DNA from: Planctomycetota bacterium | GTDB lineage: Bacteria > Planctomycetota > MHYJ01 > JACQXL01 | Assembly (NCBI GenBank): GCA_016235865.1 | Contig: JACRIK010000021.1 | Location: 97,226 to 161,225 of the forward strand | Reading direction: 5' to 3' | DNA length: 64,000 nucleotides | In this document: positions 1 to 64,000 of the stretch, one piece after another | Position numbering within the stretch: position 1 is the stretch's first letter | Layout: each line of letters starts with the position of its first letter | Position numbers and translations under genes: made by a program | Notes under the pieces: model-generated | Told to the model about the DNA's origin: nothing | The model's database searches: none | The model's input: the letters and a program-made list of their open reading frames with translations, nothing else

Positions 1-170
1 AAGAGGGATATGAGGGGATTGGAAACAATGGGGATGATAAAAAGCTTTTCTTTATTTGACTCCATCAGGCAGAAGTGGTATTGATTCATTATTAACCGGT
101 GGCGGACGATTGTCTTTGGCAAGGATGCCATTGACGGTGATTTCGTTAAACTTTAACCTGCATAGAGCTA

Positions 171-230
171 AGAGCGTAGAGCGTATAGTAAATTCCTTAA
201 CATCTATGCTATAAGCCCTATGCTCTAAGC
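171..230. repeat. repeat family A (agagcgtagagcgtatag ... ctatgctataagccctatgct)
   Basis: same bipartite architecture as 4479-4534. Confidence 0.7.
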
Positions 231-238
231 TGTAAATT

Positions 239-1783
239 ATGGAAGACAAATTGAAGTTATTGCGCCAGAAGAAGGCCGAGTCGCTCCTGGGCGGCGGTAA
301 GGACAAAATCGCCAAACAACACCAGCAGGGTAAACTCTCGGCCCGGGAACGGATTGACCTGTTGCTGGACAAGGATAGTTTCCAGGAACTGGACGCCTTT
401 GTGGTCCACCAGTGCGACCATTTCGGTATGGAGGATAAAAAGGTCTTGGGCGACGGCGTGGTCACCGGCTACGGCACGATTGACGGCCGGCTGGTCTATG
501 TCTTCAGCCAGGATTTCACGGTCTTCGGCGGCTCGCTGGGCGAGGCCTTTGCCAACAAGATTTGCAAGGTGATGGATTTGGCTATGAAGGTGGGCGCGCC
601 AATCATCGGCATCAACGATTCCGGCGGCGCCAGAATCCAGGAAGGCGTGGTCTCGCTGGGCGGATATGCCGAGATTTTCTTCCGCAATACTTTGGCCTCC
701 GGAGTCATACCACAGCTTTCCATTATTATGGGACCCTGCGCCGGCGGCGCGGTTTATTCGCCGGCACTGACCGATTTCATCGTCATGGTCAAGAACACCA
801 GCCATATGTTTATCACCGGGCCTGAGGTCATCAAGTCCGTGACGGCCGAGGAAATCACCTTTGAGCAATTAGGCGGGGCGATGACCCACAACGCCAAGTC
901 CGGCGTGGCCCATTTTGCGGCTGATGACGAGAAGGCCGGCATCAAACTGATTCGGGAGTTGATGGGATTTATCCCGGCCAATAATATGGAAGAGCCGCCG
1001 TATGCCAAGCCCAAGGACAAGCCCAACCGGATGGCCAAGGAATTGCTCAAGGTCATACCGGATGATTCTAACAAGCCCTATAATATCATTGATGTCATTA
1101 AGCACGTGGTTGACGACGCGGAGTTCCTGGAGATACACAGCGAGTGGGCTAAGAATATGGTCATTGGCTTTGCCCGGCTGAACGGGCACAGTATCGGAAT
1201 AGTGGGTAATCAACCGGCTCATCTGGCCGGATGCCTGGATATCAATGCATCGGTCAAGGCCGGACGCTTTGTCCGGTTCTGCGACGCCTTTAATATTCCG
1301 CTGGTGACCTTTGTGGATGTGCCGGGATTCCTGCCGGGCAGCGCACAGGAATACGGCGGCATTATCCGGCACGGCGCTAAACTACTTTACGCTTATTGCG
1401 AGGCGACGGTGCCGAAGCTGACTGTGATTACCCGCAAGGCCTACGGCGGGGCATACGACGTGATGTGCAGTAAGCATGTCCGGGCGGATATGAATTTCGC
1501 CTGGCCGACGGCTGAGATTGCCGTGATGGGTCCGGATGGCGCGGTGAATATTATTTTCCGTAAGGAGATTATCGAGAGCAAGGACGCCAAGAAGACCAAG
1601 GATAAGCTGGTGTCCGAATACCAGGAAAAGTTTGAGAATCCCTATATCGCGGCCGAGCGCGGGTATATTGACGAGGTGATTGAGCCGCAGGAGACCCGGC
1701 CGAAACTGATTACGGCCCTGGAGAGTTTGTTGAATAAGCGGGAGTCCCGGCCGCCTAAGAAACACGGGAATATACCGCTCTAA
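239..1783 (+). CDS. acyl-CoA carboxylase carboxyltransferase subunit (methylmalonyl-CoA/propionyl-CoA carboxyltransferase, 12S-type)
   Basis: 514 aa ORF; strong family resemblance to PccB/MmdA carboxyltransferases (GGARIQEG..., two CoA-carboxyltransferase halves). Confidence 0.9.
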
Positions 1784-1789
1784 GAAGAG

Positions 1790-2020
1790 ATGAGAGATGA
1801 GAGTGGAGAGATGAGAGAGAATGACCTGGCGCTTATCAGCGCGGCGGTTTATGCGTATCTGTCGGATGGTCAGCCAGTCCTTCAGTCGGCCAGTCAACCG
1901 GCAGACAGGCAGACCGGCAGACCTTTTATCAGGCAAACCGGTAGACGTAACCGCTGGAAGCAGGCGTTTTTCCCTCAGGTAAATGAAAAAGGGATGAGGT
2001 GTAACCAATGGTCAAGATAA
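1790..2020 (+). CDS. putative small acyl-CoA carboxylase epsilon-like subunit
   Basis: 76 aa ORF between the 12S and 5S genes; 'ENDLALISAAVYAYL' resembles the EE(L)AA(I)xAA motif of AccE/PccE-type epsilon subunits; preceded by tandem gagatga repeats; overlaps next gene start by 13 nt. Confidence 0.35.
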   Translation: MRDESGEMRENDLALISAAVYAYLSDGQPVLQSASQPADRQTGRPFIRQTGRRNRWKQAFFPQVNEKGMRCNQWSR

Positions 2021-3864
2021 CCGAAACTGTTTTGCGTGACGGGCACCAGTCATTGATTGCCACCCGGATGGCAACTGAGGATATGCTGCCGATTCTGGAA
2101 AAGATGGACCGGGTCGGATTCTTTTCCCTGGAGATGTGGGGCGGGGCGACCTTTGACGTCTGCCTGCGTTATCTCAAGGAGGATCCCTGGCAACGGCTGA
2201 GGCAAATCCGGGAGCGGGTTAAGTCCACCAAGCTTCAGATGCTCCTGCGCGGCCAGAATCTGGTCGGCTACCGCCATTATCCGGATGATATCGTGGTCAA
2301 GTTTATCCAAAAGTCGCGAGACAATGGCATCGATGTGTTCCGTATCTTTGACGCCCTGAATGATATCCGGAATCTGGAACTGTCCATCAAGACGGCCAAG
2401 AAGACCGGGGCCATGGTGGAAGGCACCATATCATACACGGTCAGTCCGATTCATACCATTGCGAAATTCATCAGTTTCGCCAGCGAGCTCAAGGATGCCG
2501 GGTCTGATATTATCTGCATCAAGGATATGAGCGGGATTATCACGCCGACCGCGGCTTACGACCTGATTAATGCTTTGAAGAAAGAGATTAAACTGCCGGT
2601 GCATCTGCATACCCATTGCACCAGCGGCATGGCGCCGATGGTATATCTGCTGGCTTGTGAGGCCGGGGTTGATTACCTGGACACAGCCATTTCGCCGTTC
2701 GGCTGGGGCACCTCACAGCCGCCGACCGAGAGCATTGTCGGCGCGCTCAAAGGCACGCCGTTTGATACCGGACTTAATTTAGACATTATTGTTGAGATTT
2801 CAGAACATTTCCAGAAGGTGCGCGAGAAATATAAGAGCATTTTAGACCCGATTTCAGAACGGGTGGACCCGAAGATATTAGTGCATCAGACCCCGGGCGG
2901 GATGATTTCCAATCTGATATCGCAGCTCAAGGAGCAGAATGCGCTGGATAAATACGATGAGGCGCTCAAGGAAACCGCGTTGGTGCGCAAGGATTTGGGC
3001 TATCCGCCGCTGGTCACGCCGACCAGCCAGATCGTCGGTACCCAGGCGGTCTTTAATGTCATTCTGGGCGAGCGCTATAAGATGATTTCCAATGAGGTCA
3101 AGGATTACATCAAGGGATTATACGGCCGCTCGCCCGGGCTGATTGACGAGGAGCTGCAGAAGAAGGCTATCGGGAATGAAACTCCGATTACCACCCGGCC
3201 GGCCGAGTCCATTGCGCCGGAATGGGACAAATCGCTTGAGACAGTCAAGGCCTTAAAGCAGACCGACCAGCCGTCAGATGAGGATGTGCTGGCCTATGCG
3301 CTTTTCCCGTTGGTGGCCAAGGAATTCTGGGCTAACCCGGCAGTGGTTGCAGCGCCGGCGCCAGCAGTAAGCCCTGTAGAGGCGAAACAACCCAAGGAGG
3401 AGGTAGATTCATATTCTTCTAAGGCTACATTGGTACTGGAGTTGAACAACAAGAAATATTCGGTCAAGGTTACGCCGGCTTCATCCGGCAGTTTAAAGGT
3501 GGATGTAGAGGGCCGGCCTTATGATGTCAAGGTTTCTTATTCGGGAAAATCCGGATTAAAGAAGCCGGCAGCAGAAATTAAGCCCGAGCCGGCCGCGGTA
3601 AAATCCGCCCAGCCAATAGCGCCGGTTCAGGCTGCGACTGAGGGCGGTATGACCAATGTCACGGTGCCGATGCCCGGCAAGGTGGTAAATATCAAGGTGA
3701 AAATATCAGATAAGGTCAAGAAAGGGGAAGTGCTTTTTATACTTGAGGCGATGAAGATGCAGAATGAAATCTGCGCGCCCGGCGACGGTATTATCAGCGA
3801 GATTTCAATAAAGGTGGGCGATACAGTTGATAACCAAACAATACTGATGAAGATAAAGGGGTAA
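2008..3864 (+). CDS. oxaloacetate decarboxylase alpha / pyruvate carboxylase subunit B-like carboxyltransferase (5S-type) with C-terminal biotinyl domain
   Basis: 618 aa; N-terminal 'VLRDGHQSL' TIM-barrel carboxyltransferase; C-terminal 'EAMKMQNEI' biotin attachment motif. Confidence 0.9.
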   Translation: MVKITETVLRDGHQSLIATRMATEDMLPILEKMDRVGFFSLEMWGGATFDVCLRYLKEDPWQRLRQIRERVKSTKLQMLLRGQNLVGYRHYPDDIVVKFIQKSRDNGIDVFRIFDALNDIRNLELSIKTAKKTGAMVEGTISYTVSPIHTIAKFISFASELKDAGSDIICIKDMSGIITPTAAYDLINALKKEIKLPVHLHTHCTSGMAPMVYLLACEAGVDYLDTAISPFGWGTSQPPTESIVGALKGTPFDTGLNLDIIVEISEHFQKVREKYKSILDPISERVDPKILVHQTPGGMISNLISQLKEQNALDKYDEALKETALVRKDLGYPPLVTPTSQIVGTQAVFNVILGERYKMISNEVKDYIKGLYGRSPGLIDEELQKKAIGNETPITTRPAESIAPEWDKSLETVKALKQTDQPSDEDVLAYALFPLVAKEFWANPAVVAAPAPAVSPVEAKQPKEEVDSYSSKATLVLELNNKKYSVKVTPASSGSLKVDVEGRPYDVKVSYSGKSGLKKPAAEIKPEPAAVKSAQPIAPVQAATEGGMTNVTVPMPGKVVNIKVKISDKVKKGEVLFILEAMKMQNEICAPGDGIISEISIKVGDTVDNQTILMKIKG

Positions 3865-3869
3865 AGATT

Positions 3870-4472
3870 ATGTACAGCAAGATTAGTTTGGAAAAATATC
3901 TGGAGATGATAGCGGCGCCGACGGCCACGCCGGGCGGCGGGAGCGTTTCGGCATACGCCGGAGCCCTGGGCGCATCGCTGGGCAGTATGGCCAGCGGTAT
4001 CGCGCTCAAGAAGGTGCTGGCCCATTCGCATGATTTTGAGACGCTCAAGGAAGCGCAGAAGATATTCCGCCGGAATTATTACGCGCTTTTGAAACTGGCC
4101 GAGGCGGATAGCGCGGCATACGATAAGGTTAGTCAGGCATATAAACTCCCGCATCACGTCCTTAAGCGCCGGGGCGAGATTAACAAGGCCCTTAAAGCCG
4201 CCACAGAAGTGCCGTATAGGACAATGCTCCTGTCGCTGGAAAACCTCAACGAGATAAGCAAGGTCCGGAAACTTCTGCCGGTCCAGATATTGAGCGACAT
4301 CAACGTGGCGGCCCTGCTCAGCAAAGCGGCTTATAACGGGGCCCGGCTGAACGTTATTGTCAACGTCGAATCGCTCACTGACAAGAAGGTCTCGCGCAAG
4401 ATAGAAAAAGATATAGAGAAGGTGGAGCAGGCATTTGCCGAGACCATTCTCTGGCTTGATGATTGGATGTAG
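3870..4472 (+). CDS. cyclodeaminase/cyclohydrolase family protein (formiminotetrahydrofolate cyclodeaminase-like)
   Basis: 200 aa; 'AAPTATPGGGSVSAYAGALGASLGSMA' typical FTCD C-terminal-domain family. Confidence 0.75.
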   Translation: MYSKISLEKYLEMIAAPTATPGGGSVSAYAGALGASLGSMASGIALKKVLAHSHDFETLKEAQKIFRRNYYALLKLAEADSAAYDKVSQAYKLPHHVLKRRGEINKALKAATEVPYRTMLLSLENLNEISKVRKLLPVQILSDINVAALLSKAAYNGARLNVIVNVESLTDKKVSRKIEKDIEKVEQAFAETILWLDDWM

Positions 4473-4478
4473 GAGCAA

Positions 4479-4534
4479 AGAGCGTAGGGCGTATAGCGTA
4501 GAAACTATAAGCTCTATGCTATAAGCTCTATGCT
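4479..4534. repeat. repeat family A copy
   Basis: agagcgtagggcgtatagcgtag...ctataagctctatgctataagctctatgct. Confidence 0.7.
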
Positions 4535-4537
4535 ATT

Positions 4538-5125
4538 ATGTGGCAGATAGAAAAAACCACCAAACGCTGTCAGGAATGTAACTCAACTATAGAGGTCAGC
4601 CAGCATTATTTTTCGGCGCTGTTCCCTAATCCAACGGATAAAACAGGGGAGCCGCGCCTATTGCGCCGGGATTTTTGCGCTAATTGTTGGGAGCGGCGGA
4701 CCGCGGCCGGTGAAGAGCCACCCTTTTCCTTCTGGCAGACTGTCATAGAACCACCGGCTGAGCCGCCCAAGACCCCGCGCGAGGTTCTGCTTAATTTCTT
4801 TGATAACCTATTTAAGGAAGCAACTGAAGTGCCCGCGGCAGAGAATACGTCTGTGCCGGTGGTTCAGGACACCAGATTAAAATCCCAGGTAAAATACCTC
4901 TTTGCTTTGATTATGATGCGCAAGAAATTATTGCGGCTGAAGAGCCCGCTGACCCGGGACAATACCCGGTATCTGGTCCTGGAGCGGTTTGCGAAGCCGC
5001 AGCGGAGTCCCGATAACTTCGGGGGTGATGCTAAGGTTTATGAGGTGGCCGAAGTAAACATTTCGGATGAGGAGTTAGATTCCCTAAGGCAGGAATTTTC
5101 ACAACTCTTTGAATTCAGGATATAA
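4538..5125 (+). CDS. hypothetical protein with N-terminal CxxC...CxxC zinc-ribbon
   Basis: 195 aa ORF; CQEC...CANC; no recognisable family. Confidence 0.5.
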   Translation: MWQIEKTTKRCQECNSTIEVSQHYFSALFPNPTDKTGEPRLLRRDFCANCWERRTAAGEEPPFSFWQTVIEPPAEPPKTPREVLLNFFDNLFKEATEVPAAENTSVPVVQDTRLKSQVKYLFALIMMRKKLLRLKSPLTRDNTRYLVLERFAKPQRSPDNFGGDAKVYEVAEVNISDEELDSLRQEFSQLFEFRI

Positions 5126-5141
5126 TCCGGTCTACTCCAGC

Positions 5142-6269
5142 TTATTTAACCTTGAAATCAAAGTCAGAGGCATCGCCTTTGGTAATCCCGCGCAGTTCCA
5201 GTTTCAGTTCATCAGGCCGGTCCGCAAAGGCCAGGGCATCTTCCACGCTGATGAAATTATTCTGGTAGAGGTACTTTAACGACTGGTTAAAGGTCTGGGT
5301 GCCGTAGTAGGTATTGCCTTCCTTGATGGCATCATATAATTCGCGGGTCTTGCCTTCATAAAGCATATCTTTGATAGTCGGCGTGGCCAGCAGTATTTCA
5401 GCGGCCGGAACCATTCCCTTGCCGTCGTGCCGGGCGATTAACCGCTGGGAAATCACGCCCTGCAGGAGCATCGACAACTGCTGGCGCAGAAGTGGATGCT
5501 GGTGGGGCGGAAAGAAATTGATAATCCGTTCCACGGTCTGGAATGAATTGATGCTGTGCAGGGTGCTGATGACCAGGTGACCGGTTTCGGCCGCACCGAT
5601 GGCCGCTTCCATCGTGTCTTTGTCGCGCATTTCGCCGATCATAATGATATCCGGGCTCTGGCGGACCGCATGTTTCAGCGCCGAGGTGAATGAAAACGTG
5701 TCAATTCCCAATTCTCTCTGGTCAATCAGTGATTTTTCGTCCATAAAGAGGTATTCTATCGGGTCTTCTATGGTGACCACGTGTTTGCGCCAGTTTTTAT
5801 TGATGTAATTTATCAGGGCGGCAATGGTGGTGGATTTTCCGCTGCCGGCGATGCCGGTGACAATGACCAGACCGCGGGTGGTGGTAGCTAATTTCTGCAA
5901 CGGTTTCATTGGTAGTCCCAGTTCTTCTATCGGCGGGATATTGGAGCGGATATAGCGCATGGCCATTCCGATAAAACCTTTTTGCCTGAAAATATTTACC
6001 CGAAACCGGCCCATGCCAAAGACCTCATAAGCAGTATCCACTTCACCCTGGTCCACGAATTTTTGCCTTAATTTTTCAGTGGTGATTTCCAGGAAGAGTT
6101 TTTCTACCATCTCCGGGGTGAGCGGGAAAGTCTGAGGGAGAACTTCCAATTTTCCGGTCAGTCGGATCATGGGTGGGGCGCCGACTTTGATGAACAAATC
6201 AGAGGCGTTCTTGGCCACCACGGCGGCAAATAATCCCTTGACGTCTAATTCCTTTTTAGTTTCAGACAT
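5142..6269 (-). CDS. pilT: type IV pilus retraction ATPase PilT
   Basis: 375 aa; Walker A GSGKSTT, PilT/PilU family signature regions. Confidence 0.85.
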   Translation of the reverse strand: MSETKKELDVKGLFAAVVAKNASDLFIKVGAPPMIRLTGKLEVLPQTFPLTPEMVEKLFLEITTEKLRQKFVDQGEVDTAYEVFGMGRFRVNIFRQKGFIGMAMRYIRSNIPPIEELGLPMKPLQKLATTTRGLVIVTGIAGSGKSTTIAALINYINKNWRKHVVTIEDPIEYLFMDEKSLIDQRELGIDTFSFTSALKHAVRQSPDIIMIGEMRDKDTMEAAIGAAETGHLVISTLHSINSFQTVERIINFFPPHQHPLLRQQLSMLLQGVISQRLIARHDGKGMVPAAEILLATPTIKDMLYEGKTRELYDAIKEGNTYYGTQTFNQSLKYLYQNNFISVEDALAFADRPDELKLELRGITKGDASDFDFKVK

Positions 6270-6315
6270 ATTTGATTCCTTTCAGTTTGACTTCCCGTAC
6301 TCTTAATGTAACAAA

Positions 6316-9294
6316 TTATAGATATTTCTTCAATATTTTTCCAGTATAAGAGCGTTCTTGCCTGGCAATCTCTTCAGGGGTGCCGGAAGCGACTACTCGG
6401 CCGCCTTCATCACCGCCTTCGGGTCCCAGATCAATGATATAGTCAGCCATTTTGATGACGTGCATATTATGTTCGATGACCACAACGCTGTTACCGCGGT
6501 CCACCAGTCGATTGAGGACATTGAGCAGTTTATTGATATCGGAGAAATGCAGGCCGGTAGTCGGCTCGTCAAGTATGTAAAGGGTTTTATTGGTGGCGGT
6601 CTTGCCTAATTCAGCTGATAGCTTGACCCGCTGGGCTTCGCCGCCTGAGAGCGTGATGCTGGATTGGCCCAGGGCGATATAGCCCAGTCCGACGTTATCG
6701 AGTGTCTTGAGGATGCGCACGATATGCGGGAAGTTCTGGAAGAATTCCACGGCGGCTGAGACCTCCATTTCCAGGACATCGGCGATATTCTTACCCCGGT
6801 AGGTGATGTCCAGGGTCTCGCGGTTATATCTTTTGCCTTTGCACTGTTCACAGGTGATGTAGACATCAGGCAGGAAGTGCATCTCGATTAGTTTAGTGCC
6901 TTGGCCCTGGCAGTCGGCGCATCGGCCGGCCTTGAGATTAAAACTAAATCGGCCGGACTGGTAACCCCGTAATCGGGCTTCCTTAGTCATGGTAAAGACC
7001 TTGCGTATCTCGTCAAAGACGCCGGTATAAGTGGCCGGATTTGAACGAGGCGTCCGGCCAATCGGCGACTGGTCAATGATAATTACTTTGTCAACATGTT
7101 CGGCACCGATAATGTCGTCGCATTCACCTGAACGAATCCGGCTCCGGTAAATTTTCTTCATCAGCCCTTTATAGAGGATTTCATTGACCAGCGTGCTTTT
7201 GCCTGAGCCGGATACGCCGGTTACACAGGTAAAGCAACCTAATGGGATGGGTACATTGATGTCTTTCAGGTTGAATTCCCGGGCCCTGATGATGTTTAGC
7301 CAGTTATGTTCGCTCGCGCGGTCTCTGCGGAGTTCGCTGGCGCGGTCACTGCGGCCTTCTGATTTGTCATTTTTTATTTTATTATTAGCAGTATTTGGCT
7401 GCGGGAATAGATTGCGGTCAAAACGCCTTTTCTTTGGCACTTCTATTCTTAATTTATTGGTCAGGTATTGCAGGGTCAGGGAATGGTTATTATTATTTTC
7501 TCCTGAAGTTCCGTTAGGCGGTTTTACAGTATTATTATTGTTTGTCATTTTACCGTTTAGGACATCCTTACTCGGAGCCGAGATGATTACCTGTCCACCC
7601 CGGGTGCCGGCGCCCGGACCGACATCAATCAGATAATCCGATGCCCTGATGGTGTCTTCGTCGTGCTCAACTACAATGACTGTATTGCCTAAGTTTCTTA
7701 ATTTTATCAGGGTATTGAGCAGGCGTTGGTTATCGCGTTGGTGCAGTCCGATGGTTGGTTCGTCAAGGACATAGCAGACCCCGACCAGACCTGAACCGAC
7801 CTGGGAAGCCAGCCGTATCCGTTGGGCCTCGCCGCCTGAAAGCGTCAAACTGCGCCGGTCTAATGTCAGGTAGGACAGTCCCACGTCTATCAGAAATGAA
7901 AGGCGGTTCTTGATTTCCTTTAACGCCATCTGTCCGATAAGCGTCTGTTCAGCGGTTAGGACGAGTTTATCAAAGAAGTGATAGGCGTCCTTAACCGCCA
8001 TCTGAATCACCTCGGAGATATTTTTTCCGCCGATGCGGACGGCCAGTGGCTCTGGTTTTAAGCGCGCGCCTTTGCAGGTTGGGCAGGGCAGTTCGCTCAT
8101 ATATGAGTGTATCCGGTGCTTGACTCCTTCGCTCTGGGTTTTGTAGAACCGGTTCTCCAAGTCCGGTATCACGCCGGTAAAACTGCGTTTATATTTGGCT
8201 TCATCTGGTTGATTGGTGCCGTACATCAGGATCCGTTTCTTATCTTCAGGCAGGTTGTAGAAAGGCGCATCCATAGCTATGTTGAAATCGCCGGCGAACT
8301 CCTTGATAACATACGAATAATAAATAGCCATCCGGTGTCCGGATTTACGCCAAGCCTCGATGGCTCCGTTAGCCAGCGAGAGCGACTTGTCAGGCACAAT
8401 CAGGTCCATATCCAGTTCCATCCGTGTGCCCAGGCCGTTGCAGCGTGGGCAGGCGCCATAAGGTGAATTAAACGAGAATATCCGCGGGCTTAATTCCGAT
8501 AAACTTATCTGGCATTCCGGACAGGCAAAATGCTCCGAGAATACCAGGTCGGAAAACCGTTTGCCCTGGGGCTGATGCGAGATGATGACCAATCCTTCGC
8601 CTAATCTCAATGCGGTTTCGACCGAATCAGCCAGCCGGCTCTTTTCTATGCCGGCAGGCTCAACGCTCAGTCTGTCGATGACTATCTCGATATTATGACG
8701 TTTGTATTTATCCAGTTTAGGGACGGATGAGCCGAGTTCTATAACCTTGTTGTCAACCCGGACTCGGACAAAGCCATTGCGCCGGATGCGTTCAAAGACA
8801 TCCCGATGTTCGCCTTTTTTGCCTCGGATAATCGGAGCCAGGACAATAATCCGGGAATAAGCCGGGAATGATTGGATATGCTGGATAATCTGCTGGGCGG
8901 ACTGTTTGACAATTGGTTTATTGCACTTGGGGCAGAAGGGTTGGCCCAACCGGGCGAAGATAACGCGCAGATAATCATATATCTCGGTAGTGGTAGCCAC
9001 GATCGAGCGAGGTGTGCCGGTTCCGCCCCGTTGTTCTATAGAAATCGTGGGAGGCAGGCCTTCGATAGATTCCACATCCGGTTTGGCAATTTGTTCCAGG
9101 AACTGCCGGGCGTAGGCCGAGAGCGATTCGATATAACGGCGTTGTCCCTCGGCGTAAATGGTATCAAAAGCCAGGGAGGTCTTGCCTGAGCCGGAGACAC
9201 CGGTTACCACAATTAGTTTATCACGCGGGATATCAATGTTGATATTCCTGAGATTATGCTCCTTGGCTCCGCGTATGGATATATGATTGGTCAT
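6316..9294 (-). CDS. uvrA: excinuclease ABC subunit A (UvrA) with internal low-complexity/repeat insertion
   Basis: 992 aa; two ABC ATPase modules, Zn fingers; N-term '[42 protein letters not shown]'. Confidence 0.9.
7311..7356. repeat. dispersed repeat family B (modules X+Y) inserted in-frame in uvrA
   Basis: cgcgcggtctctgcggagttcgctggcgcggtcactgcggcc; translated '[13 protein letters not shown]' on minus strand. Confidence 0.85.
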
Positions 9295-9458
9295 AGGGGT
9301 AATTAATCCTGCAGTATATATTATTTTGTAAACTGTGTCTACGTTTTGGGATTTATTCTTTGACGATGGCTAGTGGTTTTTGGTATAGAATAAAGGTAAT
9401 GAACTAAGCGAAGCGTGAACTCGAAGAGGCCGCGAAGCGTGACCCTGAGCGAAGCGAA

Positions 9459-10304
9459 ATGAAAACCTTAATGCAATGTACTATTAAAAAGCCTGTTTTC
9501 TGTGAAGGCATCGGACTTTTTACCGGGCAGAAAGTGAAATTGTGTTTCCAGCCCGCTAAAGTTAATGATGGCATAACATTCATTGCCAATGGCGCCAGAA
9601 TTTCTGCTTCTATCAGTAACGTGCTGACCCAATACCGCCGCAATGCCATCGGGAAAGACGGCATCATTATCGAGACTATAGAACACCTAATGGCAGCTTT
9701 GAACGGATTAGGTATTACCAATATTGATATCGAGATTTATTCTGATAGTCAATCTGCAACCTATGAGATACCGAATACGGACGGCAGCGCTAAGTTATTT
9801 GTGGATTTATTATTAAAAGCCGGTATTGAGGAACAGCGCGCACCCAGGAGAGTCCTGCGAATAAATGCGCCGGTTAATTACAGGGATGGCGAGTGCTCTA
9901 TTATTGCCTTGCCAGCCGCTGACGATTCATTAACTGTTGACTATACCTTTTCGCATAGCGCCGTGATTATCGGCAATCAGCATTTATCAGTGGAACTGGT
10001 ACAGGATAACTTTATTTCGGAGATAGCCCCGGCCCGAACGTTTTGTATGGCCGACGAAGTGGCGTCTCTTCAGGCACAGGGAATAGGTAAGTCAGCCAAT
10101 TATCAGAATGTTCTGGTGGTGGATAATGACAAAATCGTCCAGAACACCTTGCGCTTTAAAGACGAATTCGTGCGCCATAAAATACTTGATTTAATCGGCG
10201 ATTTATACTTGTTAAATGCCTCGTTATTTGCTAAAATAGCAGCGGTTAAGACCGGCCATAGACAAAATGTAGAATTTGTCAGGAAATTGGTTGGATTACT
10301 CTAA
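9459..10304 (+). CDS. lpxC: UDP-3-O-acyl-N-acetylglucosamine deacetylase
   Basis: 281 aa; LpxC family; gene order lpxC-fabZ-lpxA. Confidence 0.85.
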   Translation: MKTLMQCTIKKPVFCEGIGLFTGQKVKLCFQPAKVNDGITFIANGARISASISNVLTQYRRNAIGKDGIIIETIEHLMAALNGLGITNIDIEIYSDSQSATYEIPNTDGSAKLFVDLLLKAGIEEQRAPRRVLRINAPVNYRDGECSIIALPAADDSLTVDYTFSHSAVIIGNQHLSVELVQDNFISEIAPARTFCMADEVASLQAQGIGKSANYQNVLVVDNDKIVQNTLRFKDEFVRHKILDLIGDLYLLNASLFAKIAAVKTGHRQNVEFVRKLVGLL

Positions 10305-10326
10305 GGCAGCTGAATTAATCAGATAA

Positions 10327-10824
10327 ATGGAGGATAATGTTATGAATCCAGAAAATAGCGAAATTAAATCTTCCGATGGGAATAAAGGCGTGAGGCTTGA
10401 CATCAGGGAAATCCATAATATCCTACCGCATCGGTATCCTTTTCTCCTGGTGGATCGGGTTATAGAAATGGAAGGATACCAGCGTGCGGTCGGGATAAAG
10501 AACGTCACGATGAATGAACCGTATTTCCAGGGGCATTTTCCGGGTATGCCAATTATGCCCGGCGTTCTGCAGATTGAGGCGATGGCGCAGTTGACTGGTA
10601 TTATGCTTCTTTCCCGGGCCGGTAACGAAAAGAAAATAGCCATGTTTTTGTCGATTGACGAGGCTAAGTTCCGGCGATCGGTCATTCCGGGAGACCAGTT
10701 GCGCATAGAAGTCAATACCACCAAGGTCAAGTCCAGAATTGTTGAAGCCGAAGCCAAGATTACCGTGGAAGGAGAGGTGGCTTCAGAATCAAAGTTCAAG
10801 TTTATGCTGGTAGATAAGGAATAA
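10327..10824 (+). CDS. fabZ: 3-hydroxyacyl-ACP dehydratase FabZ
   Basis: 165 aa; 'HRYPFLLVDRV...GHFPGMPIMPGVLQIEAMAQ' hot-dog fold signature. Confidence 0.9.
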   Translation: MEDNVMNPENSEIKSSDGNKGVRLDIREIHNILPHRYPFLLVDRVIEMEGYQRAVGIKNVTMNEPYFQGHFPGMPIMPGVLQIEAMAQLTGIMLLSRAGNEKKIAMFLSIDEAKFRRSVIPGDQLRIEVNTTKVKSRIVEAEAKITVEGEVASESKFKFMLVDKE

Positions 10825-10826
10825 TT

Positions 10827-11642
10827 ATGACAAATATTCATCCGACGGCCATTATTGACAAGAGCGCGGAGATTGACCAGAGCGTTACCATCGGTCCATA
10901 TACGACTATCGGGCCTGATGTCAGAATCGGCGCGGGTAATATTATCGGCCCTTATTGCCATTTTGAATCGCATACCACTATCGGCCGGAATAATAAGTTC
11001 CTGGCCTATTGCAGTGTTGGCACCCCGCCCCAGGATGTCGGCTACAAGAATGAGCCGACCCGCCTGATTATCGGCGATAATAATACCTTCAAGGAATTTG
11101 TCACGCTCAACCGCGGTACTATGAAGGACAGGCAGGAGACGGTTATCGGCAACAATAATTATCTGATGGCATATGCCCATGTCGGACACGACAGCGTTTT
11201 AAGCAATAATATCATTATGGCCAACGCCGTTCAGGTGGGCGGACACGTTCACATAGAGGATTACGCGGCTTTAGGCGGGATGGTCGGGGTTCACCATCTG
11301 GTTACTGTTGGAGCCCATGCTTTTATCGGAGGAATTGCCCGGGTGATTCAGGATGTGCCTCCCTATATGATTGCCGAAGGCCATCCGGCCAAGGTGCGCG
11401 CCCTTAATGCCATCGGCCTGGAAAGAAGAGGGTTCCCGCCGGAGATTATCAGCGCTTTAGAAGCGGCGTACAAACTTATCTGGCGCGGTAAGATAACAAC
11501 CGCCGAGGCATTTCAGAAACTGCTTTCGCCTGAAAAGAATCCCTGCAAAGAGGTTCAGTATCTGATAAAATCACTGCAAAACACCCGGGACGGCAAACAC
11601 GGGCGCTATCGCGAATCGCTCCGCAAGGTGCCGGCCAGGTAG
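10827..11642 (+). CDS. lpxA: acyl-ACP--UDP-N-acetylglucosamine O-acyltransferase
   Basis: 271 aa; left-handed beta-helix hexapeptide repeats, LpxA family. Confidence 0.85.
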   Translation: MTNIHPTAIIDKSAEIDQSVTIGPYTTIGPDVRIGAGNIIGPYCHFESHTTIGRNNKFLAYCSVGTPPQDVGYKNEPTRLIIGDNNTFKEFVTLNRGTMKDRQETVIGNNNYLMAYAHVGHDSVLSNNIIMANAVQVGGHVHIEDYAALGGMVGVHHLVTVGAHAFIGGIARVIQDVPPYMIAEGHPAKVRALNAIGLERRGFPPEIISALEAAYKLIWRGKITTAEAFQKLLSPEKNPCKEVQYLIKSLQNTRDGKHGRYRESLRKVPAR

Positions 11643-11708
11643 TCAATAGTGAATTGTGGAATGCGAATTGTGAATTGACTAATCCGCAATCCGCAATTCG
11701 TATCCATT

Positions 11709-13805
11709 ATGTTCCAAAAAAGGATTACGGTCATTGTCGGATTTATCGCGATAACCTTTTTTATCATTGTCATTAGGTTATTCGCCTTGCAGGTTATCAA
11801 TAATTCTTATTATCGAACCCAGGCGCGTAAATATGCGACTCGGATTGAACTCATCGCCGACCCGCGCGGCAAGATTCTTGACCGTAACGGTAATACCCTG
11901 GTTAGCAACAAACTTGCCTTTGATCTTTTTATCACACCGGCAATATACCTAAAACCGAAGACGCCGGCCGGCAAGACCGCAGTCAGTCCCGCTAATAGCG
12001 ACAAAACCGCCGGCAAGAATGATTTGCCGTCTAAATCTGATGTTTCTAAGGCGGCTGATTACAATACGGATGACGATTTGGTTCAGTGGGAAGTGATCAG
12101 GAAGCTGACCGGGCTGCTAAATATTAAATCAGACTTGTTTATTTCAAAGATAAAAGCCATTCAGGAGAAAATCATTGCTCAGGCCCAGACCAGACCGGAG
12201 CGGGAACAAAAACGTTATATCAAGCAACAATACCGCAATAAATACCGGATTTTCTCGGGCCTGACGCTCAATCAAGCCATGCAGATAGAGTCGCACCCGG
12301 AGATTTTCAGGGGCTTCAGCGTTTCGGAAACCATCTCGCGTAATTATATCTATAACGATCTGGCCTGTCATGTTATCGGATATACCGGTCCGATCTGGAA
12401 AGAGGAATATGACCAGTTTGTGGAGAACGGCTATTTTGACGATATGCTCAACCAGGAGATAGACGAGAATACCTACCAGGCGTTGATTGATATGGGCGAA
12501 TTTAAGAATGTGTTCATCGGCCGGAGCGGTATCGAACGGATGCATAACCGCTTGCTGACCGGGCGATACGGTGTTCGGATGAGTGAATTCGATTTTGCCA
12601 CCAGGCAGAAGGACGAGTTGAGCCGGACCGAGTCCGTTCCGCCGACGGATATTATGCTGACCATTGACCTGAATCTGCAGAAGAAACTGGAAGCGGCGCT
12701 TAAAAATAAGTCAGCCGGCGCCGGAATCGTAATGGATATACATACCGGTGAGATCCTGGCCATGGCCAGCGCGCCGTCGTTTAATCTCAACCTGCTTCAG
12801 CCGCCGGTGGATAGTCAGGTAACCGAGTTTATCTCCAAGTCGCCCCTGAAACCATTGTATAACCGGGCCATTTCCGGCGAATACCCGCCCGGGTCGGTCT
12901 TTAAGATTATCACCGCCCTGGCCGCCTTGGAAGAAGGCAAGATTACGCCTTATACGCCCTTTTACTGCAACGGCCATTTTTCGCCTAAATACAAGAAATT
13001 CAAATGTTGGATTGCCGAGCATAACCGGGAGCATGGTTCTCTTTCTTTAGAAGAGGGTTTCAAGCATTCCTGCAATATTTTCTTCTTTAATGCGGGTAAT
13101 TTAGCCGGCGGTGAGGCGATTACCAGATGGGCGCGGAATATGGGGTTCGGTGAGCGCGCCGGCATAGATGTCTCGGGCGAGAAAAAAGGCCGGGTGCCTA
13201 AGTCGCCGGCTGATAAAGACCTGAAAACAGGTAGACCTAATTGGGCGCTGGCTGATACCCTCAATATGTCCATCGGCCAGGGTGACTTGATGGTTACGCC
13301 GCTCCAGATAGTCCGGATGGTGGCGGCCATTGCCAACGGCGGCACGCTGGTCAAGCCGCGGATTATCAAGACCGATATACCGAAAGAGCCGTTAGAATCA
13401 TTACATGAAAACGATTCAAAACTTTCTGTTTCATTCAAGCCCGGAGACAGCAAGCCGGCTGTGGTTCAAAAGAATGAGCCGCCTCAAAAGATAAATATCT
13501 CCGAAAGCACGCTGACGCATATCCGTAACGGGATGTATAAAGTGGTGCATTCCGAGGGCGGGACCGCCCACGGTAGCGGGGTGCGGAATTTCCCAGCCGC
13601 CGGCAAGACCGGCACGGCCGAGGTCTGGGGCAAGAAATCGCACGCCTGGTTTGCCGGATTCGCGCCTTTTGACAAACCGCAATTCGCCTTTGTGGTCGTG
13701 GTGGAATACGGCGGCAAGGGTTCTGAGGTCTCGGCGCCCATCGTGGCCTCATTCCTGCCCGAAGCCCTGGCCATATATCAGCCGGCCCAACCGCAGGGAA
13801 AATAA
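11709..13805 (+). CDS. mrdA: penicillin-binding protein 2-type peptidoglycan D,D-transpeptidase
   Basis: 698 aa; N-terminal TM, SxxK (SVFK), KTG motifs; PBP dimerisation + transpeptidase domains. Confidence 0.8.
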   Translation: MFQKRITVIVGFIAITFFIIVIRLFALQVINNSYYRTQARKYATRIELIADPRGKILDRNGNTLVSNKLAFDLFITPAIYLKPKTPAGKTAVSPANSDKTAGKNDLPSKSDVSKAADYNTDDDLVQWEVIRKLTGLLNIKSDLFISKIKAIQEKIIAQAQTRPEREQKRYIKQQYRNKYRIFSGLTLNQAMQIESHPEIFRGFSVSETISRNYIYNDLACHVIGYTGPIWKEEYDQFVENGYFDDMLNQEIDENTYQALIDMGEFKNVFIGRSGIERMHNRLLTGRYGVRMSEFDFATRQKDELSRTESVPPTDIMLTIDLNLQKKLEAALKNKSAGAGIVMDIHTGEILAMASAPSFNLNLLQPPVDSQVTEFISKSPLKPLYNRAISGEYPPGSVFKIITALAALEEGKITPYTPFYCNGHFSPKYKKFKCWIAEHNREHGSLSLEEGFKHSCNIFFFNAGNLAGGEAITRWARNMGFGERAGIDVSGEKKGRVPKSPADKDLKTGRPNWALADTLNMSIGQGDLMVTPLQIVRMVAAIANGGTLVKPRIIKTDIPKEPLESLHENDSKLSVSFKPGDSKPAVVQKNEPPQKINISESTLTHIRNGMYKVVHSEGGTAHGSGVRNFPAAGKTGTAEVWGKKSHAWFAGFAPFDKPQFAFVVVVEYGGKGSEVSAPIVASFLPEALAIYQPAQPQGK

Positions 13806-13824
13806 GATATAATCCATAAATTCC

Positions 13825-13913
13825 TTGACCCCGCACATAAATAGTGTTAGAAAACCACACTACAAATAATAACTAAATTAGTACTGTATGTACTGCTTAT
13901 GTGCGGGGTTGAC
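13825..13913. repeat. TTGACCCCGCACATAA...TTATGTGCGGGGTTGAC inverted-repeat element upstream of efp
   Basis: 16/17-bp arms separated by 56 bp. Confidence 0.8.
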
Positions 13914-13976
13914 TAATTACCTTTTACATAAAATGAGCTTGTAATCTCTAACGGGATGAATGAGAAGATTTAACCT

Positions 13977-14549
13977 ATGTCTACTATTAATGCGACCGAG
14001 ATAAAGAAGGGGATGATCATTAAGTTCAATAATGACCTTTACGAGGTGGCGGACTATGACCACGTCACGCCCGGCAACTGGCGGGCCATGATGCAGGTCA
14101 AGATGCGCAGTGTCAAGACCGGCTCCACCCTTGAATACCGTTTCCGTTCGGTGGACAAAGTAGAACAGTTATCCGTGGAAGTAAAGCCGGCAGATTATCT
14201 TTACCAAAAAGGGAATTTCTTCGTATTTATGAGCACTGAGAACTACGAAGAGATTTCCATTGCCCTGGATGTCATTAAGGAAAAAGCCAAGTATATGAAA
14301 GAGAACCAGTCCGTGATGCTGGTTTATTGCGACGGCGGGCTGATTGATGTCCAGTTGCCGGTAACGGTTGACCTGAAAATCACCGAGACTACGCCGCCTT
14401 TGAAGACCGCCACGATTACCAATGTTTCCAAACCCGCCACCCTGGAAACAGGACTGGTGGCTCAGGTACCGGCATTTATCGAGCAGGGGGAAACCATCCG
14501 CATTGATACGCGCGACGGGCGCTACGTGGAACGCGTTAAAGTGGAATAA
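13977..14549 (+). CDS. efp: elongation factor P
   Basis: 190 aa; canonical EF-P N-terminus and three beta-barrel domains. Confidence 0.9.
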   Translation: MSTINATEIKKGMIIKFNNDLYEVADYDHVTPGNWRAMMQVKMRSVKTGSTLEYRFRSVDKVEQLSVEVKPADYLYQKGNFFVFMSTENYEEISIALDVIKEKAKYMKENQSVMLVYCDGGLIDVQLPVTVDLKITETTPPLKTATITNVSKPATLETGLVAQVPAFIEQGETIRIDTRDGRYVERVKVE

Positions 14550-14567
14550 GGTCTCTGCACTTTCTGT

Positions 14568-15263
14568 ATGAAACCATTAACTGTCTTCAAATTGGGCCCT
14601 ACTGCCTATGATGAGGCGCTTTCTTTCCAGTTCGAACTGGTGGAAAGGGTTCGGGAGTCAAAAGGCAAGAATTCATTCCTGATGCTTCTGGAACACCAGC
14701 CGGTTATCACCAAGGGCAAGAATGCCAACGGCAATAATATCCTGGCCTCTCCTGAGGCGCTTAAGAGAAAAGGCATCTCGGTAAAACAGATTGACCGGGG
14801 CGGCGATGTGACATATCACGGCCCGGGACAGCTGGTCGGCTATCCGATAATACAATTAGCATACCACAAGAAAACGCTCCGGGAATATGTCCGCCTGCTC
14901 GAGCAGACCCTGATTAAAACCCTGGCTGGTTTCGGCATAGATGCCCAGACCAATGATAACAGCTCGGCCGGCGTCTGGGTCGGTGATTCCAAAATCGGAT
15001 TCATCGGCATGCGGGTTTCCAAAGGCGTCACTTATCATGGGTTTTCGTTTAATGTCAATAACACTCTCGATGCCTTTGAACTGATTAATCCCTGCGGTAT
15101 GAAAAACCCCCAGATTACCTCGTTGGCCAAACTGCTTAATAAACCGGTGTCAATCAGTGAGGTGACTGCCAAATATCTTGAGGCGTTCCGGGAATTATTT
15201 AATGTCGGGATAACCGAGGTCAAGACCCATCTATCGTATATACCCAAAGAAATACCGTCATAA
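14568..15263 (+). CDS. lipB: lipoyl(octanoyl) transferase
   Basis: 231 aa; 'RGGDVTYHGPGQLVGYPI' LipB motif. Confidence 0.85.
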   Translation: MKPLTVFKLGPTAYDEALSFQFELVERVRESKGKNSFLMLLEHQPVITKGKNANGNNILASPEALKRKGISVKQIDRGGDVTYHGPGQLVGYPIIQLAYHKKTLREYVRLLEQTLIKTLAGFGIDAQTNDNSSAGVWVGDSKIGFIGMRVSKGVTYHGFSFNVNNTLDAFELINPCGMKNPQITSLAKLLNKPVSISEVTAKYLEAFRELFNVGITEVKTHLSYIPKEIPS

Positions 15264-15267
15264 AATT

Positions 15268-16119
15268 ATGTTGCCGTCCTGGTTAAAACAGAATAAACCA
15301 TCGCTGGGCAAATCCATGGCAATTAATAATATCATCAAGAGTCATGGTCTTCATACGGTCTGCCAGAGCGCCAAATGCCCCAATATCTTCGAATGCTTTG
15401 CCAAAGGCACGGCTACCTTTATGATTCTGGGCGATGCCTGCACCAGGCACTGCCGGTTCTGCTCGGTCAAGAAACAAGCGCCTCTGCCGTTGGCTTCCAA
15501 TGAAGCGAAGGAAGTGGCGGATGCCTGTTGCAAGATGAAACTAAAACATGTCGTGATTACTTCGGTTACCCGCGATGATTTGCCGGACGGCGGGGCAGGC
15601 GTATTCTATGATACGATTATGGAAGTGCGTAAGACGTCTCCTGGAGTGGCTATTGAGGTCCTGACTCCGGATTTCCAGGGTAATCAAACAAGCATCCGCC
15701 AGGTTGTCTCAGCCCAACCCGATATATTTAATCACAATATCGAAACCGTGCCCCGGCTTTACTCCGAGATTAGACCCGAAGCGGATTATCAGCGCTCATT
15801 AAAACTGCTGGCCTATGTTAAGGAGTTAAACCCGGCCATGCGGACCAAGTCAGGCCTGATGTTGGGATTAGGAGAAAGAGAAGACGAGGTGCTGTCGGTG
15901 CTCAAAGACCTGAGGGTCGTGGATTGCGATATGGTTACCATCGGTCAATACCTGCGCCCGTCATTAAGCGCCGGAACCGTGGAGGTGGCCAGATTCGTCC
16001 CGCCCGAGGAATTCGAGGCATACCGCGCCAAGGCATCAGAGATGGGTTTTAAGGCCGTGGCCTCGGGTCCTTTTGTTCGCTCGTCATACATGGCTGCGGA
16101 GTTGTACGGAGTTCGCTAG
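15268..16119 (+). CDS. lipA: lipoyl synthase
   Basis: 283 aa; radical-SAM CxxxCxxC (CTRHCRFC) plus N-terminal auxiliary cluster cysteines. Confidence 0.9.
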   Translation: MLPSWLKQNKPSLGKSMAINNIIKSHGLHTVCQSAKCPNIFECFAKGTATFMILGDACTRHCRFCSVKKQAPLPLASNEAKEVADACCKMKLKHVVITSVTRDDLPDGGAGVFYDTIMEVRKTSPGVAIEVLTPDFQGNQTSIRQVVSAQPDIFNHNIETVPRLYSEIRPEADYQRSLKLLAYVKELNPAMRTKSGLMLGLGEREDEVLSVLKDLRVVDCDMVTIGQYLRPSLSAGTVEVARFVPPEEFEAYRAKASEMGFKAVASGPFVRSSYMAAELYGVR

Positions 16120-16138
16120 CGCGGTCACTGCGGTGTTC
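16096..16138. repeat. repeat family B module Y overlapping lipA stop codon
   Basis: gcggagttgtacggagttcgctagcgcggtcactgcggtgttcc. Confidence 0.85.
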
Positions 16139-16275
16139 CGATAATTTCGGGGAAGAATTAGGATTAACCCCTCGACTTCGCTCGGGATAAGACATTGTAA
16201 CGTTCTCCCGCCCCAAAGGGACGGCATAACTAACAATCTCTAAAGTTTAGCCGCTAAACAACCGAGAGTCATATA

Positions 16276-16452
16276 ATGGGTTTTTTCTTTTATCTTATCG
16301 GATTTCTTGCCATTGGAGTGTTTTTTGTTATGCTTTGGAAAACCAGGTCCCGGAAAGAGGCCATGAGGCAAGAAGACGAGTGGATGCAGAGTTTGCCTCC
16401 TGAAGAGTGGGGTAGTAGTGAACATGAAGAAGAAGACGAAGAAAAAGATAGC
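16276..16452 (+). CDS. possible small membrane protein (58 aa, below ORF-track cutoff)
   Basis: ATG at 16276, hydrophobic 'GFFFYLIGFLAIGVFFVMLW' followed by acidic tail; overlaps annotated topA start in another frame. Confidence 0.25.
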
Positions 16453-18988
16453 TAAGGCTTCTGGTGCAGGCGCTAAGGCCAAACCGGCCACCAAGATTAA
16501 GTTCAAGTCGCCAGTTGATGCCTCTGGCGCCCCTGAAGCAAAATCAGAACCGGTAGCTAAGGTCAAAAAAGCCAAGGTGGTGTTGCCGGCAACGAAAGGT
16601 AAGTCACTGGTGATTGTCGAATCGCCGGCCAAAATCAAAACCATCAGCAAGATTCTGGGCAGCGATTATGTCATCACCTCGTCTTACGGCCATATCCGTG
16701 ACCTGCCCAAGAGCAAGCTCGGCATAGATATCGAGGACAATTTCAAGCCCGGCTATATCATCATGCGCAAGCAGATAAAGAATGTCAACGCGCTGAAAAA
16801 GATGGCGGCCGCGTCCAATGGCGTGTATCTGGCCACTGATCCGGACCGGGAAGGCGAGGCCATTGCCTGGCACCTGTCCGAGATTCTGGGCATGCCGCCA
16901 GATAAGTTCTGGCGGGTGAGTTTTGACGAGATTACCGCGCCGGCCGTTAAGGAGGCGTTCAGCCATCCCCGTAAGATTTCCATAACCCTGGTCAATGCCC
17001 AGCAGACCCGGCGTTTCCTGGACCGGATTATGGGCTATAAATTATCACCGCTCCTCTGGGACAAGATAACCCGGGGCCTGTCAGCCGGCCGGGTCCAGTC
17101 CGTGGCGCTTCGGCTGGTGGTGGAACGGGAAAGGGCCATCCGGTCATTCAAGCCCCAGGAGCACTGGAAAATAACGGCTGACCTGTCCCACGCGATGCCG
17201 CATGGCTGTCGCGCCCATCAGGGCAAGGACATATTTAACGCGACACTTTACAAACTTAACGACTCCAATGTCGGCAGTCCGATGGACGGCAGCGCCAATA
17301 TCTGGATTGGCTCGGAAACCGAATCCAAGAAACTGGTCGAGCGCCTCGGGAAAAGCGATTTCAAGGTGCTGGGTATAACCGAACGCGAAAGCAACCAGTA
17401 TCCGGCGCCGCCGTTTATCACCAGCACGCTCCAGCAGACCGCGTCCATCAAGCTCAATTTCAGCCCGCGCAAGACCATGATGATTGCCCAGCAATTATAT
17501 GAAGGCGTGGAACTGCCGGAAGGCCCGGCCGGCCTGATTACCTATATGCGCACCGACTCGGTCCGGGTCAGCGAGGTGGCTATCAAGGAATGCCGGAGTT
17601 TTATCGCTAAGCACTTCGGAGAGGGGTTGCTTAATCCGGAAGCCCGGCATTACAAGCCCAGCAAACAGTCCCAGCAGGCGCACGAGGCCATCCGGCCGAC
17701 CTATCCGGCCAAGATGCCGGATGATATCGCCCAATACCTGACCAGAGACCAGTATAAACTCTACACCCTTATCTGGAAACGGTTCACGGCCACCCAGATG
17801 AAACCGGCGGCCTGGAAGAGCAAATCAGTGGAGATTGAATCGCAGTTGGCGCCAGCACTGGAACTGGAGGTCTTCTCCAATGACAAGCGGCACAAGCTCA
17901 TCGCCGAAAAGATACTCGCCTCAGTTGGGTCCGGCCAGAACGGGGCAGTGCTGGAAAAAATCATAACCATATTAAGCCGGAACAAGCAGGACGATGAGAC
18001 GGCCCGGAAAATCATTGAAGCCCTGGGGCAGAATGTGGAAGACAAGGCATTAACCGCCCGGATAATCGGCATCATGGATGAAACCGTGGACGGTGCTCTG
18101 ATACTTGAGAAGATGAACGTAGCCAGATGCCTTTGGAGCGCCAATGAACGCCGGCTGGTGGCTCCGGGATTTATGACCCTCTATAATCCCGAGGAGCAGT
18201 TATTGCCCGGCTTAAAAGAATCCGGCAAGCTGGACGTAGCGCAAATCATCCCGGCCCAGTCGTTTACCGAACCGCCGCCTTATTACAACGAGGCATCGCT
18301 GGTCAAGGTCCTGGAAAAATACGGCATCGGCCGCCCGTCCACCTACGCGCCGATTATTGCCACCATCCAGGACCGGGGCTATGTCATCAAGCGGGCCCGG
18401 CAGTTGACGCCGACTGATTTAGGCCTGCTGGTCAACGACAAACTCGTGCCGTTCTTTGAGGATATCATCAATACCCAGTTCACGGCCCGGATAGAAGAGG
18501 AACTGGATTTGATTGAGGAAGGCCAGAAGGAATTGGTCCCGACATTAAAGGAATTCTACGCGCCGTTTGCCAAGGACTTGGAAAAGGCCCAGGCCGAGAT
18601 GACCAGCGAAAAGGGCAAGGAGAGCGGCGGGAAATGCCCACTGTGCAATAGTCCGATTGTCGAACGCTGGTCCCGGTTCGGCAAATTCCTATCCTGTTCG
18701 GCATTCCCGGAATGCCGGCATACCGCATCGCTCAAGCCAAAGGCTGAGCCGGAAAAGACCGACCAGGTCTGCGAAAAATGCGGCAAGCCCATGGTCATCC
18801 GGTTCAACCGCCGGCGCAGAACCCGGTTCATCGCCTGCTCCGGATATCCGGACTGCAAAAACGCCAAGCCGTTCAAGAAACCCGGTGAAGAGGCAGAAGC
18901 GGCCCCGGAGCCGGCCCGGAAACAAAGCCCGTCGGTTGAAGAGACCGAAGCCAACGGCACTTCAGCAGAAGAGACAGCCGCTAACTAA
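16418..18988 (+). CDS. topA: DNA topoisomerase I
   Basis: 856 aa; TOPRIM 'VIVESPAKIKTI', C-terminal Zn ribbons; Lys-rich N-terminal extension (true start uncertain). Confidence 0.9.
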   Translation: MNMKKKTKKKIAKASGAGAKAKPATKIKFKSPVDASGAPEAKSEPVAKVKKAKVVLPATKGKSLVIVESPAKIKTISKILGSDYVITSSYGHIRDLPKSKLGIDIEDNFKPGYIIMRKQIKNVNALKKMAAASNGVYLATDPDREGEAIAWHLSEILGMPPDKFWRVSFDEITAPAVKEAFSHPRKISITLVNAQQTRRFLDRIMGYKLSPLLWDKITRGLSAGRVQSVALRLVVERERAIRSFKPQEHWKITADLSHAMPHGCRAHQGKDIFNATLYKLNDSNVGSPMDGSANIWIGSETESKKLVERLGKSDFKVLGITERESNQYPAPPFITSTLQQTASIKLNFSPRKTMMIAQQLYEGVELPEGPAGLITYMRTDSVRVSEVAIKECRSFIAKHFGEGLLNPEARHYKPSKQSQQAHEAIRPTYPAKMPDDIAQYLTRDQYKLYTLIWKRFTATQMKPAAWKSKSVEIESQLAPALELEVFSNDKRHKLIAEKILASVGSGQNGAVLEKIITILSRNKQDDETARKIIEALGQNVEDKALTARIIGIMDETVDGALILEKMNVARCLWSANERRLVAPGFMTLYNPEEQLLPGLKESGKLDVAQIIPAQSFTEPPPYYNEASLVKVLEKYGIGRPSTYAPIIATIQDRGYVIKRARQLTPTDLGLLVNDKLVPFFEDIINTQFTARIEEELDLIEEGQKELVPTLKEFYAPFAKDLEKAQAEMTSEKGKESGGKCPLCNSPIVERWSRFGKFLSCSAFPECRHTASLKPKAEPEKTDQVCEKCGKPMVIRFNRRRRTRFIACSGYPDCKNAKPFKKPGEEAEAAPEPARKQSPSVEETEANGTSAEETAAN

Positions 18989-18991
18989 CGA
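18878..18991. repeat. direct repeat L (topA 3' end), paired with 19949-20047
   Basis: 72-bp core identical but 2 mismatches to 19949-20020, both end in ctaactaacga. Confidence 0.85.
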
Positions 18992-19103
18992 CCTTACCCC
19001 TAAAGACATTCCGATTGACAATTCTTGCCCGGCAAAGGCCAAAATGGTAGGATGGAATAAATGGGTCTTCCGGGAATTCCACTGGTTTCGGAAGGAGTAA
19101 ATT

Positions 19104-19943
19104 ATGAATAATGAACTTGTGCCGGTTACAAAAATAGCCGTTTTTCGCGGCCGGAAAATACGCAAAACCATCCACAAAAACGAATGGTGGTTTTCTATAG
19201 AAGATGTAGTTCGGGTCCTTACAGATTCATTACAACCAGCCGGATATATTAAGGATATGCGGCGCCGGGACCCGGAGATAGCCAAAGGGTGGGGGCAAAT
19301 TGCCACCCCCCTTTTGATTCAAACAGCCGGCGGTCCGCAAAAGGTGAATTGCGCTAATACCGAAGGCATGTTCCGTATTATCCAGTCCATTCCCTCGCCC
19401 AAAGCCGAGCCGTTCAAACGCTGGCTGGCTAAGGTGGGCTACGAGCGGGTCCGGGAGATAGAAGACCCGGAACTCGGCACCAAACGCACCCGGGCATTGT
19501 ATAAAGCCAAGGGCTACAGCGATGACTGGATAGAAAAACGGATGCGCGGCATTGCCATCCGCGAGGAACTGACCGACGAATGGAAAAAGCACGGAGTTGA
19601 AAGGGACAAGGAATACGAGATTCTGACCGCGGAAATCTCCCAAGCGACATTCGGGCTTACCCCGAGCCAGTATAAGAAACTCAAAAACCTGAAGCGTCAA
19701 AACCTGCGCGACCATATGACCGACCTGGAACTGATTTTCTCTATGTTAGGCGAGGCGTCAACCACCCAGATTACCAAGGTGGAACATCCGGACGGATTTG
19801 TGGAAAACAAGAAAGTGGCCCGGCGGGGCGGCAATGTGTCCGGAATAGCCCGCAAGAAACTGGAGCAGGAAACCGGCGGCCGGGTGGTCAGTCCGCAAAA
19901 CTATCTGGCAAATCAGCAGAATAAACGGCTAAAAGATAAGTAA
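19104..19943 (+). CDS. DinD-like DNA-damage-inducible protein with Bro-N-like N-terminal domain
   Basis: 279 aa; N-term 'KIRKTIHKNEWWFSIEDVVRVL' Bro-N-like; C-terminal region resembles E. coli DinD. Confidence 0.6.
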   Translation: MNNELVPVTKIAVFRGRKIRKTIHKNEWWFSIEDVVRVLTDSLQPAGYIKDMRRRDPEIAKGWGQIATPLLIQTAGGPQKVNCANTEGMFRIIQSIPSPKAEPFKRWLAKVGYERVREIEDPELGTKRTRALYKAKGYSDDWIEKRMRGIAIREELTDEWKKHGVERDKEYEILTAEISQATFGLTPSQYKKLKNLKRQNLRDHMTDLELIFSMLGEASTTQITKVEHPDGFVENKKVARRGGNVSGIARKKLEQETGGRVVSPQNYLANQQNKRLKDK

Positions 19944-19948
19944 TGGCA

Positions 19949-20047
19949 AAACCCGGTGAAGAGGCAGAAGCGGCCCCGGAGCCGGCCCGGAAACAAAGCC
20001 CGTCAGTGGAAGAGACCGAAAGCAGCGACGAAGCTACTAACTAACGA
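19949..20047. repeat. direct repeat R (orphan copy of topA 3' tail)
   Basis: copy of aaacccggtgaagaggcagaagcggccccggagccggcccggaaacaaagcccgtc...gagaccgaa...ctaactaacga. Confidence 0.85.
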
Positions 20048-20163
20048 ATCAATTCCCACAACCAGTTAATTGCTGGACATTCCGGGCGGGATTTTCTAAG
20101 TTTAAGGCATAAAATCAACCTCTATCAATAAAGAATTAGTGTATCCCCGGAATTAGAATTCGT

Positions 20164-22026
20164 ATGAATTTTCTGCGTAAAATATTTAAGAAGAAAGCGC
20201 AGGTTGATCCTGCCAATGATCCTAACATGGTAAAGGCCTATGATGGATATGGTCGGGAAATATTTATCTCCAAACAGCAATGGAAGGACAAGGTACTCCT
20301 GAAGAATCTAGAGGAGAAACGCAACAATCCTAATCAGCTTTATGATTGGCTTTTCTTGGCACTGAAAGATGGATTTGTGCAAGATATTGTTCCTTATGCC
20401 GAGCATTTATGGCGCACTGACCCTATTCCATCCAGGGGAGCCGCAGTACTCGGTATTGTCTATATGAAGAATAACCGCTTGGATGAGGCGGAACGAGTAT
20501 TAAATGATTTCCTGTCAGCACATGGCGATAATGGGGTTGTTCTGACTAACTTGGCAAAGGTATACGATAAACGGGGGGATAAAGCAAAAGCCGAATCAAT
20601 TCTTTGGCATGCCTTGGAGGTTGACCCTAATCAGGAAAATGGGCTTGCTTGGTATATTGCAATTCAGAGTGAGCGGGGAGGCGAAGCGTCGGTACTCGAT
20701 GCCTATCATCATATCGCCGCTTGGCCCAAAAGCTGGAGGGTCCAGCTTTGGTTGGCGCGTGAGGCGCTTGCACGCAAAGATTTGCCAGCTGCGGAGGCAT
20801 TTTACGCGGAAGTATTTGCCAGGGCTGAGCGTCCGGTTCCCGATTATGTCCTTACACAAATAAGTGGAGACTTAGGTAAGAACGGATATCTGGCAGAGAT
20901 GTTTCGTCTGGTCGAGCCTCATTTTGACCCGGCTATTCACGGCTTTAATGTTGGAAATAATCTTATAATGGCCAATCGTGAACTTGGTCGCACAGATATT
21001 GCCCGGCGTATTCTAAATCAGCTTTATGCCCAGAAACGTCCTGATTGGCAGCATGCGTTAAAGTACTGGGACACTGAACTTGCCAAAGACGAAGTAGCGC
21101 GCAAGGCGCAACAAAACCCCGGACAATCTATTGTTTTCATTTCAACAGAAGGTCCGTTATGGGCAAGTAAGGAATCCCCATTTGCAGTTCTCATGCCGGC
21201 TAAATCTGGTAACACACCGCAGATTGCCGTTTTGGGAAGCATGGCCTTGTTTTCGGAGTTATCCAAAAAGCCTGTGCCTCAACTCAGCGATGCTCCGGGC
21301 CGTATCAGCCGGATTGTTGCTCTTTTTCTGGCTGAAAAAATCCACCTTCAAACCGATGCGGTTGGTATAGCTTTAACTCCTTGGGCGCAAAAACTAGGGT
21401 TTGCTGTTTTTGGTAATCCCTACGGCGACAAGGATCTCTGTGAAGTTGCATGTAAGAGTGTGAAAGTTCCGCATTTTATCGTTGCTGTCAATTTTGATGC
21501 TACCCAGTTAAAATGGAAAATGATACTACGCTTATTGAGGGTGAGTGATTGTGTGCGTGTTGCAGAAGAACAGATTGAAGCCGATCCGCTGAATCCCGGA
21601 CCAGCTATTGAGCTTTTAGCTCAAACGCTTCAACAGTTGCTTGCTAAATACGCCGGGGTGCATATTACGGCACATCCGCAATGGTACCAGAATCTATCCG
21701 GACCGGATTTATCTGACTATCTTCTGCGGCTTGAGCAACAACTTGCAGTAATATGTAAAAATCTCGATTTCCTCGAAGGAGGAGGTTTGTTCGGGGAACA
21801 TGAAATCATTGATGGTGTTTTGCAACTCTGTCTAAGTCAGCCGGCAAGCCAATTGGTTAGAATGGTTCTGGCCCAAACGCTCCGGCAGATGAGCAAATTG
21901 CACCCGGAACTTATTTCCGAATATAAAGATAAGATTAATTTACTCCAACGGACTCATCTTCTGACAGGAGAAGTTGGCGAATTGATTAATAAAGCCATTA
22001 ATCAGACAATGACACGGACGGCTTAG
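20164..22026 (+). CDS. hypothetical protein, TPR-like N-terminal region; atypical codon usage
   Basis: 620 aa ORF; codon usage (cgt/gca/ctt, lower GC3) differs from neighbours. Confidence 0.55.
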   Translation: MNFLRKIFKKKAQVDPANDPNMVKAYDGYGREIFISKQQWKDKVLLKNLEEKRNNPNQLYDWLFLALKDGFVQDIVPYAEHLWRTDPIPSRGAAVLGIVYMKNNRLDEAERVLNDFLSAHGDNGVVLTNLAKVYDKRGDKAKAESILWHALEVDPNQENGLAWYIAIQSERGGEASVLDAYHHIAAWPKSWRVQLWLAREALARKDLPAAEAFYAEVFARAERPVPDYVLTQISGDLGKNGYLAEMFRLVEPHFDPAIHGFNVGNNLIMANRELGRTDIARRILNQLYAQKRPDWQHALKYWDTELAKDEVARKAQQNPGQSIVFISTEGPLWASKESPFAVLMPAKSGNTPQIAVLGSMALFSELSKKPVPQLSDAPGRISRIVALFLAEKIHLQTDAVGIALTPWAQKLGFAVFGNPYGDKDLCEVACKSVKVPHFIVAVNFDATQLKWKMILRLLRVSDCVRVAEEQIEADPLNPGPAIELLAQTLQQLLAKYAGVHITAHPQWYQNLSGPDLSDYLLRLEQQLAVICKNLDFLEGGGLFGEHEIIDGVLQLCLSQPASQLVRMVLAQTLRQMSKLHPELISEYKDKINLLQRTHLLTGEVGELINKAINQTMTRTA

Positions 22027-22077
22027 TGATACGACTTTCTAGTCCAGGGACACAACAAATTATCCTCCATCCTTACA

Positions 22078-22455
22078 GCGACCATAGAGTATCCCCTAAG
22101 CGGGGGCGGTCTATCCCCTAAGCGGGGATGGGCTATCCCCTAAGCGGGGAGGGGCTATCCCCTAAGCGGGGACGGGCTATCCTCTAAGCGGGGAGGGACT
22201 ACCCCCTAAGCGAGGGTGGACTATCCCCTAAGCTGGGAGGGGCTACCCCCTAAGCGGGGTGGGGCTACCCCCTAAGCGGGGATGGGCTATCCCCTAAGCG
22301 AGGTGGGGCTATCCCCTATGCGAGGTAGGGCTATCCCCTAAGCGAGGTGGGACTATTCCCTAAGCCGGGACGGGCTATCCCCTAAGCGGGGACGGACTAT
22401 CCCCTAAGCCGGGAGGGGCTACCCCCTAAGCGGGGATGGGCTATCCCCTATGCGA
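22078..22455. repeat. tandem array, ~17 copies of 22-bp unit CTATCCCCTAAGCGGGGATGGG
   Basis: head-to-tail copies with point variation, no spacers; stops in all frames. Confidence 0.9.
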
Positions 22456-22661
22456 GGATGGGGTATCACGGGTGCGGGGATGGGGGGAGGGGGGAGGGGG
22501 GATACCCCACCCCCCACCGTCTGAACCGGTTTTTGAGATAATAACTTTATGGATAAATGGTTACGCCAAAACCCGAGTGATTTTGGTAGCAGATTTCAGC
22601 CCGGATTACTTATTTAACGAGACATTAGACGACTTTTGGGGGTCGATATTGGCCTTTTGTT

Positions 22662-23636
22662 CTATGTCCCGCCAGAAGATAGGGCCAATGCGGCTGCGCC
22701 TAAGAGGCCGGCATCCTCGCCTAATTTGGCCGGGACAATCAGGGGCTTGCGATAGGGGTGTTTCATTATACTTGCCTTGACTACCTGACGCAGGGGTTTG
22801 AACAGAATCTCACCGGCCTGAGCCACTCCGCCGCCGATTACCACCATCTCCGGGTCAAAGATGTTAATCAGCGATGCGCAGGCCAGACCGAGATAATGGG
22901 CGGTGTCTTGAACAACTTCGCGGGCGAGTTTGTCGCCTTTTCTGGCTTTGTCAAATATTGTTTTAGCAGTAATGTCGTGCGTCTTGCGTCCTACGTCTTG
23001 CGTCCGGACGCCCAACGCATAACGCCCAACGCATAACGCATAGCGTTCTACAATGGCCGGTGCGCTGACCAGCGCTTCCAGATGCCCGGGTTTCCCGCAA
23101 CTGCAGTCCGGGCCATTGGGGTCTACGTTCATATGCCCGATTTCAGCGGCATAGAAATGCGAGCCGCGATATATCTGGTTGTCAATGATAATCCCGCCGC
23201 CTACGCCGGTGCCTAAGGTCAGGCAGATGAGATTCGTTGCTTTCTTCCCAGCGCCCCAGCATTTCTCACCCCAGCCGGCCAAATTGGCATCGTTGTCTAT
23301 GAAGACGGGTATTTTGAGCGCCTTCTCAAGCTCCTGTTTTACCTTCGTGCCTTTCCAGCCAATCAGATTGGGGGAGTCAGCCAGGATAATGCCTCTTTCA
23401 GCGTCAATAGAGCCGGGACAGGCGAGGCCGACACCGCGAACGGAATGACGAATGACGAATGACGAATGACGAATAACTTGATTGACTAATTGGGCAATGA
23501 GCCGGATGCCTTGTTTGCCATTGGGTGCTTTCGAGAAAGAGACCTTTTTCCTGGCCTTGATATGGCCGTTTTGGTCCACCAGCGCCGCGGTGATGTGGCT
23601 GCCGCCTAAATCGATACCAATAGCAAATTTGGTCAT
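22662..23636 (-). CDS. ROK family sugar kinase (glucokinase-like)
   Basis: 324 aa; 'KFAIGIDLGGSHITAALVD', CxCGxxGHLE zinc motif; contains in-frame repeat insertions. Confidence 0.8.
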   Translation of the reverse strand: MTKFAIGIDLGGSHITAALVDQNGHIKARKKVSFSKAPNGKQGIRLIAQLVNQVIRHSSFVIRHSVRGVGLACPGSIDAERGIILADSPNLIGWKGTKVKQELEKALKIPVFIDNDANLAGWGEKCWGAGKKATNLICLTLGTGVGGGIIIDNQIYRGSHFYAAEIGHMNVDPNGPDCSCGKPGHLEALVSAPAIVERYALCVGRYALGVRTQDVGRKTHDITAKTIFDKARKGDKLAREVVQDTAHYLGLACASLINIFDPEMVVIGGGVAQAGEILFKPLRQVVKASIMKHPYRKPLIVPAKLGEDAGLLGAAALALSSGGT

Positions 23637-23653
23637 AAGATGTATATAGTAAA

Positions 23654-23696
23654 ATCCCCCTTAATCCCCCTTTTGCAAAGGGGGAAGGGGGATTAG
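23654..23696 (-). terminator. nested poly-C/poly-G palindrome, candidate terminator for por operon
   Basis: atcccccttaatcccccttttgcaaagggggaagggggat, perfect nested inverted repeat directly downstream of porB. Confidence 0.4.
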
Positions 23697-23715
23697 AGCA
23701 AATAGTCCTATAACC

Positions 23716-24717
23716 TTAAGTGCCAACCGTCTCAAGGTCAGGTTTTTTGTCGCCCTGATTACACTTCTTGAGCAGTTTTTCCCATTCCTTATCCACATTG
23801 GCCTGGAGTTTGTTGATAAGCTCCTGGTTCGGTCCGCTCCGGTGGGTGCTCCCGGTCTCTGCGGAGTTCCCGCCCTTGGCGAAGATGTGCTTGAACCGGC
23901 CCTGGGGCTTGAGCCATTCGGTGATGGGTTTCTTTTCCTTGGGGATATAATTGAGTTTGTATTCCCCGTTTTCCACTTCATAAAGCGGCCAGTAGCAGGT
24001 ATCAGCCGCAATCCGGGCCAGGTTGATGGAGTCCTTCATCTCGTTTCGCCAGCCCCGGTGGCAGGGCGAGAGGATATTCAGGAAGCTCGGGCCGTCAGCG
24101 GCCAGTGCCTTTTTGACCTTGGTCATCAGGTCGCGCCAATGGGCCGGCGTGGTCTGGGCCAGGTAGGGGATATTATGGGCTGCCACGATGCCGGTCAGGT
24201 CCTTGCGGAAGACCGGTTTGCCGTAACTGGCCGAGCCGGCCGGGGTAGTGGTGGTGGAAGCGCCCATTGGGGTGGCGCCGGAGCGCTGGATGCCGGTATT
24301 CATATAGGCCTCGTTGTTGTAGCAGACATAGAGGAACTTGTGGCCGCGTTCCAATGCGCCGGAAAGCGCCTGCAAGCCGATATCAAAGGTCCCGCCGTCG
24401 CCGCCCACGGCGATGAATTTAATGGTCTTGGTAACCTTGCCCTGGCGTTTGAGCGACTGGTAAGCGGCCTCGATGCCGGAGATGGTCGCGGCCGAATTCT
24501 CGAAGGCGCTGTGAATCCAGTTGCATTTCCAGGCCGTATACGGATAGGTGGCGGTGGCCACATAGAGACAGCCGGTAGCCACGGACATAACCACCGGGTC
24601 TTCGGCGGCCATCAATATCTGGCGGAAGGTGGTTCCGGCGCCGCAACCGGCGCAAAGCCGGTGTCCGGAGACGAATGTTTCTTCCTTCTTGGATAATTCT
24701 TTTAAACTTAGTGCCAT
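23716..24717 (-). CDS. porB: pyruvate:ferredoxin oxidoreductase beta subunit (TPP-binding)
   Basis: 333 aa; 2-oxoacid:ferredoxin oxidoreductase beta family. Confidence 0.85.
   Translation of the reverse strand: MALSLKELSKKEETFVSGHRLCAGCGAGTTFRQILMAAEDPVVMSVATGCLYVATATYPYTAWKCNWIHSAFENSAATISGIEAAYQSLKRQGKVTKTIKFIAVGGDGGTFDIGLQALSGALERGHKFLYVCYNNEAYMNTGIQRSGATPMGASTTTTPAGSASYGKPVFRKDLTGIVAAHNIPYLAQTTPAHWRDLMTKVKKALAADGPSFLNILSPCHRGWRNEMKDSINLARIAADTCYWPLYEVENGEYKLNYIPKEKKPITEWLKPQGRFKHIFAKGGNSAETGSTHRSGPNQELINKLQANVDKEWEKLLKKCNQGDKKPDLETVGT
23828..23874. repeat. repeat family B module X inside porB 3' coding region
   Basis: ttcggtccgctccggtgggtgctcccggtctctgcggagttcccgcc. Confidence 0.85.
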
Positions 24718-24758
24718 AAAATTCCTTTCTTACTTAATTTTTGCGAAACGCCCCTTCC

Positions 24759-24827
24759 GTCATTCCCGTGTAAACGGGAATCCAGTAATCACATGGGGTC
24801 TGGATTCCTGCTTTCGCAGGAATGACA
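24759..24827. repeat. compound palindromic element (ATTCCC-N8-GGGAAT + ATTCCT-N8-AGGAAT) between porB and porA
   Basis: gtcattcccgtgtaaacgggaatccag...tggattcctgctttcgcaggaatgaca. Confidence 0.85.
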
Positions 24828-24838
24828 TAAAAGGGAAA

Positions 24839-26074
24839 TTATTCTCTTACCGTTAAATAGTCAAACACCTTATCAACCTTGCCGGCCTTGGCCACATCAA
24901 ACAATTTCTGGAATACCTTGTTGATGTCTTCCAGCCGGATATCGCGTCCGCCGATTCCATAGATGTAATTAATCATCAGGGGCTGTTTGGGCAGTCCGTA
25001 CATGGCAGACCTGACCTCGGTAAAGGTCGGGGTGCCGCCGGCGCCGAAGGCATCGACCCGGTCCATAACCGCGATGGCCTTGAGATGTTTCAGCGCGTTC
25101 TTGATTTCCTCTGCCGGGAACGGCCTGAAGATGCGGGGCTTGAGCAGCCCGACCTTGACGCCCTTGGCCCGGAGTTCATTGACCACCATCTTGGCCACGC
25201 CGGCCGCGGAATTGATGATGACCAGCGCGTATTCGGCGTCATCCAATTTGTAGGATTCGAACAGCCCGTATTTCCGGCCGGACATCTTGGCGAATTCCTC
25301 GGCCACCTCAAGTATCTTGGCCTTGCTGTTTATAATCGCCTCGGAATGCTGGCGTTTGTGTTCGGTATAATAATCCTGCAGGGCGCAGGCGCCGATAGTC
25401 ACCGGGTTATCCACATCCAGCAGTGAATTTATGGCTTTGAACTCGCCCACGAATTTCCTGACCGCCTCGTCATCGAGCAGGTCAACCCGTTCCACGGAAT
25501 GGGTGGTGATGAATCCGTCCATCGAGACCATGACCGGCAGGCGGATGTCCATATCTTCGCCGATGCGGACGGCCTGGATGAGGTTGTCATACATCTCCTG
25601 GGCGTTTTCGGAGTATATTTGGATCCAGCCGGAATCGCGTCCGCCCATGGTATCATCGTGCCCGCAGTGGATATTTAGCGGCGCGCTTAAGGAGCGGTTG
25701 GCTACATACATTATCACCGGTGTGCGCAGTCCGGCGGCGATGGGCAGCATCTCCCACATCAGGGCGAATCCGGCTGATGAGGTGGCGGTCATGGTCCGGG
25801 CGCCGGCGGCTGAAGAGCCGATACAGGCGCTCATGGAACTATGCTCGCTTTCCACCGGCACGTATTGGGTCTTGACCAGTCCGTTGGCCACGAACTCGGC
25901 GAATTCCTCCACGGCCTCGGTCTGGGGCGTAATCGGATAGGCGGCCACCACGTCCGGATTAATCTGGCGCATGGCCTCGGATACCGCGTTGTTTCCGGTC
26001 ATTGCAGCTATTCGGTTCGCTCCGGTAGGTGCTCCCGGTCTCTGCGGAGTTCTGGCGTTTTTGTTGTCTGTCAT
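24839..26074 (-). CDS. porA: pyruvate:ferredoxin oxidoreductase alpha subunit
   Basis: 411 aa; POR alpha family; repeat-derived N-terminal extension. Confidence 0.85.
   Translation of the reverse strand: MTDNKNARTPQRPGAPTGANRIAAMTGNNAVSEAMRQINPDVVAAYPITPQTEAVEEFAEFVANGLVKTQYVPVESEHSSMSACIGSSAAGARTMTATSSAGFALMWEMLPIAAGLRTPVIMYVANRSLSAPLNIHCGHDDTMGGRDSGWIQIYSENAQEMYDNLIQAVRIGEDMDIRLPVMVSMDGFITTHSVERVDLLDDEAVRKFVGEFKAINSLLDVDNPVTIGACALQDYYTEHKRQHSEAIINSKAKILEVAEEFAKMSGRKYGLFESYKLDDAEYALVIINSAAGVAKMVVNELRAKGVKVGLLKPRIFRPFPAEEIKNALKHLKAIAVMDRVDAFGAGGTPTFTEVRSAMYGLPKQPLMINYIYGIGGRDIRLEDINKVFQKLFDVAKAGKVDKVFDYLTVRE
26011..26057. repeat. repeat family B module X inside porA 5' coding region
   Basis: ttcggttcgctccggtaggtgctcccggtctctgcggagttctggcg (about 2 mismatches vs 23828-23874). 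Confidence 0.85.
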
Positions 26075-26134
26075 CTTAACGTCCCTTCTATAAGATACTT
26101 ACTTTTTTTACCGCGTCATTCCCGCCCCGTGTTT

Positions 26135-26227
26135 GTCATTCCCGCGAAAGCGGGAATCCACGGGATAAACTCCAGCGGGAATCTATACTTCTGGATTCCT
26201 GCCTACGCAGGAATGACAGAGAGTGAA
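26135..26227. repeat. compound palindromic element between porA and porD
   Basis: gtcattcccgcgaaagcgggaatcca...ctggattcctgcctacgcaggaatgaca. Confidence 0.85.
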
Positions 26228-26230
26228 TAG

Positions 26231-26524
26231 TTACTTCTTATCCTCCACCATCTGGATGGCCTTGACTTTATCCGGGCATTCCTCGGCGCAGATGCCGCAA
26301 CCCTTGCAGTATTTCAGGTCAAACTCGGCAATCTTGCCGTCCTTGACCTTGATGCAGCCATCCGGGCAGTAAATCCAGCAGAGCAGGCAGTTGGTGCATT
26401 TCTTGTTATCGTGCACCGGCTTGAGGTTGCGCCAGCCGCCGGTTTCATACTGCATACTACAGCCCGGGTCTTTGATAATTGAGCCGATAGGCATCTCGTG
26501 GCGATTCATTGTCTTCTTTGCCAT
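26231..26524 (-). CDS. porD: pyruvate:ferredoxin oxidoreductase delta subunit (2x[4Fe-4S] ferredoxin)
   Basis: 97 aa; two CxxCxxCxxxCP motifs. Confidence 0.85.
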   Translation of the reverse strand: MAKKTMNRHEMPIGSIIKDPGCSMQYETGGWRNLKPVHDNKKCTNCLLCWIYCPDGCIKVKDGKIAEFDLKYCKGCGICAEECPDKVKAIQMVEDKK

Positions 26525-26607
26525 ATTATTAATCTCCTTTTTAGAGCCAGTTAGGAACAGAGTGACTTACTGGGTCTTATCCCGGCAGTTTTTGCCGGGA
26601 CACCTCA

Positions 26608-27177
26608 TTATTCCTTTACTTCTGCGAAACCCTTTTTAATAGAGTTCAGGTTGCCCTCGACCACCTTGGCGGCGAATTTCTCGCCGAATGAATGTTTGAT
26701 ATCAGCCAGCAGACCGTCCAGCGAAACCACGTTGGTGGTCTTGACGATAGCGCCCATTATCGGCGTATTGGGCATGGTCCGGCCCAGTTCTGCGATGGAG
26801 ATGCCGGTGGCGTCCACGGTATAGATTTTATTGCCGTCCATCTTAAGTTTAGCGCGAAGTTCGGCCGGTGTCTTGGTGGTATTGACGATGATAATTCCGC
26901 CTTTATTAAGGCCTTCGGCCACGTTGACCGTATCCAGCAGCGAATCATCCAGCACCACCACCACATCCGGGTTGACCACGGAGCAGTAGAGCGAGAAATT
27001 ATCCTGGCTGACCCGGTTATAGGCGCGCATCGGAGCGCCCATCCGTTCCGGCCCGAACTCCGGCATGCCCTGGGCGTATTTGCCTTCGGTAATGGCGATT
27101 CTGGCCAGGGTCCGGGCGGCTAACATCGCTCCTTGCCCGCCCCGGGCGTGCCATCTGATTTCTGTTATTTTAGACAT
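26608..27177 (-). CDS. porG: pyruvate:ferredoxin oxidoreductase gamma subunit
   Basis: 189 aa; POR gamma family; gene order porG-D-A-B. Confidence 0.85.
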   Translation of the reverse strand: MSKITEIRWHARGGQGAMLAARTLARIAITEGKYAQGMPEFGPERMGAPMRAYNRVSQDNFSLYCSVVNPDVVVVLDDSLLDTVNVAEGLNKGGIIIVNTTKTPAELRAKLKMDGNKIYTVDATGISIAELGRTMPNTPIMGAIVKTTNVVSLDGLLADIKHSFGEKFAAKVVEGNLNSIKKGFAEVKE

Positions 27178-27207
27178 GTTTAGCGCTCCATTCTATTTCG
27201 TCTAAAT

Positions 27208-27237
27208 GTCATTGCGAGTATAGTCCCTCGCAATGAC
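27208..27237. repeat. related hairpin (gtcattgcgag..ctcgcaatgac) between porG and accD
   Basis: gtcattgcgagtatagtccctcgcaatgac. Confidence 0.6.
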
Positions 27238-27262
27238 AGAAAGAGGGTCTTTCAATAATCTC

Positions 27263-28102
27263 CTACACCAAATATTCTAACATCTTGGCCAGTTCTGCCT
27301 TCATATTCTTGCGGTCGATGACCCGGTCCACCAAACCGTGCTGGAGCATAAATTCCGAGGTTTGGAAACCCTCGGGCAGTTCCTTGCCGATGGTTTGGGC
27401 AATGACTCTCGGACCGGTGAATCCGATAAGCGCCCTGGGTTCGGCCAGGATGATATCGCCCAATCCGGCGAAACTGGCCATCACGCCGGCCATGGTCGGA
27501 TTGGTTAATATTGAGATATAAGCCACGCCGGCATCGTGCAAACGGGCCAGGGCAGCCGAGGTCTTGGCCATCTGCATCAGGGAGATGCAACCCTCATACA
27601 TCCGGGCGCCGCCGCCGGAGCCGGATACGAATATAAACGGAATCTTGAGTTCCATGGACTTTTCCGCGGCCCGGGCGAATTTCTCGCCTACCACCGAGCC
27701 CATCGAACCCATAATAAAACGGGAATCGGTCACGCCGAACATCACGTCTATGCCGTTGATTTTACCCTTGCCGACTATAACCGCGTCATTCATGCCCGTG
27801 GCCTTCTGGTCTTCGGCAACCTTATCCTTATAGGTGGACAGGGCCTTAAAACCGAGCGGGTCTTTGGAAACCATATCAGTCCAGTATTCCTCAAAGCTTC
27901 CCTTATCCATGGTTAGGGCGACGCGTTCCCGGGCGGTGATGGAGAAATGGTAATGGCATTCCGGGCAGACATTGAGCAGTTCCTTGACCTCGTTCTTGCG
28001 GACCAGGTTCTTGCAACCATCGCACTTGGTCCACTGGCCGTCCGGCATCTCCTTCTGGCGCTGGAGCACGAACTTCTTAAGGTTTCCCCATCCTTCAGAC
28101 AT
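27263..28102 (-). CDS. accD: acetyl-CoA carboxylase carboxyltransferase beta subunit
   Basis: 279 aa; N-terminal CxxC...CxxC zinc finger, AccD family. Confidence 0.85.
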   Translation of the reverse strand: MSEGWGNLKKFVLQRQKEMPDGQWTKCDGCKNLVRKNEVKELLNVCPECHYHFSITARERVALTMDKGSFEEYWTDMVSKDPLGFKALSTYKDKVAEDQKATGMNDAVIVGKGKINGIDVMFGVTDSRFIMGSMGSVVGEKFARAAEKSMELKIPFIFVSGSGGGARMYEGCISLMQMAKTSAALARLHDAGVAYISILTNPTMAGVMASFAGLGDIILAEPRALIGFTGPRVIAQTIGKELPEGFQTSEFMLQHGLVDRVIDRKNMKAELAKMLEYLV

Positions 28103-28191
28103 AGTTAGTGTTCTCCTTTATTGGTAAATTAATTTATGTAGTGTATCAAACACCAATGACCGGGTCAAGAGAAATCCTGATAAATAATTAC

Positions 28192-28220
28192 TTGACCCTG
28201 GCAGGACGGGCTGATATATA
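28192..28220 (+). promoter_or_regulatory. sigma70-like promoter TTGACC-N17-TATATA upstream of rimO
   Basis: TTGACC 28192-28197, 17-nt spacer, TATATA 28215-28220, ATG at 28231. Confidence 0.45.
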
Positions 28221-28230
28221 AAGGGCTAAT

Positions 28231-29616
28231 ATGCCAAAAAAGCCAAATGTTAGATTTGTCAGTTTGGGATGTCCCAAGAATCTGGTGGATTCTGAGGTGA
28301 TGTTAGGCCATTTGACCGGCGCCGGTTATCGGATATGTCCGGACAACCAGTTAAATCAGGCCCAAAGCGACCTGTTTATGGTCAATACCTGTTGTTTTAT
28401 CAACGAGGCCGAGCAGGAGTCGCGGGATATCATTGGACAGGCCATAGATATCAGGGATAAATTCCGCAAAGCGCATCCGGGCCGGAGCGGTTATAAGATA
28501 GTGGTCAGCGGATGCCTGGCCCAGCGGTATGCCGACCGTTTGAATAATGATTTTAAAGGACAGATTGACGGCATTATCGGGATATCCGAACGGGATAAGG
28601 TTATTGACCTATGCGATGGTTTGGTGAATAATGGGCATAGTAAAAATACCGTGTACCGGGCTAAGCCCAATACCGGATGCCGGACCGATGGTCAACGTCT
28701 GAGAATCACGCCGGCGCATTATGCCTATCTGCGGATAGCCGAGGGGTGCGACAACCGATGCAGTTATTGCGTGATTCCGGCGTTGCACGGCGCGTATCGC
28801 AGTAAGCCACTGGATAAGGTGATAGCCGAGGCATCATCATTGGTAGCAGGCGGGGCCATGGAGATTAATCTGATTGCCCAGGACATTTCTTCTTACGGCA
28901 AGGACATCGGCAGTTCCCTGCCAAAGTTGCTTGAGAAACTGTCCGGCATCAAAGGCCTAAAATGGATTCGGCTGTTATATACCCATCCGGCCCATTTTAC
29001 GGATGAATTGATATATGCCATACGCGATATTGACAAGGTGGTCAAATATGTGGATCTGCCGATTCAGCATATCAGCGACCGGATGCTGGCCTCAATGGGT
29101 CGGCACACAACCTCAGCCCGGGTCAGGCGCCTGATAGACAAAATCAGGCAGGAGATACCGGGCGTATTCATCAGGACCTCGGTGATTGTCGGGTTTCCGG
29201 GCGAGACCGCCCAGGATTTCCGGGAACTGATGAACTTTATCAAGGATACGGAATTTGAACGGCTGGGGGCATTTGAATATTCTCGGGAAAAGGATACCTT
29301 GGCCTATAAGATGGCGCATCAGGTTCCGGCTAAGATTAAAAAGCAGCGGCTGGACAAGGTGATGTTATTACAGCAGGGCATTGCCTTCAGGCAGAATCAG
29401 GCGCTCAAGGGTAAATTAATGGATGCTATTATTGATAAGTCCGGTAAGAACGGGTTTTATTTAGGGCGGATTTATGGAGACGCGCCTGACGTGGATGGTA
29501 ATATTATTATCAAGCCAAAAACTAAACTTTCAGCCGGGGATATTGTAAATATTAAAGTCACCGGCAGTAAAGGTTATGATCTTAAAGGAGAATTAGCAGA
29601 TGAACATACCAAATAA
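28231..29616 (+). CDS. rimO: ribosomal protein S12 methylthiotransferase RimO (MiaB-family radical SAM + TRAM)
   Basis: 461 aa; MTTase N-domain cysteines, radical SAM CDNRCSYC, C-terminal TRAM. Confidence 0.75.
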   Translation: MPKKPNVRFVSLGCPKNLVDSEVMLGHLTGAGYRICPDNQLNQAQSDLFMVNTCCFINEAEQESRDIIGQAIDIRDKFRKAHPGRSGYKIVVSGCLAQRYADRLNNDFKGQIDGIIGISERDKVIDLCDGLVNNGHSKNTVYRAKPNTGCRTDGQRLRITPAHYAYLRIAEGCDNRCSYCVIPALHGAYRSKPLDKVIAEASSLVAGGAMEINLIAQDISSYGKDIGSSLPKLLEKLSGIKGLKWIRLLYTHPAHFTDELIYAIRDIDKVVKYVDLPIQHISDRMLASMGRHTTSARVRRLIDKIRQEIPGVFIRTSVIVGFPGETAQDFRELMNFIKDTEFERLGAFEYSREKDTLAYKMAHQVPAKIKKQRLDKVMLLQQGIAFRQNQALKGKLMDAIIDKSGKNGFYLGRIYGDAPDVDGNIIIKPKTKLSAGDIVNIKVTGSKGYDLKGELADEHTK

Positions 29617-30202
29617 GATTACGGTATCGCGGTTGGTGCTGGCTATAATTTATTTTATCCTGCTCTATCTGGCCGGCCTGGATACGATACCCGAGAAGTT
29701 TGACAAGGCCATATTCTACGCCGGGATGGTGGTTTTTAGCGTTGCGGCCCTGACCGATGTTTTGGACGGCTACCTGGCCCGGCGTTACAATATTGTGACC
29801 AAGTTCGGCCGGATAGCCGACCCGTTCGTGGATAAGGTCCTGATTTGCGGCTCGTTTATATTCTTCGTGAGCTGGCCGTCGCTGAAGCCGTTTATCAGCA
29901 GCTGGATGGTGCTGGTGATTGTCTTCAGGGAATTCCTGGTGCACGGCCTGAGGACCATTGCCGAGTCCAAGGGTATATCTTTCGGCAGCACTGTCTGGGG
30001 CAAGCAGAAGACCTTTACCCAGTGCATCACCGTTATCTGGACGCTGTTCTACCTGGTCTATATGAGATATACCGAGGGACAATGGTGGAGCGCGGTGCTG
30101 TTGAAGTCCCTGGTCTGGCTGACTCTGTTCTCCACGGTTTTTTCCGCCCTGACTTATTTTTATAAGATAAGAAAGATGCTCAGGGAAGTAGTGGATGAAT
30201 AA
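29600..30202 (+). CDS. pgsA: CDP-diacylglycerol--glycerol-3-phosphate 3-phosphatidyltransferase
   Basis: 200 aa; CDP-alcohol phosphatidyltransferase motif DGxxAR...G...D...D. Confidence 0.8.
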   Translation: MNIPNKITVSRLVLAIIYFILLYLAGLDTIPEKFDKAIFYAGMVVFSVAALTDVLDGYLARRYNIVTKFGRIADPFVDKVLICGSFIFFVSWPSLKPFISSWMVLVIVFREFLVHGLRTIAESKGISFGSTVWGKQKTFTQCITVIWTLFYLVYMRYTEGQWWSAVLLKSLVWLTLFSTVFSALTYFYKIRKMLREVVDE

Positions 30203-30653
30203 GCTGTTAGTTATTATCGGGAGCGGGGGAGTGGGGTACAAATTGCCCCTGATGCAGGGTACAGTCGGCACCCTGGAGGCCGTGGTTTTGTATCTGGCGG
30301 TATTAAATTGGGCGCCGAAACAGGTTAATCTCTGGGCCTACGGTTTCATTGTTCTGTTTACGGTTTTGAGCTTGGCTTTGGGCGGTCTGGCTGAAGAGTA
30401 TTTTAAGGCCAGAGACCCGCGTCCCTTTGTGCTGGATGAATTAGCAGGATTTTTCTGCGCGGTAATATTTTTACCGGCCACATATTTTTATATAATATGC
30501 GCGTTTATCCTGTTCCGGATATTTGATGTCTGGAAACCTTTCCCGGTCAGGAGATTGCAGGATTTGCCGGCCGGGGTGGGCATCGTGGCTGATGATTTAT
30601 GGGCCGGTTTTTATGCTAATATCTGTTGCCAGATAATCAGGTATTTGATTTAA
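30195..30653 (+). CDS. pgpA: phosphatidylglycerophosphatase A
   Basis: 152 aa; PgpA family. Confidence 0.75.
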   Translation: MNKLLVIIGSGGVGYKLPLMQGTVGTLEAVVLYLAVLNWAPKQVNLWAYGFIVLFTVLSLALGGLAEEYFKARDPRPFVLDELAGFFCAVIFLPATYFYIICAFILFRIFDVWKPFPVRRLQDLPAGVGIVADDLWAGFYANICCQIIRYLI

Positions 30654-32422
30654 TATTACGTATGCAAAAAGGTAAACCAACATCGTCTTCGGTTAGTGGC
30701 GCTTCCGGCATCAATAAGCCTGGTAGTGCTTCCAAGGTTGTTCGTCCGGGCCGGCCGGACAGTCGACCGGGCGGACCTTCAGGCAAATCTTCCAAGATAA
30801 TGCCGGTTCCGGCTAATCTTGCCCCGGCCCAGAATGACAAGGCTACACCCGCCACGCATAAGGGGATATCATTGGGTATCAAATATGCCTTGCTGACCGC
30901 CCTGACCGTTAGTTTGGCCGTGATTTTACTGGTGGTTATCTATAATAATTTTTCCAGCAAAGTGATAGATGAGAATATTACCGAACAAGGTGTTAGATTC
31001 GTTCAATGGGCTGCCACCTTTAAGCCTTCCTATTGGAAATCAGCTGATAAAGACACCATAGAACTCCTGGCATCCAAAAAAGGTGATGCGATGGGTCTTA
31101 ATGTGCCGAATATTTTAAATCTGGTGATTACCGATTTGGATAAGCGCCCACTGGCCGGGATAGACCAAAGCGAGACTACTTTGAGGAATCCTAAGAAATT
31201 GCCATTGGTGACATCAGAGACTATCACGCTAATGGAAGGCGAATACCAGGATAAAATAACCGGACGCTGGGTTCGGACCAGGTTGTTCATAAAGAAGATT
31301 GTTGATTCCGAACTGAAAGGCCAGGGTTATGTCATCCTGTTTCTTGATGCCAGAAAGATAGATGAGCAGTTGAGTAAGATACTGGCGGCGTCTATATTCC
31401 CGGCAATACTGGCAATTATCATTGGCGGGATTATCGGGTTCTTTATGGCCCGCTGGGTAACCAGGCCGGTCCAGGTCCTGATGGAGGATATGGCCATCGT
31501 CAGCGCCGGTGACCTGACCCATAAAAGCCGGGTGGAGAGCACTGATGAAGTGGGTGTTCTGGCGTCGTCATTTGATAAGATGACCAATAGTTTAAAGGTG
31601 GCTCACCAGCGGGAACTCGAGAGCAAGGCATTGGAACATGAACTTAACATCGCCCGGGAAATCCAGTATAACCTTTTACCCAAGGAGATTCCGACCATTC
31701 CCGGGTACGATATCGCGGCCCGCTATTTCCCCTGTTTTGAGGTCAGCGGCGATTATTATGATATTATGCAGCTTGATAACGATAATCTGGGCATTATTGT
31801 GGCCGACGTTTCCGGTAAGGGCGTGCCGGCTTCGATGATTATGACCATGGCCCGGAGTCTGGTCCGGATGGAATCGGAACGGAATCTTTCCACAGCCGAT
31901 ACCCTGAAGAAGGTCAACCGCATCTTAGCCCGGGACCTCAGGCGCGGGATGTTTGTCACCGCCATGTATTGTATCCTGAATATCAAGACCGGAATGATTA
32001 AGGTTTCCAGCGCCGGACATAATCCGCTGGTGGTCTGGCGCAATGATCAGCAGCGCTATGAATTGTTCAACCCCAACGGTATTGCCCTGGGCTTTGACCG
32101 CGGGCCGGTCTTTGACCGGACCATCAAGGAGGAAACTATCATGATTAATCCGGGTGATTTGGTGGTGGGTTTTACGGACGGCGTTACCGAGTCAATGGAT
32201 ACGGACGATAACGAATTGGGCGGGGATAAATTTTATAAGTTAGTCGGCGAACTGCATCATCTGGAATCACAGCGTGTTATTGACAGCGTGATGAAATTCC
32301 TGAGTGATTTTAAGGGCAGCGCGCCCCAGCATGATGATATTACACTAGTTTGCGTCAAGCGGACGGCTATCCCGGCCGGAAATGTTCCGGTGACGGAAGG
32401 GCTGAAACCGCCGGACGCATAA
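30626..32422 (+). CDS. membrane-anchored HAMP-domain PP2C-type phosphatase (RsbU/SpoIIE-like)
   Basis: 598 aa; TM + HAMP + PPM phosphatase ('VADVSGKGVPASMIMTMARS'). Confidence 0.8.
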   Translation: MPDNQVFDLILRMQKGKPTSSSVSGASGINKPGSASKVVRPGRPDSRPGGPSGKSSKIMPVPANLAPAQNDKATPATHKGISLGIKYALLTALTVSLAVILLVVIYNNFSSKVIDENITEQGVRFVQWAATFKPSYWKSADKDTIELLASKKGDAMGLNVPNILNLVITDLDKRPLAGIDQSETTLRNPKKLPLVTSETITLMEGEYQDKITGRWVRTRLFIKKIVDSELKGQGYVILFLDARKIDEQLSKILAASIFPAILAIIIGGIIGFFMARWVTRPVQVLMEDMAIVSAGDLTHKSRVESTDEVGVLASSFDKMTNSLKVAHQRELESKALEHELNIAREIQYNLLPKEIPTIPGYDIAARYFPCFEVSGDYYDIMQLDNDNLGIIVADVSGKGVPASMIMTMARSLVRMESERNLSTADTLKKVNRILARDLRRGMFVTAMYCILNIKTGMIKVSSAGHNPLVVWRNDQQRYELFNPNGIALGFDRGPVFDRTIKEETIMINPGDLVVGFTDGVTESMDTDDNELGGDKFYKLVGELHHLESQRVIDSVMKFLSDFKGSAPQHDDITLVCVKRTAIPAGNVPVTEGLKPPDA

Positions 32423-32468
32423 TCGGACGCCGGAGAAGCTGTTTTGAGTCAGCGAGATAGGAGAAAGA

Positions 32469-32903
32469 ATGACAGACAATGTTAAAGACCGGTTGGTTAT
32501 TAACAGTGAACTGAAGCATCTGAATTTAGCGCGGCATTTTATCGTCAGGACTATCAGGAAGGTTAACCTGGCCCCGAGCGACGAGAATAAGATAGTCCTG
32601 GCTACTGATGAGGCATTGAGCAATATTGTTGAGCATGCCTACGAGTTTAACAAGAGCGGGTATATTGATATCAATGTCGAGGTTACCCCCAAGCAGTTCC
32701 AGATTCGGATACTGAACGGAGGGCGGGATTTTGATCTGGAGAAGGTGAAAATTAAGGATATTATGGAGCACGTCAAACAGGGGAAGAGGAGGGGACTGGG
32801 TATTTTTCTGATGAGACGGATAATGGACGAGGTGAAATACTCATTCAAGAACGGGCAGAATCAATTAATTCTAATAAAATATTTGACAACTTCCGATAGA
32901 TAA
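32469..32903 (+). CDS. anti-sigma regulatory factor, Ser/Thr kinase (RsbW/SpoIIAB-like GHKL ATPase)
   Basis: 144 aa; 'DEALSNIVEHAY' HATPase_c N-box. Confidence 0.75.
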   Translation: MTDNVKDRLVINSELKHLNLARHFIVRTIRKVNLAPSDENKIVLATDEALSNIVEHAYEFNKSGYIDINVEVTPKQFQIRILNGGRDFDLEKVKIKDIMEHVKQGKRRGLGIFLMRRIMDEVKYSFKNGQNQLILIKYLTTSDR

Positions 32904-32933
32904 TTAGATTGTTTGAGAAATAAGGAGGAATGA

Positions 32934-33281
32934 ATGGCAGAAATCAAGATAGAAATGCAGAAATTACCCAACGGAGCTATTCTTGTTAAGCTTAAAGGTT
33001 TTCTGGATGCTTACACTTACGGCGAGTTCGAGCAAACGATAAATAATTTATTTAACCAGAAAATGTACAGGTTGATTGTGGATATGTCAGCGGTGGATTA
33101 TATTTCCAGCGCCGGGGCCGGCGTTTTTATCGGTTCCATCGGCGTGGCTCAGGAAAATCAGGGTAATATCGTCATCGTCCGTCCCAAGCCGGCTGTTAAA
33201 GAGGTTTTTGACCTTCTGGGATTGTCGCAGATATTTACTATCGTTGAGAATATGGAATCCGCTCTGACCGCTCTGGCATAA
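32934..33281 (+). CDS. STAS-domain anti-sigma factor antagonist (RsbV/SpoIIAA-like)
   Basis: 115 aa; STAS fold with conserved phosphorylatable Ser region 'DYISSAGAGV'. Confidence 0.75.
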   Translation: MAEIKIEMQKLPNGAILVKLKGFLDAYTYGEFEQTINNLFNQKMYRLIVDMSAVDYISSAGAGVFIGSIGVAQENQGNIVIVRPKPAVKEVFDLLGLSQIFTIVENMESALTALA

Positions 33282-33302
33282 CAGGATTCTCATTGGAGCG
33301 TT

Positions 33303-34589
33303 GTGCATAAAATAAAACTCCCTTACGGCAAGAAATATCAGTATTTCCGTATTCCTTCATCGGTAAAATACAGGATATTGGAGGTGCGCGAGCCGGTACC
33401 GATTACTGATTTTTCAGGCAATTTGATACATGCCGTCAATCACCCGATTAATTCAGCTCGATTTGATTCTTTCTTTAACGTCCAGGATAAAATAGCCATT
33501 CTTATCCCGGATAAAACCCGTCGGTGCCCATCTGATAAGGTGCTTGATATTGTTATCAAACGCCTTACTGGTATGGGCGTGGACCGGGCAAATATCACCG
33601 TTATTCTGGCCCGGGGTTCTCATTCTGCTCACGCCCCGGCGGAGATAACTAAATTGGTTGGTCGGAGTACTTCCCGGGCTATAAAAGTCATAGACCACGA
33701 TGCCAATAAATCCACCGAGCTATCATATATCGGGACGACCTCAAGAGGTACGCAGGTAAGAATTAACAAGCATTGCGCCGATGCCGATAAAATCATTATT
33801 ATCGGGACAGTTGGCTATCATTATTACGCCGGCTTTTCAGGCGGCCGGAAACTCATCCTGCCCGGTATTTCCGCCTATCAGACCATCCAGCAGAATCACA
33901 GTTTGGTCCTGAATAAACCGCCTCTGAAAGGCAAGAATTCTGATGCCTGCCTAGGTAAACTTGACGGCAATCCGGTAAATGAGGATATGATAGAAGCCGC
34001 CCGGTTAGCCGGACGGGGAAGAGTTTTCTCCATCAATCTGGCGATTAATAGCCGGGATGAAATAATCAGAATGTTTTGCGGTGATATTATTGATGCGCAT
34101 CGTCGCGGGTGTGACTTTGTGGACAGGATTTATCAAGTACCGCTTAAAGGTAAGGCGGATTATATTATTGCTTCGGCAGGCGGGTATCCTACGGATGTTA
34201 ATTTTATTCAGACTCATAAAGCAATAGAAAACGCTGTTTATGCCTTAAAGGATAGAGGGAAAATGCTGATTTTGGCCGAATGCAAAGAGGGCATTGGTTC
34301 GGATATATTTATGGGTTTTTTGCAGCACCGGACACCGGAAAAAATGGAAGCCGAACTGCGCAAGAAGTTTGTGGTTTCAGGCCATACGGCCTTATGCACC
34401 TTGATAAAGGCAAATAGGTTTGATATCTACCTTTATTCTGGGCTCAAGGATTCTCTTGTCAGGAATTTACACTTTACGCCGATGGATGACGTCCAGCGGG
34501 CGATGGATATTTTCTTCAGGCAGATGCCTGATGACGCGACGGTATTTGTTCTGCCCAAGGGGTGCGGTGTCAGGCCGGTTGTTTCTTAG
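33303..34589 (+). CDS. LarA-like (nickel-dependent lactate racemase family, DUF2088) protein
   Basis: 428 aa; LarA N- and C-terminal domain family resemblance. Confidence 0.65.
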   Translation: MHKIKLPYGKKYQYFRIPSSVKYRILEVREPVPITDFSGNLIHAVNHPINSARFDSFFNVQDKIAILIPDKTRRCPSDKVLDIVIKRLTGMGVDRANITVILARGSHSAHAPAEITKLVGRSTSRAIKVIDHDANKSTELSYIGTTSRGTQVRINKHCADADKIIIIGTVGYHYYAGFSGGRKLILPGISAYQTIQQNHSLVLNKPPLKGKNSDACLGKLDGNPVNEDMIEAARLAGRGRVFSINLAINSRDEIIRMFCGDIIDAHRRGCDFVDRIYQVPLKGKADYIIASAGGYPTDVNFIQTHKAIENAVYALKDRGKMLILAECKEGIGSDIFMGFLQHRTPEKMEAELRKKFVVSGHTALCTLIKANRFDIYLYSGLKDSLVRNLHFTPMDDVQRAMDIFFRQMPDDATVFVLPKGCGVRPVVS

Positions 34590-35032
34590 ATGGCTTTTTG
34601 CTCATCCTGTAGTTCAGAAGGATGTTCCTTAAAATCACCTGGTTTATAACCAGGTTTTTTAGCCCGTTCCACTTCATCCTTATATGCCTGCAGGACTTTG
34701 TTTTGAATCATATCACGGCATTGAGTATTAATCGGGTGGCAGATATCGGCGAATACCTGAATCCGTCCGTTCAGATCACGAGGTCCTCGTCCGGAATCTA
34801 ATTTACAGCCGCACTCGCAGCAGAATCTTGAGAGCATGGTATTCTTACCACGGCATTTGGGGCAATGGTCTGTTATCTTGCGGCTGGGCATAGCCACAAA
34901 AATCCCGTTGGATCCTTCAATAACCTTCAAATCCCTGACGACAAAGGCATTGTCAAAAGTGATGCTGCAGAATGCCTTCAGCCGGTCTGCGGCCCGTCCC
35001 AGTAATCTTACTCTTGTCTCTGTTATTTCCAT
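34586..35032 (-). CDS. spoVG: SpoVG-family protein with inserted zinc-ribbon
   Basis: 148 aa; 'ITFDNAFVVRDLKVIEGSNGIFVAMPSRK...HPIN' SpoVG core interrupted by CPKCRGKNTMLSRFCCECGC. Confidence 0.7.
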   Translation of the reverse strand: MEITETRVRLLGRAADRLKAFCSITFDNAFVVRDLKVIEGSNGIFVAMPSRKITDHCPKCRGKNTMLSRFCCECGCKLDSGRGPRDLNGRIQVFADICHPINTQCRDMIQNKVLQAYKDEVERAKKPGYKPGDFKEHPSELQDEQKAI

Positions 35033-35122
35033 AAGAACACTGTCTTCTCCAGTTTATCCGGATACAAAAATGCCTCTTTTAGGATGTTTAATCTATGGAA
35101 GTATATACTTAAGAGACGTTTA

Positions 35123-35157
35123 CCCAGCCCTTGCATGCAAAGGCTGGGTTTATTTAT
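35123..35157 (+). terminator. rho-independent terminator-like hairpin + T-tract
   Basis: cccagcccttgcatgcaaaggctggg followed by tttatttat. Confidence 0.4.
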
Positions 35158-35162
35158 CAGCC

Positions 35163-36047
35163 CTAATCAAGGCCGTTAACAATAAAGGATTGGCCTAAAT
35201 TCCTTCTAGATAGTACGGTAGCCAGAGTTTTGGCTTCGGTTCGGCTACTGCATAGTTTAAAAATGGTAGACCCGCTGCCGGAAAGCAATATTCCCGGGTG
35301 GGATATTTTCTGGAATGCTCGGTGCGTGTCTTTTAAAACAGGATATAGTTTCATCGCCACGTTCTCTAATCTATTGTATAGCAACTTCTGGATTTCTTTG
35401 TAACCTGCCTGTTTCTGTTGGAGTTTATTAACTAATGGTAATATACCATTAGAGGCCGGTTTTGTCAAGTAGAATCTGATATTTTTGTAAATATTTTTGG
35501 TCGGGATGGATATCGGCGGTTTGAGTAGGAGATAGTGAAATTTTGCACTAATCATTAATGGCAAGATAATCTCACCCCGGCCTTTGACCAGGGCGGTTCC
35601 GCCGTATGTGAAAAAAGGTACGTCAGAGCCCAATCTGGCGCCCAGAAAAGACATTTCTTCCTGGCTTAATCCCAGGTTCCAGAGCCGGTTCAGGCCTAAT
35701 AAAACAGCGGCCGCATTGCTGCTCCCGCCGCCTAATCCGCCGCCTATCGGGATTCGTTTCTCCAGGATTATCCGAACGCCTTTCCCGATACCGTATTCCT
35801 TCTTTACAAGTTCAGCCGCTTTATAAACCAGGTTAGCCCTGCTTGATGCCAGTTCCGGATGGGTGGTTACTACTTCGATTCCTTTGCTTATTGGATGCAG
35901 GTAGAGCGTATCAAAGAGGGAGACTGTTTGCATGATGCTTTCTATCTCGTGGAATCCGTCCTGGCGCTTACCCAGCACCTCGAGAAACAGGTTAATCTTG
36001 GCCGGCGAAAGTATCTTCAGTCCTTTTCGGGTCTTTGTGATTAGCAT
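35163..36047 (-). CDS. ispE: 4-diphosphocytidyl-2-C-methyl-D-erythritol kinase
   Basis: 294 aa; GHMP kinase, 'KINLFLEVLGKRQDGFHEI'. Confidence 0.85.
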   Translation of the reverse strand: MLITKTRKGLKILSPAKINLFLEVLGKRQDGFHEIESIMQTVSLFDTLYLHPISKGIEVVTTHPELASSRANLVYKAAELVKKEYGIGKGVRIILEKRIPIGGGLGGGSSNAAAVLLGLNRLWNLGLSQEEMSFLGARLGSDVPFFTYGGTALVKGRGEIILPLMISAKFHYLLLKPPISIPTKNIYKNIRFYLTKPASNGILPLVNKLQQKQAGYKEIQKLLYNRLENVAMKLYPVLKDTHRAFQKISHPGILLSGSGSTIFKLCSSRTEAKTLATVLSRRNLGQSFIVNGLD

Positions 36048-36880
36048 AAAATATTATCTATCAGCCTGGTCTTACCTGCATATACGGCCAGGGCAATAAG
36101 CGTATGCCCCTTTTTTATCTTTTCTATAGTTTTAAGCGTTTCCGGGTCTGCGATTTCCACATAGTCAATCCGGCTGCCGGGGATGGTTTTGATGACGGCC
36201 AGCATGGCATCTCGGATTTTCCTGCAGTCCTTCTCGCCCGATATAATCAATTCCTTTGCCTTGAGCAATGACCGGTAAAGGCGCTGGGCATAATATCGTT
36301 CTGGCACACTCAGGTATTTATTGCGTGAACTCATGGCCAATCCGTCCGGTTCGCGGACCGTGGGCAGGGTTTTTATCTCAAGATTCATATCCAGGTCTCT
36401 GGCCATTTTTCTTATAATCAGCGCTTGCTGGAAATCCTTCTGTCCGAAATAGGCGACATCCGGCTGGACAATATTTAATAACTTGGTCACCACGGTCATC
36501 ACACCCCGGAAATGACCGGGCCGGGACTGGCCGCAGAGTTTATCGGTCAGGTTAGACATGTCAACGAAGGTAGAGGTGTTATGATACATTGCTTTTACAG
36601 TCGGTGCAAAGATGATATCTACTCCGGCCGTTTTGGCCAATTTGGCATCACCTTTGAGATTACGGGGATAGCGCTTGAAATCTTCTTTGGGCCCGAATTG
36701 GAGCGGGTTGACGAATATGCTGATGACCACCAGGTCGTTATCCTTCTTTGCCTGCCGCATCAGTTCCAGGTGTCCCTGATGCAATGCCCCCATGGTCGGC
36801 ACAAAACCAATCATTAATCCCTTGCGTCTGGCCCGGTTGATTTCTGTCCTGATGCTTTTGAGCGTGGTGATTATTTTCAT
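36041..36880 (-). CDS. panC: pantoate--beta-alanine ligase
   Basis: 279 aa; 'FVPTMGALHQGHLEL' HIGH-type motif. Confidence 0.9.
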   Translation of the reverse strand: MKIITTLKSIRTEINRARRKGLMIGFVPTMGALHQGHLELMRQAKKDNDLVVISIFVNPLQFGPKEDFKRYPRNLKGDAKLAKTAGVDIIFAPTVKAMYHNTSTFVDMSNLTDKLCGQSRPGHFRGVMTVVTKLLNIVQPDVAYFGQKDFQQALIIRKMARDLDMNLEIKTLPTVREPDGLAMSSRNKYLSVPERYYAQRLYRSLLKAKELIISGEKDCRKIRDAMLAVIKTIPGSRIDYVEIADPETLKTIEKIKKGHTLIALAVYAGKTRLIDNILC

Positions 36881-36881
36881 A

Positions 36882-37340
36882 TTACAGTTTTTTTAGCAAA
36901 GCGCATATCGGTTTATTCAGCACCGGGTGCATCAATTCCGGGGCCAGCTCGCAGAGCGGCTCCAGGACAAATCTGCGTTTGTGCATCCGCGGATGCGGTA
37001 TGGTCAGATGTGGCAGGCGATATATTTTTTGTCCATACAGTAAGATATCCAGGTCAATGGTCCTGGGTAATAATCTGTCGTTAATCCTGACCCGGCCCAG
37101 TGTCTTTTCTATCCGTGATGATTCCTTTAGCAGGGCTATTGCGGACAGCGATGTTTTCATCTCAATTACCGCATTGATATAATTAGGCTGCTGGATATTG
37201 CCTTCAGCCGGCGTCCGGTAAATCCCGGAAACGCCTGTGACCCGGGTGTCTTTTATTTGTTTTATAGAGCGGATGGCTATTTTGATATTCTGTTGCTTAT
37301 CACCCAGGTTGGAACCCAAAGCAATATAGGCGGTTATCAT
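36882..37340 (-). CDS. folK: 6-hydroxymethyl-7,8-dihydropterin pyrophosphokinase
   Basis: 152 aa; HPPK family 'YIALGSNLGD'. Confidence 0.85.
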   Translation of the reverse strand: MITAYIALGSNLGDKQQNIKIAIRSIKQIKDTRVTGVSGIYRTPAEGNIQQPNYINAVIEMKTSLSAIALLKESSRIEKTLGRVRINDRLLPRTIDLDILLYGQKIYRLPHLTIPHPRMHKRRFVLEPLCELAPELMHPVLNKPICALLKKL

Positions 37341-37345
37341 TTATT

Positions 37346-38104
37346 CTAACCTGATTCATTCGATTCAGCCGTAGCCGCGCGCCGGGTGAATATCTTTAGC
37401 TTGAAATGGTTGGCCACTCCGCTCAGGGCGTATAATAAAAAAGTTACGCTCAGGGTAATCTCAAACCACTGGAGCAGGGAAAATCCGACCACGATTATTT
37501 CCACCAGTTTGATAAGCGGGCGCGCTTTCAGGAACCGGTTCATAAAATGGGAATAACGAAAACGACTGATCATCAATGCGGAAATCAACAGTAATATGAA
37601 AGGCAGTGCTGTGATGATTATTTTAAGCTGGAGATGCTGGTAGAGGATAACCAAACTGGCCACCACGGCCGCGGCCCCGGGGGTGGGCAGCCCGAAGAAA
37701 AACTGGTGGTCCTCTTCCTTGGTGGTGGTTTCGGTGTTAAAACGGGCCAGCCGCAGAGTGGCGCAGACCAGATAAAACGCCGCCAGCGCCCAGATAAGCC
37801 GAACCGGGAAATTAGCGGAGTTGACTACCAGCTTCAGGGCTATAAATGCCGGCACCAGCCCGAATGAGATGACATCGGCCAGTGAATCCAGATGCACTCC
37901 GAATTGCGATGACGAATTGGTGAACCGGGCCATCTTGCCGTCCAGCATATCAAAGGCCATGGCCACGAATATCATCCAGGCCGCCGTGGCATAATCCATC
38001 TTCATCAGGTAGTATAATGACGCGAATCCGGACAGCAGATTGCCTATGGTCAGCAATGACGGCAGAATCGGCACAACTTTCAGCTTTCTAAATTTTACTT
38101 TCAT
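37346..38104 (-). CDS. pssA: CDP-diacylglycerol--serine O-phosphatidyltransferase
   Basis: 252 aa; CDP-alcohol phosphatidyltransferase motif 'DMLDGKMAR...G...DSLADVISFG'. Confidence 0.75.
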   Translation of the reverse strand: MKVKFRKLKVVPILPSLLTIGNLLSGFASLYYLMKMDYATAAWMIFVAMAFDMLDGKMARFTNSSSQFGVHLDSLADVISFGLVPAFIALKLVVNSANFPVRLIWALAAFYLVCATLRLARFNTETTTKEEDHQFFFGLPTPGAAAVVASLVILYQHLQLKIIITALPFILLLISALMISRFRYSHFMNRFLKARPLIKLVEIIVVGFSLLQWFEITLSVTFLLYALSGVANHFKLKIFTRRAATAESNESG

Positions 38105-38754
38105 TTCTTGTATACTCCTATGATACTTTCACCGCCTTTGACCTTGTCGTTAACCTTAACCTCCAGCCGCTCTAATTTATTCTTGGATATATAGACCTCG
38201 GTGCGCGAGCCGAATTTTATCATTCCGATTCGGTCGCCCCGCTTGACTTGCTGATTCATCTCCAGGCCGCAGACGATCCGTTGGGCAATGATGCCGGCGA
38301 TCTGGCGGACCAGGATTTTGAGGGAATGGCCGGCCGTTATGCCGATGCTGTTGCGCTCGTTCTGGCTGGACGCCTCGGGTTCGGATGCCACCAGAAACCG
38401 GCCCTTGCGGTAATCCAGCAGGGTGATTTTGCCGTCACAGGGCGCCCGGTTGATGTGGACATTGAACACCGACAGGAATATCGCCACCTTGACCGACGGC
38501 TCCTTGATAAAGGTGTCCTCATTAACATCGGCAATTTCTATGATGGTGCCGTCGGCCGGGGATACAATCAGGTTATCGCCCTCAGGAATCTTGCGATAGG
38601 GGTCGCGGAAGAAATAGAGCGTGAACAGGAATAACAAGGCCGGTAATATGACCAAAACCGGCATCATCTGGTAGAGCACATAGCCCATTACTCCGGTGAT
38701 GACCAGCATCACCGCTATCTCTCCGGCCGAATATTTTGCTAAAGGTAAACGCAT
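38101..38754 (-). CDS. psd: phosphatidylserine decarboxylase proenzyme
   Basis: 217 aa; Psd family with GSR/T self-cleavage region 'FGSRTEV'. Confidence 0.8.
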   Translation of the reverse strand: MRLPLAKYSAGEIAVMLVITGVMGYVLYQMMPVLVILPALLFLFTLYFFRDPYRKIPEGDNLIVSPADGTIIEIADVNEDTFIKEPSVKVAIFLSVFNVHINRAPCDGKITLLDYRKGRFLVASEPEASSQNERNSIGITAGHSLKILVRQIAGIIAQRIVCGLEMNQQVKRGDRIGMIKFGSRTEVYISKNKLERLEVKVNDKVKGGESIIGVYKK

Positions 38755-38857
38755 GTATTTAACAATTAATTAAAGGTTTAGAAATATAATGACGATATAC
38801 CAAACACTCTGAGAGGGGTCAACTAATTGTGGATAGTTTTAGATAAAGCGGGGATAT

Positions 38858-39163
38858 ATGAATACCTACTATTCTTCTCAGAGGCCCAGGACATCCGGCG
38901 TAACCAAATACTTCTGGCATTTCATCTTCGGCGCTATTATCATATTCCTGGTCACCAGTTCGCTGGCGGCTTATATCAAGAATAACCGTCTGGAGAATTA
39001 CATCCGGACGCTTGATAACGAGATAGCGGCCATCAAGAGTGAAAACATCTCTTTGGCCAGACAGGTGAACGCCATTTCCAGTGACCCGGTCTATCGCGAA
39101 GCGGTGATTCGCCGGGAACTCAAACTCGGCCTGCCCGGCGAGATGATTATCCTGCCCCGGTAG
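38858..39163 (+). CDS. septum formation initiator family protein (FtsB/DivIC-like)
   Basis: 101 aa; N-terminal TM + coiled coil. Confidence 0.55.
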   Translation: MNTYYSSQRPRTSGVTKYFWHFIFGAIIIFLVTSSLAAYIKNNRLENYIRTLDNEIAAIKSENISLARQVNAISSDPVYREAVIRRELKLGLPGEMIILPR

Positions 39164-39198
39164 ATATAAAACGTTATTCTGTCATTCCAGTCCCGCTT

Positions 39199-39330
39199 GT
39201 CATTCCCGTGAAAACGGGAATCCAGAGGGATAAACTCCGGCGGGAAGCCAGTCCCTCTGACGGGATGGTGGGAACCGTAAGCCCAAAGATGTCTGGATTC
39301 TGTGTCAAGCACGGAATGCCAGTTTAATAG
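39199..39330. repeat. compound palindromic element (partly degenerate) between ftsB-like and ruvB
   Basis: gtcattcccgtgaaaacgggaatccagagggataaactccggcgggaagcc...tggattctgtgtcaagcacggaatgcc. Confidence 0.7.
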
Positions 39331-39354
39331 AATAGATTCATTGTGCAAGCAGCA

Positions 39355-40359
39355 CTAAAATAATCTCGGCTCTTTGGGATGCTTACCAAGATGCTCGTGC
39401 GCCTTGGAGGTGGTCTTGCGGCCGCGCGGGGTCTTTTCCAGCATACAGCACTTAATCAGATACGGCTCATAGACATCCTCAATCGTATCTTCTTCCTCGC
39501 CGATGGAGATGGAAATGGTTTTCAGCCCGATTGGTCCGCCGCCGTTGTCAATAATAGTCTGGAGAATCTTGCGGTCGGTCTGGACCAGGCCATATTCATC
39601 TATGCCCAGCATCTTCAGGCCCTCTTCAGCCGTTTCCTTGGTGATGAAATTATTGGTCTTGACCTGGGCCACGTCCCGGACTCGCTTGAGAATCTGATTA
39701 GCAATCCGGGGTGTGCCCCGGCTGCGTGAGGCCACCATCTTTAACGCCTCTTCATCGCCCTGGACGTTCAGAATCCGGGCTGAGCGCTTGATAATCTTCA
39801 AGAGGTCGGCTTCCGGATAGAGTTCCAGTTTCTCAAAGATGCCGAATCTGGAACGGAACGGGTCGGTCAGGAGTCCTTCCCGGGTGGTGGCGCCAATCAG
39901 AGTGAATGGCGCGATAGTCAACTGGACCGTCCGAGCGTGCGGGCCTTGGTCTATCATGATATTTAAGTTGAAATCCTCCATGGCCGAATAGAGATATTCA
40001 GCCACGGTTACCGGAATCCGGTGAATCTCGTCGATGAATAGGACGTTCCGATTCTCCAGTCCGGTCAGAATCCCGGCCAGGTCAGCCGGCCTTTCCAGAG
40101 ACGGTCCCTGGATGACCTTGATATTGGTGCTCATCTCCTTGGCCACCAGATATGATAGGGTGGTTTTGCCCAGTCCCGGTCCGCCGGAAAAGAGGATATG
40201 GTCCAACGATTCCTGTCTTTTCTGGGCAGCGGTGATGTAGATTTTGAGATTGCTGACTATTTTGGGCTGGCCGACGAATTCCGAGAAATCAGCCGGCCTT
40301 AAAGTAGAGTCCAGTTTGAGGTCGTCTTCGGGCTTGTTGATGGAGATAGCTTTGCCCAT
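39355..40359 (-). CDS. ruvB: Holliday junction branch migration DNA helicase RuvB
   Basis: 334 aa; AAA+ Walker A 'GPPGLGKTTL', RuvB C-terminal winged helix. Confidence 0.9.
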   Translation of the reverse strand: MGKAISINKPEDDLKLDSTLRPADFSEFVGQPKIVSNLKIYITAAQKRQESLDHILFSGGPGLGKTTLSYLVAKEMSTNIKVIQGPSLERPADLAGILTGLENRNVLFIDEIHRIPVTVAEYLYSAMEDFNLNIMIDQGPHARTVQLTIAPFTLIGATTREGLLTDPFRSRFGIFEKLELYPEADLLKIIKRSARILNVQGDEEALKMVASRSRGTPRIANQILKRVRDVAQVKTNNFITKETAEEGLKMLGIDEYGLVQTDRKILQTIIDNGGGPIGLKTISISIGEEEDTIEDVYEPYLIKCCMLEKTPRGRKTTSKAHEHLGKHPKEPRLF

Positions 40360-40371
40360 AACAAGATAGAA

Positions 40372-40839
40372 TTATTTCTTAGCCTCTTCAGCCGGTTTCT
40401 CGTGCGTCTTGGGCTCTTCTGCCTTTGGGGTTTCGGCCTTAGGCGCTTCTGGCAGAGGGGCTTCTTCCTCAATGGTCTCAAAGCCTGGAATCGCGCCCAG
40501 CTGTTCCCTGACCTTGGCTGACTTGCCGGTCCGGTCCCTGAGATAATATAACTTGGCCCGGCGGACTACGCCTCTCTTTTTGACCACGATATTAGCCACC
40601 ACCGGCGCATGGACCGGGAATACCCGTTCTACGCCTTCGCCGTGCACGATCCGGCGTACTGTAAAGGTCTCGTGGATGCCGCTGCCTTTGCGGCCGATGA
40701 CCACGCCGTTGAATATCTGTATTCTCTCCTTGTCGCCTTCCTTAATCTTGACGTGCACATCCACGATATCGCCGATATCAAAGTGGGGCACCTTCTTCTT
40801 GCGTTGTTCTTTGTCGATTTCCTGCATCAGGTTTAACAT
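40372..40839 (-). CDS. rplS: 50S ribosomal protein L19 with Lys/Glu-rich C-terminal tail
   Basis: 155 aa; L19 core plus charged extension. Confidence 0.85.
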   Translation of the reverse strand: MLNLMQEIDKEQRKKKVPHFDIGDIVDVHVKIKEGDKERIQIFNGVVIGRKGSGIHETFTVRRIVHGEGVERVFPVHAPVVANIVVKKRGVVRRAKLYYLRDRTGKSAKVREQLGAIPGFETIEEEAPLPEAPKAETPKAEEPKTHEKPAEEAKK

Positions 40840-40921
40840 ACACTTACTCCTATTCTTACTGGCTGTTAGACCGAAGGTCGTTACAGCCAGTTAGACCCCG
40901 CAGAATTGCGGGGCATTCATT

Positions 40922-41563
40922 CTATTTACCTTTTCTCCATTTTTCTATCTGCTGGTGATTACCCGAAACCAGCACCTCCGGGACAGTATGGCCCCGGAAA
41001 TCGCGCGGCCTGGTGTATTGGGGGTAATCCAGTTCATTTCCCTTGCTAAACGACTCCTGTTCAGCCGACGAAGCGTTACCCAAGACGCCGGGTATCAGCC
41101 GGATGACGCTGTCCATCACGACCATTGAAGGCAATTCGCCGCCGCTTAGCACATATCGGCCGATGGATATAATATCATCAAATTTAATAATGTCAAAGAT
41201 TCTCTGGTCAAATCCTTCATAATGTCCGCAGAGAATAATCAGCCCCTTTTTCTTACTCAAGGCCCGGGCCTTGGGCTGTCCAAAGGTCTTTCCGGCCGGG
41301 GTCAGGACAATCTTATGGGCATCTGAGCGCCCGTTGGCCTTAAGATACTCAAAAGCCCGGACAATCGGCTCGGCCAGCAGGAGCATTCCCGGCCCGCCCC
41401 CGAACGGACGGTCATCCACCTTATGGTGTTTGTCCGTTGAAAAGTCCCGCAGGTCATGGAGATTGATTTTAACCAGCCGCTTTGCCTGGGCCCGCTTGAT
41501 GATGCTCTCCTTTAAGAACCCCTTGAACATCCCGGGGAACAGGGTAATTACGTCAATGACCAT
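40922..41563 (-). CDS. trmD: tRNA (guanine37-N1)-methyltransferase
   Basis: 213 aa; SPOUT knot family 'MVIDVITLFPGMF'. Confidence 0.85.
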   Translation of the reverse strand: MVIDVITLFPGMFKGFLKESIIKRAQAKRLVKINLHDLRDFSTDKHHKVDDRPFGGGPGMLLLAEPIVRAFEYLKANGRSDAHKIVLTPAGKTFGQPKARALSKKKGLIILCGHYEGFDQRIFDIIKFDDIISIGRYVLSGGELPSMVVMDSVIRLIPGVLGNASSAEQESFSKGNELDYPQYTRPRDFRGHTVPEVLVSGNHQQIEKWRKGK

Positions 41564-41619
41564 AACCGGTAATCAATATCAAATATCCTGGATGTAGTCA
41601 ACAAAATGCAACCACAGAT

Positions 41620-41697
41620 TTCGCGGATGACACAGATTAAAAATAATCAGTGAAATCTGTGAACACCGCAGTGACCGCGACAGCGAAATCTGTGGTT
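41620..41697. repeat. AACCACAGAT...ATCTGTGGTT terminal-inverted-repeat element
   Basis: 10-bp perfect TIRs, internal cacagatt/aatctgtg sub-repeats. Confidence 0.8.
41663..41693. repeat. repeat family B module Y (reverse orientation), intergenic, nested in AACCACAGAT element
   Basis: RC = ttcgctgtcgcggtcactgcggtgttcac. Confidence 0.8.
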
Positions 41698-41709
41698 ACG
41701 AGGTTTCCC

Positions 41710-41738
41710 TTGACATTTCCGGCGGAATAATCTATATT
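41710..41738 (+). promoter_or_regulatory. sigma70-like promoter TTGACA-N17-TATATT
   Basis: TTGACA 41710-41715, TATATT 41733-41738; upstream of OM-barrel gene. Confidence 0.45.
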
Positions 41739-41866
41739 ATCCACACCTACATTGAGACAGCACCATTGATTTAACCAAACTTATACTTGTAATCCGTGGA
41801 AAACCTTATGTTCCTTCAGGGGTATATATAATAGAGGGAATTCCCCGACATTCAGAGGTTTCAACA

Positions 41867-42601
41867 ATGCAAGTAATAAGAAATCTTACTGTTCTTATAG
41901 TTTTAGGATGTTTTATCTCAGCCAGCGGCTGCACAAGCATGATAAATCGATCCAGTTATTCTTTAAGGACTTTAAGCACGTTAAGTGGAGCAGGTCTTAC
42001 CGTTACTGGTACCAAAGAAAGTAATGCCGTAAACCCCCAGTCACAAACCACCAGTTCAGTCAACAAGCAATCGGGAACAGAAAAGCCGGGCGGGAATGAG
42101 AACCAGTCCACATTCGCCTTGAGATTCGGTGATTATGTTTTTTATAATAAAAGCAATCGGGAATATTATGGCAGTAGCGTGGGCGATAATTCATTGGATA
42201 TGACTTTCGGAACGGCTAATCCCAATATTTCTTGGCGGATTGCGATTGACGGCGCGGCCACGGAATCAGACGAACTGTTTTTCGGCGGATTTTCCGGCTC
42301 GGTTGTTTTTCACACTTCACGGGCAGAAATGGTAAGATGGTTCGGCGGATTAGGTTTGGGCTCCTATTCGGCCGAAGAATATGGCGTAGATAACTATGGC
42401 TATTCCGTTTTGTATGAAGGACGCGGCATCGGCTATAAGGCGTTCGGAGGCGTTGAAGTTGCCTTATCATCCGGATTTGCTCTAAGTATGGAGCTGGCCC
42501 TGAGAGAACTGACAGCCAGAATGGCGGCTTCTAACGCATCAACTACAAATGTAAGTTACAGCGGACAGGCGTTACTTTTCGGATTAAACTTTAGTTTCTG
42601 A
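41867..42601 (+). CDS. putative outer-membrane beta-barrel lipoprotein
   Basis: 244 aa; signal peptide + lipobox-like SASGC; alternating beta-strand pattern; C-terminal ...LNFSF aromatic terminus. Confidence 0.5.
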   Translation: MQVIRNLTVLIVLGCFISASGCTSMINRSSYSLRTLSTLSGAGLTVTGTKESNAVNPQSQTTSSVNKQSGTEKPGGNENQSTFALRFGDYVFYNKSNREYYGSSVGDNSLDMTFGTANPNISWRIAIDGAATESDELFFGGFSGSVVFHTSRAEMVRWFGGLGLGSYSAEEYGVDNYGYSVLYEGRGIGYKAFGGVEVALSSGFALSMELALRELTARMAASNASTTNVSYSGQALLFGLNFSF

Positions 42602-42623
42602 GCCGGAGCGGAGGTAATAATAT

Positions 42624-43853
42624 ATGCCAATAAAGTTTATTAAGGTGGTTGCATCAGTATTGATTATAATCTGTGCTTTTATTCTTAACTATGGTTGCCT
42701 TGACAGTGGCGGGCATACACCGCATACTTCTCCTTCCGAACCGCCTCCCAAGATACCCATAATAGACGGCTGGGCTAAGATTTCAGCCGGATACGGGCAT
42801 ACCCTGGCCCTGCAAACCGACGGTACGCTCTGGGCTTGGGGAGATAATTCTTATAATCAATTAGGTTTGGGGGAATATTACTATTATTATGGGGATTATT
42901 ATGCGGGCAGTTCCGGTTATTATAACTATTATTCTAAAAATATTCCGACCATAGTTGGGAGCGATACGGATTGGGTTTCTGTGGCGGCCGGCGAGAAACA
43001 TAGTGCGGCCCTGAAAACCGACGGCACGCTCTGGGTTTGGGGCAACAACTCCGATGGCCAATTGGGCGACGCGACTCATACGTATAAAAGCACTCCGACC
43101 AAGATTAGCGACACTGATTGGGCAACTATCGCGGTTGGTTACAATCACACCATTGCGCTTAAAACCGGCGGCACGCTCTGGGCCTGGGGCAAGAATGATT
43201 TCGGGCAGGTAGGCGACGGCACAACCTTCAGCAAGAGCATTCCCACCCAGATTGGAATAGATACGAATTGGTCGGCGATTACCGCCGGGCAGGGGCATAC
43301 CATAGCATTGAAAAGCAATGGCGAACTCTGGGCCTGGGGCAAGAATGATTTCGGGCAATTAGGCGATGGAACAACGACATCTATAAACCAGCCAATTAAG
43401 ATAACCGGCACCAACTGGTCCGCGGCGGCTTGCGGCGCCAATCACACGGTAGCGCTGAAAAGCGACAATTCGCTCTGGGTTTGGGGCGACAACACCAGCG
43501 GCCAATTAGGCGACGGCACAATCATATCCCGGACCCAGCCCACCCAGATAACTGGCACCAACTGGGCCGGGATTGCCTGCGGCGCAAATCATACCCTGGC
43601 TACCAAGGCCGATGGCACTTTCTGGGCCTGGGGCTATAACTACTATGGTCAATTAGGCAATGGCATACCGGACAATACAAGCAATCCGATTCAAATTACC
43701 GGCACAACCTGGTCAATTATTGCGGCCGGCAGTGACCGTTCATCTGCCATTAAATCAGATGGCACGCTCTGGTCCTGGGGCAAAAATTATAGTGGCGCTT
43801 TAGGATTAGGCAATTATGCCGATAAATTTATCCCAACCCAGGTCGGGGAATAA
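42624..43853 (+). CDS. RCC1-repeat (beta-propeller) lipoprotein with Tyr-rich insertion
   Basis: 409 aa; seven 'DGTLWAWGxNxxGQLGDG' RCC1 repeats; N-terminal signal/Cys; 'YYYYGDYYAGSSGYYNYY' segment. Confidence 0.8.
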   Translation: MPIKFIKVVASVLIIICAFILNYGCLDSGGHTPHTSPSEPPPKIPIIDGWAKISAGYGHTLALQTDGTLWAWGDNSYNQLGLGEYYYYYGDYYAGSSGYYNYYSKNIPTIVGSDTDWVSVAAGEKHSAALKTDGTLWVWGNNSDGQLGDATHTYKSTPTKISDTDWATIAVGYNHTIALKTGGTLWAWGKNDFGQVGDGTTFSKSIPTQIGIDTNWSAITAGQGHTIALKSNGELWAWGKNDFGQLGDGTTTSINQPIKITGTNWSAAACGANHTVALKSDNSLWVWGDNTSGQLGDGTIISRTQPTQITGTNWAGIACGANHTLATKADGTFWAWGYNYYGQLGNGIPDNTSNPIQITGTTWSIIAAGSDRSSAIKSDGTLWSWGKNYSGALGLGNYADKFIPTQVGE

Positions 43854-43879
43854 CCGGAATTCTAAGAAAGGATGCGATT

Positions 43880-44575
43880 ATGTCCGACTTCACTAAGAAA
43901 TCCTGGAAGTGCGTTGATATCAAGGATATTGATTGGGGCCAGAGGTTTGAGTTTAACGAGGATAAGGTGGATACCTATGTGTCGGACCTGCCCGGGGTCT
44001 ATCGCCTGGTTTATCGGACAATCCATGAGGGCAAGGATGGGTATTTTGTATTTTATAACGGCGAGACGGATGATTTATACAAGACACTGTGCGGGCATCT
44101 TAATCTCCTGAAGATTGAACTGCCACCGCCCAAGAATCCCTATAATGCCCCGGAGCATTGCATACAAAAGACCCTGCAGGAATACCCGTGCTATTTCAGG
44201 TTTATAATAGTCCGTTCAAAAAAGGAGCGGGTCCGGATTAAGAAGGAGCTTGATGATTCCATTATCCCCAAGGGCGAGATGGAATTCGCGGCCTGGGCCG
44301 ATAATTTCTTCCGGGTGTTGTCGGCCAACGCGGACAAGTGGTTTCCTCCGGCGGAGCGTCCTGCTGATTTTAGCGATGCTCTTGATAAATTTAATGACAA
44401 GCACAAGAAGTTTATGGCGTCCTATGATGAGCATCTCAAGGTGCAGATTAATCTTAGGGCCGCTGAGAAGAAACTGAAAGACGCCGAGCAGAAACTCAAG
44501 GATGAACAGCAGAAACGCAAGGAAGCTGAGAATGAAGGCGAGGAGTGGAAAGAGGGGAAGAATAAGCCGGACTGA
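43880..44575 (+). CDS. hypothetical protein with C-terminal coiled coil
   Basis: 231 aa ORF; weak GIY-YIG-like 'PGVYRL...GYFVFYNGETDDLYKTL'. Confidence 0.45.
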   Translation: MSDFTKKSWKCVDIKDIDWGQRFEFNEDKVDTYVSDLPGVYRLVYRTIHEGKDGYFVFYNGETDDLYKTLCGHLNLLKIELPPPKNPYNAPEHCIQKTLQEYPCYFRFIIVRSKKERVRIKKELDDSIIPKGEMEFAAWADNFFRVLSANADKWFPPAERPADFSDALDKFNDKHKKFMASYDEHLKVQINLRAAEKKLKDAEQKLKDEQQKRKEAENEGEEWKEGKNKPD

Positions 44576-44745
44576 TGATTAAAGCAACCCCCTGGACGGC
44601 TCAGGGGGACTGACCGATGACTGAAGCAACCCCCTGGATGACTCAGGGGGACTGACGGATGACTGAAGCAACCCCCTGGATGGCTCAGGGGGGCTGCGGA
44701 ATGACTGAATAAACCCCCTGGACGGTCCAGGGGAGCCATTTGCGG
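44574..44745. repeat. 4 tandem copies of ~42-bp unit each containing a CCCCCTGG..CCAGGGGG hairpin
   Basis: tgactgaagcaaccccctggatgactcagggggactgacgga x4 with point variation. Confidence 0.85.
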
Positions 44746-44788
44746 AGCGACAGCGGAGTCCCGACCAAATCGGGGAAGGAGTTTTGAT

Positions 44789-45490
44789 ATGCCACAACAC
44801 GATTTTATCCCTAAATCAGACCCGGGTATGGCTGCTTTCCTGCGGAATTTGGCCAATAAGATAGGCGGATATGCGGCTACCTTTAATCTGACCCCGGCTG
44901 AAGTGGCTTCGGCCAAGAACGATGCGGCCAGGTTTACCTATATCCTCAAGGTTCAGGAGGCGTATAAGACATTTAAGCAGGCGATTTCAGGGTATAAGGA
45001 TATGCTCCGGGATGGTCCTGGCGACGCTCCTGTAGGCGATCTGGTTTTTCCGACCATGCCGGCGGCTCCGGCCCTGGTTAACTCCGGTATTTTTCCCCGC
45101 ATTCGCAAACTAGTGGGCCGCATCAAGGCCACGCCTGGTTATACCGAGGCCATCGGCGAGGACCTCGGGCTGGTGGCAGATGAAGAGGCGATTGATATCC
45201 TAAACCTGAAACCGGTGTTGAAGAGCCGTCTGGATGGCGGGCGTCCGGTGATTATCTGGACCAAGGGGGCGGCTGGTTTCCTGGTCATCTACGTTGACCG
45301 GAAGGACGGCAAGGGATTTGTCTATCTGACCACCGATATGTATCCGGATTATATGGATAAATTCCCGGTGCCGGACGGCAAGGATGCGGTGGTCTGGGAT
45401 TATAAGGCCATTTACAAAATCGGTGATGAACAGGTCGGGCAATTCTCGGAGCCGATTTCGGTCACCGTGACCAGGCAACCCGGGGGGTAG
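44789..45490 (+). CDS. hypothetical protein
   Basis: 233 aa ORF with host-like codon usage; no recognisable motifs. Confidence 0.45.
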   Translation: MPQHDFIPKSDPGMAAFLRNLANKIGGYAATFNLTPAEVASAKNDAARFTYILKVQEAYKTFKQAISGYKDMLRDGPGDAPVGDLVFPTMPAAPALVNSGIFPRIRKLVGRIKATPGYTEAIGEDLGLVADEEAIDILNLKPVLKSRLDGGRPVIIWTKGAAGFLVIYVDRKDGKGFVYLTTDMYPDYMDKFPVPDGKDAVVWDYKAIYKIGDEQVGQFSEPISVTVTRQPGG

Positions 45491-45595
45491 AATTAAGGAA
45501 AGATTCACCACAAAGGACACAAAGAATTAATTTTTCTGCGTAATCTGTGGTCGAATTTACTTGACATTTCTTGCCTTCTGTTTCACAATTGAATT

Positions 45596-46168
45596 ATGAA
45601 TATCCAGACCCCGTTAACTGATGGGATAGTGGAGAATCTGCATATCGGCGACAAGGTGTTACTTTCCGGGGTAATCTACACAGCCCGGGACGCGGCCCAT
45701 AAGCGTATCTTTGACGAGATTCAATTAGCCCGCACCGAGAAACGCGCACCCAAACTGCCTTTTGACCTTAATGGCGCTGTAATCTATTATGTCGGTCCCA
45801 CCCCAGCCAAGCCGGGTCAGGTTATCGGCTCGGCCGGTCCGACCACGGCTTACCGGATGGACCCCTACACGCCCGCGTTGCTGGAACTGGGCCTGAAGGC
45901 CAGTATTGCCAAGGGCGAACGTTCTCCAGCTGTGTTAGAGGCGATGAAGAAATATAAGGCGGTTTATTTCGTGGCGGTCGGTGGCGCCGGGGCGCTCCTG
46001 AGCCAGCGGATTGTCAAGGCCGAGGTGATTGCCTATGACGACCTCGGGGCTGAGGCGGTTCGGAGACTGGAAGTGAAGGATTTTCCGGTCACCGTGGCCA
46101 ATGATATGCACGGCGGCGATTTATACAAGGTCGGGGTAAAGCAATACGCAAGGACAAGTCCCCCTTAA
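45596..46168 (+). CDS. Fe-S hydro-lyase beta subunit (class I fumarate hydratase/tartrate dehydratase beta-type)
   Basis: 190 aa; FumB-C/TtdB family resemblance; no adjacent alpha subunit. Confidence 0.7.
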   Translation: MNIQTPLTDGIVENLHIGDKVLLSGVIYTARDAAHKRIFDEIQLARTEKRAPKLPFDLNGAVIYYVGPTPAKPGQVIGSAGPTTAYRMDPYTPALLELGLKASIAKGERSPAVLEAMKKYKAVYFVAVGGAGALLSQRIVKAEVIAYDDLGAEAVRRLEVKDFPVTVANDMHGGDLYKVGVKQYARTSPP

Positions 46169-46228
46169 CAAAGGGGGATTAAGGGGGTTATAACCCCCTC
46201 GCCCCCTTTAATAAGGGGGAATGGGGAC
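46159..46228 (+). terminator. cluster of three poly-C/poly-G hairpins overlapping stop codon
   Basis: cccccttaacaaaggggg, gggggttataaccccc, ccccctttaataaggggg. Confidence 0.4.
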
Positions 46229-46435
46229 GAGAATAATTTATACAGGGTATGCAGTTTTTCGACCCTCTCAAACATTCTATATATTAGGAAATGCCCCGAT
46301 GTCGCTATGCTCATCGGGGTCTAAGAGCCAGTAACTCGCTACGTTGACCTGCGCGCCCCGACCCCGAAAGCATTCGGGGCGGGGTTCTCGGAGTCACGCT
46401 TCGCTTAGTTCTAACTGGCTCTAAGAGAGGAATAT

Positions 46436-48460
46436 ATGAGTAAAAGGTTAGTTGCCATATTTGTTATCGGTATATTTTTGAGTTTTGGCATAATATCAAT
46501 GGATACTTACGGCTGGTGCCCGAATCCGCCCAAGATGGGTGGATACACTCCGCCGCCCAGGCCCAAGCCGCCTGACCCTGCGCCAGAGGCGCCTAAGGAA
46601 CAACCTAGGCCGCCCGAGGCGCCCAAGGAGGCGCCCAAGACACCCGAGTCACCCAAGGAACAGCCCAAACAGTCCGAGACACCCAAGGAGTCCGAGACGC
46701 CAAAGCAACCCGAGGCGCCCAAGGACCAGCCGGCAACCCCGCCGGTTCCGGCAACACCGGAAGCTCCTAAGGATACTACGCCACCACCGCCTCCTCCTCC
46801 GACCACGGATACGCCTTTTGACCCCAATAGTTCTGTCGGAGGCACAGGAGGCAAGAGGCCAACCAGCGGAGGCGCATCTGTTACCCGTCCGCCATTGGAT
46901 TTCGGACTGCAACCCCGCATTCAGGCAATGACCCAGGGCACCTCTAATCTCCTGGGATATGTTGAACCCTGGGAGGTCTGGTGGACCCGTAACCGGGCCA
47001 AGTACCTGAAATTCCGCCAGCCCATAGAATTTATCAGTAAAACAAACGACGGCTATGTTAACGTGGCCAAGGAATACGACGAGATTTTCAATCTCTTCAA
47101 CAAAGCGCTGCACGACAAGGACCTCTATGTCCGGGTGGCGGCCGCCCAGGGATTGAGCAAGATGGGCGATAACAAGGTCAATCCCATCCTTAAAAAGGCA
47201 TTTTACGATGAGAAGCAGTTGTACGTGGAGAATAACATTATTTTTGCCATGGGCCTGATGGGCGATGCGACAAACGCCATTGTCCTGAAAGAGATAGCGG
47301 TCAATAAGCAGGAGACCGAGATAAACCGCGCCTATGCCATCCTGGCTTTAGGGTATGTCAAGAACAATGAAGAGGTGATTAAGGTATTAAAGGAATTAGC
47401 CGGCCAGCCGGACAAGGATGAGGTGGTGGCCAGCGCGGCCCTGGCACTGGGCAATCTTAAAGAAGCGTCCGCCGTTCCGATCCTGGCCAAACTTATCCAG
47501 CGGGGCGTTCTTTACCAGGGTGAGAAAAGTGACCGCAAGGTTAGGACGTATGCGGCCTTGGGCCTTGGCCGCATCGGCACTAAAGAGGCCGTGAACGAGC
47601 TGAAGAAATCGTTGGACGATAAGGATAAGGATGTCCAGGAATGCGTGGCCATTGCCCTGGGCTCAACCAAATTGCCCGAGGCCCTGAATCCGTTGATTCA
47701 ACTGCTATCAGACCGCGATTTGTCGGTCCGGGGATTCGCCGCCATTTCTCTAAGCCAGATATTGGATAAGGCGGTGTATCCTTTGCTATCTGATGCTTAC
47801 CGGAATGCCAAAGACCCGCAGGTAGACGGTATGATTGTCCTGGCCATGGGCTTGAACGGCGATAAGCGGGCCATCCCTGAACTGCAGAAGATTCTCACCA
47901 CCAAGACCAAGCGGTCCCTGATTAAAGGTGCAGCGGCTATTGCCCTGGGGCTCTTGAAGGATACCTCATCCGTCCAGATTATCTCCGACCTGCTGGACAA
48001 GAGCAATGACCCGGTGCTGGCGGCTCACCTGACCCTGAGTTTGGGGATGATCGGCGATATTAAGGCCGTGGATGTCATCAAGAAGAAGTGGGCGGATGTC
48101 GGAAGCAAGACGACCAATATTGCCTATACCAATATGGCCGTGGCCCTAACGATGCTGGGCGCCAGGGATGAGCTGGTGCTGCCGATGATTCGCAAGCACT
48201 TTGATAAGAAAGAAATGACCGCCCTGCGCCAGCATGCGATTCATTCGGCCGGACTGATCGGCGGCAAGGATATTATCAGCGATGTGGCCAAATTATATGA
48301 TGACGAGACCAACCCGCAGGTGCGTAATTACATCGTCAGTTCGCTGGGTTTTGTGGTTGACGTCAATGAAACCCCGCTGCTTACCAAGGTTACCGCAGAC
48401 AATGACTACAATGTCTTTATGTGGATTATGGAACACCTTCTGCCGCTGCCGCTGTGGTAA
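46436..48460 (+). CDS. secreted HEAT-repeat (PBS-lyase-type) protein with Pro/Lys/Glu-rich N-terminal linker
   Basis: 674 aa; signal peptide; 'PEAPKEQPRPPEAPKEAPKTPESPKE' repeats; multiple 'VRxxAAxALGxxGD' HEAT-like repeats. Confidence 0.75.
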   Translation: MSKRLVAIFVIGIFLSFGIISMDTYGWCPNPPKMGGYTPPPRPKPPDPAPEAPKEQPRPPEAPKEAPKTPESPKEQPKQSETPKESETPKQPEAPKDQPATPPVPATPEAPKDTTPPPPPPPTTDTPFDPNSSVGGTGGKRPTSGGASVTRPPLDFGLQPRIQAMTQGTSNLLGYVEPWEVWWTRNRAKYLKFRQPIEFISKTNDGYVNVAKEYDEIFNLFNKALHDKDLYVRVAAAQGLSKMGDNKVNPILKKAFYDEKQLYVENNIIFAMGLMGDATNAIVLKEIAVNKQETEINRAYAILALGYVKNNEEVIKVLKELAGQPDKDEVVASAALALGNLKEASAVPILAKLIQRGVLYQGEKSDRKVRTYAALGLGRIGTKEAVNELKKSLDDKDKDVQECVAIALGSTKLPEALNPLIQLLSDRDLSVRGFAAISLSQILDKAVYPLLSDAYRNAKDPQVDGMIVLAMGLNGDKRAIPELQKILTTKTKRSLIKGAAAIALGLLKDTSSVQIISDLLDKSNDPVLAAHLTLSLGMIGDIKAVDVIKKKWADVGSKTTNIAYTNMAVALTMLGARDELVLPMIRKHFDKKEMTALRQHAIHSAGLIGGKDIISDVAKLYDDETNPQVRNYIVSSLGFVVDVNETPLLTKVTADNDYNVFMWIMEHLLPLPLW

Positions 48461-48483
48461 TAATTACGATAGGAGTGATCAAA

Positions 48484-48969
48484 ATGTGCCTCAAGTGCGG
48501 TTGTCAGGGGGTGGTTAACCTCAATCAGCGGGAATATCTTAAAATAATCTCTTTACATCCATTCAAGGACAAGGTCATCCATAATAGCGGATATGATTTT
48601 TATATTACGGTTTCGGAGCCGGCGCCTCAGGTGATTGACCTTATTTTCTATGTAGAGAATCCCTTTTTCAAGAGGCCGGTCCATTCAGTCAAGGAGATAT
48701 TATTGTATCCCGATGGTTCTTCAACACCGCAGCGGTTTACTTTAGATACGGATATCGCCGGTGTTTCGTCATTGAGATACCGCTATCAGGAACCATTTGA
48801 GGCGAAACTAAAGATAATAACCGTAGCGTCTGACCGGCAGAATCTTTCGGCAGAAACGACTGTTCAAATCGGCTCGCCCAAGCCGTCTTATTTTTTCCTT
48901 ATTACCTTTGTGATAACAATCCTGCTTGCTGTTGCTTTTGTCTCTCTGAAGAGAGGACGGCGTAGTTAA
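48484..48969 (+). CDS. hypothetical protein with C-terminal TM anchor
   Basis: ORF track gives 48421-48969; Met at 48484 avoids overlap with upstream gene; C-terminal hydrophobic 'YFFLITFVITILLAVAFV'. Confidence 0.4.
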   Translation: MCLKCGCQGVVNLNQREYLKIISLHPFKDKVIHNSGYDFYITVSEPAPQVIDLIFYVENPFFKRPVHSVKEILLYPDGSSTPQRFTLDTDIAGVSSLRYRYQEPFEAKLKIITVASDRQNLSAETTVQIGSPKPSYFFLITFVITILLAVAFVSLKRGRRS

Positions 48970-49008
48970 GCACATATATGATGCCTGTTGCCTGCCGCTT
49001 TCTGAAGT

Positions 49009-50307
49009 ATGAATATCCTTAAATACAGATTCATCCATCGGTTGCTGATAAACCCGGTGTTCATATCTATTATCCGCTTTCCATTTGTCGTTGCCTTTTT
49101 CCTGATAATCTTCAGTGGATTATTCGGCAGTATCTATAGGAATTCCGTTAATCTTATGGTCGGTGTCATCTGGCTGGTCTTTATTTCGTTCACCGCTATT
49201 ATTGGAGGCAAAATCTGGTGTCTGGTCTGCCCCTGGAATACCCTGGCCGAATGGATGCAGTATATCCTACGCCTGCCTGATGCCAAATTCCAGGTTCCAA
49301 GGATATTTCGTAATCTCTGGATCGCCGTCTTTTTCTTCCTGTTAATTATTTGGCTGGAATATGCAATAGGGCTGGCTAACAATGCGCGGTTTATTGCTTA
49401 TCTGGCAATAATTATTTTTGGTATAACATTTATCTCGGTGTTATTATTTCCCAGAAAGTCATTCTGTCGTTATGGCTGTCCGGTCGGCGCCATCTGTGGG
49501 TTATACGGGCTTTTTGCGCCGCTCGAACTGCGCAGCGCTGATAAGGAGACCTGCCGGCAATGCCTGACCAAGGATTGTATTAAGGGCAATGATAAGGGAA
49601 ATGCCTGTCCTGTCTTTGAGTATCCCGGCACGATGGACGATAATCTGTATTGTATCCTCTGCACCGAATGCATCAAAACCTGCCCGAATGACAACATTGC
49701 CGTTAATATCAGGAAGCCCGTCGCAGACCTCTTAAAATTCAGGGTGTTATCATTCAGCGAGATATTTATGATTGTGACCATGCTGGCCTTATCCATATTC
49801 GGCGCAATGAATATAAGCCGCATTTATTTCCTGATAATAGATTGGTCGTTGGCAAAATTGGCATTACCCGAAATAGTTTCTTTATTATTCTTGATACTGA
49901 TACTGGTTCTTATTATTTTATTCCTCTTTTATGCCTTATCGCGTATTTATCGCACAAATCTATCTGTCGTTACCTATACATTTTTGCCAATCGCATTGTT
50001 TAACCATCTGGCAAATACCGTAAAACTGTTCTCTATCAGGGCCGAGGAGGTAATTCCGCTTATCTCAGATCCGCTGGGTTTATCCTGGAATCTCTTTGGC
50101 AGCGCCGGGTACCTGCCCAAACCGCTTTTTGATGCCGGGACTCTTCAGTACATAGCCGGGCCGGTGATGATTATCGGGCTGTTATATTCCATATATCTGG
50201 CATATCGGCTGGTTAGGATGCAATCTAAATCAAAGGCGGCGCTTGTTTTATTGTTAATGCCGATGGCCCTGTTGGTTTGGTTCAACTGGTGGCTGATACC
50301 GCAATAA
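49009..50307 (+). CDS. polytopic membrane 4Fe-4S ferredoxin-type protein (NapH/MauN-like polyferredoxin)
   Basis: 432 aa; multiple TMs; 'CLVCPWN', 'CRYGCPVGAICG', 'CRQCLTKDC...CPVF', 'CILCTECIKTCP'. Confidence 0.65.
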   Translation: MNILKYRFIHRLLINPVFISIIRFPFVVAFFLIIFSGLFGSIYRNSVNLMVGVIWLVFISFTAIIGGKIWCLVCPWNTLAEWMQYILRLPDAKFQVPRIFRNLWIAVFFFLLIIWLEYAIGLANNARFIAYLAIIIFGITFISVLLFPRKSFCRYGCPVGAICGLYGLFAPLELRSADKETCRQCLTKDCIKGNDKGNACPVFEYPGTMDDNLYCILCTECIKTCPNDNIAVNIRKPVADLLKFRVLSFSEIFMIVTMLALSIFGAMNISRIYFLIIDWSLAKLALPEIVSLLFLILILVLIILFLFYALSRIYRTNLSVVTYTFLPIALFNHLANTVKLFSIRAEEVIPLISDPLGLSWNLFGSAGYLPKPLFDAGTLQYIAGPVMIIGLLYSIYLAYRLVRMQSKSKAALVLLLMPMALLVWFNWWLIPQ

Positions 50308-50311
50308 AATC

Positions 50312-51376
50312 TTGCTAAAACAAATCTATCTTGATAAAATAGCAGATATGAGAAGATATAATATCGCCATTGTCGGTGCCACGGGTATTGTCGGGCTGGA
50401 GTTGCTTAAGATACTGGTGGAACGCAGATTCCCGGTAAGAGAATTGCGCCTGTTTGCTTCTGCCGGATCGGCTGGGAAAAGTATGAGGTATAAAGGTAAA
50501 GGGTTGAAAGTAAACAATATAACCAATAACTCATTTGAGGGCATAGATATCGCCTTCTTTGCTGTTGATGGTTCAATCAGTAAAAAATGGGCGCCGGTGG
50601 CGGTGAAAAGCGGGGCGGTGGTGATTGATAAGTCCAGCGCCTTCAGGATGGGCAAGAATGTGCCGCTGGTTATTCCGGAAATTAATGCCGATGCTATTAA
50701 CACAAACTCCCCTTTAGTAAGAGGGGGTAGGGGGTGTGTTATCGCCAGCCCTAATTGCTCGACCACGCCTCTGGCCATGGCCTTAAAGCCGCTCAATGAT
50801 TACGCTAAGGTGAAACGGGTGGTCGTGTCCACATATCAATCAGTCTCCGGCGCCGGTCTGCAGGCAGTGCAAGCGTTGACCGAACAAACAAAGCAAGTAT
50901 TAAATCTGAAATCTAAAATCTTAAATCTTAAATCTCAAAGATACGCCTTCAACGCCATCCCGCAGATTGATTCGTTCTGCGAGGACGATTATACCGGTGA
51001 AGAAGTCAAGATGATTAACGAGACCCGCAAGATACTCAATGATTATTCCATAAAGATAACCGCCACATGTGTGAGGATTCCGGTCTATTGCGGGCATAGC
51101 GAATCAGTCAATATCGAAACAGCCAGACCCATAACTGTTGCCCAGGCTAGGAATCTGTTAAGCAGGGCAAAGGGTATTAAGGTAATGGACAATCCTTTAA
51201 AGGGTAGTTATCCTATGCCGATTGATGTTGCAGGTAAGGACGAAGTATTCGTGGGCCGGATTCGCAAAGACCGGTCCGTCAGGAACGGAATCAACCTTTG
51301 GCTGGTTTCTGACAACCTTCGCAAAGGCGCGGCCTTGAATGCGGTGCAAATAGCGGAATATCTGATAAAAACATGA
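50312..51376 (+). CDS. asd: aspartate-semialdehyde dehydrogenase
   Basis: 354 aa; 'IAIVGATGIVG', active-site 'NCSTT'; contains two short in-frame repeat insertions. Confidence 0.85.
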   Translation: MLKQIYLDKIADMRRYNIAIVGATGIVGLELLKILVERRFPVRELRLFASAGSAGKSMRYKGKGLKVNNITNNSFEGIDIAFFAVDGSISKKWAPVAVKSGAVVIDKSSAFRMGKNVPLVIPEINADAINTNSPLVRGGRGCVIASPNCSTTPLAMALKPLNDYAKVKRVVVSTYQSVSGAGLQAVQALTEQTKQVLNLKSKILNLKSQRYAFNAIPQIDSFCEDDYTGEEVKMINETRKILNDYSIKITATCVRIPVYCGHSESVNIETARPITVAQARNLLSRAKGIKVMDNPLKGSYPMPIDVAGKDEVFVGRIRKDRSVRNGINLWLVSDNLRKGAALNAVQIAEYLIKT

Positions 51377-51415
51377 GTTATGAATTAATAATTGATAACT
51401 TATAATTCATAATTT

Positions 51416-53227
51416 ATGGTTCTCTATGATGTTGTTGTAGTCGGTGCCGGACATGCCGGAATAGAAGCCGCTCTGGTCTCTGCCCGAATGGGCTGTCAGA
51501 CCCTTCTCCTGACTATATCCTTTGACACCATTGCTCAGATGTCCTGCAATCCGGCTATCGGTGGATTAGCCAAAGGGCAATTGGTCCGTGAGATTGATGC
51601 CCTGGGCGGCGAGATGGCTAAGGCCACGGATGCCACCGGCATCCAATTCCGTATGCTCAATACCGGCAAGGGTCCGGCCGTTCAATCACTCCGCGCCCAG
51701 TGCGATAAGAAACAATATCACCTTTACATGAAGAAAGTTTTGAAGAATCAGGATAATCTCATCCTGCAAGAGGATATGGTTAACGAGATTATGGCCAAAG
51801 GCAATTGCGCAGTCGGCGTAAAGGGTAAAAAGGAGTCATACTACGGAAAAGCTGTGATTATTACCACCGGTACCTTTATGAAAGGGCTGATTCATATCGG
51901 TGAAGACAAGACCAAGGGCGGGAGAATCAATGAGCCGTCAGCCGAAAACATTTCGGATAGTCTGGTTAAGCTTGGCTTGGAATTAGGCCGCTTGAAGACC
52001 GGCACGCCGCCCCGGCTGGATACCAAAAGTATAGATTACCCCGGGCTGATAGAGCAGCCCGGCGATGAGATGCCGAAACCATTTTCATTCTCTACTGAAA
52101 AGATTATTCAGAAACAGATTCCTTGTTACATCACGCATACAAATAATAAGACGCACGAGATAATTCGCAAGAATCTTGATCGGGCGCCGCTTTATACCGG
52201 TCAGATTAAGGCCATCGGCCCGCGGTATTGTCCTTCCATTGAAGATAAGATAGTCAGATTCGCCGGCCGGGAACAGCATCAGGTTTTCCTGGAGCCGGAA
52301 GGCCGCAAGATTCCTGAGGTCTACTGCAACGGAATTTCCACCAGTTTGCCCAAGGATGTCCAGGAAGAAATGGTGCATTCTATCGAGGGGCTGGAGGATG
52401 CTGAATTTATCCGTTATGGTTATGCCATAGAATATGATGTGGTCCTGCCGCACCAGATAAAGCCGACATTGGAAACCAAGAAAGTGGAGAACCTTTTTGT
52501 AGCCGGTCAGATAAATGGCACATCCGGTTATGAGGAAGCCGGGGCCCAGGGGTTGATGGCCGGCATCAATGCGGTACTGAAGATAAGAAATGACCCGTCA
52601 TTTATTCTCGGGCGGGATGAAGCATATATCGGGGTTTTGATAGATGATTTAGTCACGCTCGGGCCGACCGAACCGTATCGGATGTTTACCTCGCGGGCCG
52701 AATATCGCCTGCTTCTGCGTTCTGATAACGCCGACCGGCGCCTGATGCCTTATGCGAATAAATTGGGATTGCTTGATAGGGCGCTGAAAAAGAGATTAGA
52801 TAATAAGGAACGCTTGATAAGAGATACGCTCAACGTATTAAGTCGGACGTTCAAGGGAACTAAGAATTTGAAGACGCTGCTCAAACAGCCGGAGATTACG
52901 CTGAAGGAATTAGAACATAAGTCAGCACCTTTGCGTAAGCTTAAACTGACCGACGATATCCGGGAACAGGTGGAGATTGAGGCTAAATATGAAGGGTATA
53001 TCCAGCGCCAATTGCGCCAGATTGAAAAGGCCAGAAAGATGGAGGATTATCCGTTGCCGCCTGGTTTTGATTACGGCAAGATAGGGCATCTCAGCAAGGA
53101 AGCCCGGACCCAACTCAATAAATTCAAGCCGGCTTCATTAGGCCAGGCATCGCGTATTGCCGGCGTCTCTCCGGCAGATATCACAGTTCTGATGGTATAT
53201 TTTCTATATGGCAGGAGAGCGCCATAA
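51416..53227 (+). CDS. mnmG: tRNA uridine-5-carboxymethylaminomethyl synthesis enzyme MnmG
   Basis: 603 aa; FAD-binding 'YDVVVVGAGHAGIEAA', GidA family. Confidence 0.9.
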   Translation: MVLYDVVVVGAGHAGIEAALVSARMGCQTLLLTISFDTIAQMSCNPAIGGLAKGQLVREIDALGGEMAKATDATGIQFRMLNTGKGPAVQSLRAQCDKKQYHLYMKKVLKNQDNLILQEDMVNEIMAKGNCAVGVKGKKESYYGKAVIITTGTFMKGLIHIGEDKTKGGRINEPSAENISDSLVKLGLELGRLKTGTPPRLDTKSIDYPGLIEQPGDEMPKPFSFSTEKIIQKQIPCYITHTNNKTHEIIRKNLDRAPLYTGQIKAIGPRYCPSIEDKIVRFAGREQHQVFLEPEGRKIPEVYCNGISTSLPKDVQEEMVHSIEGLEDAEFIRYGYAIEYDVVLPHQIKPTLETKKVENLFVAGQINGTSGYEEAGAQGLMAGINAVLKIRNDPSFILGRDEAYIGVLIDDLVTLGPTEPYRMFTSRAEYRLLLRSDNADRRLMPYANKLGLLDRALKKRLDNKERLIRDTLNVLSRTFKGTKNLKTLLKQPEITLKELEHKSAPLRKLKLTDDIREQVEIEAKYEGYIQRQLRQIEKARKMEDYPLPPGFDYGKIGHLSKEARTQLNKFKPASLGQASRIAGVSPADITVLMVYFLYGRRAP

Positions 53228-53279
53228 TGGCGCCATGGCGCTTCGGCACCAAAAGACAATCTGGTTTCCAAGCAATAGG

Positions 53280-54449
53280 TTATCCGACTATCTTATGGCT
53301 GTCCGACAGGAATATGCCTTTTATCAGCATCTTCAGTTGTTCGGGATTAGGAGAATATTTTAATCCGGTTTCCTCCCTGATTAACCCATCCTTGATTAGT
53401 TGATGGAGTGATTGGTTGAAATCCTGCATTCCTTCTTCTTCGCTGGAGCGCATTATGTCGGTGATTTTCTTGTCTTCCTTGTTCTGAATCAGTTTCTGGA
53501 TGGAAGGATTATTCAGCAGCACCTCCACAGCCGGAACCAGGCGGGCCTCTTTCTTGGCGCCGGGCAGCAGCCGCTGGCAGAATATGGCCCTGAGATTCAT
53601 CATCAAACTTTGGCGAATCAACTCCTGCCGTTCGGTCGGGAACAGGTCCAGGATGCGCGAGACGCTCTGGGCGGCCGTCGAGGCGTGCAGCGTGCCCAAT
53701 ACCAGATGCCCGGTCTCAGCCGCCATCAGGCCGGCTTCCAGGCTTTCCGAATCGCGCATCTCGCCCATCAGGATGACATCTGGATTCTGGCGCACGATAT
53801 ACCTCAGCGCATCGTGGAATGAAGCCACGTCAATGCCGACCTCGCGTTGGTTGACAAATGATTTGATATCCGTAAAGAGATATTCTATCGGGTCTTCCAC
53901 GGTAATAATATGGCATTTGCGGTTTTCGTTGATGTATTGCAGCATCGAGGCCAGGGTGGTGGATTTCCCCGATGAGGTCGGGCCTGAAACAATAACCAAT
54001 CCTTCCTTATAAGAAACCACCTTCTGAACAGCCGTCGGCAGGTTCAGCTCTTTGAAATTCGGTATCTGGGTGTTGACCCGCCGGGCGGCCAGGGCAATAT
54101 TGCCGCGTTCCTTGAAGACGTTGACCCGGAACCGGCCCGTGCTTTCAACGCTATAGGCAAAGTCAAGGTTGTTGTGTGCCTCAAAATGCGTCCGCTGTTC
54201 ATCGGTCAGTATTTCGTAAACTATCTTCTTGATATCTTCATTGCTCAGGGCGCGGCTGCCGACTTCATAAAGGACCGTGGAAATCCGGAATACCGGTTTC
54301 ATGTCGGCCTTGAGATGCAGGTCAGAACCCTTGTTTTTGGCTAATCCCACAAATAGTTTTTCCATATCCTTTAGGTTCGCCGGAGCCGAAATATCTGGTT
54401 GAACTGTCTGGGATTGGGAAGCCGGATGTTCTTTCTTGGATTCTGTCAT
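53280..54449 (-). CDS. PilT/PilU-family type IV pilus retraction ATPase (second paralog)
   Basis: 389 aa; Walker A 'GPTSSGKSTT'; N-terminal extension. Confidence 0.8.
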   Translation of the reverse strand: MTESKKEHPASQSQTVQPDISAPANLKDMEKLFVGLAKNKGSDLHLKADMKPVFRISTVLYEVGSRALSNEDIKKIVYEILTDEQRTHFEAHNNLDFAYSVESTGRFRVNVFKERGNIALAARRVNTQIPNFKELNLPTAVQKVVSYKEGLVIVSGPTSSGKSTTLASMLQYINENRKCHIITVEDPIEYLFTDIKSFVNQREVGIDVASFHDALRYIVRQNPDVILMGEMRDSESLEAGLMAAETGHLVLGTLHASTAAQSVSRILDLFPTERQELIRQSLMMNLRAIFCQRLLPGAKKEARLVPAVEVLLNNPSIQKLIQNKEDKKITDIMRSSEEEGMQDFNQSLHQLIKDGLIREETGLKYSPNPEQLKMLIKGIFLSDSHKIVG

Positions 54450-54460
54450 AAGGTTTCACC

Positions 54461-55873
54461 TCATTTCCATTCGATAACAGGTGGAATATCCTGAACGCTA
54501 AGCCAGGTTTTATTCGCAAGCGTTAGGGTGGTTCGTGTGTTATCAGGAAGAGTATAGGTAATTGTTTTTTTGCCATTTATGACTTCTTGTACCTGCGCAT
54601 CCGGGTATAATTTATTCAGAACCTTTTGATACGCATTAAACGATTCGTAGGCATCGTTATCTGAATCCCATATGGTCGAGAGGAATAAAACAATATCCTT
54701 GGTTTTATTGTTTTGGAGCAGGAAATATTTATCGCCATCCCAGCCCTCCGATGCCTCGCCGGCTTTTCCTTTGGCATAACTGCTGAATAGAATCCAAAAG
54801 CCGAATTCCCCCATGGTGTTTTCGGCCAGTATGGTCCATTCATCGCCAGCCTGGGGCGGTGTAATCGATTCAGGGGTATCGCGCGGTTCGGCCAATTTTT
54901 TGGTATGAATCATCTGTTCGGTTGATATAGGCGGATTCTTATATGTCCCGCTAACCAGCTGCCAGTTTTTTTGCTTCTCATCAATGGTCACCATGGTATG
55001 AATGGAGTAGGCGCCGTGGTAATAAGGCGCTATCAGCAGCCAGAAAAGATAATCCGGCACATCCTTGAGGGCTATTATGGATTCATATAAGTCAGGCGCT
55101 GTTTCTTTATACTGTTCAGCCATTGATGTTGATAACTCCAGTAAATCTTTGCGCCCCAGATTTTTGTAGCGGCTGAAAGCCATTTCCATCATCGGGCTGT
55201 CCGGCGCAAAGGTGATGCCCATTTTCTCTAACTGGGCAATGGTCATGACATAAGTGGCTTCTCCTTCTACCAGATATCTGATAGCGGTTTCCTGGTCGCT
55301 ATTATTCGCTGTTTTGATCAGTTTTCCCAGGTCATAATACTGGTCCTGGAGGGCGTGAGTCAGTTCGTGGATAACCATGGTTTCCATTTCCATCTGCGGC
55401 ATATTGATTTTTATGAAATACATACACTTGGTTTCGGGGTCATAATAAGCTCCGGCCTGGCTGACCAGCAGGTTTTCCAGTCCTTTTTTCATGTCATAAT
55501 TCTTGGGTAACAATCCCAGTTTAGATAATGCCAGCTGGTTCCATCTGCTTTCCTCATCAAATGATTTATCCAGGTCTTTTTTCACGAAAGTCCTAAATTC
55601 CTCAACGGATTGTACCGCTCCTTTGACATCAGACTTAAACTTCTTGCCGCTGATTCTTTCCACGATTTCCTGGCAGGATTTCAGGTTGACCGGGATTCCC
55701 GGCGTAGCAGCGGCGGAGTCCGCCGGCGCGGTCACTGCGGTTGTTCCCCGAAGGCTTTCGGGGGGCGCAGCGGCTGATTTGTCATCCGGTTTATTACTGC
55801 CGCCAGCGCAGCTAATAGAGGCGATAGAAATTAGTGTCAATGCTAATACTAAGGCAATATGTTTTTTATGCAT
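54461..55873 (-). CDS. putative lipoprotein zinc metallopeptidase (HExxH)
   Basis: 470 aa; lipoprotein signal 'LISIASISCAG'; 'MVIHELTHALQDQ' HExxH motif. Confidence 0.5.
   Translation of the reverse strand: MHKKHIALVLALTLISIASISCAGGSNKPDDKSAAAPPESLRGTTAVTAPADSAAATPGIPVNLKSCQEIVERISGKKFKSDVKGAVQSVEEFRTFVKKDLDKSFDEESRWNQLALSKLGLLPKNYDMKKGLENLLVSQAGAYYDPETKCMYFIKINMPQMEMETMVIHELTHALQDQYYDLGKLIKTANNSDQETAIRYLVEGEATYVMTIAQLEKMGITFAPDSPMMEMAFSRYKNLGRKDLLELSTSMAEQYKETAPDLYESIIALKDVPDYLFWLLIAPYYHGAYSIHTMVTIDEKQKNWQLVSGTYKNPPISTEQMIHTKKLAEPRDTPESITPPQAGDEWTILAENTMGEFGFWILFSSYAKGKAGEASEGWDGDKYFLLQNNKTKDIVLFLSTIWDSDNDAYESFNAYQKVLNKLYPDAQVQEVINGKKTITYTLPDNTRTTLTLANKTWLSVQDIPPVIEWK
55709..55765. repeat. 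repeat family B module Y inside lipoprotein peptidase gene, plus poly-C/G hairpin
   Basis: gcggcggagtccgccggcgcggtcactgcggttgttccccgaaggctttcgggggg. Confidence 0.85.
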
Positions 55874-55886
55874 TATGTTGTTGTCT

Positions 55887-56894
55887 TCAACGTTGGTAGT
55901 GTTTATGATAGAATTTCATGTATTCGCCGGTTTTTATCTGCTGCCACCACGCCTGATTATTCAGGTACCATAATATGGTTTTCTTGATGCCGTCCTCAAA
56001 CCGGTATTTGGGCCGCCAGCCCAGTTGCCGTTTGATTTTGGAGATATTGAGCGCATACCGGCGGTCATGCCCGGGCCGGTCCTTGACATAGGTAACCAGC
56101 GATATGGGCTGGTTCAGGAGTTTTAAGATAGTCTTGGTGATATAAAGGTTGGTCTGCTCGCAGTTGCCGCCGATATTATAAATTTCGCCCGGTTGGCCCT
56201 TGAGCATAACCGTCGCGATGGCCCGGCAGTTATCCTCGACATAGAGCCAGTCCCGGACATTGAGCCCGTCTCCGTAAAGCGGCAGCGGTTTGTCCGACAT
56301 GGCGTTGGTGACAAAAAGCGGTATCACCTTTTCCGGGAACTGGTATGGCCCGTAATTATTACTGCTTCGGGTGATAAGCGCCTTGTAGCCAAAGGTTTTT
56401 TCGTACGACTTGACCAGCAGGTCAGCCGCGGCCTTGCTGGCGGAATACGGACTGCTGGCTTCAAGCGGATAATCCTCCCTGAAGGCTGGCTCGTTTGGTT
56501 TTAGCGACCCATAGACCTCATCGGTTGATATCTGGATGAATCGTTTGATGTTATGCTGGCGGGCTGATTCCAGCATGGTCTGGGCGCCCAATATATTGGT
56601 GCTAAGGAACTCGGCCGGTTTGTATAAACTCCGGTCCACATGCGACTCGGCCGCGAAATTTATCACCACATCAGGATATTCACCCATCAGGCGATTGACC
56701 AATTTGCCGTCTCGGATATCGCCCCGGACGAATTTGTATCTTTTGTCCCTGCGGATATTTTCAAGGTTAGCCGGATTGCCCGCATAGGTCAGCAGGTCAA
56801 GATTGGTTATTTTTACGGAAAGGTAGTTTTTGAGAATGAATCTGATGAAATTAGAGCCGATAAATCCGCATCCGCCGGTCAGTAATATTTTCAT
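55887..56894 (-). CDS. rfbB: dTDP-glucose 4,6-dehydratase
   Basis: 335 aa; 'MKILLTGGCGFIGSNF' Rossmann, SDR-extended. Confidence 0.85.
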   Translation of the reverse strand: MKILLTGGCGFIGSNFIRFILKNYLSVKITNLDLLTYAGNPANLENIRRDKRYKFVRGDIRDGKLVNRLMGEYPDVVINFAAESHVDRSLYKPAEFLSTNILGAQTMLESARQHNIKRFIQISTDEVYGSLKPNEPAFREDYPLEASSPYSASKAAADLLVKSYEKTFGYKALITRSSNNYGPYQFPEKVIPLFVTNAMSDKPLPLYGDGLNVRDWLYVEDNCRAIATVMLKGQPGEIYNIGGNCEQTNLYITKTILKLLNQPISLVTYVKDRPGHDRRYALNISKIKRQLGWRPKYRFEDGIKKTILWYLNNQAWWQQIKTGEYMKFYHKHYQR

Positions 56895-56972
56895 CCTGGT
56901 AATTTAATAATTTCTATTATCTCTGGTCAAGAAAAGGACGATTTTATATAACGATAAGCATATAACCAAGAT

Positions 56973-58064
56973 ATGAAAATCATCTTTGCAGGCGGCGGAA
57001 CCGGCGGTCATCTTTTCCCGGGTATTGCTCTGGCCCAGGCGCTGTCTTCTAAATCATCAATCCTTTTTCTCTGCACCAACCGTCCGTTTGACAAGGCTCA
57101 GCTCGACCGCTATAAGTTTGCTTATCAGGCGCTGTCATCGCCGCGCCTGCCTTCAATAAAGAGACCCTGGACCGTTATTAGTTTCATTATTAATGTTTGG
57201 GCGGCTCTCTATCGAACAAACAGGTGTTTCTCTGGTTTTAAACCTGATATCGTAGTCGGATTGGGCGGTTACGGCGCATTCAGTTCATTAATCATTGCGC
57301 TGTTAAGAGGGGTGCCGTTTGTGTTATTGGAGCAGAATGTTCTGCCCGGTCGAATCTCGCGCCTGTTTTCACCCTTTGCCAGGCAGGTCTTCTGCCAGCG
57401 GGAAAAGTCACTGCGTCATCTCAGGAATAGAAAGAGCCTTATGGCAACCGGCAGTCCAATCCGCCAGGAGATTCTTTCCCATGTTAATCGCGGCAAGGCA
57501 GATGCCCGGAAGCAGCTTGGATTAACCCGGGAGCATATTATGCTGGTTATCGGCGGTAGCCAGGGCGCTGAGGCGTTAAATAGGGCAGTAGTAGATAACA
57601 TGGAACATCTTAAGAGACTGTCTGATAGATTAGGCATCGTTCATCTGACCGGCCAAAGGGATTATCAGCGTATTAAAGAGGCGTATGGGAAATCAGGCAT
57701 AGAGCATCTGGTAAAACCATTCAGCGATGATATGGGCTTGATATATGCCGCCTCGGACCTGGCGTTCAGCCGGTCCGGCGGGATTGCCATTTCTGAGATG
57801 ACGCTCTTCGGTCTGTCCATGTTTTTGGTGCCTTACCCGCAGGCCGCGGATAATCACCAGTTCTTCAATGCAATGGACGTCTATCAAAAAGGCGCCGGGA
57901 TTTTGGTTAGCCAAAACGAGCTCACCAGAAAGATGGCGTATATTCTATCTGATATAGAACGAAACGGCTTTCGGACATTAGGAGGAATTTCTCTTAAAGC
58001 CAAAATGATGGCTCGGCCCGGAGCCGCAGAAGAGATTATAGATTCTCTGCCTGCCCAACGATAA
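56973..58064 (+). CDS. murG: undecaprenyldiphospho-muramoylpentapeptide beta-N-acetylglucosaminyltransferase
   Basis: 363 aa; 'IIFAGGGTGGHLFPGIALAQ' MurG N-terminus. Confidence 0.85.
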   Translation: MKIIFAGGGTGGHLFPGIALAQALSSKSSILFLCTNRPFDKAQLDRYKFAYQALSSPRLPSIKRPWTVISFIINVWAALYRTNRCFSGFKPDIVVGLGGYGAFSSLIIALLRGVPFVLLEQNVLPGRISRLFSPFARQVFCQREKSLRHLRNRKSLMATGSPIRQEILSHVNRGKADARKQLGLTREHIMLVIGGSQGAEALNRAVVDNMEHLKRLSDRLGIVHLTGQRDYQRIKEAYGKSGIEHLVKPFSDDMGLIYAASDLAFSRSGGIAISEMTLFGLSMFLVPYPQAADNHQFFNAMDVYQKGAGILVSQNELTRKMAYILSDIERNGFRTLGGISLKAKMMARPGAAEEIIDSLPAQR

Positions 58065-58088
58065 AAGTTATGATACGGGTGTTCGGGA

Positions 58089-58553
58089 TTACTCGGAATT
58101 TGCTTCTAACGGGGACAGATATTTTATAAGGGTGAGTTTATTACCCGGCGGGGTAAAGATGAGTTCATTAATGCACTTCCTCATCAGGGCCAGGCCCAAG
58201 CCGCCCGGCGATCCGTATTTAACCGTCTTTTCTATCAATTTCGGGGCCTCGAATTCAATCAGCGGAACCTCCAGATGTTTGGTGAAATCGAACCCGTTTC
58301 CCTCGTCCTTGACCGTCAGGGTGATTTTAGACGCCTCATAAATATATTCCACCTCAACGAATTTGGCTGGCGAGAATTTATTTCCGTGAATGACCGCATT
58401 ATCAATGGCCTCGCCCACGGCCAGCATAAATTTCCGTTTGACATCGTCGGCTATTTTCTGGCCATCCAGGCATTTGTTAATCAGTTCAAAAACCCCGCGT
58501 GACATTTCCGGTGAAGTGCTGAATTTTACCTGTAGCTGCTGACGGTTTTTCAT
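58089..58553 (-). CDS. orphan anti-sigma regulatory factor Ser/Thr kinase (RsbW-like GHKL ATPase)
   Basis: 154 aa; 'AVGEAIDNAVIHGN' N-box. Confidence 0.65.
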   Translation of the reverse strand: MKNRQQLQVKFSTSPEMSRGVFELINKCLDGQKIADDVKRKFMLAVGEAIDNAVIHGNKFSPAKFVEVEYIYEASKITLTVKDEGNGFDFTKHLEVPLIEFEAPKLIEKTVKYGSPGGLGLALMRKCINELIFTPPGNKLTLIKYLSPLEANSE

Positions 58554-58768
58554 AAGCTAAGTTGCTTTCTTTCTCGGCACTGTCTCTAACCGCCGTTTGT
58601 GAAACAATATACTAACTCATCGCTAATTAGTTGTCAAGGTTTTTCTGTAAGTTTATTGTGATTATCGCTGGTGCAAATTTATCCGGCGGCGGATAATCCG
58701 CTGATTAGGAAGCGATGGATTTTCGTTGACTCGGGCGGGCATTTTTGATATACTTTGATGCGATTAGG

Positions 58769-58850
58769 GCGCGGGTGGTGGAACTGGCAGACACGTAGGT
58801 TTTAGGAGCCTATGCCTCACGGCTTGCGGGTTCAACTCCCGCCCCGCGCA
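58769..58850 (+). tRNA. tRNA-Leu (anticodon TAG)
   Basis: acceptor gcgcggg/cccgcgc, anticodon stem taggt/gccta with loop ttTAGga, long variable arm, T-loop ttcaact; no encoded CCA. Confidence 0.7.
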
Positions 58851-58886
58851 TTAGAATCTGTTAAGCCGAAGGCTGTTACAGATTCT

Positions 58887-58942
58887 TATCCCGCACATAA
58901 CCAGATTCTGCGCATCAGCAAAGCAGTAGATTATGTGCGGGA
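58887..58942. repeat. ATCCCGCACATAA...TTATGTGCGGGAT inverted-repeat element between tRNA-Leu and clpB
   Basis: 13-bp perfect arms, 30-bp spacer. Confidence 0.8.
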
Positions 58943-58977
58943 TTAGAACGGGGAGAACAAAGAGGATAAATAGAACT

Positions 58978-61578
58978 ATGCGTTTTGATAAATTTACCAT
59001 TAAGTCACAGGAGGCCATGCATCAGGCTGAAACCATTGCCGAGAAAAACGGCCATCAGGAGCTCCAGCCCGAACATCTTCTGCTGGCTTTATTGGAACAG
59101 CCCGAAGGATTGGTTACGCCTATCCTACAAAAAGTCGGCGTTAATATCCAGCAACTGACTCAGCGTATCCAGGACGAGTTCAAGAAATTGCCTAAAATAG
59201 AGGGTTTTATCGGACAGATTTATATCTCTCCCCGCTTAAAGCATATTCTGGAATCGGCGGTCAAGGAAGCCGAACGACTCAAGGACGAATATATTTCGAC
59301 CGAGCATATTCTGCTTGGTATCTTTGAAGACAAACAGGGCGCTCTGGTTAACACGCTCAACGGCTTGGGTATAAGCAAGGACCGTATCTATGCGGCCCTG
59401 ACTGAGGTGCGTGGCTCGCAGCGGGTGACGGACCAGCAGCCGGAGAGCAAATACCAGACCATGGAAAAGTACTGCCGTGACCTGACCAAGCTGGCCCGGG
59501 AGGGCAAACTGGACCCGGTCATCGGACGGGAAGACGAAATCAGGCGGGTGATGCAGGTGCTCTCGCGCCGCACCAAGAACAATCCGGTCCTGATTGGCGA
59601 ACCGGGTGTGGGCAAGACTGCGATTGCCGAAGGTTTGGCTCGGAGAATTATCCAGGGCGACGTGCCGGAGCCATTAAAGAATAAGCGGGTGATGGCTTTG
59701 GATTTAGGTGCGTTGGTGGCCGGCACCAAATACCGGGGTGAGTTTGAAGACCGCCTCAAGGCGCTACTCAAGGAAATCGGCCAGTCCGAAGGCGAAATCA
59801 TATTATTCATAGACGAACTCCACACCGTGGTCGGCGCCGGAGCAGCCGAGGGCGCCCAGGACGCATCAAATATGCTCAAGCCGGCCCTGGCCCGCGGTGA
59901 ATTGCGATGCATCGGCGCCACCACGCTCAATGAATACCGCAAATACATAGAAAAAGACGCGGCCCTGGAACGCCGGTTCCAGCAGGTTCTGATCGGCGAG
60001 CCGACAGTTGAGGATACCATTTCCATCCTGCGCGGATTAAAGGAACGTTATGAGGTCCATCACGGCGTGCGCATTCAGGATGCGGCCCTGGTTGCAGCGG
60101 CAACATTATCGCAGCGCTATATCTCGGACCGGTTTCTGCCGGACAAGGCCATTGACTTGGTGGACGAGGCGGCCTCAGCCCTTCGGTTGGAACTGGACAG
60201 CATGCCCCAGGAGATTGACAACCTCCAGCGCCGGATAATGCAGCTGGAAATCGAAATGCAGGCGCTTAAGAAAGAAACCGATCCGGCCAGCAAAGAGCGT
60301 TTCGCCAAGGCCGACAAGGAGCGCAAGGATCTGAACGAGCAGGTTACCGGTCTGAAGGCCCAATGGCAGAACGAAAAGAAACTGATTCAGGAAACCAGCG
60401 GGCTTAAAGAAAAGATAGAAACTGAAAAGTTAAAATTGGAAGACCTGATGCGCAAGGGTAGTTTGGACAAGGTGGCCGAAATCCAATACGGAATTCTGCC
60501 CGGCCTGCAAAAGCAGCTCGAAGCCCAGAACAAGAAATTAGCCGAGGTTCAGAAGAAATCCCAGATGCTCCGTGAAGAAGTGACTGAGGAGGATATTGCC
60601 GAGGTGGTGGCCAAATGGACCAAGATACCGGTGGCGCGGCTGGTCGAAAGTGAGGTTCAGAAACTGCTCAAGATGGAAGAGCGCTTGAGCCAGCGTGTGG
60701 TTGGCCAGGATGAGGCGCTCAAGGCGATTTCCGATACCATCCGCCGGGCCCGGGCCGGACTCCAGGACCAGAATAAGCCCATTGGTTCATTCATCTTCAT
60801 CGGGCCGACCGGCGTGGGCAAAACCGAACTGGCCAAGGCCTTGGCCGAATTCCTGTTTGATACCGAAGCTGCGCTGGTGCGCATAGATATGTCCGAGTAT
60901 ATGGAAAAGCACACGGTTTCCCGGCTGGTCGGCGCGCCGCCCGGATATGTCGGCTACGAGGAAGGCGGGCAGCTGACCGAGGCCATTCGCCGCCGGCCCT
61001 ATGCCGTGGTCCTGTTCGACGAGATAGAAAAAGCCCATCCTGAGGTGTTCAACGTTTTTCTCCAAATCCTGGACGACGGACGCTTGACTTCCGGGCAGGG
61101 CAAGGTGGTTAATTTCAAGAATACTATTGTCATCATGACATCGAATATTGCCTCTGATGTCATGAAGGAGTATGCTGAGGCCAAATCACCGGACCCGGTC
61201 AAGGTCAGGCAAAAAGTCATGGAAGTCCTGCGCCAGGGTTTCAAGCCGGAATTTATCAACCGGATTGACGATATCATTATCTTCCGTCCGCTGGACAAAG
61301 CAAATATCATCAAGATAGTGGATATCCAGATCGGTCTGTTGCAGAAACGTCTGGATGAGCGCAAGATAAAAATCAGTTTGAACAAGGAGGCCAAGGAAAT
61401 GCTGGTTCTGGACGGCTATGACCCGGTCTACGGGGCCCGGCCGTTAAAGCGCCTGATTCAGCACAAGATCCAGGACCCGCTGGCGCTCCAGATGCTGGAC
61501 GGTGAATTCAAGGCCGGCGATACCATCAAGATTACCCCGAGTAAAAAAGATATCGGTGAGTTTGAGTTTAGCAAGTAA
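58978..61578 (+). CDS. clpB: ATP-dependent chaperone ClpB
   Basis: start at '[18 protein letters not shown]'; two AAA+ modules with coiled-coil middle domain; ORF-track start 58933 lies inside an upstream palindrome. Confidence 0.9.
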
Positions 61579-61603
61579 GATGGTGTTGGCAGAACAATAA
61601 ACC

Positions 61604-61708
61604 TTGACCCCGCGCATAATATTTGTATACTTATGTAATGGGTGTCAGATAAGATTGTTTATTAAAACTACTGACGAATGAATAAAAGGGTTTATGTGCG
61701 GGGTTGAC
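61604..61708. repeat. TTGACCCCGCGCATAA...TTATGTGCGGGGTTGAC inverted-repeat element downstream of clpB
   Basis: 16/17-bp arms separated by 72 bp. Confidence 0.8.
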
Positions 61709-61721
61709 ATCAAGAGGATAA

Positions 61722-62798
61722 TTGGCTACTCTAAATAATATGCAGATTCAGGAATCAATTGTTAATGCGGTGAGTTTGTTGAACGGATGCAAGGATTATT
61801 CCGAGGCGTTATTGAATATCTCGGAGGAAATACTGAATCATCTCAGTGCGGATAGCTGCGTCTTTTTCTCGGTTGATGCGGACGAGGTCATTCCCGATAT
61901 GTTCGCCGTGGTTGGAAGAAAGCCGCAGGCCCTGACCAATAAACTTTCTGCCAATAGTCGAAATACCATGTCATCCTGGGTGGTCCAGAACGGTGAGACT
62001 ATAATACTGGATGCTTCCAGTAATGACCCGCGTTATAGCGAGGAGTTAAAATTACTCGGGGCAATGGCCCAGATCGCGCCGGTTATTATAAGTATCCCGC
62101 TGGTCTGCGTTGGTTCTTTGGTCGGGGTGATGGATGTTATGGTCACCAGCCGGCGACATGTCAATAATGAAGAATTGATTCCGGTTAATCCGCTGATTAA
62201 TATTGCGTCATTGATTTACTCGCGGCGCTATAGCAACGGCCTGACCAAGCTGGCCGAGATATCGGTCCAGCTGCTGGAAGGCCGGGATTATTACACGCAC
62301 GGACACTCTATGCGGGTGGCTAATTATTCCCTGGCCATTGCCGATAAATTGGGGTTGACCGAATTGCAGAAACAAAAAATCAGGTTGGCATCTATCTTGC
62401 ACGATATCGGAAAACTCACCTTCAGCGATACGCTCTTTAAGGCCGACCGGGCCCTGACCAAGTTAGAGCTGAAGATTATCGAGATGCACCCGATTATCGG
62501 TGCCAATATCATCTCGGAAATCAATAAAAGCATCGCCACTGTCATCCGCTCCCATCACGAGCATTATGACGGCTCGGGATACCCGGATGGTTTAAAAGGC
62601 AAGGCCATACCGTTGTTATCCATGATTATTGCCATCAGCGATGCCTTTGACGCCATGCTGACCGAGCGGCCTTACCAGCAGGCCACCGATGTTAAGACGG
62701 CGCTTGAGGAAATCAAAAATAAGAGCGGCACGCAATTCGATCCTGAGGTTGTCAATGTCATGCTGGAATGCTACAACTCCGGGAAATTGCAGTGCTAA
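61722..62798 (+). CDS. GAF-domain HD-GYP phosphodiesterase (c-di-GMP signalling)
   Basis: 358 aa; N-terminal GAF-like; 'HDIGKL' and 'HHEHYDGSGYPDGL' HD-GYP motifs. Confidence 0.75.
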   Translation: MATLNNMQIQESIVNAVSLLNGCKDYSEALLNISEEILNHLSADSCVFFSVDADEVIPDMFAVVGRKPQALTNKLSANSRNTMSSWVVQNGETIILDASSNDPRYSEELKLLGAMAQIAPVIISIPLVCVGSLVGVMDVMVTSRRHVNNEELIPVNPLINIASLIYSRRYSNGLTKLAEISVQLLEGRDYYTHGHSMRVANYSLAIADKLGLTELQKQKIRLASILHDIGKLTFSDTLFKADRALTKLELKIIEMHPIIGANIISEINKSIATVIRSHHEHYDGSGYPDGLKGKAIPLLSMIIAISDAFDAMLTERPYQQATDVKTALEEIKNKSGTQFDPEVVNVMLECYNSGKLQC

Positions 62799-62813
62799 AT
62801 ATCAAGAATAGTA

Positions 62814-62858
62814 ACCACAGATAAACACAGATTAACACTGATTTTATCTAATCTGTGC
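62814..62858. repeat. AACCACAGAT-family palindromic element
   Basis: aaccacagataaacacagattaacactgattttatctaatctgtgc. Confidence 0.7.
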
Positions 62859-62920
62859 TACTCCATTGCCATAGTAATAATTCATATCTGGTATCGACCA
62901 GGAGTTTTTCTCTCCATTAT

Positions 62921-63019
62921 CGTCATTTCCGTGTAAACGGGAATCCAGTATTAGGTTTTTGGATTCTTCCTGAGTTTAATACGTAAATGCCTGGACTCCT
63001 GCCTTCGCAGGCGTGACAA
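62921..63019. repeat. compound palindromic element between GAF-HD-GYP gene and valS
   Basis: gtcatttccgtgtaaacgggaatccag...ctggactcctgccttcgcaggcgtgaca. Confidence 0.75.
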
Positions 63020-63079
63020 ACACGTGGTTGGAATGGTATGGGGAATAAGCTTGATAGATTATGGTGATTTGCGGCTAAT

Positions 63080-63123
63080 AACCACAGATTTAATTATCTG
63101 TGTATATCTGTGTAATCTGTGGT
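63080..63123. repeat. AACCACAGAT-family palindromic element abutting valS stop
   Basis: aaccacagatttaattatctgtgtatatctgtgtaatctgtggtt (3 direct ATCTGTG + inverted CACAGAT). Confidence 0.8.
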
Positions 63124-64000
63124 TTATAGTTCTCTTAGCGATTCCTTCAGATTTGCTTCCTGTTTGGCCAGTTCTTCCTGCCTGAGCAATTCTTTTTGGA
63201 GAATGGCCTGGGGCGCCCGTGATTTGAAATTCTCGTCGGATAATTTATTGGTCACTAAAGCCAGTTGTTCCTTGATTTTGATCAGGCGCTGTTCCAGCCG
63301 TTTTTTCTCCGCCTCCGGGTCAATAATTCCCTCCAACGGTATGAAAAGCTGCAAAGCATTGACGATTTCGGTGGCCGAGTGTTTGGGTTTGGCCAGTTTT
63401 ACGCCCATCTCTATCTTACCCAGATTAGCCTGATGCTTAATCAGTTCTTCATGCGGCCGAATGCCGTCCAGCGCTTTGCTCACTTCAGCCGAGATAATCA
63501 GGTCTAACGCCTGCTTGCGCTCGATTGTCATCTTATTGCGGATATTCCGGACACTCCGGATGATGCCGATATTTATTTCCATTGTCTGCTCAATCTGCTC
63601 GTCTATCTGCTTGGGCTCGGCCGACGGCCAGGTTGCACTCATCACTGATTCGCTCTGGAAATGTTCCGGATATTGCTCCTTAAACTTCTGCCAGAGTTCC
63701 TCGGTGATAAACGGGATGAAGGGATGGAGCATGCGCAGGGTATTGCTGAAGAGATAAAAAAGCGTAGAGCGTGTAGCGTTGAGCGTAGAGGCGTCTTGGC
63801 TGTATAATCTTGGCTTGATGATTTCCAGATACCAGTCGCACAAATCGCTCCAGAAGAAGTGGTAAATCAAGTGGGCCGCCTCGCTGAATTGGTAGGTCTC
63901 TAAGGCCTTGGTATAATCGCGGATGGTGGTGTTCAGGCGGGAGAGAATCCAGCGGTCTTCGAATGTGTCGTGCGTTGTGGGTTGTGTGTCTTGGGTTTTT
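63124..64000 (-). CDS. valS: valine--tRNA ligase, C-terminal part (gene continues beyond window end)
   Basis: 'DRWILSRLN...SEAAHLIYHFFWSDLCDWYLEIIKP' and C-terminal coiled coil; frame stays open to 64000. Confidence 0.8.
   Translation of the reverse strand, partial: KTQDTQPTTHDTFEDRWILSRLNTTIRDYTKALETYQFSEAAHLIYHFFWSDLCDWYLEIIKPRLYSQDASTLNATRSTLFYLFSNTLRMLHPFIPFITEELWQKFKEQYPEHFQSESVMSATWPSAEPKQIDEQIEQTMEINIGIIRSVRNIRNKMTIERKQALDLIISAEVSKALDGIRPHEELIKHQANLGKIEMGVKLAKPKHSATEIVNALQLFIPLEGIIDPEAEKKRLEQRLIKIKEQLALVTNKLSDENFKSRAPQAILQKELLRQEELAKQEANLKESLREL

Follow-up and report, generated by a model that had tools for sequence, protein, structure and literature searches.

The most widely conserved unit identified here is a pair of genes, encoding a small membrane-anchored protein and a membrane polyferredoxin. 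It is found across many phyla, and is joined by a gene for a HEAT-repeat protein in one Planctomycetota subclade only. This pair is probably an uncharacterised, metal-handling redox module. The reading I favour, to which I give a probability of roughly 0.4, is that of a membrane reductase resembling CcoG and NosR, which would serve a metal site in the periplasm, probably one for copper; the HEAT-repeat protein would be a clade-specific accessory.

Gene organization and conservation

The window analyzed here is a stretch of 64,000 nucleotides from a Planctomycetota bacterium (assembly GCA_016235865.1, contig JACRIK010000021.1, positions 97,226–161,225 of the forward strand), and all coordinates below are window positions. 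Three open reading frames lie side by side, all with their features on the + strand: the HEAT gene (46436..48460), the small-protein gene (48484..48969) and the polyferredoxin gene, hereafter pfd (49009..50307). The coordinates and tight spacing noted in a previous sequence-only reading of this DNA were confirmed, with gaps of 23 nt between the HEAT and small-protein genes (48460 to 48484) and 39 nt between the small-protein gene and pfd (48969 to 49009), and the genes form a tight unit. Many homologues exist for each of the three proteins, and the trio is therefore not a chance pattern; the family members are all annotated as hypothetical. In contexts like that of the window the flanking genes are fumarase and asd, and in diverged lineages they are CutA1 and NicO.

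With a broader profile, the small domain, consisting of a β-sandwich and a C-terminal transmembrane (TM) helix, was found at position −1 of pfd, or fused to it, in at least 31 non-redundant loci from many phyla, where overlaps of 1–28 nt are frequent. A profile built from Planctomycetota only also finds the small protein at this position in Nitrospinota and Deltaproteobacteria (L023, E 3.8e-8; L034, E 4.5e-6). One planctomycete gene (P0013, in locus L002) is a fusion with the small domain at its N-terminus, in the order signal/TM, domain, TM, pfd. Recognised metal-binding domains can replace the partner domain at this N-terminal periplasmic position: one to three copies of YHS do so in 18 of the best 120 pfd matches, and NosL in one. 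The small protein looks like an obligate partner of pfd.

The HEAT gene is more restricted. Its adjacency to the small-protein gene and pfd is kept in seven of the nine informative loci of the Planctomycetota subclade, in two unrelated genomic contexts, and the HEAT orthologues adjoining the pair fall at 76–84% and at 39–42% identity. The sequence-only reading had proposed a three-gene module, and named a lack of co-occurrence in related genomes as the result that would speak against it. Since the trio recurs in relatives, including two lineages with 47–49% pfd identity and wholly different flanking genes (L008, L019 and L109), co-occurrence is established inside this clade; the three-gene module holds within the subclade, but the general unit is the small-protein and pfd pair only.

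Outside the subclade, no HEAT orthologue (phmmer E 1e-100 or better) was found in ∼65 loci, the sole other match being a weak one ∼6 kb downstream of pfd (L050, E 7e-8). Within it, L001 has lost the HEAT gene, of which a remnant of 38 nt persists, and keeps the pair intact, and no HEAT gene stands beside the fusion gene of L002. HEAT homologues of 35–64% identity are present without pfd in L100 (64%), L103, L105 and L106, four paralogues stand in tandem in L107, and in L004 the HEAT and small-protein genes are separated by an inserted GIY-YIG-like ORF of ∼310 nt. All this favors the view that the HEAT gene is a mere syntenic neighbor, working in another periplasmic task, while the small protein and pfd form the functional unit. 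I consider this unlikely, because the adjacency persists in the diverged lineages despite their fully different flanks, because the 23-nt gap in the window holds no terminator-like site, and because in L008 and L109 the small-protein gene is immediately preceded by two HEAT paralogues.

Domain organization of the three proteins

The HEAT gene encodes a 674-amino-acid, periplasm-directed protein, with matches to the Pfam families HEAT_2 (E 1.4e-52) and HEAT_PBS (E 5.8e-25), and to the PDB chains of alphaRep, YibA and CpcE. Hydropathy analysis identifies K/R residues followed by a hydrophobic stretch of 19 residues, up to Cys28-Pro29 (46436..46519), which may be a signal peptide, a lipobox-like sequence or an anchor. 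A signal peptide was previously assigned to this N-terminus. Cys28 and Pro29 are invariant in eight orthologues, so that the protein, for which cleavage or lipidation can only be predicted, is probably a lipoprotein or signal-anchored rather than one with a plain signal peptide. A Pro-rich, flexible linker of ∼120 residues follows (46520..46885; 30% Pro), which contains five PE(A/S)PK(E/D) copies, includes DNA tandem repeats at 46612–46731, and varies in length among orthologues, being almost missing in L008 and L019. Ahead of the repeat array is the motif EPWEVWW (46964..46984), invariant in 8/8 orthologues; used as a scan pattern, it recovered 17 metagenome loci. The array itself (47048..48415; Pfam, PDB and alignment) possesses ∼13 PBS-lyase-type repeat cores, spaced every 30–35 residues from residue 240 to 640, and closes in a conserved C-terminal HLLPxP motif. 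Both the PEAPKE-type linker and the more than 10 HEAT repeats of the sequence-only reading are thus present.

For the small protein, the mechanical start is the GTG at 48421. However, an AGGAG lies 8 nt before the ATG at 48484, and the orthologues begin at the same MCLKCGC sequence, indicating a protein of 161 amino acids, within the 160–180 proposed. Its single C-terminal TM anchor, also anticipated, spans residues 137–155 and is followed by a basic KRGRRS tail (48889..48957; hydropathy and AF2). The AF2 model (pLDDT 81) consists of an Ig-like β-sandwich (residues 28–130) and a helix (residues 136–160). In the PDB this model has weak matches (E 3.5e-4 to 5e-3), among them the copper proteins CrdA and PmoD; one homologue weakly matches the YtkA-like Pfam family. 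For the window protein itself no match was found in NCBIfam, or in Pfam, DUF1775 included, even at E up to 10.

In a census of 124 members of the partner family, 118 possess the C-terminal TM, and 95 have a His-His pair after a small residue, directly behind the N-terminal hydrophobic segment; an AHH sequence is also visible in several members scored ‘none’ or ‘H’. Four members have CxxCGC close behind this segment (three scored CxxCxC, plus P0146). The window protein is an odd variant of this family, starting with MCLKCGC and lacking both signal peptide and His-His, and its membrane side is therefore uncertain. Its CxxCxC motif (Cys2, Cys5, Cys7; 48487..48504; alignments and family census) occupies the place of the His-His, or of a CPECGC, after the signal peptide in relatives. 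Beyond the N-terminal motif, the alignment of homologues revealed no invariant His, Cys or Met in the β-sandwich. In fusions of a NapH-like protein to the His-His domain (e.g., L024) the His-His is internal, so that a true N-terminal histidine brace cannot be universal.

The pfd gene encodes a membrane polyferredoxin of 432 amino acids, with ∼9 TM helices (AF2 pLDDT 86, pTM 0.85). TM1–TM4 (49057..49449; alignment, hydropathy and AF2) form a core similar to that of NapH and YccM, with C71xxC74P behind TM2. The following loop (49456..49713) contains C153xxxC157P and two [4Fe-4S]-type motifs, C182xxC185xxxxC190...C200P and C215xxC218xxC221xxxC225P. These are the four Cys clusters of the sequence-only reading, and all the motif cysteines (14 counted) are invariant in 50 homologues. 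A family-specific domain of ∼190 amino acids with five TM helices (49729..50298; alignment, hydropathy and AF2) completes the protein; here H333 of TM7 is near-invariant, and D354-P355 is invariant and belongs to an SDPxGxxWNLFG loop, predicted to be periplasmic. This domain has no match in Pfam, no fold or sequence match in the PDB, and was not aligned to NapH, YccM or FixG by hhalign.

Pfam Fer4_5 matches pfd with an E of 1.5e-7, and the best NCBIfam match is NapH/MauN (TIGR02163, 53.4 bits against a cut-off of 213), with NF007013 scoring 51.6 bits against 234; pfd fails every family cut-off. Comparison of the pfd family profile by hhalign supports the NapH/MauN-type assignment that had been made, with probabilities of 98.3% for YccM (E 2.5e-14), 97.9% for NapH (E 6.4e-13) and 78.7% for FixG (E 1.7e-5), and places pfd nearer to NapH and YccM than to FixG/CcoG. 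The match to NapH and YccM starts near profile column 69, roughly residue 50 in the window protein as judged by where Pfam and NCBIfam match it (44–50), and extends into the ferredoxin domain. The Fe-S loop contains 12 Lys and Arg residues. The positive-inside rule, together with the N-terminal fusions in the order signal peptide, periplasmic domain, TM, pfd, suggests that the N-terminus, both CxxC(P) motifs and the ferredoxin domain with its two [4Fe-4S] sites are cytoplasmic. The module had been proposed to be extracytoplasmic, which on this topology would not apply to its Fe-S part.

A putative metal-handling redox module

I propose a two-component membrane redox module made up of the small protein and pfd, and belonging to the NapH/YccM/CcoG/NosR class. 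In this model pfd would hold two cytoplasm-facing [4Fe-4S] clusters and, at the inner membrane face, the two Cys-x(2-3)-Cys-Pro motifs, and would draw its electrons either from the quinol pool or from a donor in the cytoplasm. The C-terminal TM domain, via its SDPxGxxWN loop, may contact the anchored partner facing the periplasm. The N-terminal motif of this partner, which is CxxCxC in the window and His-His in most family members, would bind a metal ion, with copper the likeliest candidate. The module may then reduce this ion, or hold it reduced, and pass it on, a logic similar to that of the cupric reductase CcoG, and of NosR with NosL. For the HEAT protein of the subclade, purely by inference, I suggest a third, accessory periplasmic component on its long Pro-rich linker, probably a docking or holding scaffold that may contact the pair.

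Several observations were counted in favor of this reading: the homology of the core to membrane reductases and quinol dehydrogenases, the small-protein and pfd partnership, the replacement of the partner by YHS or NosL, the His-His motif within an architecture like that of YcnI, the weak CrdA, PmoD and YtkA-like matches, the CcoG precedent and the HEAT adjacency. Metal-related neighbors were also counted. A NicO/DsbD_2 transporter and CutA1 are neighbors in L003, L008, L019 and L109, and in L009 pfd lies next to the gene of a P1B ATPase of CopA type that carries two HMA domains. AsnC-HTH together with TRASH regulators are present in seven Methanoperedens loci, and BlaI/CopY-family repressors in seven loci of Thermoleophilia and Actinomycetes. 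The iron genes Fur and FeoAB of L001, and FeoB of L025, were included among these neighbors. Against it were counted the mixed nature of these hints (Cu, Ni/Co and Fe), the greater proximity of pfd to NapH and YccM, the lack of invariant metal-type residues in the β-sandwich outside the N-terminal motif, the internal His-His of the fusions, the window protein having neither signal peptide nor His-His, and the absence from the 64-kb window of any link from the trio to a cuproenzyme or transporter.

Also counted against it is that electron-transfer proteins, and not metal transporters, are the commonest neighbors of pfd outside the clade, with Fer4-type proteins in 20 of 148 ORFs and Fer4_5 in eight, besides cytochromes c and molybdopterin oxidoreductases. 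In loci from Planctomycetota, Elusimicrobiota, Omnitrophota and others, pfd is part of operons with the order cytochrome c, TAT molybdopterin oxidoreductase, NapG-like, NapH-like (with or without a His-His domain), pfd, NapG/NapF-like Fe-S protein, ACIII-like, and in L112 Rieske and cytochrome b genes are found upstream in addition. Together with NapH and YccM being the best profile matches, this would fit pfd being a respiratory, NapH-type quinol dehydrogenase subunit. By electron transfer, it and its anchored partner would then connect the quinol pool with a redox enzyme or Fe-S protein of the periplasm; docking of this enzyme would be the only role of the partner domain and of the HEAT protein, and a metal ion would not be the substrate. 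I regard this possibility as doubtful. No NapG-like, NapA-like or cytochrome gene is near the trio in the window and its close relatives, and it leaves unexplained the YHS and NosL replacements, the conserved His-His and CxxCxC motifs, and the transporter and metalloregulator neighbors. The sequence-only reading had suggested looking for partner reductases or cytochromes elsewhere; within the 64-kb window there is no reductase, cytochrome or transporter partner for the trio, and no Fe-S or molybdopterin gene, adjoining it or elsewhere.

The iron-related neighbors raise the question of whether the pair could be a ferric-iron reductase, giving Fe(II) to Feo-type uptake, for which the polyferredoxin FtrD of FtrABCD is the analogue invoked. 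Fur, FeoB and FeoA/DtxR are directly downstream of the pair in L001, FeoB and DtxR/FeoA adjoin pfd in the archaeal locus L025, and FeoB_N is found twice among the 148 neighboring ORFs. This is improbable, since it concerns two loci only, and feo genes are absent from the 64-kb window. In addition, the occurrence of YHS, NosL, an HMA-domain ATPase and TRASH regulators speaks for copper, and CcoG is a reductase of Cu(II) and not of Fe(III) (PMC7558416).

Comparison with known systems

The sequence-only reading held that a HEAT scaffold with a ferredoxin-type membrane protein is an undescribed system, and a full-text search indeed found no paper that mentions a polyferredoxin alongside either HEAT repeats or YHS. 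The HEAT protein has the same repeat type and length as CpcE/F, NblB and YibA and the alphaRep scaffolds. Unlike these, it is predicted to be exported and tethered through its Pro-rich linker, and has its own conserved EPWEVWW and HLLPxP motifs. It was rejected as an equivalog of CpcE/F or NblB, scoring 90 against a cut-off of 300 for NblB and 56 against 330 for CpcE, with a third score in the CpcE/CpcF/NblB set of 19 against 220; only the repeat type is common, and no phycobiliprotein gene context was found around the HEAT gene.

Relative to NapH and YccM, pfd shares the core of a TM pair, Cys-x-x(-x)-Cys-Pro, a second TM pair, Cys-x3-Cys-Pro and two [4Fe-4S] motifs. The four-TM core of NapH is therefore present, yet the first motif is CxxCP and not CxxxCP, and five further TM helices follow. 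In the published topology of NapH the Fe-S domain is cytoplasmic, in agreement with the orientation predicted for pfd. Unlike NapH, the pfd family has a dedicated, anchored β-sandwich partner. Its scores well below the cut-offs, and the lack of napG/napA context in the window, exclude pfd as a curated NapH; such a context exists in distant family members.

YcnI (DUF1775) is a Cu(II)-binding protein with a signal peptide, an N-terminal His, a cupredoxin-like domain and a C-terminal TM (PMC8424229). Most partner-family members are similarly organized, with a signal peptide, a His at the predicted mature N-terminus, a β-sandwich and a C-terminal TM. The window protein, in contrast, lacks signal peptide and His, and no counterparts of the His, Glu and Trp ligands of YcnI were identified. 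Compared to YcnI, CopC, CrdA, PmoD and YtkA-like proteins, its fold matches are those of a generic Ig-like domain, with E no better than 3.5e-4.

CcoG combines, in one membrane protein, two [4Fe-4S] clusters, two copper sites and an Ig-like domain in the periplasm whose role is unknown, and CcoG/FixG are linked to copper handling and P1B ATPases (PMC7558416), as may be mirrored by the CopA-type ATPase adjoining pfd in L009. The pair similarly appears to combine a membrane polyferredoxin, with two [4Fe-4S] and Cys motifs, with a periplasmic Ig-like domain, but here this is a separate, N-terminally placed protein, and not a C-terminal domain. pfd was rejected as a CcoG/FixG member: TIGR02745, Fer4_18 and FixG_C are not matched, the hhalign match to S. 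meliloti FixG covers the core only, and a ccoGHIS or cbb3 oxidase context is absent from the window and all fetched loci. It was equally rejected as NosR/NirI, as it begins directly with TM1, with no FMN_bind match and no periplasmic FMN-binding domain; unlike NosR/NosL, the window has no nosZ/DFY genes, and its partner is not NosL. The likeness is in the arrangement, with a NapH-like membrane Fe-S protein working with a periplasmic copper-binding lipoprotein in NosR and NosL, and a NosL domain fused directly to pfd in P0030 (L011).

Gene organisation and membrane topology

The genes for a HEAT-repeat protein (46436–48460, 674 aa), a small protein (from ATG 48484) and a NapH-like membrane polyferredoxin (pfd; 49009–50307, 432 aa) follow one another on the + strand. 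The sequence-only reading had described three tightly spaced ORFs, and these are indeed real, with the same orientation and with 23 nt and 39 nt between the genes. A mechanical start for the small gene, GTG 48421, was rejected, as the frame there is simply the HEAT gene's 3' end; an AGGAG lies 8 nt upstream of ATG 48484 and the orthologues begin with MCLKCGC, so the small protein is 161 aa long. The small protein and pfd each match an NCBI MAG protein at 100% identity, and the window derives from an uncultured MAG of Planctomycetota/Brocadiia type. No terminator-like site was found between the three genes, and a hairpin is present 3' of the upstream fumarase-beta gene. When the upstream regions of the trio and its related loci were searched for metal riboswitches, only tRNAs came up.

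The other genes of the window are housekeeping genes (carboxylases, UvrA, Lpx, PBP, EF-P, LipAB, TopA, 2-oxoacid:ferredoxin oxidoreductase, MiaB, LarA, ClpB and ValS), and offer the trio no reductase, cytochrome or transporter as a partner. The idea that the trio is functionally tied to the fumarase-beta, asd and mnmG genes that flank it was rejected, since this synteny is shared with close relatives only and is absent in the related loci L001, L008 and L019. By tblastn, none of the companions found in L008-type loci (NicO, HEAT/SQHop, a 163-aa protein and CutA1) is present in the window. The LarA-type (nickel-pincer) lactate racemase homologue at 33303–34589 is mentioned because relatives of the trio adjoin NicO-type Ni/Co transporters, a connection offered as a remark. 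A Bro-N domain protein (19104–19943), of a phage-associated family, is encoded just upstream of the part of the window with the lowest GC content (20–22 kb, GC 0.455), and a 409-aa RCC1-repeat protein with a hydrophobic N-terminal segment lies at 42624–43853; an RCC1 protein is likewise found near the trio in L007.

The four Cys groups listed for pfd are present, and 14 motif cysteines are invariant in 50 homologues, C163 of 'GAICG' being the sole Cys of these groups outside that set. Pfam identifies Fer4_5 alone, and the best NCBIfam matches, to NapH/MauN, reach 53 bits against a cut-off of 213. A family profile built from 50 sequences was compared by hhalign to YccM (98.3%, E 2.5e-14), NapH (97.9%, E 6.4e-13) and S. 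meliloti FixG (78.7%, E 1.7e-5), and in all cases only profile columns ~69–259 are covered. Given the NapH/MauN score below the cut-off and the matches confined to the core, these profile comparisons place pfd in the NapH/YccM/CcoG superfamily, outside all its named families. Residues ~240–432 form a family-specific five-TM C-terminal domain, in which His333 is near-invariant and Asp354-Pro355, within an SDPxGxxWNLFG loop, are invariant. A Pfam scan of this domain at E-values up to 10 gave no match, and in a profile search of pfd against PDB sequences the ferredoxin motif was the sole match, the C-terminal domain having none. The AF2 model is a confident one (pLDDT 86, pTM 0.85) and shows nine long helices and a ferredoxin domain, and a fold search with it against the PDB found nothing (best E 0.25).

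Hydropathy and the positive-inside rule give pfd an N-in topology, which suggests that the Fe-S loop (12 K+R), like both Cys-Pro motifs, lies on the cytoplasmic side, and that the SDP loop is periplasmic. Natural fusions support this independently: in P0013, P0024 and P0030, a signal peptide, a periplasmic domain, a TM helix and a basic linker precede pfd, the fused domain being a double YHS in P0024 and NosL in P0030. The three genes had been read as a possible extracytoplasmic redox module; by this topology the Fe-S part is not extracytoplasmic, and lies on the cytoplasmic side. Plasmid-borne relatives in cultured organisms (Deinococcus ficus, Aulosira and Pseudanabaena) are ~25% identical, and their gene contexts are uninformative.

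Distribution of the HEAT-repeat protein

The HEAT protein (HEAT_2 E 1.4e-52, HEAT_PBS E 5.8e-25) had been described as having more than 10 PBS-type repeats and a Pro-rich linker. I counted ~13 repeat cores over residues 240–640, and the linker spans ~120 aa (30% Pro, five PE(A/S)PK(E/D) units), with a length that differs among orthologues. Among solved structures, the nearest are those of consensus alphaRep proteins, YibA and CpcE. The N-terminus is basic, then hydrophobic, and is followed by Cys28-Pro29, invariant in 8/8 orthologues, suggesting a lipoprotein or a signal anchor.

Nine loci of the Planctomycetota subclade are informative, having upstream DNA and a pfd at least 47% identical to that of the window, or being the window itself. 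In seven of them (the window, L004, L006, L007, L008, L014 and L019) a HEAT orthologue lies immediately upstream of the small gene, L008 carrying two paralogues there. The co-occurrence of the three genes thus holds within the subclade, but phmmer found no HEAT orthologue in ~65 loci of other phyla, where the sole match (L050, E 7e-8) is weak and lies ~6 kb downstream of pfd. A 199-aa HEAT_2 ORF after pfd in L112 was not retained as support, as it lacks a signal peptide and seems little conserved.

That the HEAT protein is only a neighbour of the small gene and pfd is unlikely; it may instead be a true third subunit. The surroundings in L008, L019 and the metagenome locus L109 are entirely unlike those of the window, the gene order being AP-endonuclease-like, CutA1, HEAT, small, pfd, NicO/DsbD_2, HEAT+SQHop-like and a 163-aa protein, and the trio is kept there, so the association exceeds shared synteny. 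On the other side, the HEAT gene is gone from L001, whose pfd is 79% identical: a 3' remnant of ~38 nt (…CCGCTGCCGCTGTGGTAA) is left at L001 7352–7458, ahead of an intact small gene, with Fur-FeoB-FeoA/DtxR after pfd. L002 has a small-pfd fusion gene and no HEAT gene nearby. HEAT homologues of 35–64% identity also occur without the small gene and pfd (L100, L103, L105 and L106), and four tandem paralogues on one metagenome contig (L107 4068–11133) indicate that the family expands independently of pfd. From this adjacency, these absences and the unaccompanied homologues, the HEAT gene is, on genomic distribution, a frequent, clade-restricted and dispensable companion of the small gene and pfd. 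Of the redox module first proposed, the conservation of the trio in one clade and the NapH type of pfd stand, but the Fe-S domain is on the cytoplasmic side, and it is the small gene with pfd that forms the conserved unit. The HEAT link, the original point of attention, is the weakest part of the finding, and a curiosity limited to one planctomycete clade.

In L004 (~6143–6475), and also in L005, L097 and L098, an insertion of ~310 nt separates the stop codon of the HEAT gene from the start of the small gene. It has a 105-aa ORF, GIY-YIG-type by eye, and may be a small mobile element that entered the operon.

The partner family

The AF2 model of the small protein (pLDDT 81) is a beta-sandwich (residues 28–130) with a C-terminal TM helix. 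Its PDB matches are weak and generic Ig-like ones (DUF4426, CrdA, PmoD, SoxY and FnIII; E 3.5e-4 to 5e-3), and a Pfam scan of partner domains at E-values up to 10 gave nothing. A narrow profile retrieved just 15 cluster representatives among 1.84 billion proteins. With a Planctomycetota-only profile, the small gene was found directly upstream of pfd in one Nitrospinota and one deltaproteobacterial locus, and with a broader profile, at least 31 non-redundant loci show the partner domain either at position -1 relative to pfd or fused with pfd; the domain is free-standing or makes up the C-terminus of a protein of NapH-like type. For non-seed sequences, the E-values in the first iteration were 1e-15 to 1e-31. 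All of 115 further homologues are annotated 'hypothetical' and have no Pfam domain.

Among the 124 family members surveyed, 118 have a C-terminal TM helix, and in 95 a small residue and His-His, frequently reading AHHILG(I/L)PHYxY, directly follow the N-terminal hydrophobic segment; several N-terminally truncated sequences likewise show this motif. CxxCGC is found close behind the hydrophobic segment in four (three scored as CxxCxC, plus P0146), and five, including the window protein, start with MCLKCGC and lack any hydrophobic segment. The latter are conserved at 54–60% identity; the window protein begins MCLKCGCQG (48484–48525), with no signal peptide, and P0126, P0129 and P0132 are of the same type. 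Nearly all other members have a signal peptide, then His-His. A longer form still has CRCRCG ahead of its TM, and the window protein looks like the product of an in-frame deletion of the TM and AHHESLAAPE segment from such a form.

Genomic neighbours and putative function

In a set of 185,579 species genomes, the system of anchored beta-sandwich protein and 9-TM polyferredoxin was found at 440 loci, which belong to Planctomycetota, Methanoperedens, Hydrothermarchaeota, Thermoleophilia, Elusimicrobiota, Omnitrophota and further groups. The wider family points to two themes, metal handling and electron transfer. On the metal side, 18 of the best 120 pfd homologues are YHS fusions and a single one is fused to NosL. 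CutA1 and NicO-type transporters, which have His-rich loops, recur nearby. The NicO/DsbD_2 transporters directly downstream of pfd (L003 1550–3022, L008 8274–9794 and L109 11365–12942) have an N-terminal periplasmic domain of ~230 aa, a His-rich loop (HGHDHDHEH...) and a small residue with His-Asp at the signal peptide end (A/G|HDI), and a HEAT + squalene-hopene-cyclase-like protein follows. Methanoperedens L009 has a CopA-type ATPase with two HMA domains, and seven loci of Methanoperedens have AsnC-HTH + TRASH regulators; in Thermoleophilia/Actinomycetes, BlaI/CopY-family repressors occur together with BlaR-like proteases at seven loci. In Methanoperedens (L009, L044, L052, L055, L056 and others), a ~460-aa repeat-rich protein (DNNxxY...W.D.R units, C-terminal TM) replaces the small sandwich; its gene overlaps the pfd start and is preceded by a TRASH-domain regulator and a CcsA/CcmC-like gene.

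The reading I favour, at a probability of roughly 40%, makes the pair a putative membrane reductase of the NapH/CcoG/NosR class, whose partner would face the periplasm and bind metal; it accounts for more of the observations than any other. It would explain why YHS or NosL can fill the partner position, why the HH/CxxCxC motif at the membrane-proximal N-terminus of the partner is conserved, and why transporters and metalloregulators recur nearby. A role specific to iron is very improbable: Fur/FeoAB in L001 and FeoB in L025 would suit it, but these are only two loci, and YHS, NosL, the HMA-domain ATPase and the TRASH regulators point to copper.

Chief among the rival readings, and one that I consider rather improbable, is a NapGH-like role in electron transfer that is respiratory only. 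Of 148 ORFs lying no more than two genes away from pfd (the close clade and near-duplicate Methanoperedens/Thermoleophilia loci left out), 20 are Fer4-type and eight Fer4_5, and cytochromes c and molybdopterin enzymes occur as well; in several phyla pfd lies within Nap-like/ACIII-like operons. The long operon at L112 1–13711, on a 1.38-Mb contig, encodes a GltD-like flavoprotein, Rieske, cytochrome b, a multi-domain cytochrome c, a TAT molybdopterin oxidoreductase, NapG-like and NapH-like proteins, an HH-type small protein, pfd, an Fe-S protein and the weak HEAT_2 ORF. The respiratory and metal-reductase readings can hold together, since both would be satisfied by a reductase that is driven by quinol and acts on a metal site in the periplasm.

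A bolder proposal, which I regard as doubtful, is that the small protein and pfd are an unrecognised widespread system, through which anaerobes would possess a new class of metal-ion reductase/chaperone directed to the periplasm, the planctomycete HEAT lipoprotein being a new kind of periplasmic adaptor for it. Electrons would cross the membrane to a periplasmic metal-binding head, and this head would be interchangeable (His-His sandwich, CxxCxC sandwich, YHS or NosL). Literature searches found no paper joining a polyferredoxin with a YHS domain or a HEAT repeat with a polyferredoxin, and none treating three of NapH, YccM, CcoG and NosR together; the papers found on Methanoperedens and polyferredoxins do not, judging by their titles and abstracts, deal with the pfd family. 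The module does fall inside a known superfamily; its partner domain and pfd C-terminal domain are entirely unannotated, with neither a Pfam family nor a solved structure. The locus is part of a sizeable, never-annotated subfamily that has a C-terminal membrane domain of its own and an anchored partner which looks obligate. Short of a functional assignment, this is a well-defined 'conserved hypothetical' module, not a discovery; the natural YHS and NosL fusions provide a concrete, testable hypothesis, which bears on how bacteria and archaea reduce and pass on copper or other metals at the outer face of the membrane.

NapH/NosR/CcoG-class membrane polyferredoxins are little understood, and of these only CcoG is known to have an assigned chemistry. 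In NosR/NosL, a polyferredoxin is paired with a copper chaperone. A membrane reductase with a metal-binding partner would explain why the closest characterised analogues combine a polyferredoxin with such a chaperone or with an Ig-like periplasmic domain, the latter being the arrangement of CcoG (PMC7558416). The architecture of most of the partner family, unlike that of the window protein itself, is in turn that of YcnI, which binds Cu(II) (PMC8424229).

Follow-up and report, generated by a model that had tools for sequence, protein, structure and literature searches.

Among the dispersed short repeats of bacteria, the palindromic elements of Rickettsia (Ogata et al. 2000; reviewed in PMC3184786) are summarized as elements of 105–146 nt belonging to families with a defined consensus. 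Heptamer repeats represent another well-described kind, e.g., the STRR units GGGGA(T/C)T and GGGAATC (PMC4692102) and the unit TAACTGA (PMC4679880), with cyanobacteria, Xanthomonas, and Beggiatoaceae as known carriers. As related in the latter two papers, the excess of heptamers in many bacteria has been ascribed to polymerase slippage (Mrazek et al. 2007), and the copies of the known heptamers described there from ORFs are mostly located at the ends of proteins or in hypothetical ones. A literature search for heptamer or in-frame repeats in Planctomycetes returned nothing. Selection should clear essential genes of repeats whose unit length is not divisible by three; in the whole clade considered below, such repeats are present in the catalytic cores of four enzymes (Asd, ValS, glucokinase, and MnmG).

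The DNA analyzed here, hereafter the window, is a stretch of 64,000 nt from a Planctomycetota contig (JACRIK010000021.1). The earlier note on it, made from the letters alone, had pointed to a poly-C/poly-G hairpin and a tandem repeat, both taken for insertions in the gene of aspartate-semialdehyde dehydrogenase. The identity of the gene was borne out by the NCBIfam equivalog PRK14874 (E = 4e-138; 460 bits vs. a cut-off of 223) and by TIGR01296 (434 bits vs. a cut-off of 324; asd_B type). The asd gene occupies 50348..51376 of the + strand and encodes a protein of 342 aa; its most plausible start is the ATG at 50348 (MRRYNIAIVGATG...) inside an enclosing ORF of 50312–51376. Both Pfam domains are present, PF01118 at residues 5–118 (NAD-binding) and PF02774 at residues 146–326 (dimerisation), and the best solved relative is Asd2 of V. 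cholerae (PDB 2QZ9, E = 5e-95). The catalytic C137 of the SPNCST motif, Q164, R243, and H250 do not vary in two alignments, of 25 and of 64 homologues. With these residues preserved and an equivalog score of twice the cut-off value, the gene is intact and of the asd_B type. A protein record identical to the window Asd exists for a Planctomycetota MAG (MBI5779111.1); 12 related proteins share 68–86% identity with it over the full length according to BLASTP, and the gene order Fer4_5 gene–asd–mnmG is retained in the relatives. The codon-level comparison reported below covers the window and 12 asd genes from independent assemblies (L001–L005 and L081–L087).

The hairpin, referred to as site 1, is a 42-nt quasi-palindrome, AACACAAACTCCCCTTTAGTAAGAGGGGGTAGGGGGTGTGTT, at 50699..50740 of the + strand; it covers codons 118–131, translated NTNSPLVRGGRGCV. 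Its arms are built of an outer AACAC/GTGTT and an inner CCCC/GGGG pair, and the 3′ arm represents two G5 heptamers (50722–50735; TRF period 7, 2 copies). The translation proposed for the hairpin, SPLVRGGRGCV, is confirmed as residues S121–V131: reading directly from the sequence, only one of the three frames through the hairpin is open, and this is the frame used. Folded as RNA, the hairpin reaches −18.6 kcal/mol (z = −2.35), a value matched by 4 of 200 shuffles. The 30-mer at its heart, ctcccctttagtaagagggggtagggggtg, is single-copy in the window (50707–50736, none expected in shuffles), and searches of the window for exact copies or copies with three mismatches found none beyond asd. A scan of the window with a stricter hairpin pattern also retrieved the asd copy only, whereas the looser core CCCCTT-N(1-10)-AGGGG occurs at four loci: 23667, 46161, and 46203, all intergenic, and 50709 in asd. 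The poly-C/poly-G hairpin family to which 50707–50736 had been assigned is regarded as real because the core exceeds both expectation and shuffles (7 strand-hits vs. 0.77 expected; none of 100 shuffles reaching 7).

In its relatives, the asd gene has at this point an 18-nt sequence, AAGCCNTAYCAYMGNATY (KPYHRI), vs. the 42 nt of the window, which thus encodes eight additional amino acids. The difference appears as a clean 24-nt gap in L081, L083, L084, L001, and L087, placed by MAFFT at 50711–50734; the bases adjoining the gap are also changed, and the ancestral 18 nt were replaced, not split. Together with L005, six relatives are free of any insert here and retain 18 nt read as KPYHRI or KRHKGI, the KPYHRI-type peptide resembling the K-x-H-K/R-G-I of Asd proteins outside the clade. 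Solved Asd structures are shorter at site 1 as well (six gap columns in 2QZ9, eight in 2GYY, fewer in 8JUO). The remaining relatives possess inserts unrelated to the window hairpin. L082 has a direct array of AATCTGC; L085, L002, L086, L003, and L004 have a ~90-nt inverted element, (AAGATGA)n-loop-(TCATCTT)n, which belongs to the same type as the hairpin in the asd–mnmG spacer of L001, L083, L084, and L085. The window hairpin was seen in a single assembly; it is a lineage-specific insertion, read as a recent replacement of 18 nt by 42 nt.

Site 1 belongs to the linker that joins the two Pfam domains and precedes C137 by six residues. Its termini, AACACA/TGTGTT, are inverted, but the target-site duplication or transposition signature of a MITE was not found there. 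No intrinsic terminator was called on the + strand at this site; one weak terminator-like hairpin was called on the minus strand (50724–50709), which is within chance (1 found vs. 1.6 expected), and the combined terminator and promoter scan gave nothing above chance. No Rfam family was detected at either of the two asd sites. The possibility of a G-quadruplex formed by the G5 arm was rejected because the arm has only two G-runs. A metagenome scan for the 19-nt hairpin core yielded four matches, none of them in asd; they carry little weight since their number is near chance for a database of that size. At L090/L091, a double C-run/G-run architecture like that of the asd hairpin forms the tail of a PilM-like ORF.

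The tandem repeat, referred to as site 2, is real, with a unit and a start other than those initially described. In place of a 12-nt unit beginning at 50890 (the segment had been drawn as 50890–50935), TRF reports a period of 7 with the unit TTAAATC (5.7 copies, 87% matches, score 59), and the array begins 10 nt later; the 12-mer itself occurs at four overlapping positions vs. 0.46 expected. The array spans 50900..50939 (+ strand), reads TTAAATC TGAAATC TAAAATC TTAAATC TTAAATC TCAAAGA, and encodes LNLKSKILNLKSQR, residues 185–198. Of the statement that both segments are insertions, only the part on the hairpin stands, by virtue of the gap in the relatives and the shorter solved structures: the site-2 loop aligns ungapped with V. 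cholerae Asd2 (2QZ9), S. pneumoniae Asd being 11 residues longer there, and therefore no net insertion is involved, the loop length being equal to that of V. cholerae Asd2. The array does not fold as RNA (z +0.16). A perfect (AAATCTT)n would offer TAA in every frame; the variable seventh base of AAATCTN avoids TAA and TGA in the phase read in the window and in L081–L083, which fits translation under a stop-codon filter. Elsewhere in the 64-kb window, no donor AAATCTN array was found.

In the relatives, the AAATCTN array is present in L081 and L082 and, as a slightly diverged copy, in L083; among related MAGs the repeat is thus shared, in contrast to the hairpin with its one assembly. The copy number is 5.4–5.7 in all four genes, all of them in frame, and the frame-switching variation of copy number typical of a phase-variable contingency locus was not observed among the window and L081–L083. 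Autocorrelation gave 7 as the best period of the site-2 loop in 11 of the 13 clade genes, and a match fraction of at least 0.8 is found in 8 of 13 clade genes vs. 0 of 34 asd genes from outside the clade (maximum 0.52). In most clade members, the loop amounts to about five copies of a 7-nt unit, and the unit differs by lineage: AAATCTN in the window and L081–L083, CAATTCC in L084, TCGCAAT in L005, CTACGCT in L001, CAACTTC in L086, CAACGAG in L003, and CACTCCG, with a nested GC hairpin, in L002. The loop of L005 harbors two AAATCT units beside the TCGCAAT units. Beyond its length, the site-2 peptide displays no conservation across the clade. The loop is a segment of normal length that is repeat-encoded in nearly the whole clade, with a unit that turns over. 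Neither of the two segments recurs in Asd of distant taxa: both are confined to the clade among the matches listed and the 34 non-clade loci.

The AlphaFold2 model of Asd (64 sequences) has a mean pLDDT of 89 and a TM-score of 0.87 vs. 2QZ9. Its blocks of lowest confidence are residues 121–130 (pLDDT 64), corresponding to site 1, and 191–200 (pLDDT 54), corresponding to site 2. Site 1 lies between the helix 110–116 and the strand 131–133, and site 2 follows the helix 169–185. Both sites are low-confidence loops at known indel positions: alignment with orthologues and structures placed both of them where other Asd branches, including solved structures, have indels. The two sites are best read as permissive, unconstrained surface segments of the enzyme.

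The repeats in asd belong to a larger repertoire of the window and of its clade. TRF counted 2.19 period-7 arrays per 10 kb of the window, and the corresponding densities were 4.05 in 12 clade loci and 0.38 in 51 control loci (859 kb), i.e., the window and its relatives have about 6–10 times the control density; in the same census, two other Planctomycetota loci had zero. Periods 7 and 14 comprise 11 of the 14 periodic regions of the window, and most of its arrays are intergenic, many of them being followed by an inverted array to give a stem-loop. The C5/G5 members of this repertoire include an intergenic hairpin of the form (AATCCCCCTT)x2–loop–(AAGGGGG)x2 at 23653..23692 (−29.6 kcal/mol, z −4.35) and three nested hairpins, also intergenic, at 46160..46225 (−45.4 kcal/mol, z −4.62). 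The sequence CCCCCTTTAATAAGGGGG of the latter cluster is the closest match to the core of the asd hairpin, and both intergenic structures are far more stable than the hairpin in asd (z of about −4.4 and −4.6 vs. −2.35). Immediately downstream of asd, the spacer to mnmG contains a 7/14-nt repeat rich in A and T, along with the inverted repeat TTATGAATTA..TAATTCATAA (51383..51417, TRF); at the orthologous position, the relatives have hairpins of inverted heptamer arrays.

Certain units are encountered at several loci. AGAGCGT occurs at three window loci vs. 0.2 hits expected, and also in L003 and at asd site 2 of L001. Pairs of AAATCTN are found, among 91 loci, only in asd of L081–L083 and in mnmG of L003, and within the window in asd only. 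AAAGATG is present at site 1 of the L085 group, in asd–mnmG spacers, and at position 1786 of the window. Since units recur at non-orthologous loci, this pattern suggests copying between loci.

In-frame repeats are likewise found in other housekeeping genes. The ROK glucokinase gene (minus strand) contains a GAATGAC array of 4.6 copies at 23443..23474, translated VIRHSSFVIRHS, and an inverted pair of heptamer arrays at 22974..23042, translated ERYALCVGRYALGVRTQDVGRK (both from TRF); across both segments, the length of the protein differs from that of PDB 2QM1 by one residue at most. In valS, also on the minus strand, TRF located an AGCGTAG array of 4.3 copies (63761..63790) translated ASTLNATRSTL, with a unit the same as that of the intergenic arrays at 163–185 and 4479–4502; ValS has two in-frame repeat segments in total. 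MnmG of five relatives also contains in-frame repeat segments. In L002, for instance, the C-run/G-run element known from asd recurs in frame as a C6/G6 hairpin read NPPSPPLSKGGKGGF, and L003 has an AAATCNC array translated NLKSQI. Over the 13 genomes, all the inserts of asd and mnmG are multiples of three and free of stops. The split mnmG of L085 was considered as a case of an array-caused frameshift and rejected: the split is due to a 77-nt duplication, probably an assembly artefact.

The divergence of the elements departs from that of the genes hosting them. Between the window and L081/L082, it is 3–5% around site 2 vs. 17% in the rest of the gene; between L085 and L003, the ~90-nt site-1 element is 4–9% diverged vs. 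23% gene-wide, and its flanks are not conserved. The asd gene is also a mosaic: the window shares its allele of residues 41–60 with L084 and that of residues 164–204 with L081–L083, and the neighbor-joining tree of asd is star-like and conflicts with the distribution of the inserts, a conflict that may reflect recombination or repeated gain. These observations fit recent recombination or re-insertion from conserved copies of the family. The low divergence could also stem from constraint at the nucleotide level, hence from a function, or it may reflect drive-like spread.

Collectively, both segments are probably tolerated copies of the short-repeat repertoire of the lineage residing in permissive loops of Asd. 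The repertoire would consist of 7-nt tandem arrays and hairpins of inverted 7-nt units, including the C5/G5 ones, and would be mainly intergenic. Selection would operate as a filter only, sparing those copies that are in the right frame, devoid of stops, and of roughly the right loop length; the segments, presumably translated and neutral, would add no new function to Asd. As for their origin, replication slippage in a 7-nt register could expand a unit, intramolecular template switching could create or correct hairpins, and copying or recombination could proceed between arrays and between related lineages. Several observations weigh against this reading: the missing donor array in the window, the single assembly with the site-1 hairpin, the lack of a target-site duplication there, the low divergence of the elements, and the strict 7-nt register, which one codon-constrained site keeps through the turnover of its unit and which slippage by single, frame-shifting units does not readily yield. 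A purely local origin would dispense with copying between the loci: slippage and quasi-palindrome (template-switch) mutation would generate the segments on the spot, and the likeness between loci would come from a shared mutational bias and the stop-codon filter. Slippage is indeed the cause to which the heptamer excess of many bacteria is ascribed in the accounts of PMC4679880 and PMC4692102; site 1 combines a cluster of substitutions with an insertion making a palindrome and no target duplication, exactly as a template switch is expected to give, and the L005 loop with its two kinds of unit suggests one of them expanding at the other's expense. Still, this origin is deemed unlikely: identical 7-nt units are found at unrelated loci far above chance, the relatives have, in the spacer that follows asd, elements matching the 90-nt one of site 1, divergence is lower in the elements than in the flanking sequence, and single steps of 7 nt would throw an essential ORF out of frame.

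A function of the segments, be it a regulatory mRNA or DNA structure (pausing, RNA stability, antisense termination), an adaptive loop, or a frameshift on/off switch, is very improbable, although four points speak for it: the position of site 1 exactly at the domain boundary, the unusually low nucleotide divergence of the elements and their surroundings, the presence within an ORF of a 7-nt unit, an arrangement classically associated with phase-variable switches, and the weak terminator-like hairpin of the minus strand. A role in regulation or adaptation is unlikely since most close relatives, the nearest included, are without any insert at site 1, the three kinds of insert found there have no sequence or structure in common, and neither the unit nor the peptide of the foldless site-2 array is conserved; the terminator call is within chance, and Rfam offers nothing at either site. 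Phase variation is unsupported because the four lineages with AAATCTN have the same copy number and asd serves biosynthesis and does not belong to the surface or restriction genes. The byp elements of yeast mitochondria likewise have the look of small, GC-rich hairpins inserted into coding genes, and by analogy the segments might be excised from the mRNA or passed over by the ribosome. This scenario has hardly any likelihood, since the frame is kept and stops are avoided: every asd and mnmG insert of the 13 genomes preserves the frame (a point weakened by their ascertainment via intact ORFs), the unit variants avoid stops, and the single open frame of the hairpin is the one in use. As to an assembly or sequencing artefact, only one MAG contig shows the site-1 hairpin, hairpins of G/C homopolymers are prone to errors, and mnmG of L085 has a duplication of the assembly type. 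An artefact is nevertheless extremely unlikely overall: for site 2 it is excluded because three independent assemblies from different projects (L081, L082, and L083) show near-identical arrays with the same copy number, and for site 1 it is unlikely, given that analogous inserts exist in 12 independent assemblies and that the hairpin keeps the frame of an intact ORF.

Besides passive tolerance of repertoire copies, one may think of a clade with an active process working in a 7-nt register, e.g., an array-writing or array-copying enzyme or biased gene conversion of cassettes, which would repeatedly overwrite permissive segments of essential genes. This idea is speculative and rather improbable. 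If true, it would explain how the loop keeps its periodicity while its unit is swapped for units present elsewhere in the genome, why both arms of the inverted arrays change jointly, and why divergence is several-fold lower in the elements than in the host genes. Apart from the mechanism, the clade provides a natural system for studying how selfish or mutational repeats become protein sequence, to what extent the loop of an enzyme can accommodate arbitrary peptide, and why bacterial repeats prefer 7 nt. There is a practical side to it as well: repeat segments inflate the apparent divergence of proteins, with a risk of errors in alignment, in phylogeny, and in the annotation of MAGs.

Regarding the known systems, one close parallel is with the palindromic elements of Rickettsia, which, as portrayed in the sources cited above, are dispersed palindromes located both in intergenic regions and in frame within housekeeping genes, tolerated there, and translated in both arms. 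In-frame insertion into a housekeeping gene with no counterpart in the orthologues was found here, too, at asd site 1 and in MnmG of the relatives. The elements of the window and the clade differ in being 30–90 nt long, built of 7-nt units of many types, and hosted by Planctomycetota. In size they do not reach the Rickettsia elements (the asd palindrome has 42 nt, the largest clade insert ~90 nt), a comparison made by description, and direct tandem arrays, typical of the clade, are not among the attributes of the Rickettsia elements in those sources. Similar to the STRR-type heptamers, the clade possesses short, dispersed 7-nt tandem arrays, mostly intergenic and sometimes paired in inverted stem-loops, with G-rich heptamers among them and variation between close relatives. 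The asd array shares with them the 7-nt tandem unit and departs from them in location, lying inside an ORF. Moreover, genomes with STRR-type heptamers have one or a few dominant units, whereas the clade has many, places its arrays inside essential enzymes (Asd, ValS, glucokinase, MnmG), and keeps the 7-nt register of an orthologous coding loop while the unit changes.

The hairpins also resemble the known inverted repeats embedded in functional protein-coding genes in that both arms are translated; those are long (up to 284 bp), perfect, and located in conserved protein regions, whereas the ones of the clade are short, imperfect, and found in unconserved loops. With the phase-variable contingency loci, the site-2 array has in common a tandem unit in an ORF that is not a multiple of three, and it differs from them by its essential biosynthetic host gene, by a copy number that is the same in four lineages, and by imperfections that avoid stops. 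Overall, short dispersed repeats inserted in frame are a known phenomenon; what is notable in this clade is their presence in essential enzymes and the retention of the 7-nt register through the turnover of the unit.

The alignment of asd, the gene for aspartate-semialdehyde dehydrogenase (Asd), with related loci from independent assemblies reveals a mosaic with alleles common to different relatives (window residues 41-60 and 164-204). Its repeat-bearing segments, including the element occupying the position of the C/G hairpin segment in the relatives L085 and L003, display a divergence several-fold below that of the remaining gene, which could result from recombination, re-insertion or constraint. 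In several relatives, an array of TCAAGGT/GTTCAAG heptamers encodes the strand-turn-strand at Asd residues ~45-56 (KFKGSRFKVQ in these organisms). This array is located at 8633-8665 in L005, with orthologous sites in L081, L086 and L004, and corresponds to ~50485-50512 of the window, where the heptamer periodicity has mostly decayed. The same protein segment is adjoined by GC-hairpin inserts in L082, L083 and L087.

The spacer between asd and mnmG harbors an inverted heptamer-array hairpin, whose position is common to several relatives while both of its arms are built from differing units (AAAGATG/CATCTCT vs. AAGTTAA/ACTTTTT). These arrays were located in L001 (5690-5749), L083 (1447-1507), L084 (3296-3353), L085 (3838-3907) and L003 (11123-11184), with a window counterpart at 51383-51417; in L001 and L085, the spacer array encodes the final Asd residues as well. 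Further downstream, the mnmG of L087 carries an in-frame insert of 25 amino acids, EIASPLVRNDNSLGCHCEERKRRSNP, at residues ~130-155, and the DNA of this insert is a long palindrome (GATTGCTTC...TCGCAATGACA / TGTCATTGCGA...GAAGCAATC). In L085 (4340-4500), mnmG is broken into two ORFs by a 77-nt tandem duplication; a repeat-driven frameshift was considered as the cause of this split, but it is probably an assembly artefact.

The core of the asd hairpin recurs in two metagenome contigs, L090 (1619-1637) and L091 (1771-1789), inside a double C6/G6 element encoding the C-terminal tail, NPPSPPLTKGGLGGL, of a PilM-like ORF of 585 amino acids.

Repeat clusters are present between the genes of the window, too. 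At 22090-22518, a 22-nt hairpin unit, TATCCCCTAAGCGGGGAGGGGC, is repeated in 17 tandem copies followed by G6 heptamers and a C-rich inverted partner, the array being flanked by a TPR-repeat gene and a glucokinase gene. A 42-nt tandem array (44570-44733, 3.9 copies), with a C5...G5 hairpin in every unit, lies between two ORFs lacking a Pfam match. Three nested C5/G5 hairpins at 46160-46225 (fold energy -45.4 kcal/mol, z -4.6 relative to shuffles) overlap the gene for a fumarase C-terminal domain and supply its stop codon; no such nested hairpins were found in the orthologous spacer of L087. The sole Rfam match in the window at the gathering threshold is a tRNA gene at 58769-58850.

In-frame repeats are likewise found in two other enzyme genes of the window. 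The 3' part of valS (63124-64000, minus strand), spanning Anticodon_1 and Val_tRNA-synt_C, contains two heptamer arrays with the units AGCGTAG (63761-63790) and GTGGGTT (63970-63997), the former unit recurring between genes at 163 and 4479. The ROK glucokinase gene (22662-23636, minus strand) bears two repeat segments, a GAATGAC array of 4.6 copies encoding VIRHSSFVIRHS and an inverted heptamer pair encoding ERYALCVGRYALGVRTQDVGRK; over both of them, the protein differs in length from PDB 2QM1 by at most one residue.

Follow-up and report, generated by a model that had tools for sequence, protein, structure and literature searches.

VNTRs are intragenic tandem repeats that arise by slipped-strand mispairing and expand locally. 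The Rickettsia palindromic elements (RPEs; Ogata et al. 2000, 2002) are described in PMC10969869 and PMC3733652 as sequences of about 100 to 150 bp with long palindromes. Intragenic REPs of the GTAG and CGTC super-families have been reported, including those that interrupt uvrA in Opitutus terrae and in Thioalkalivibrio (Di Nocera et al. 2013, PMC3733652). Bacterial MITEs may also occur as intragenic copies in frame (ERIC, QMITE1 and BOX; review PMC10969869).

Here we describe a family of repeats built on a 24-nt unit (GTTCGCTNNCGCGGTCWCTGCGGW), which is sometimes joined to a CCCGA-loop-TCGGGG hairpin. A full-text literature search found no prior description of this unit family. One copy lies in the gene for a HExxH protein in a 64,000-nucleotide stretch of Planctomycetota DNA (hereafter the window). 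Coordinates of the relevant features are given in Table 1.

Table 1. Position of the repeat copies, the insertion and its host gene in the window
Feature	Position	Strand	Remarks
Two tandem 24-nt units in uvrA (6316..9294 -)	7309..7354	+	Read as 16 residues; TRF period 24, 2.0 copies
Unit + hairpin composite at the end of lipA	16107..16152	+	Provides the lipA stop codon, which it overlaps; lipA at 15268..16119 (+)
Intergenic unit	41661..41693	-	Between trmD-like ORF 40922..41563(-) and ORF 41867(+)
Host gene, DUF8575 (PF26686) HExxH protein	54461..55873	-	470 aa; listed ORF, homologs
66-nt (22-codon) in-frame insertion	55712..55777	-	DNA and protein alignments, GC, pLDDT; encodes approximately residues 33-54 (..AAPPESLRGTTAVTAPADSAA..)
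Repeat unit, antisense to the host gene	55714..55745	+	Family core TYCGCYNNCGCGGTCWCTGCGG at 55719-55740; gene reads TAVTAPAD
GC hairpin CCCCGAA-GGCT-TTCGGGG	55746..55763	.	Fold results

The insertion in the DUF8575 gene

The host protein is laid out as a signal peptide with Cys22, a tether predicted to be disordered and the DUF8575 domain. Its N-terminus is MHKKHIALVLALTLISIASISC followed by AGGSNKPDDKSAAAPPESLRGTTAVTAPADSAAATPGIPVNLKS, and KSAAAPPESLRGTTAVTAPADSAAATPGIP is located after the signal peptide and Cys22. PF26686 is a precomputed assignment for this exact protein and for 118 of the 120 homologs listed; a local Pfam search gave a single match, to DUF6782, which is below threshold. 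The protein contains the motif HELTH, and H169, E170, H173, E203 and E205 (HExxH and EGEA) are invariant in the homolog alignment. The top fold match obtained with Foldseek against the PDB is a weak one to 3CMN, a putative hydrolase. With the signal peptide and Cys22 judged by eye, the protein is probably a lipoprotein, and the invariant motifs together with the weak fold match make a peptidase plausible. The conclusion that DNA has been inserted is independent of both labels. The exact protein is on record (NCBI HZA49_06620, 'Planctomycetes bacterium', a MAG) and the identical protein was found in an independent Logan assembly. The nearest other homolog from the database search is 72% identical. 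The databases contain no strain-level variants of the gene and no pair of filled and empty alleles from one population.

In an alignment of 20 sequences, the block of about 21 residues (AAPPESLRGTTAVTAPADSAA) is found only in the window protein, the 19 homologs being without some 21 to 22 linker residues. The closest N-termini (P0005 and P0007) read ..SITCAGGGNKPDNKTAAP-EIPVNIKSCQEIVERISG, that is, without the block, and these orthologs have the gene order murG-rmlB-DUF8575-pilT in common with the window. At the DNA level, alignment with two syntenic orthologs (L001 and L003) leaves one clean in-frame gap of 66 nt (approximately 55712-55777), which coincides with the repeat and hairpin and is flanked on both sides by sequence that is colinear codon by codon. 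These alignments show the segment to be an insertion relative to all homologs. It is also compositionally foreign, with a GC content of 0.66 compared with 0.38-0.49 in the neighbouring 100-nt windows. In an AF2 model built on the homolog alignment, pLDDT is 27-29 at residues 21-50, below 50 at residues 14-57 and above 90 from approximately residue 60. Since the insertion falls in the segment with pLDDT below 50, it is predicted to lie within a disordered tether, which it would lengthen from about 14 to about 36 residues.

The hairpin that follows the unit is contained in ccccgaaggctttcgggggg (55746-55765), with stem CCCCGAA at 55746-55752, loop GGCT and stem TTCGGGG at 55757-55763. This 7-bp hairpin is extended by an outer stem, CTGCG/CGCAG (55735-55739 / 55766-55770), and the folded segment includes a second small hairpin (CGGCGG-AGT-CCGCCG). 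Compared with shuffled sequence, the segment of 76 to 81 nt gives the better fold, whether as DNA or as RNA (z = -2.4 to -2.9). The hairpin at 55746-55763 was not called as a terminator in a promoter/terminator scan. The ends of the insertion are ambiguous by about 13 to 16 nt because GGCG..CAGCGGC is present on both flanks. This may represent a target duplication or, instead, the element's own GCAGCGGAGT tail, which is also found ahead of related hairpins at 4981 and 44732 and in L131. Comparison of the flanks revealed no unambiguous target-site duplication at this insertion.

The earlier note on this DNA had placed a 35-nt repeat, followed by a hairpin, inside the N-terminal linker of this HExxH ORF. 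This is borne out: the 35-mer has a single exact match (55713-55747, + strand), the CCCCGAA-GGCT-TTCGGGG hairpin comes next, and HELTH, the signal peptide and Cys22 are all seen in the ORF. The span that had been proposed, 55709-55765, starts about 4 nt too early and stops short of the inserted DNA, which reaches approximately 55777. That the linker is encoded by inserted repeat DNA, as was also suggested, is supported by the alignments and the 66-nt gap, and applies to only about 22 of its roughly 36 residues. A conserved identical linker in the homologs had been named as the observation that would count against the idea; none was seen in the homolog comparison, where the block occurs in one of 20 sequences.

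A repeat family in the window and in related genomes

The window was scanned with a 31-nt consensus (GGAGTTCGCTGGCGCGGTCACTGCGGTGTTC), allowing up to nine mismatches. This gave five matches with one to six mismatches, and none in each of the 20 shuffled sequences used as a control. The repeat is not a chance resemblance. Two of the five units are in uvrA, one is over the lipA stop codon, one is intergenic and one is in the DUF8575 gene. Repeat grouping likewise places the DUF8575 site together with 7304, 7328 and 16107 and, in inverted orientation, with 41661-41693. The DUF8575 site and the lipA copy (16107-16152) share both the unit and the subsequent hairpin (CCGATAATTTCGGGG at lipA). The intergenic unit is embedded between inverted repeats (AACCACAGATTTCGC and GCGAAATCTGTGGTT) and the resulting composite recurs at four other loci (L018, L050, L056 and L088). 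An Rfam scan of the whole window at gathering thresholds identified only a tRNA (58769-58850) and gave no match at any of the repeats. A separate observation concerns a PorB-like protein, whose PDB sequence alignment stops at a 42-nt repeat.

In uvrA the unit is translated as RSDRASEL and in the DUF8575 gene the same DNA gives AVTAPADS; the unit also occurs outside genes. Because the frames differ and there are non-coding copies, the repetition is one of DNA and not of peptide: judged by the sequences of the copies, their similarity is at the DNA level. The copy in the DUF8575 gene departs from the family consensus (TCCGCC in place of TTCGCT), and its 22-mer taken by itself occurs by chance, once each, in some GC-rich genomes. 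Its attribution to the family is based on the 22-mer together with the flanks, the hairpin and the coincident alignment gap.

To place the family among other bacteria, one genome per GTDB species was scanned using TYCGCYNNCGCGGTCWCTGCGG as query. Among the matches listed, the sequence is multi-copy only in related Planctomycetota MAGs: MAG219 (JBFMDM01; GCA_040753835.1), H41-bin223_1 (JBBTIZ01) and MEGAHIT-group-0.182 (two loci). Other taxa among the matches listed have single matches without the family flanks. Many of the matches outside the Planctomycetota correspond to one conserved Firmicutes coding motif (..GTTCCGCCGCCGCGGTCACTGCGGAT..) or lie in GC-rich genomes; as lone 22-mers without flanks, the non-Planctomycetota matches were rejected as family members. 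Two metagenome matches (L129 and L130), which fit the search pattern and not the family flanks, were left out of the counts. MAG219 is the genome that holds ortholog L003, which is empty at the DUF8575 site. In addition, L002 and L128 are from the same Hainich H41 assembly as H41-bin223_1 and have similar coverage. Relatives with an empty orthologous site therefore still carry the family, with copies at other loci that include mfd, lon, ffh, pheT and purL. These sequence matches show that the inserted segment belongs to a multi-copy DNA family that is also present in relatives.

The units occur singly or in tandem, with up to three copies, and each is flanked by a constant GTTC at either end. 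The two paired variants, GTCTCTGCGGAG and GTCACTGCGGTG, both retain a 3-bp mini-stem. A single unit folds no better than shuffled sequence (z = -0.6 to -1.6; minimum free energy -3.4 to -4.2 kcal/mol), and on these grounds a REP-type palindrome was considered for the unit and rejected. A hairpin of the type seen in the DUF8575 gene also comes after the unit at 16139-16152, as it does in L038/L128, L067 and L131. Flanking direct repeats are GTTC for the units, 3 to 4 nt for a composite in purL (see below) and the ambiguous 13 to 16 nt for the DUF8575 insertion. Neither terminal inverted repeats nor a target-site duplication of fixed length was found in the unit or in the composite.

Copies in other genes and comparison with described repeats

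We examined 58 units from the window and 46 other loci; the family is represented in four genomes by at least 58 units, spread over more than 45 loci. A unit was considered to be inside an ORF if it was located at least 30 residues deep in an ORF of at least 200 aa. This was the case for 31 of the 58, and 29 of these 31 are antisense to the unit as written. When translated, the 29 units of the same orientation give xR(R/S)DRxSE in 22 cases and SAETAxAN/TAVTAxAx in the other 7. Four coding copies of the composite are all in the frame PRNNRNTAVTA... Of the three antisense frames, one is closed by a stop codon (TGA or TAG) in common variants, and the sense frames give peptides that contain Cys or are hydrophobic. 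The coding copies thus show a strong bias of both orientation and frame.

The host ORFs encode recognisable housekeeping proteins, among them Mfd, PheT, Lon, Ffh, PurL and a Ser/Thr kinase that has TPR repeats. There are three tandem units in lon. In the TPR kinase, the consensus of the repeats, AIELKPDY, is broken up as AIEL-RRDRESEL-KPDY; the added DNA measures exactly 24 nt and is bordered by GAACTC at either end. At one and the same site, UvrA proteins sharing 90-93% identity with that of the window carry two, one or no units: two in the window, one each in P0122 and P0123, and none that is recognisable in P0124-P0126. P0122 also contains additional repeat modules. The whole composite (hairpin, unit and tail) is found elsewhere with its orientation and frame kept, in PurL of H41-bin223 (PRNNRNTAVTAIANSVATP), in a 302-aa ORF (L067) and in a metagenome ORF (L131). 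The PurL copy is a unique insertion of 19 aa (57 nt) in an otherwise conserved stretch, and 15 homologs are without it. These comparisons of protein and DNA sequences show that the family is repeatedly present in coding sequence in frame and that copies have been gained or lost between close relatives.

The 24-nt period is a multiple of three and the copy number varies (two, one or none in uvrA; three in lon), as for VNTRs, with copies arranged head to tail. Unlike a VNTR, which is confined to one locus and has a local origin, the same unit is found at dozens of unrelated loci, and the copy in the DUF8575 gene is itself a single unit.

The family resembles RPEs, as these are presented in PMC10969869 and PMC3733652, in being multi-copy, lineage-restricted and in frame in unrelated functional housekeeping genes (here those for the DUF8575 protein, UvrA, Mfd, Lon, Ffh, PheT and PurL), in adding peptide at tolerated sites and in having intergenic copies as well. 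It does not have the length of about 100-150 bp or the extended palindrome given for RPEs: the unit is 24 nt, essentially non-palindromic and tandem, and the composite is 57-66 nt, with a 7-bp hairpin and a 5-bp outer stem. In addition, the host is a free-living groundwater Planctomycetota lineage and not Rickettsia. Because the host belongs to the Planctomycetota, homology to the Rickettsia RPE-1..10 sequence families is unlikely.

With intragenic REPs (PMC3733652) the family shares the 20-40-nt size class, a location inside ORFs as singles, dimers or groups, and the addition of approximately 8 to 30 residues; uvrA, which is interrupted by REPs in other bacteria, also carries units here. Size is, however, the only part of the definition of a REP (an imperfect palindrome of 20-40 nt with a stable stem-loop) that fits, as a single unit has no significant stem-loop. 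Unlike the GTAG and CGTC REPs, neither GTTCGCTNNCGCGGTCWCTGCGGW nor the hairpin module has either tag at its ends, the constant end motif being GTTC. As in MITEs, the copies are dispersed, non-autonomous and able to give rise to translational fusions (PMC10969869). A length of 70 to more than 300 bp, terminal inverted repeats and defined target-site duplications are characteristic of MITEs, and none of the three is evident here. The behaviour of the family is that of RPEs and intragenic REPs, and membership in either fails on the features tested because the unit is far shorter than RPEs and has no significant palindrome, no GTAG/CGTC tag and no terminal inverted repeats.

Origin and spread of the repeat

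It is highly probable, in our view, that the 22 extra tether residues arose by in-frame insertion of a composite from this lineage-specific family of short dispersed repeats. With a length of about 57-66 nt, the inserted composite would be made up of the GC hairpin, the 24-nt unit and a short tail. The element would be DNA of a selfish or neutral kind, making copies of itself at new sites, and insertions would persist only where they are harmless. Harmless insertions would be those whose length is divisible by three, which fall in loops or disordered tethers and whose orientation and frame specify a hydrophilic peptide (rich in Ala/Thr/Pro or in Arg/Asp/Ser). The only effect predicted in the present case is that the metalloprotease-like domain would be joined to the lipid-anchor cysteine by a longer flexible tether.

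Two routes of mobilisation can be suggested, both speculative. One would be a site-specific single-strand transposition of the IS200/IS605 or RAYT kind; the other would be microhomology-guided template copying followed by slippage, which would generate the tandem units. Both fit because GTTC is constant at the unit ends and because motifs from the ends of the element are present in the reconstructed empty sites (GAACTC in the TPR kinase, CCGCAG in PurL and GGCGCGGCGG in the DUF8575 ortholog). REP systems have a cognate RAYT gene (for a Y1/HUH transposase), which is often flanked by REPs. As a weak test for such a gene here, 447 kb of lineage DNA was searched by tblastn with an approximate E. 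coli RAYT query; no match had an E value under 0.8, and no transposase or other mobilising function was identified.

The second route can be extended to the whole family, which would then have spread entirely without a transposase, by template switching or gene conversion at microhomologies (GTTC/GAGTTC, CTGCGG, GCAGCGG), with slipped-strand mispairing altering the number of tandem units. This contests the mobile-element mechanism and not the insertion of DNA itself. It is favoured by the tandem arrays of one to three units with copy number variable between close relatives, by the GTTC that bounds every unit, by the end motifs already present in the empty sites and by the result of the RAYT search. 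We nevertheless consider it rather unlikely. Microhomologies of 4-6 nt abound, whereas the family is restricted to a few genomes, all related, and its 24-nt sequence is sharply conserved, as would be more usual for an element that is actively copied. The same strong conservation, over at least four genomes, might point to a motif kept for a function as nucleic acid (a protein-binding site, an uptake-like signal or an RNA structure), the linker copy being selected. The mini-stem retained by the paired variants and the better-than-shuffled folding of the composite also speak for this. Such a function is nevertheless very doubtful, since the copies follow no positional logic (some interrupt unrelated genes, some are at the ends of genes and others are intergenic), Rfam has no match at any repeat of the window, the context is not terminator-like and the orthologs function without the insertion. 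Moreover, uptake-type signals come from substitution and not from insertion.

Selection might alternatively have acted on a peptide module, in which case the repeat would be one of protein and not of inserted DNA. Two translations (xRRDRxSE and SAETAxAN/TAVTAxAN) dominate the coding copies and all four coding composites share one frame, but the same DNA is found in at least three frames as well as outside ORFs, its nucleotide identity is far above what peptide selection needs and the host proteins are functionally unrelated. The frame differences largely refute this explanation, to which we attach a very small probability. We give an even smaller probability to an error of metagenome assembly, or to a native low-complexity linker with a chance likeness to the repeat. 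The source is indeed a MAG, repeats can mislead assemblers and the neighbouring codons are Ala-rich (GCN). Against this, colinearity and frame are kept in the gene on either side of the insertion, assembler k-mers are longer than the repeat, the identical protein is present in the Logan assembly, comparable in-frame insertions occur in four other independent assemblies and the shuffled sequences gave zero chance matches.

Insertion of a dispersed composite is thus the explanation that we retain. A bolder version, which we put forward only tentatively and think unlikely, is that the 24-nt unit is an active and undescribed, ultra-short, codon-phased mobile module (eight codons, with no palindrome, terminal inverted repeats or REP tag). 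It would insert beside GTTC, outside the RAYT/REP, RPE and MITE models, and would continually create length polymorphism in the essential proteins UvrA, Lon, Mfd, Ffh and PurL. If so, the orientation and frame bias would reflect either transcription- or replication-coupled insertion or a stringent peptide filter.

Taken singly, the DUF8575 case is modest. The wider pattern, a 24-nt family in frame in essential genes of uncultured Planctomycetota, is moderately interesting. The insertion provides a clean and datable case of repeat DNA turned into protein sequence, in a lineage where such insertions appear frequent and recent and include essential genes. By making proteins longer and giving rise to apparent low-complexity regions, the units can mislead the annotation and alignment of proteins from MAGs. 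The family may also offer a natural system, outside Rickettsia, for determining how short repeats mobilise into coding DNA and which peptide contexts tolerate them, and the same lineage could be used to estimate how much short repeats add to the evolution of linkers and loops.

Repeats between genes

Two tandem arrays lie between genes (see the table of repeats). The longer, which has a period of 22 nt (not divisible by three), is flanked by ORF 20164..22026(+) on one side and ORF 22662..23636(-) on the other. ORF 43880..44575 and ORF 44789..45490 flank the second, which has a 42-nt period and immediately precedes a GCAGCGGAGTCCCGAnnnnnTCGGGG module at 44732-44775. The GCAGCGGAGTCCCGA-loop-TCGGGG repeat, whose hairpin type is that found in the 66-nt lipoprotein insertion, has an intergenic copy at this position; its other copy lies within ORF 4538..5125(+) and is translated as ERFAKPQRSPDNFGG.

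The intergenic 24-nt unit (41661..41693, minus strand) is held in a larger, recurring composite with flanks rich in ATCTGTG. This arrangement is also present at four loci (L018, L050, L056 and L088) from three related MAGs. REP-like palindromes occupy inter-ORF gaps near the pyruvate:ferredoxin oxidoreductase genes as well as elsewhere.

Repeats, and one gene of a related MAG (window positions unless stated)
Feature	Position	Details
22-nt tandem array	22090-22467	17 copies of TATCCCCTAAGCGGGGAGGGGC; 85% match
42-nt tandem array	44570-44733	about 4 copies; hairpin CCCCCTGGAnGnCTCAGGGGG in each copy
Composite holding the intergenic 24-nt unit	41600-41730	bounded by inverted repeats AACCACAGATTTCGC / GCGAAATCTGTGGTT
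GCAGCGGAGTCCCGA-loop-TCGGGG repeat	4981-5024; 44732-44775	two window copies
REP-like palindromes	24758-24827; 26134-26218; 39198-39227; 62921-63018	TGTCATTCCCGYGAAARCGGGAATCCAG paired with TCTGGATTCCTGCnTnCGCAGGAATGACA
Second GC-rich 42-nt repeat	23828-23869; 26011-26052	copies 95% identical; GGTCTCTGCGGAGTTC at end
79-nt direct repeat	18878-18956; 19949-20027	94% identical; encoded tail KPGEEAEAAPEPARKQSPS..
Seven-copy repeat	42798-43816	spacing mostly 147 nt (49 codons)
bAvd / 23S rRNA-intervening-sequence protein domain gene	L127 6033-6434 (MAG219)	133 aa; PF22296, PF05635

Repeats within coding sequences

One copy of the second GC-rich 42-nt repeat is found inside the PorB-like ORF 23716..24717(-), where it is translated as GNSAETGSTHRSGPN and where the alignment of the protein with the PDB stops. 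In the PorA-like ORF 24839..26074(-), the other copy sits at the 5' end; it is translated in a different frame (RTPQRPGAPTGANR) and could lie upstream of the true start of this ORF.

One copy of a longer direct repeat (79 nt) is C-terminal in the TopA-like ORF 16418..18988(+), and the second lies approximately 1 kb downstream. The members of the seven-copy repeat share the motif ..GTLWAWGxN..GQLG.., which may be RCC1-like to judge from its appearance.

Variable insertions in UvrA

In MAG219, a related Planctomycetota MAG that carries the unit family, the gene with the bAvd domain is neighboured by uvrA and a pilT-like gene. No such gene is present at the matching position in the window or in loci L124-L126.

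UvrA itself ranges from 991 to 1074 aa in the clade to which the window belongs, compared with about 940 in other Planctomycetota. The proteins of this clade include two hypervariable insertion hot spots (residues ~583-660 of the product of the window's uvrA, 6316-9294), one on either side of the 16-residue segment encoded by two tandem 24-nt units. The inserts at these hot spots are of low complexity or derived from repeats, are different in every close relative, and account for the greater lengths in this clade.
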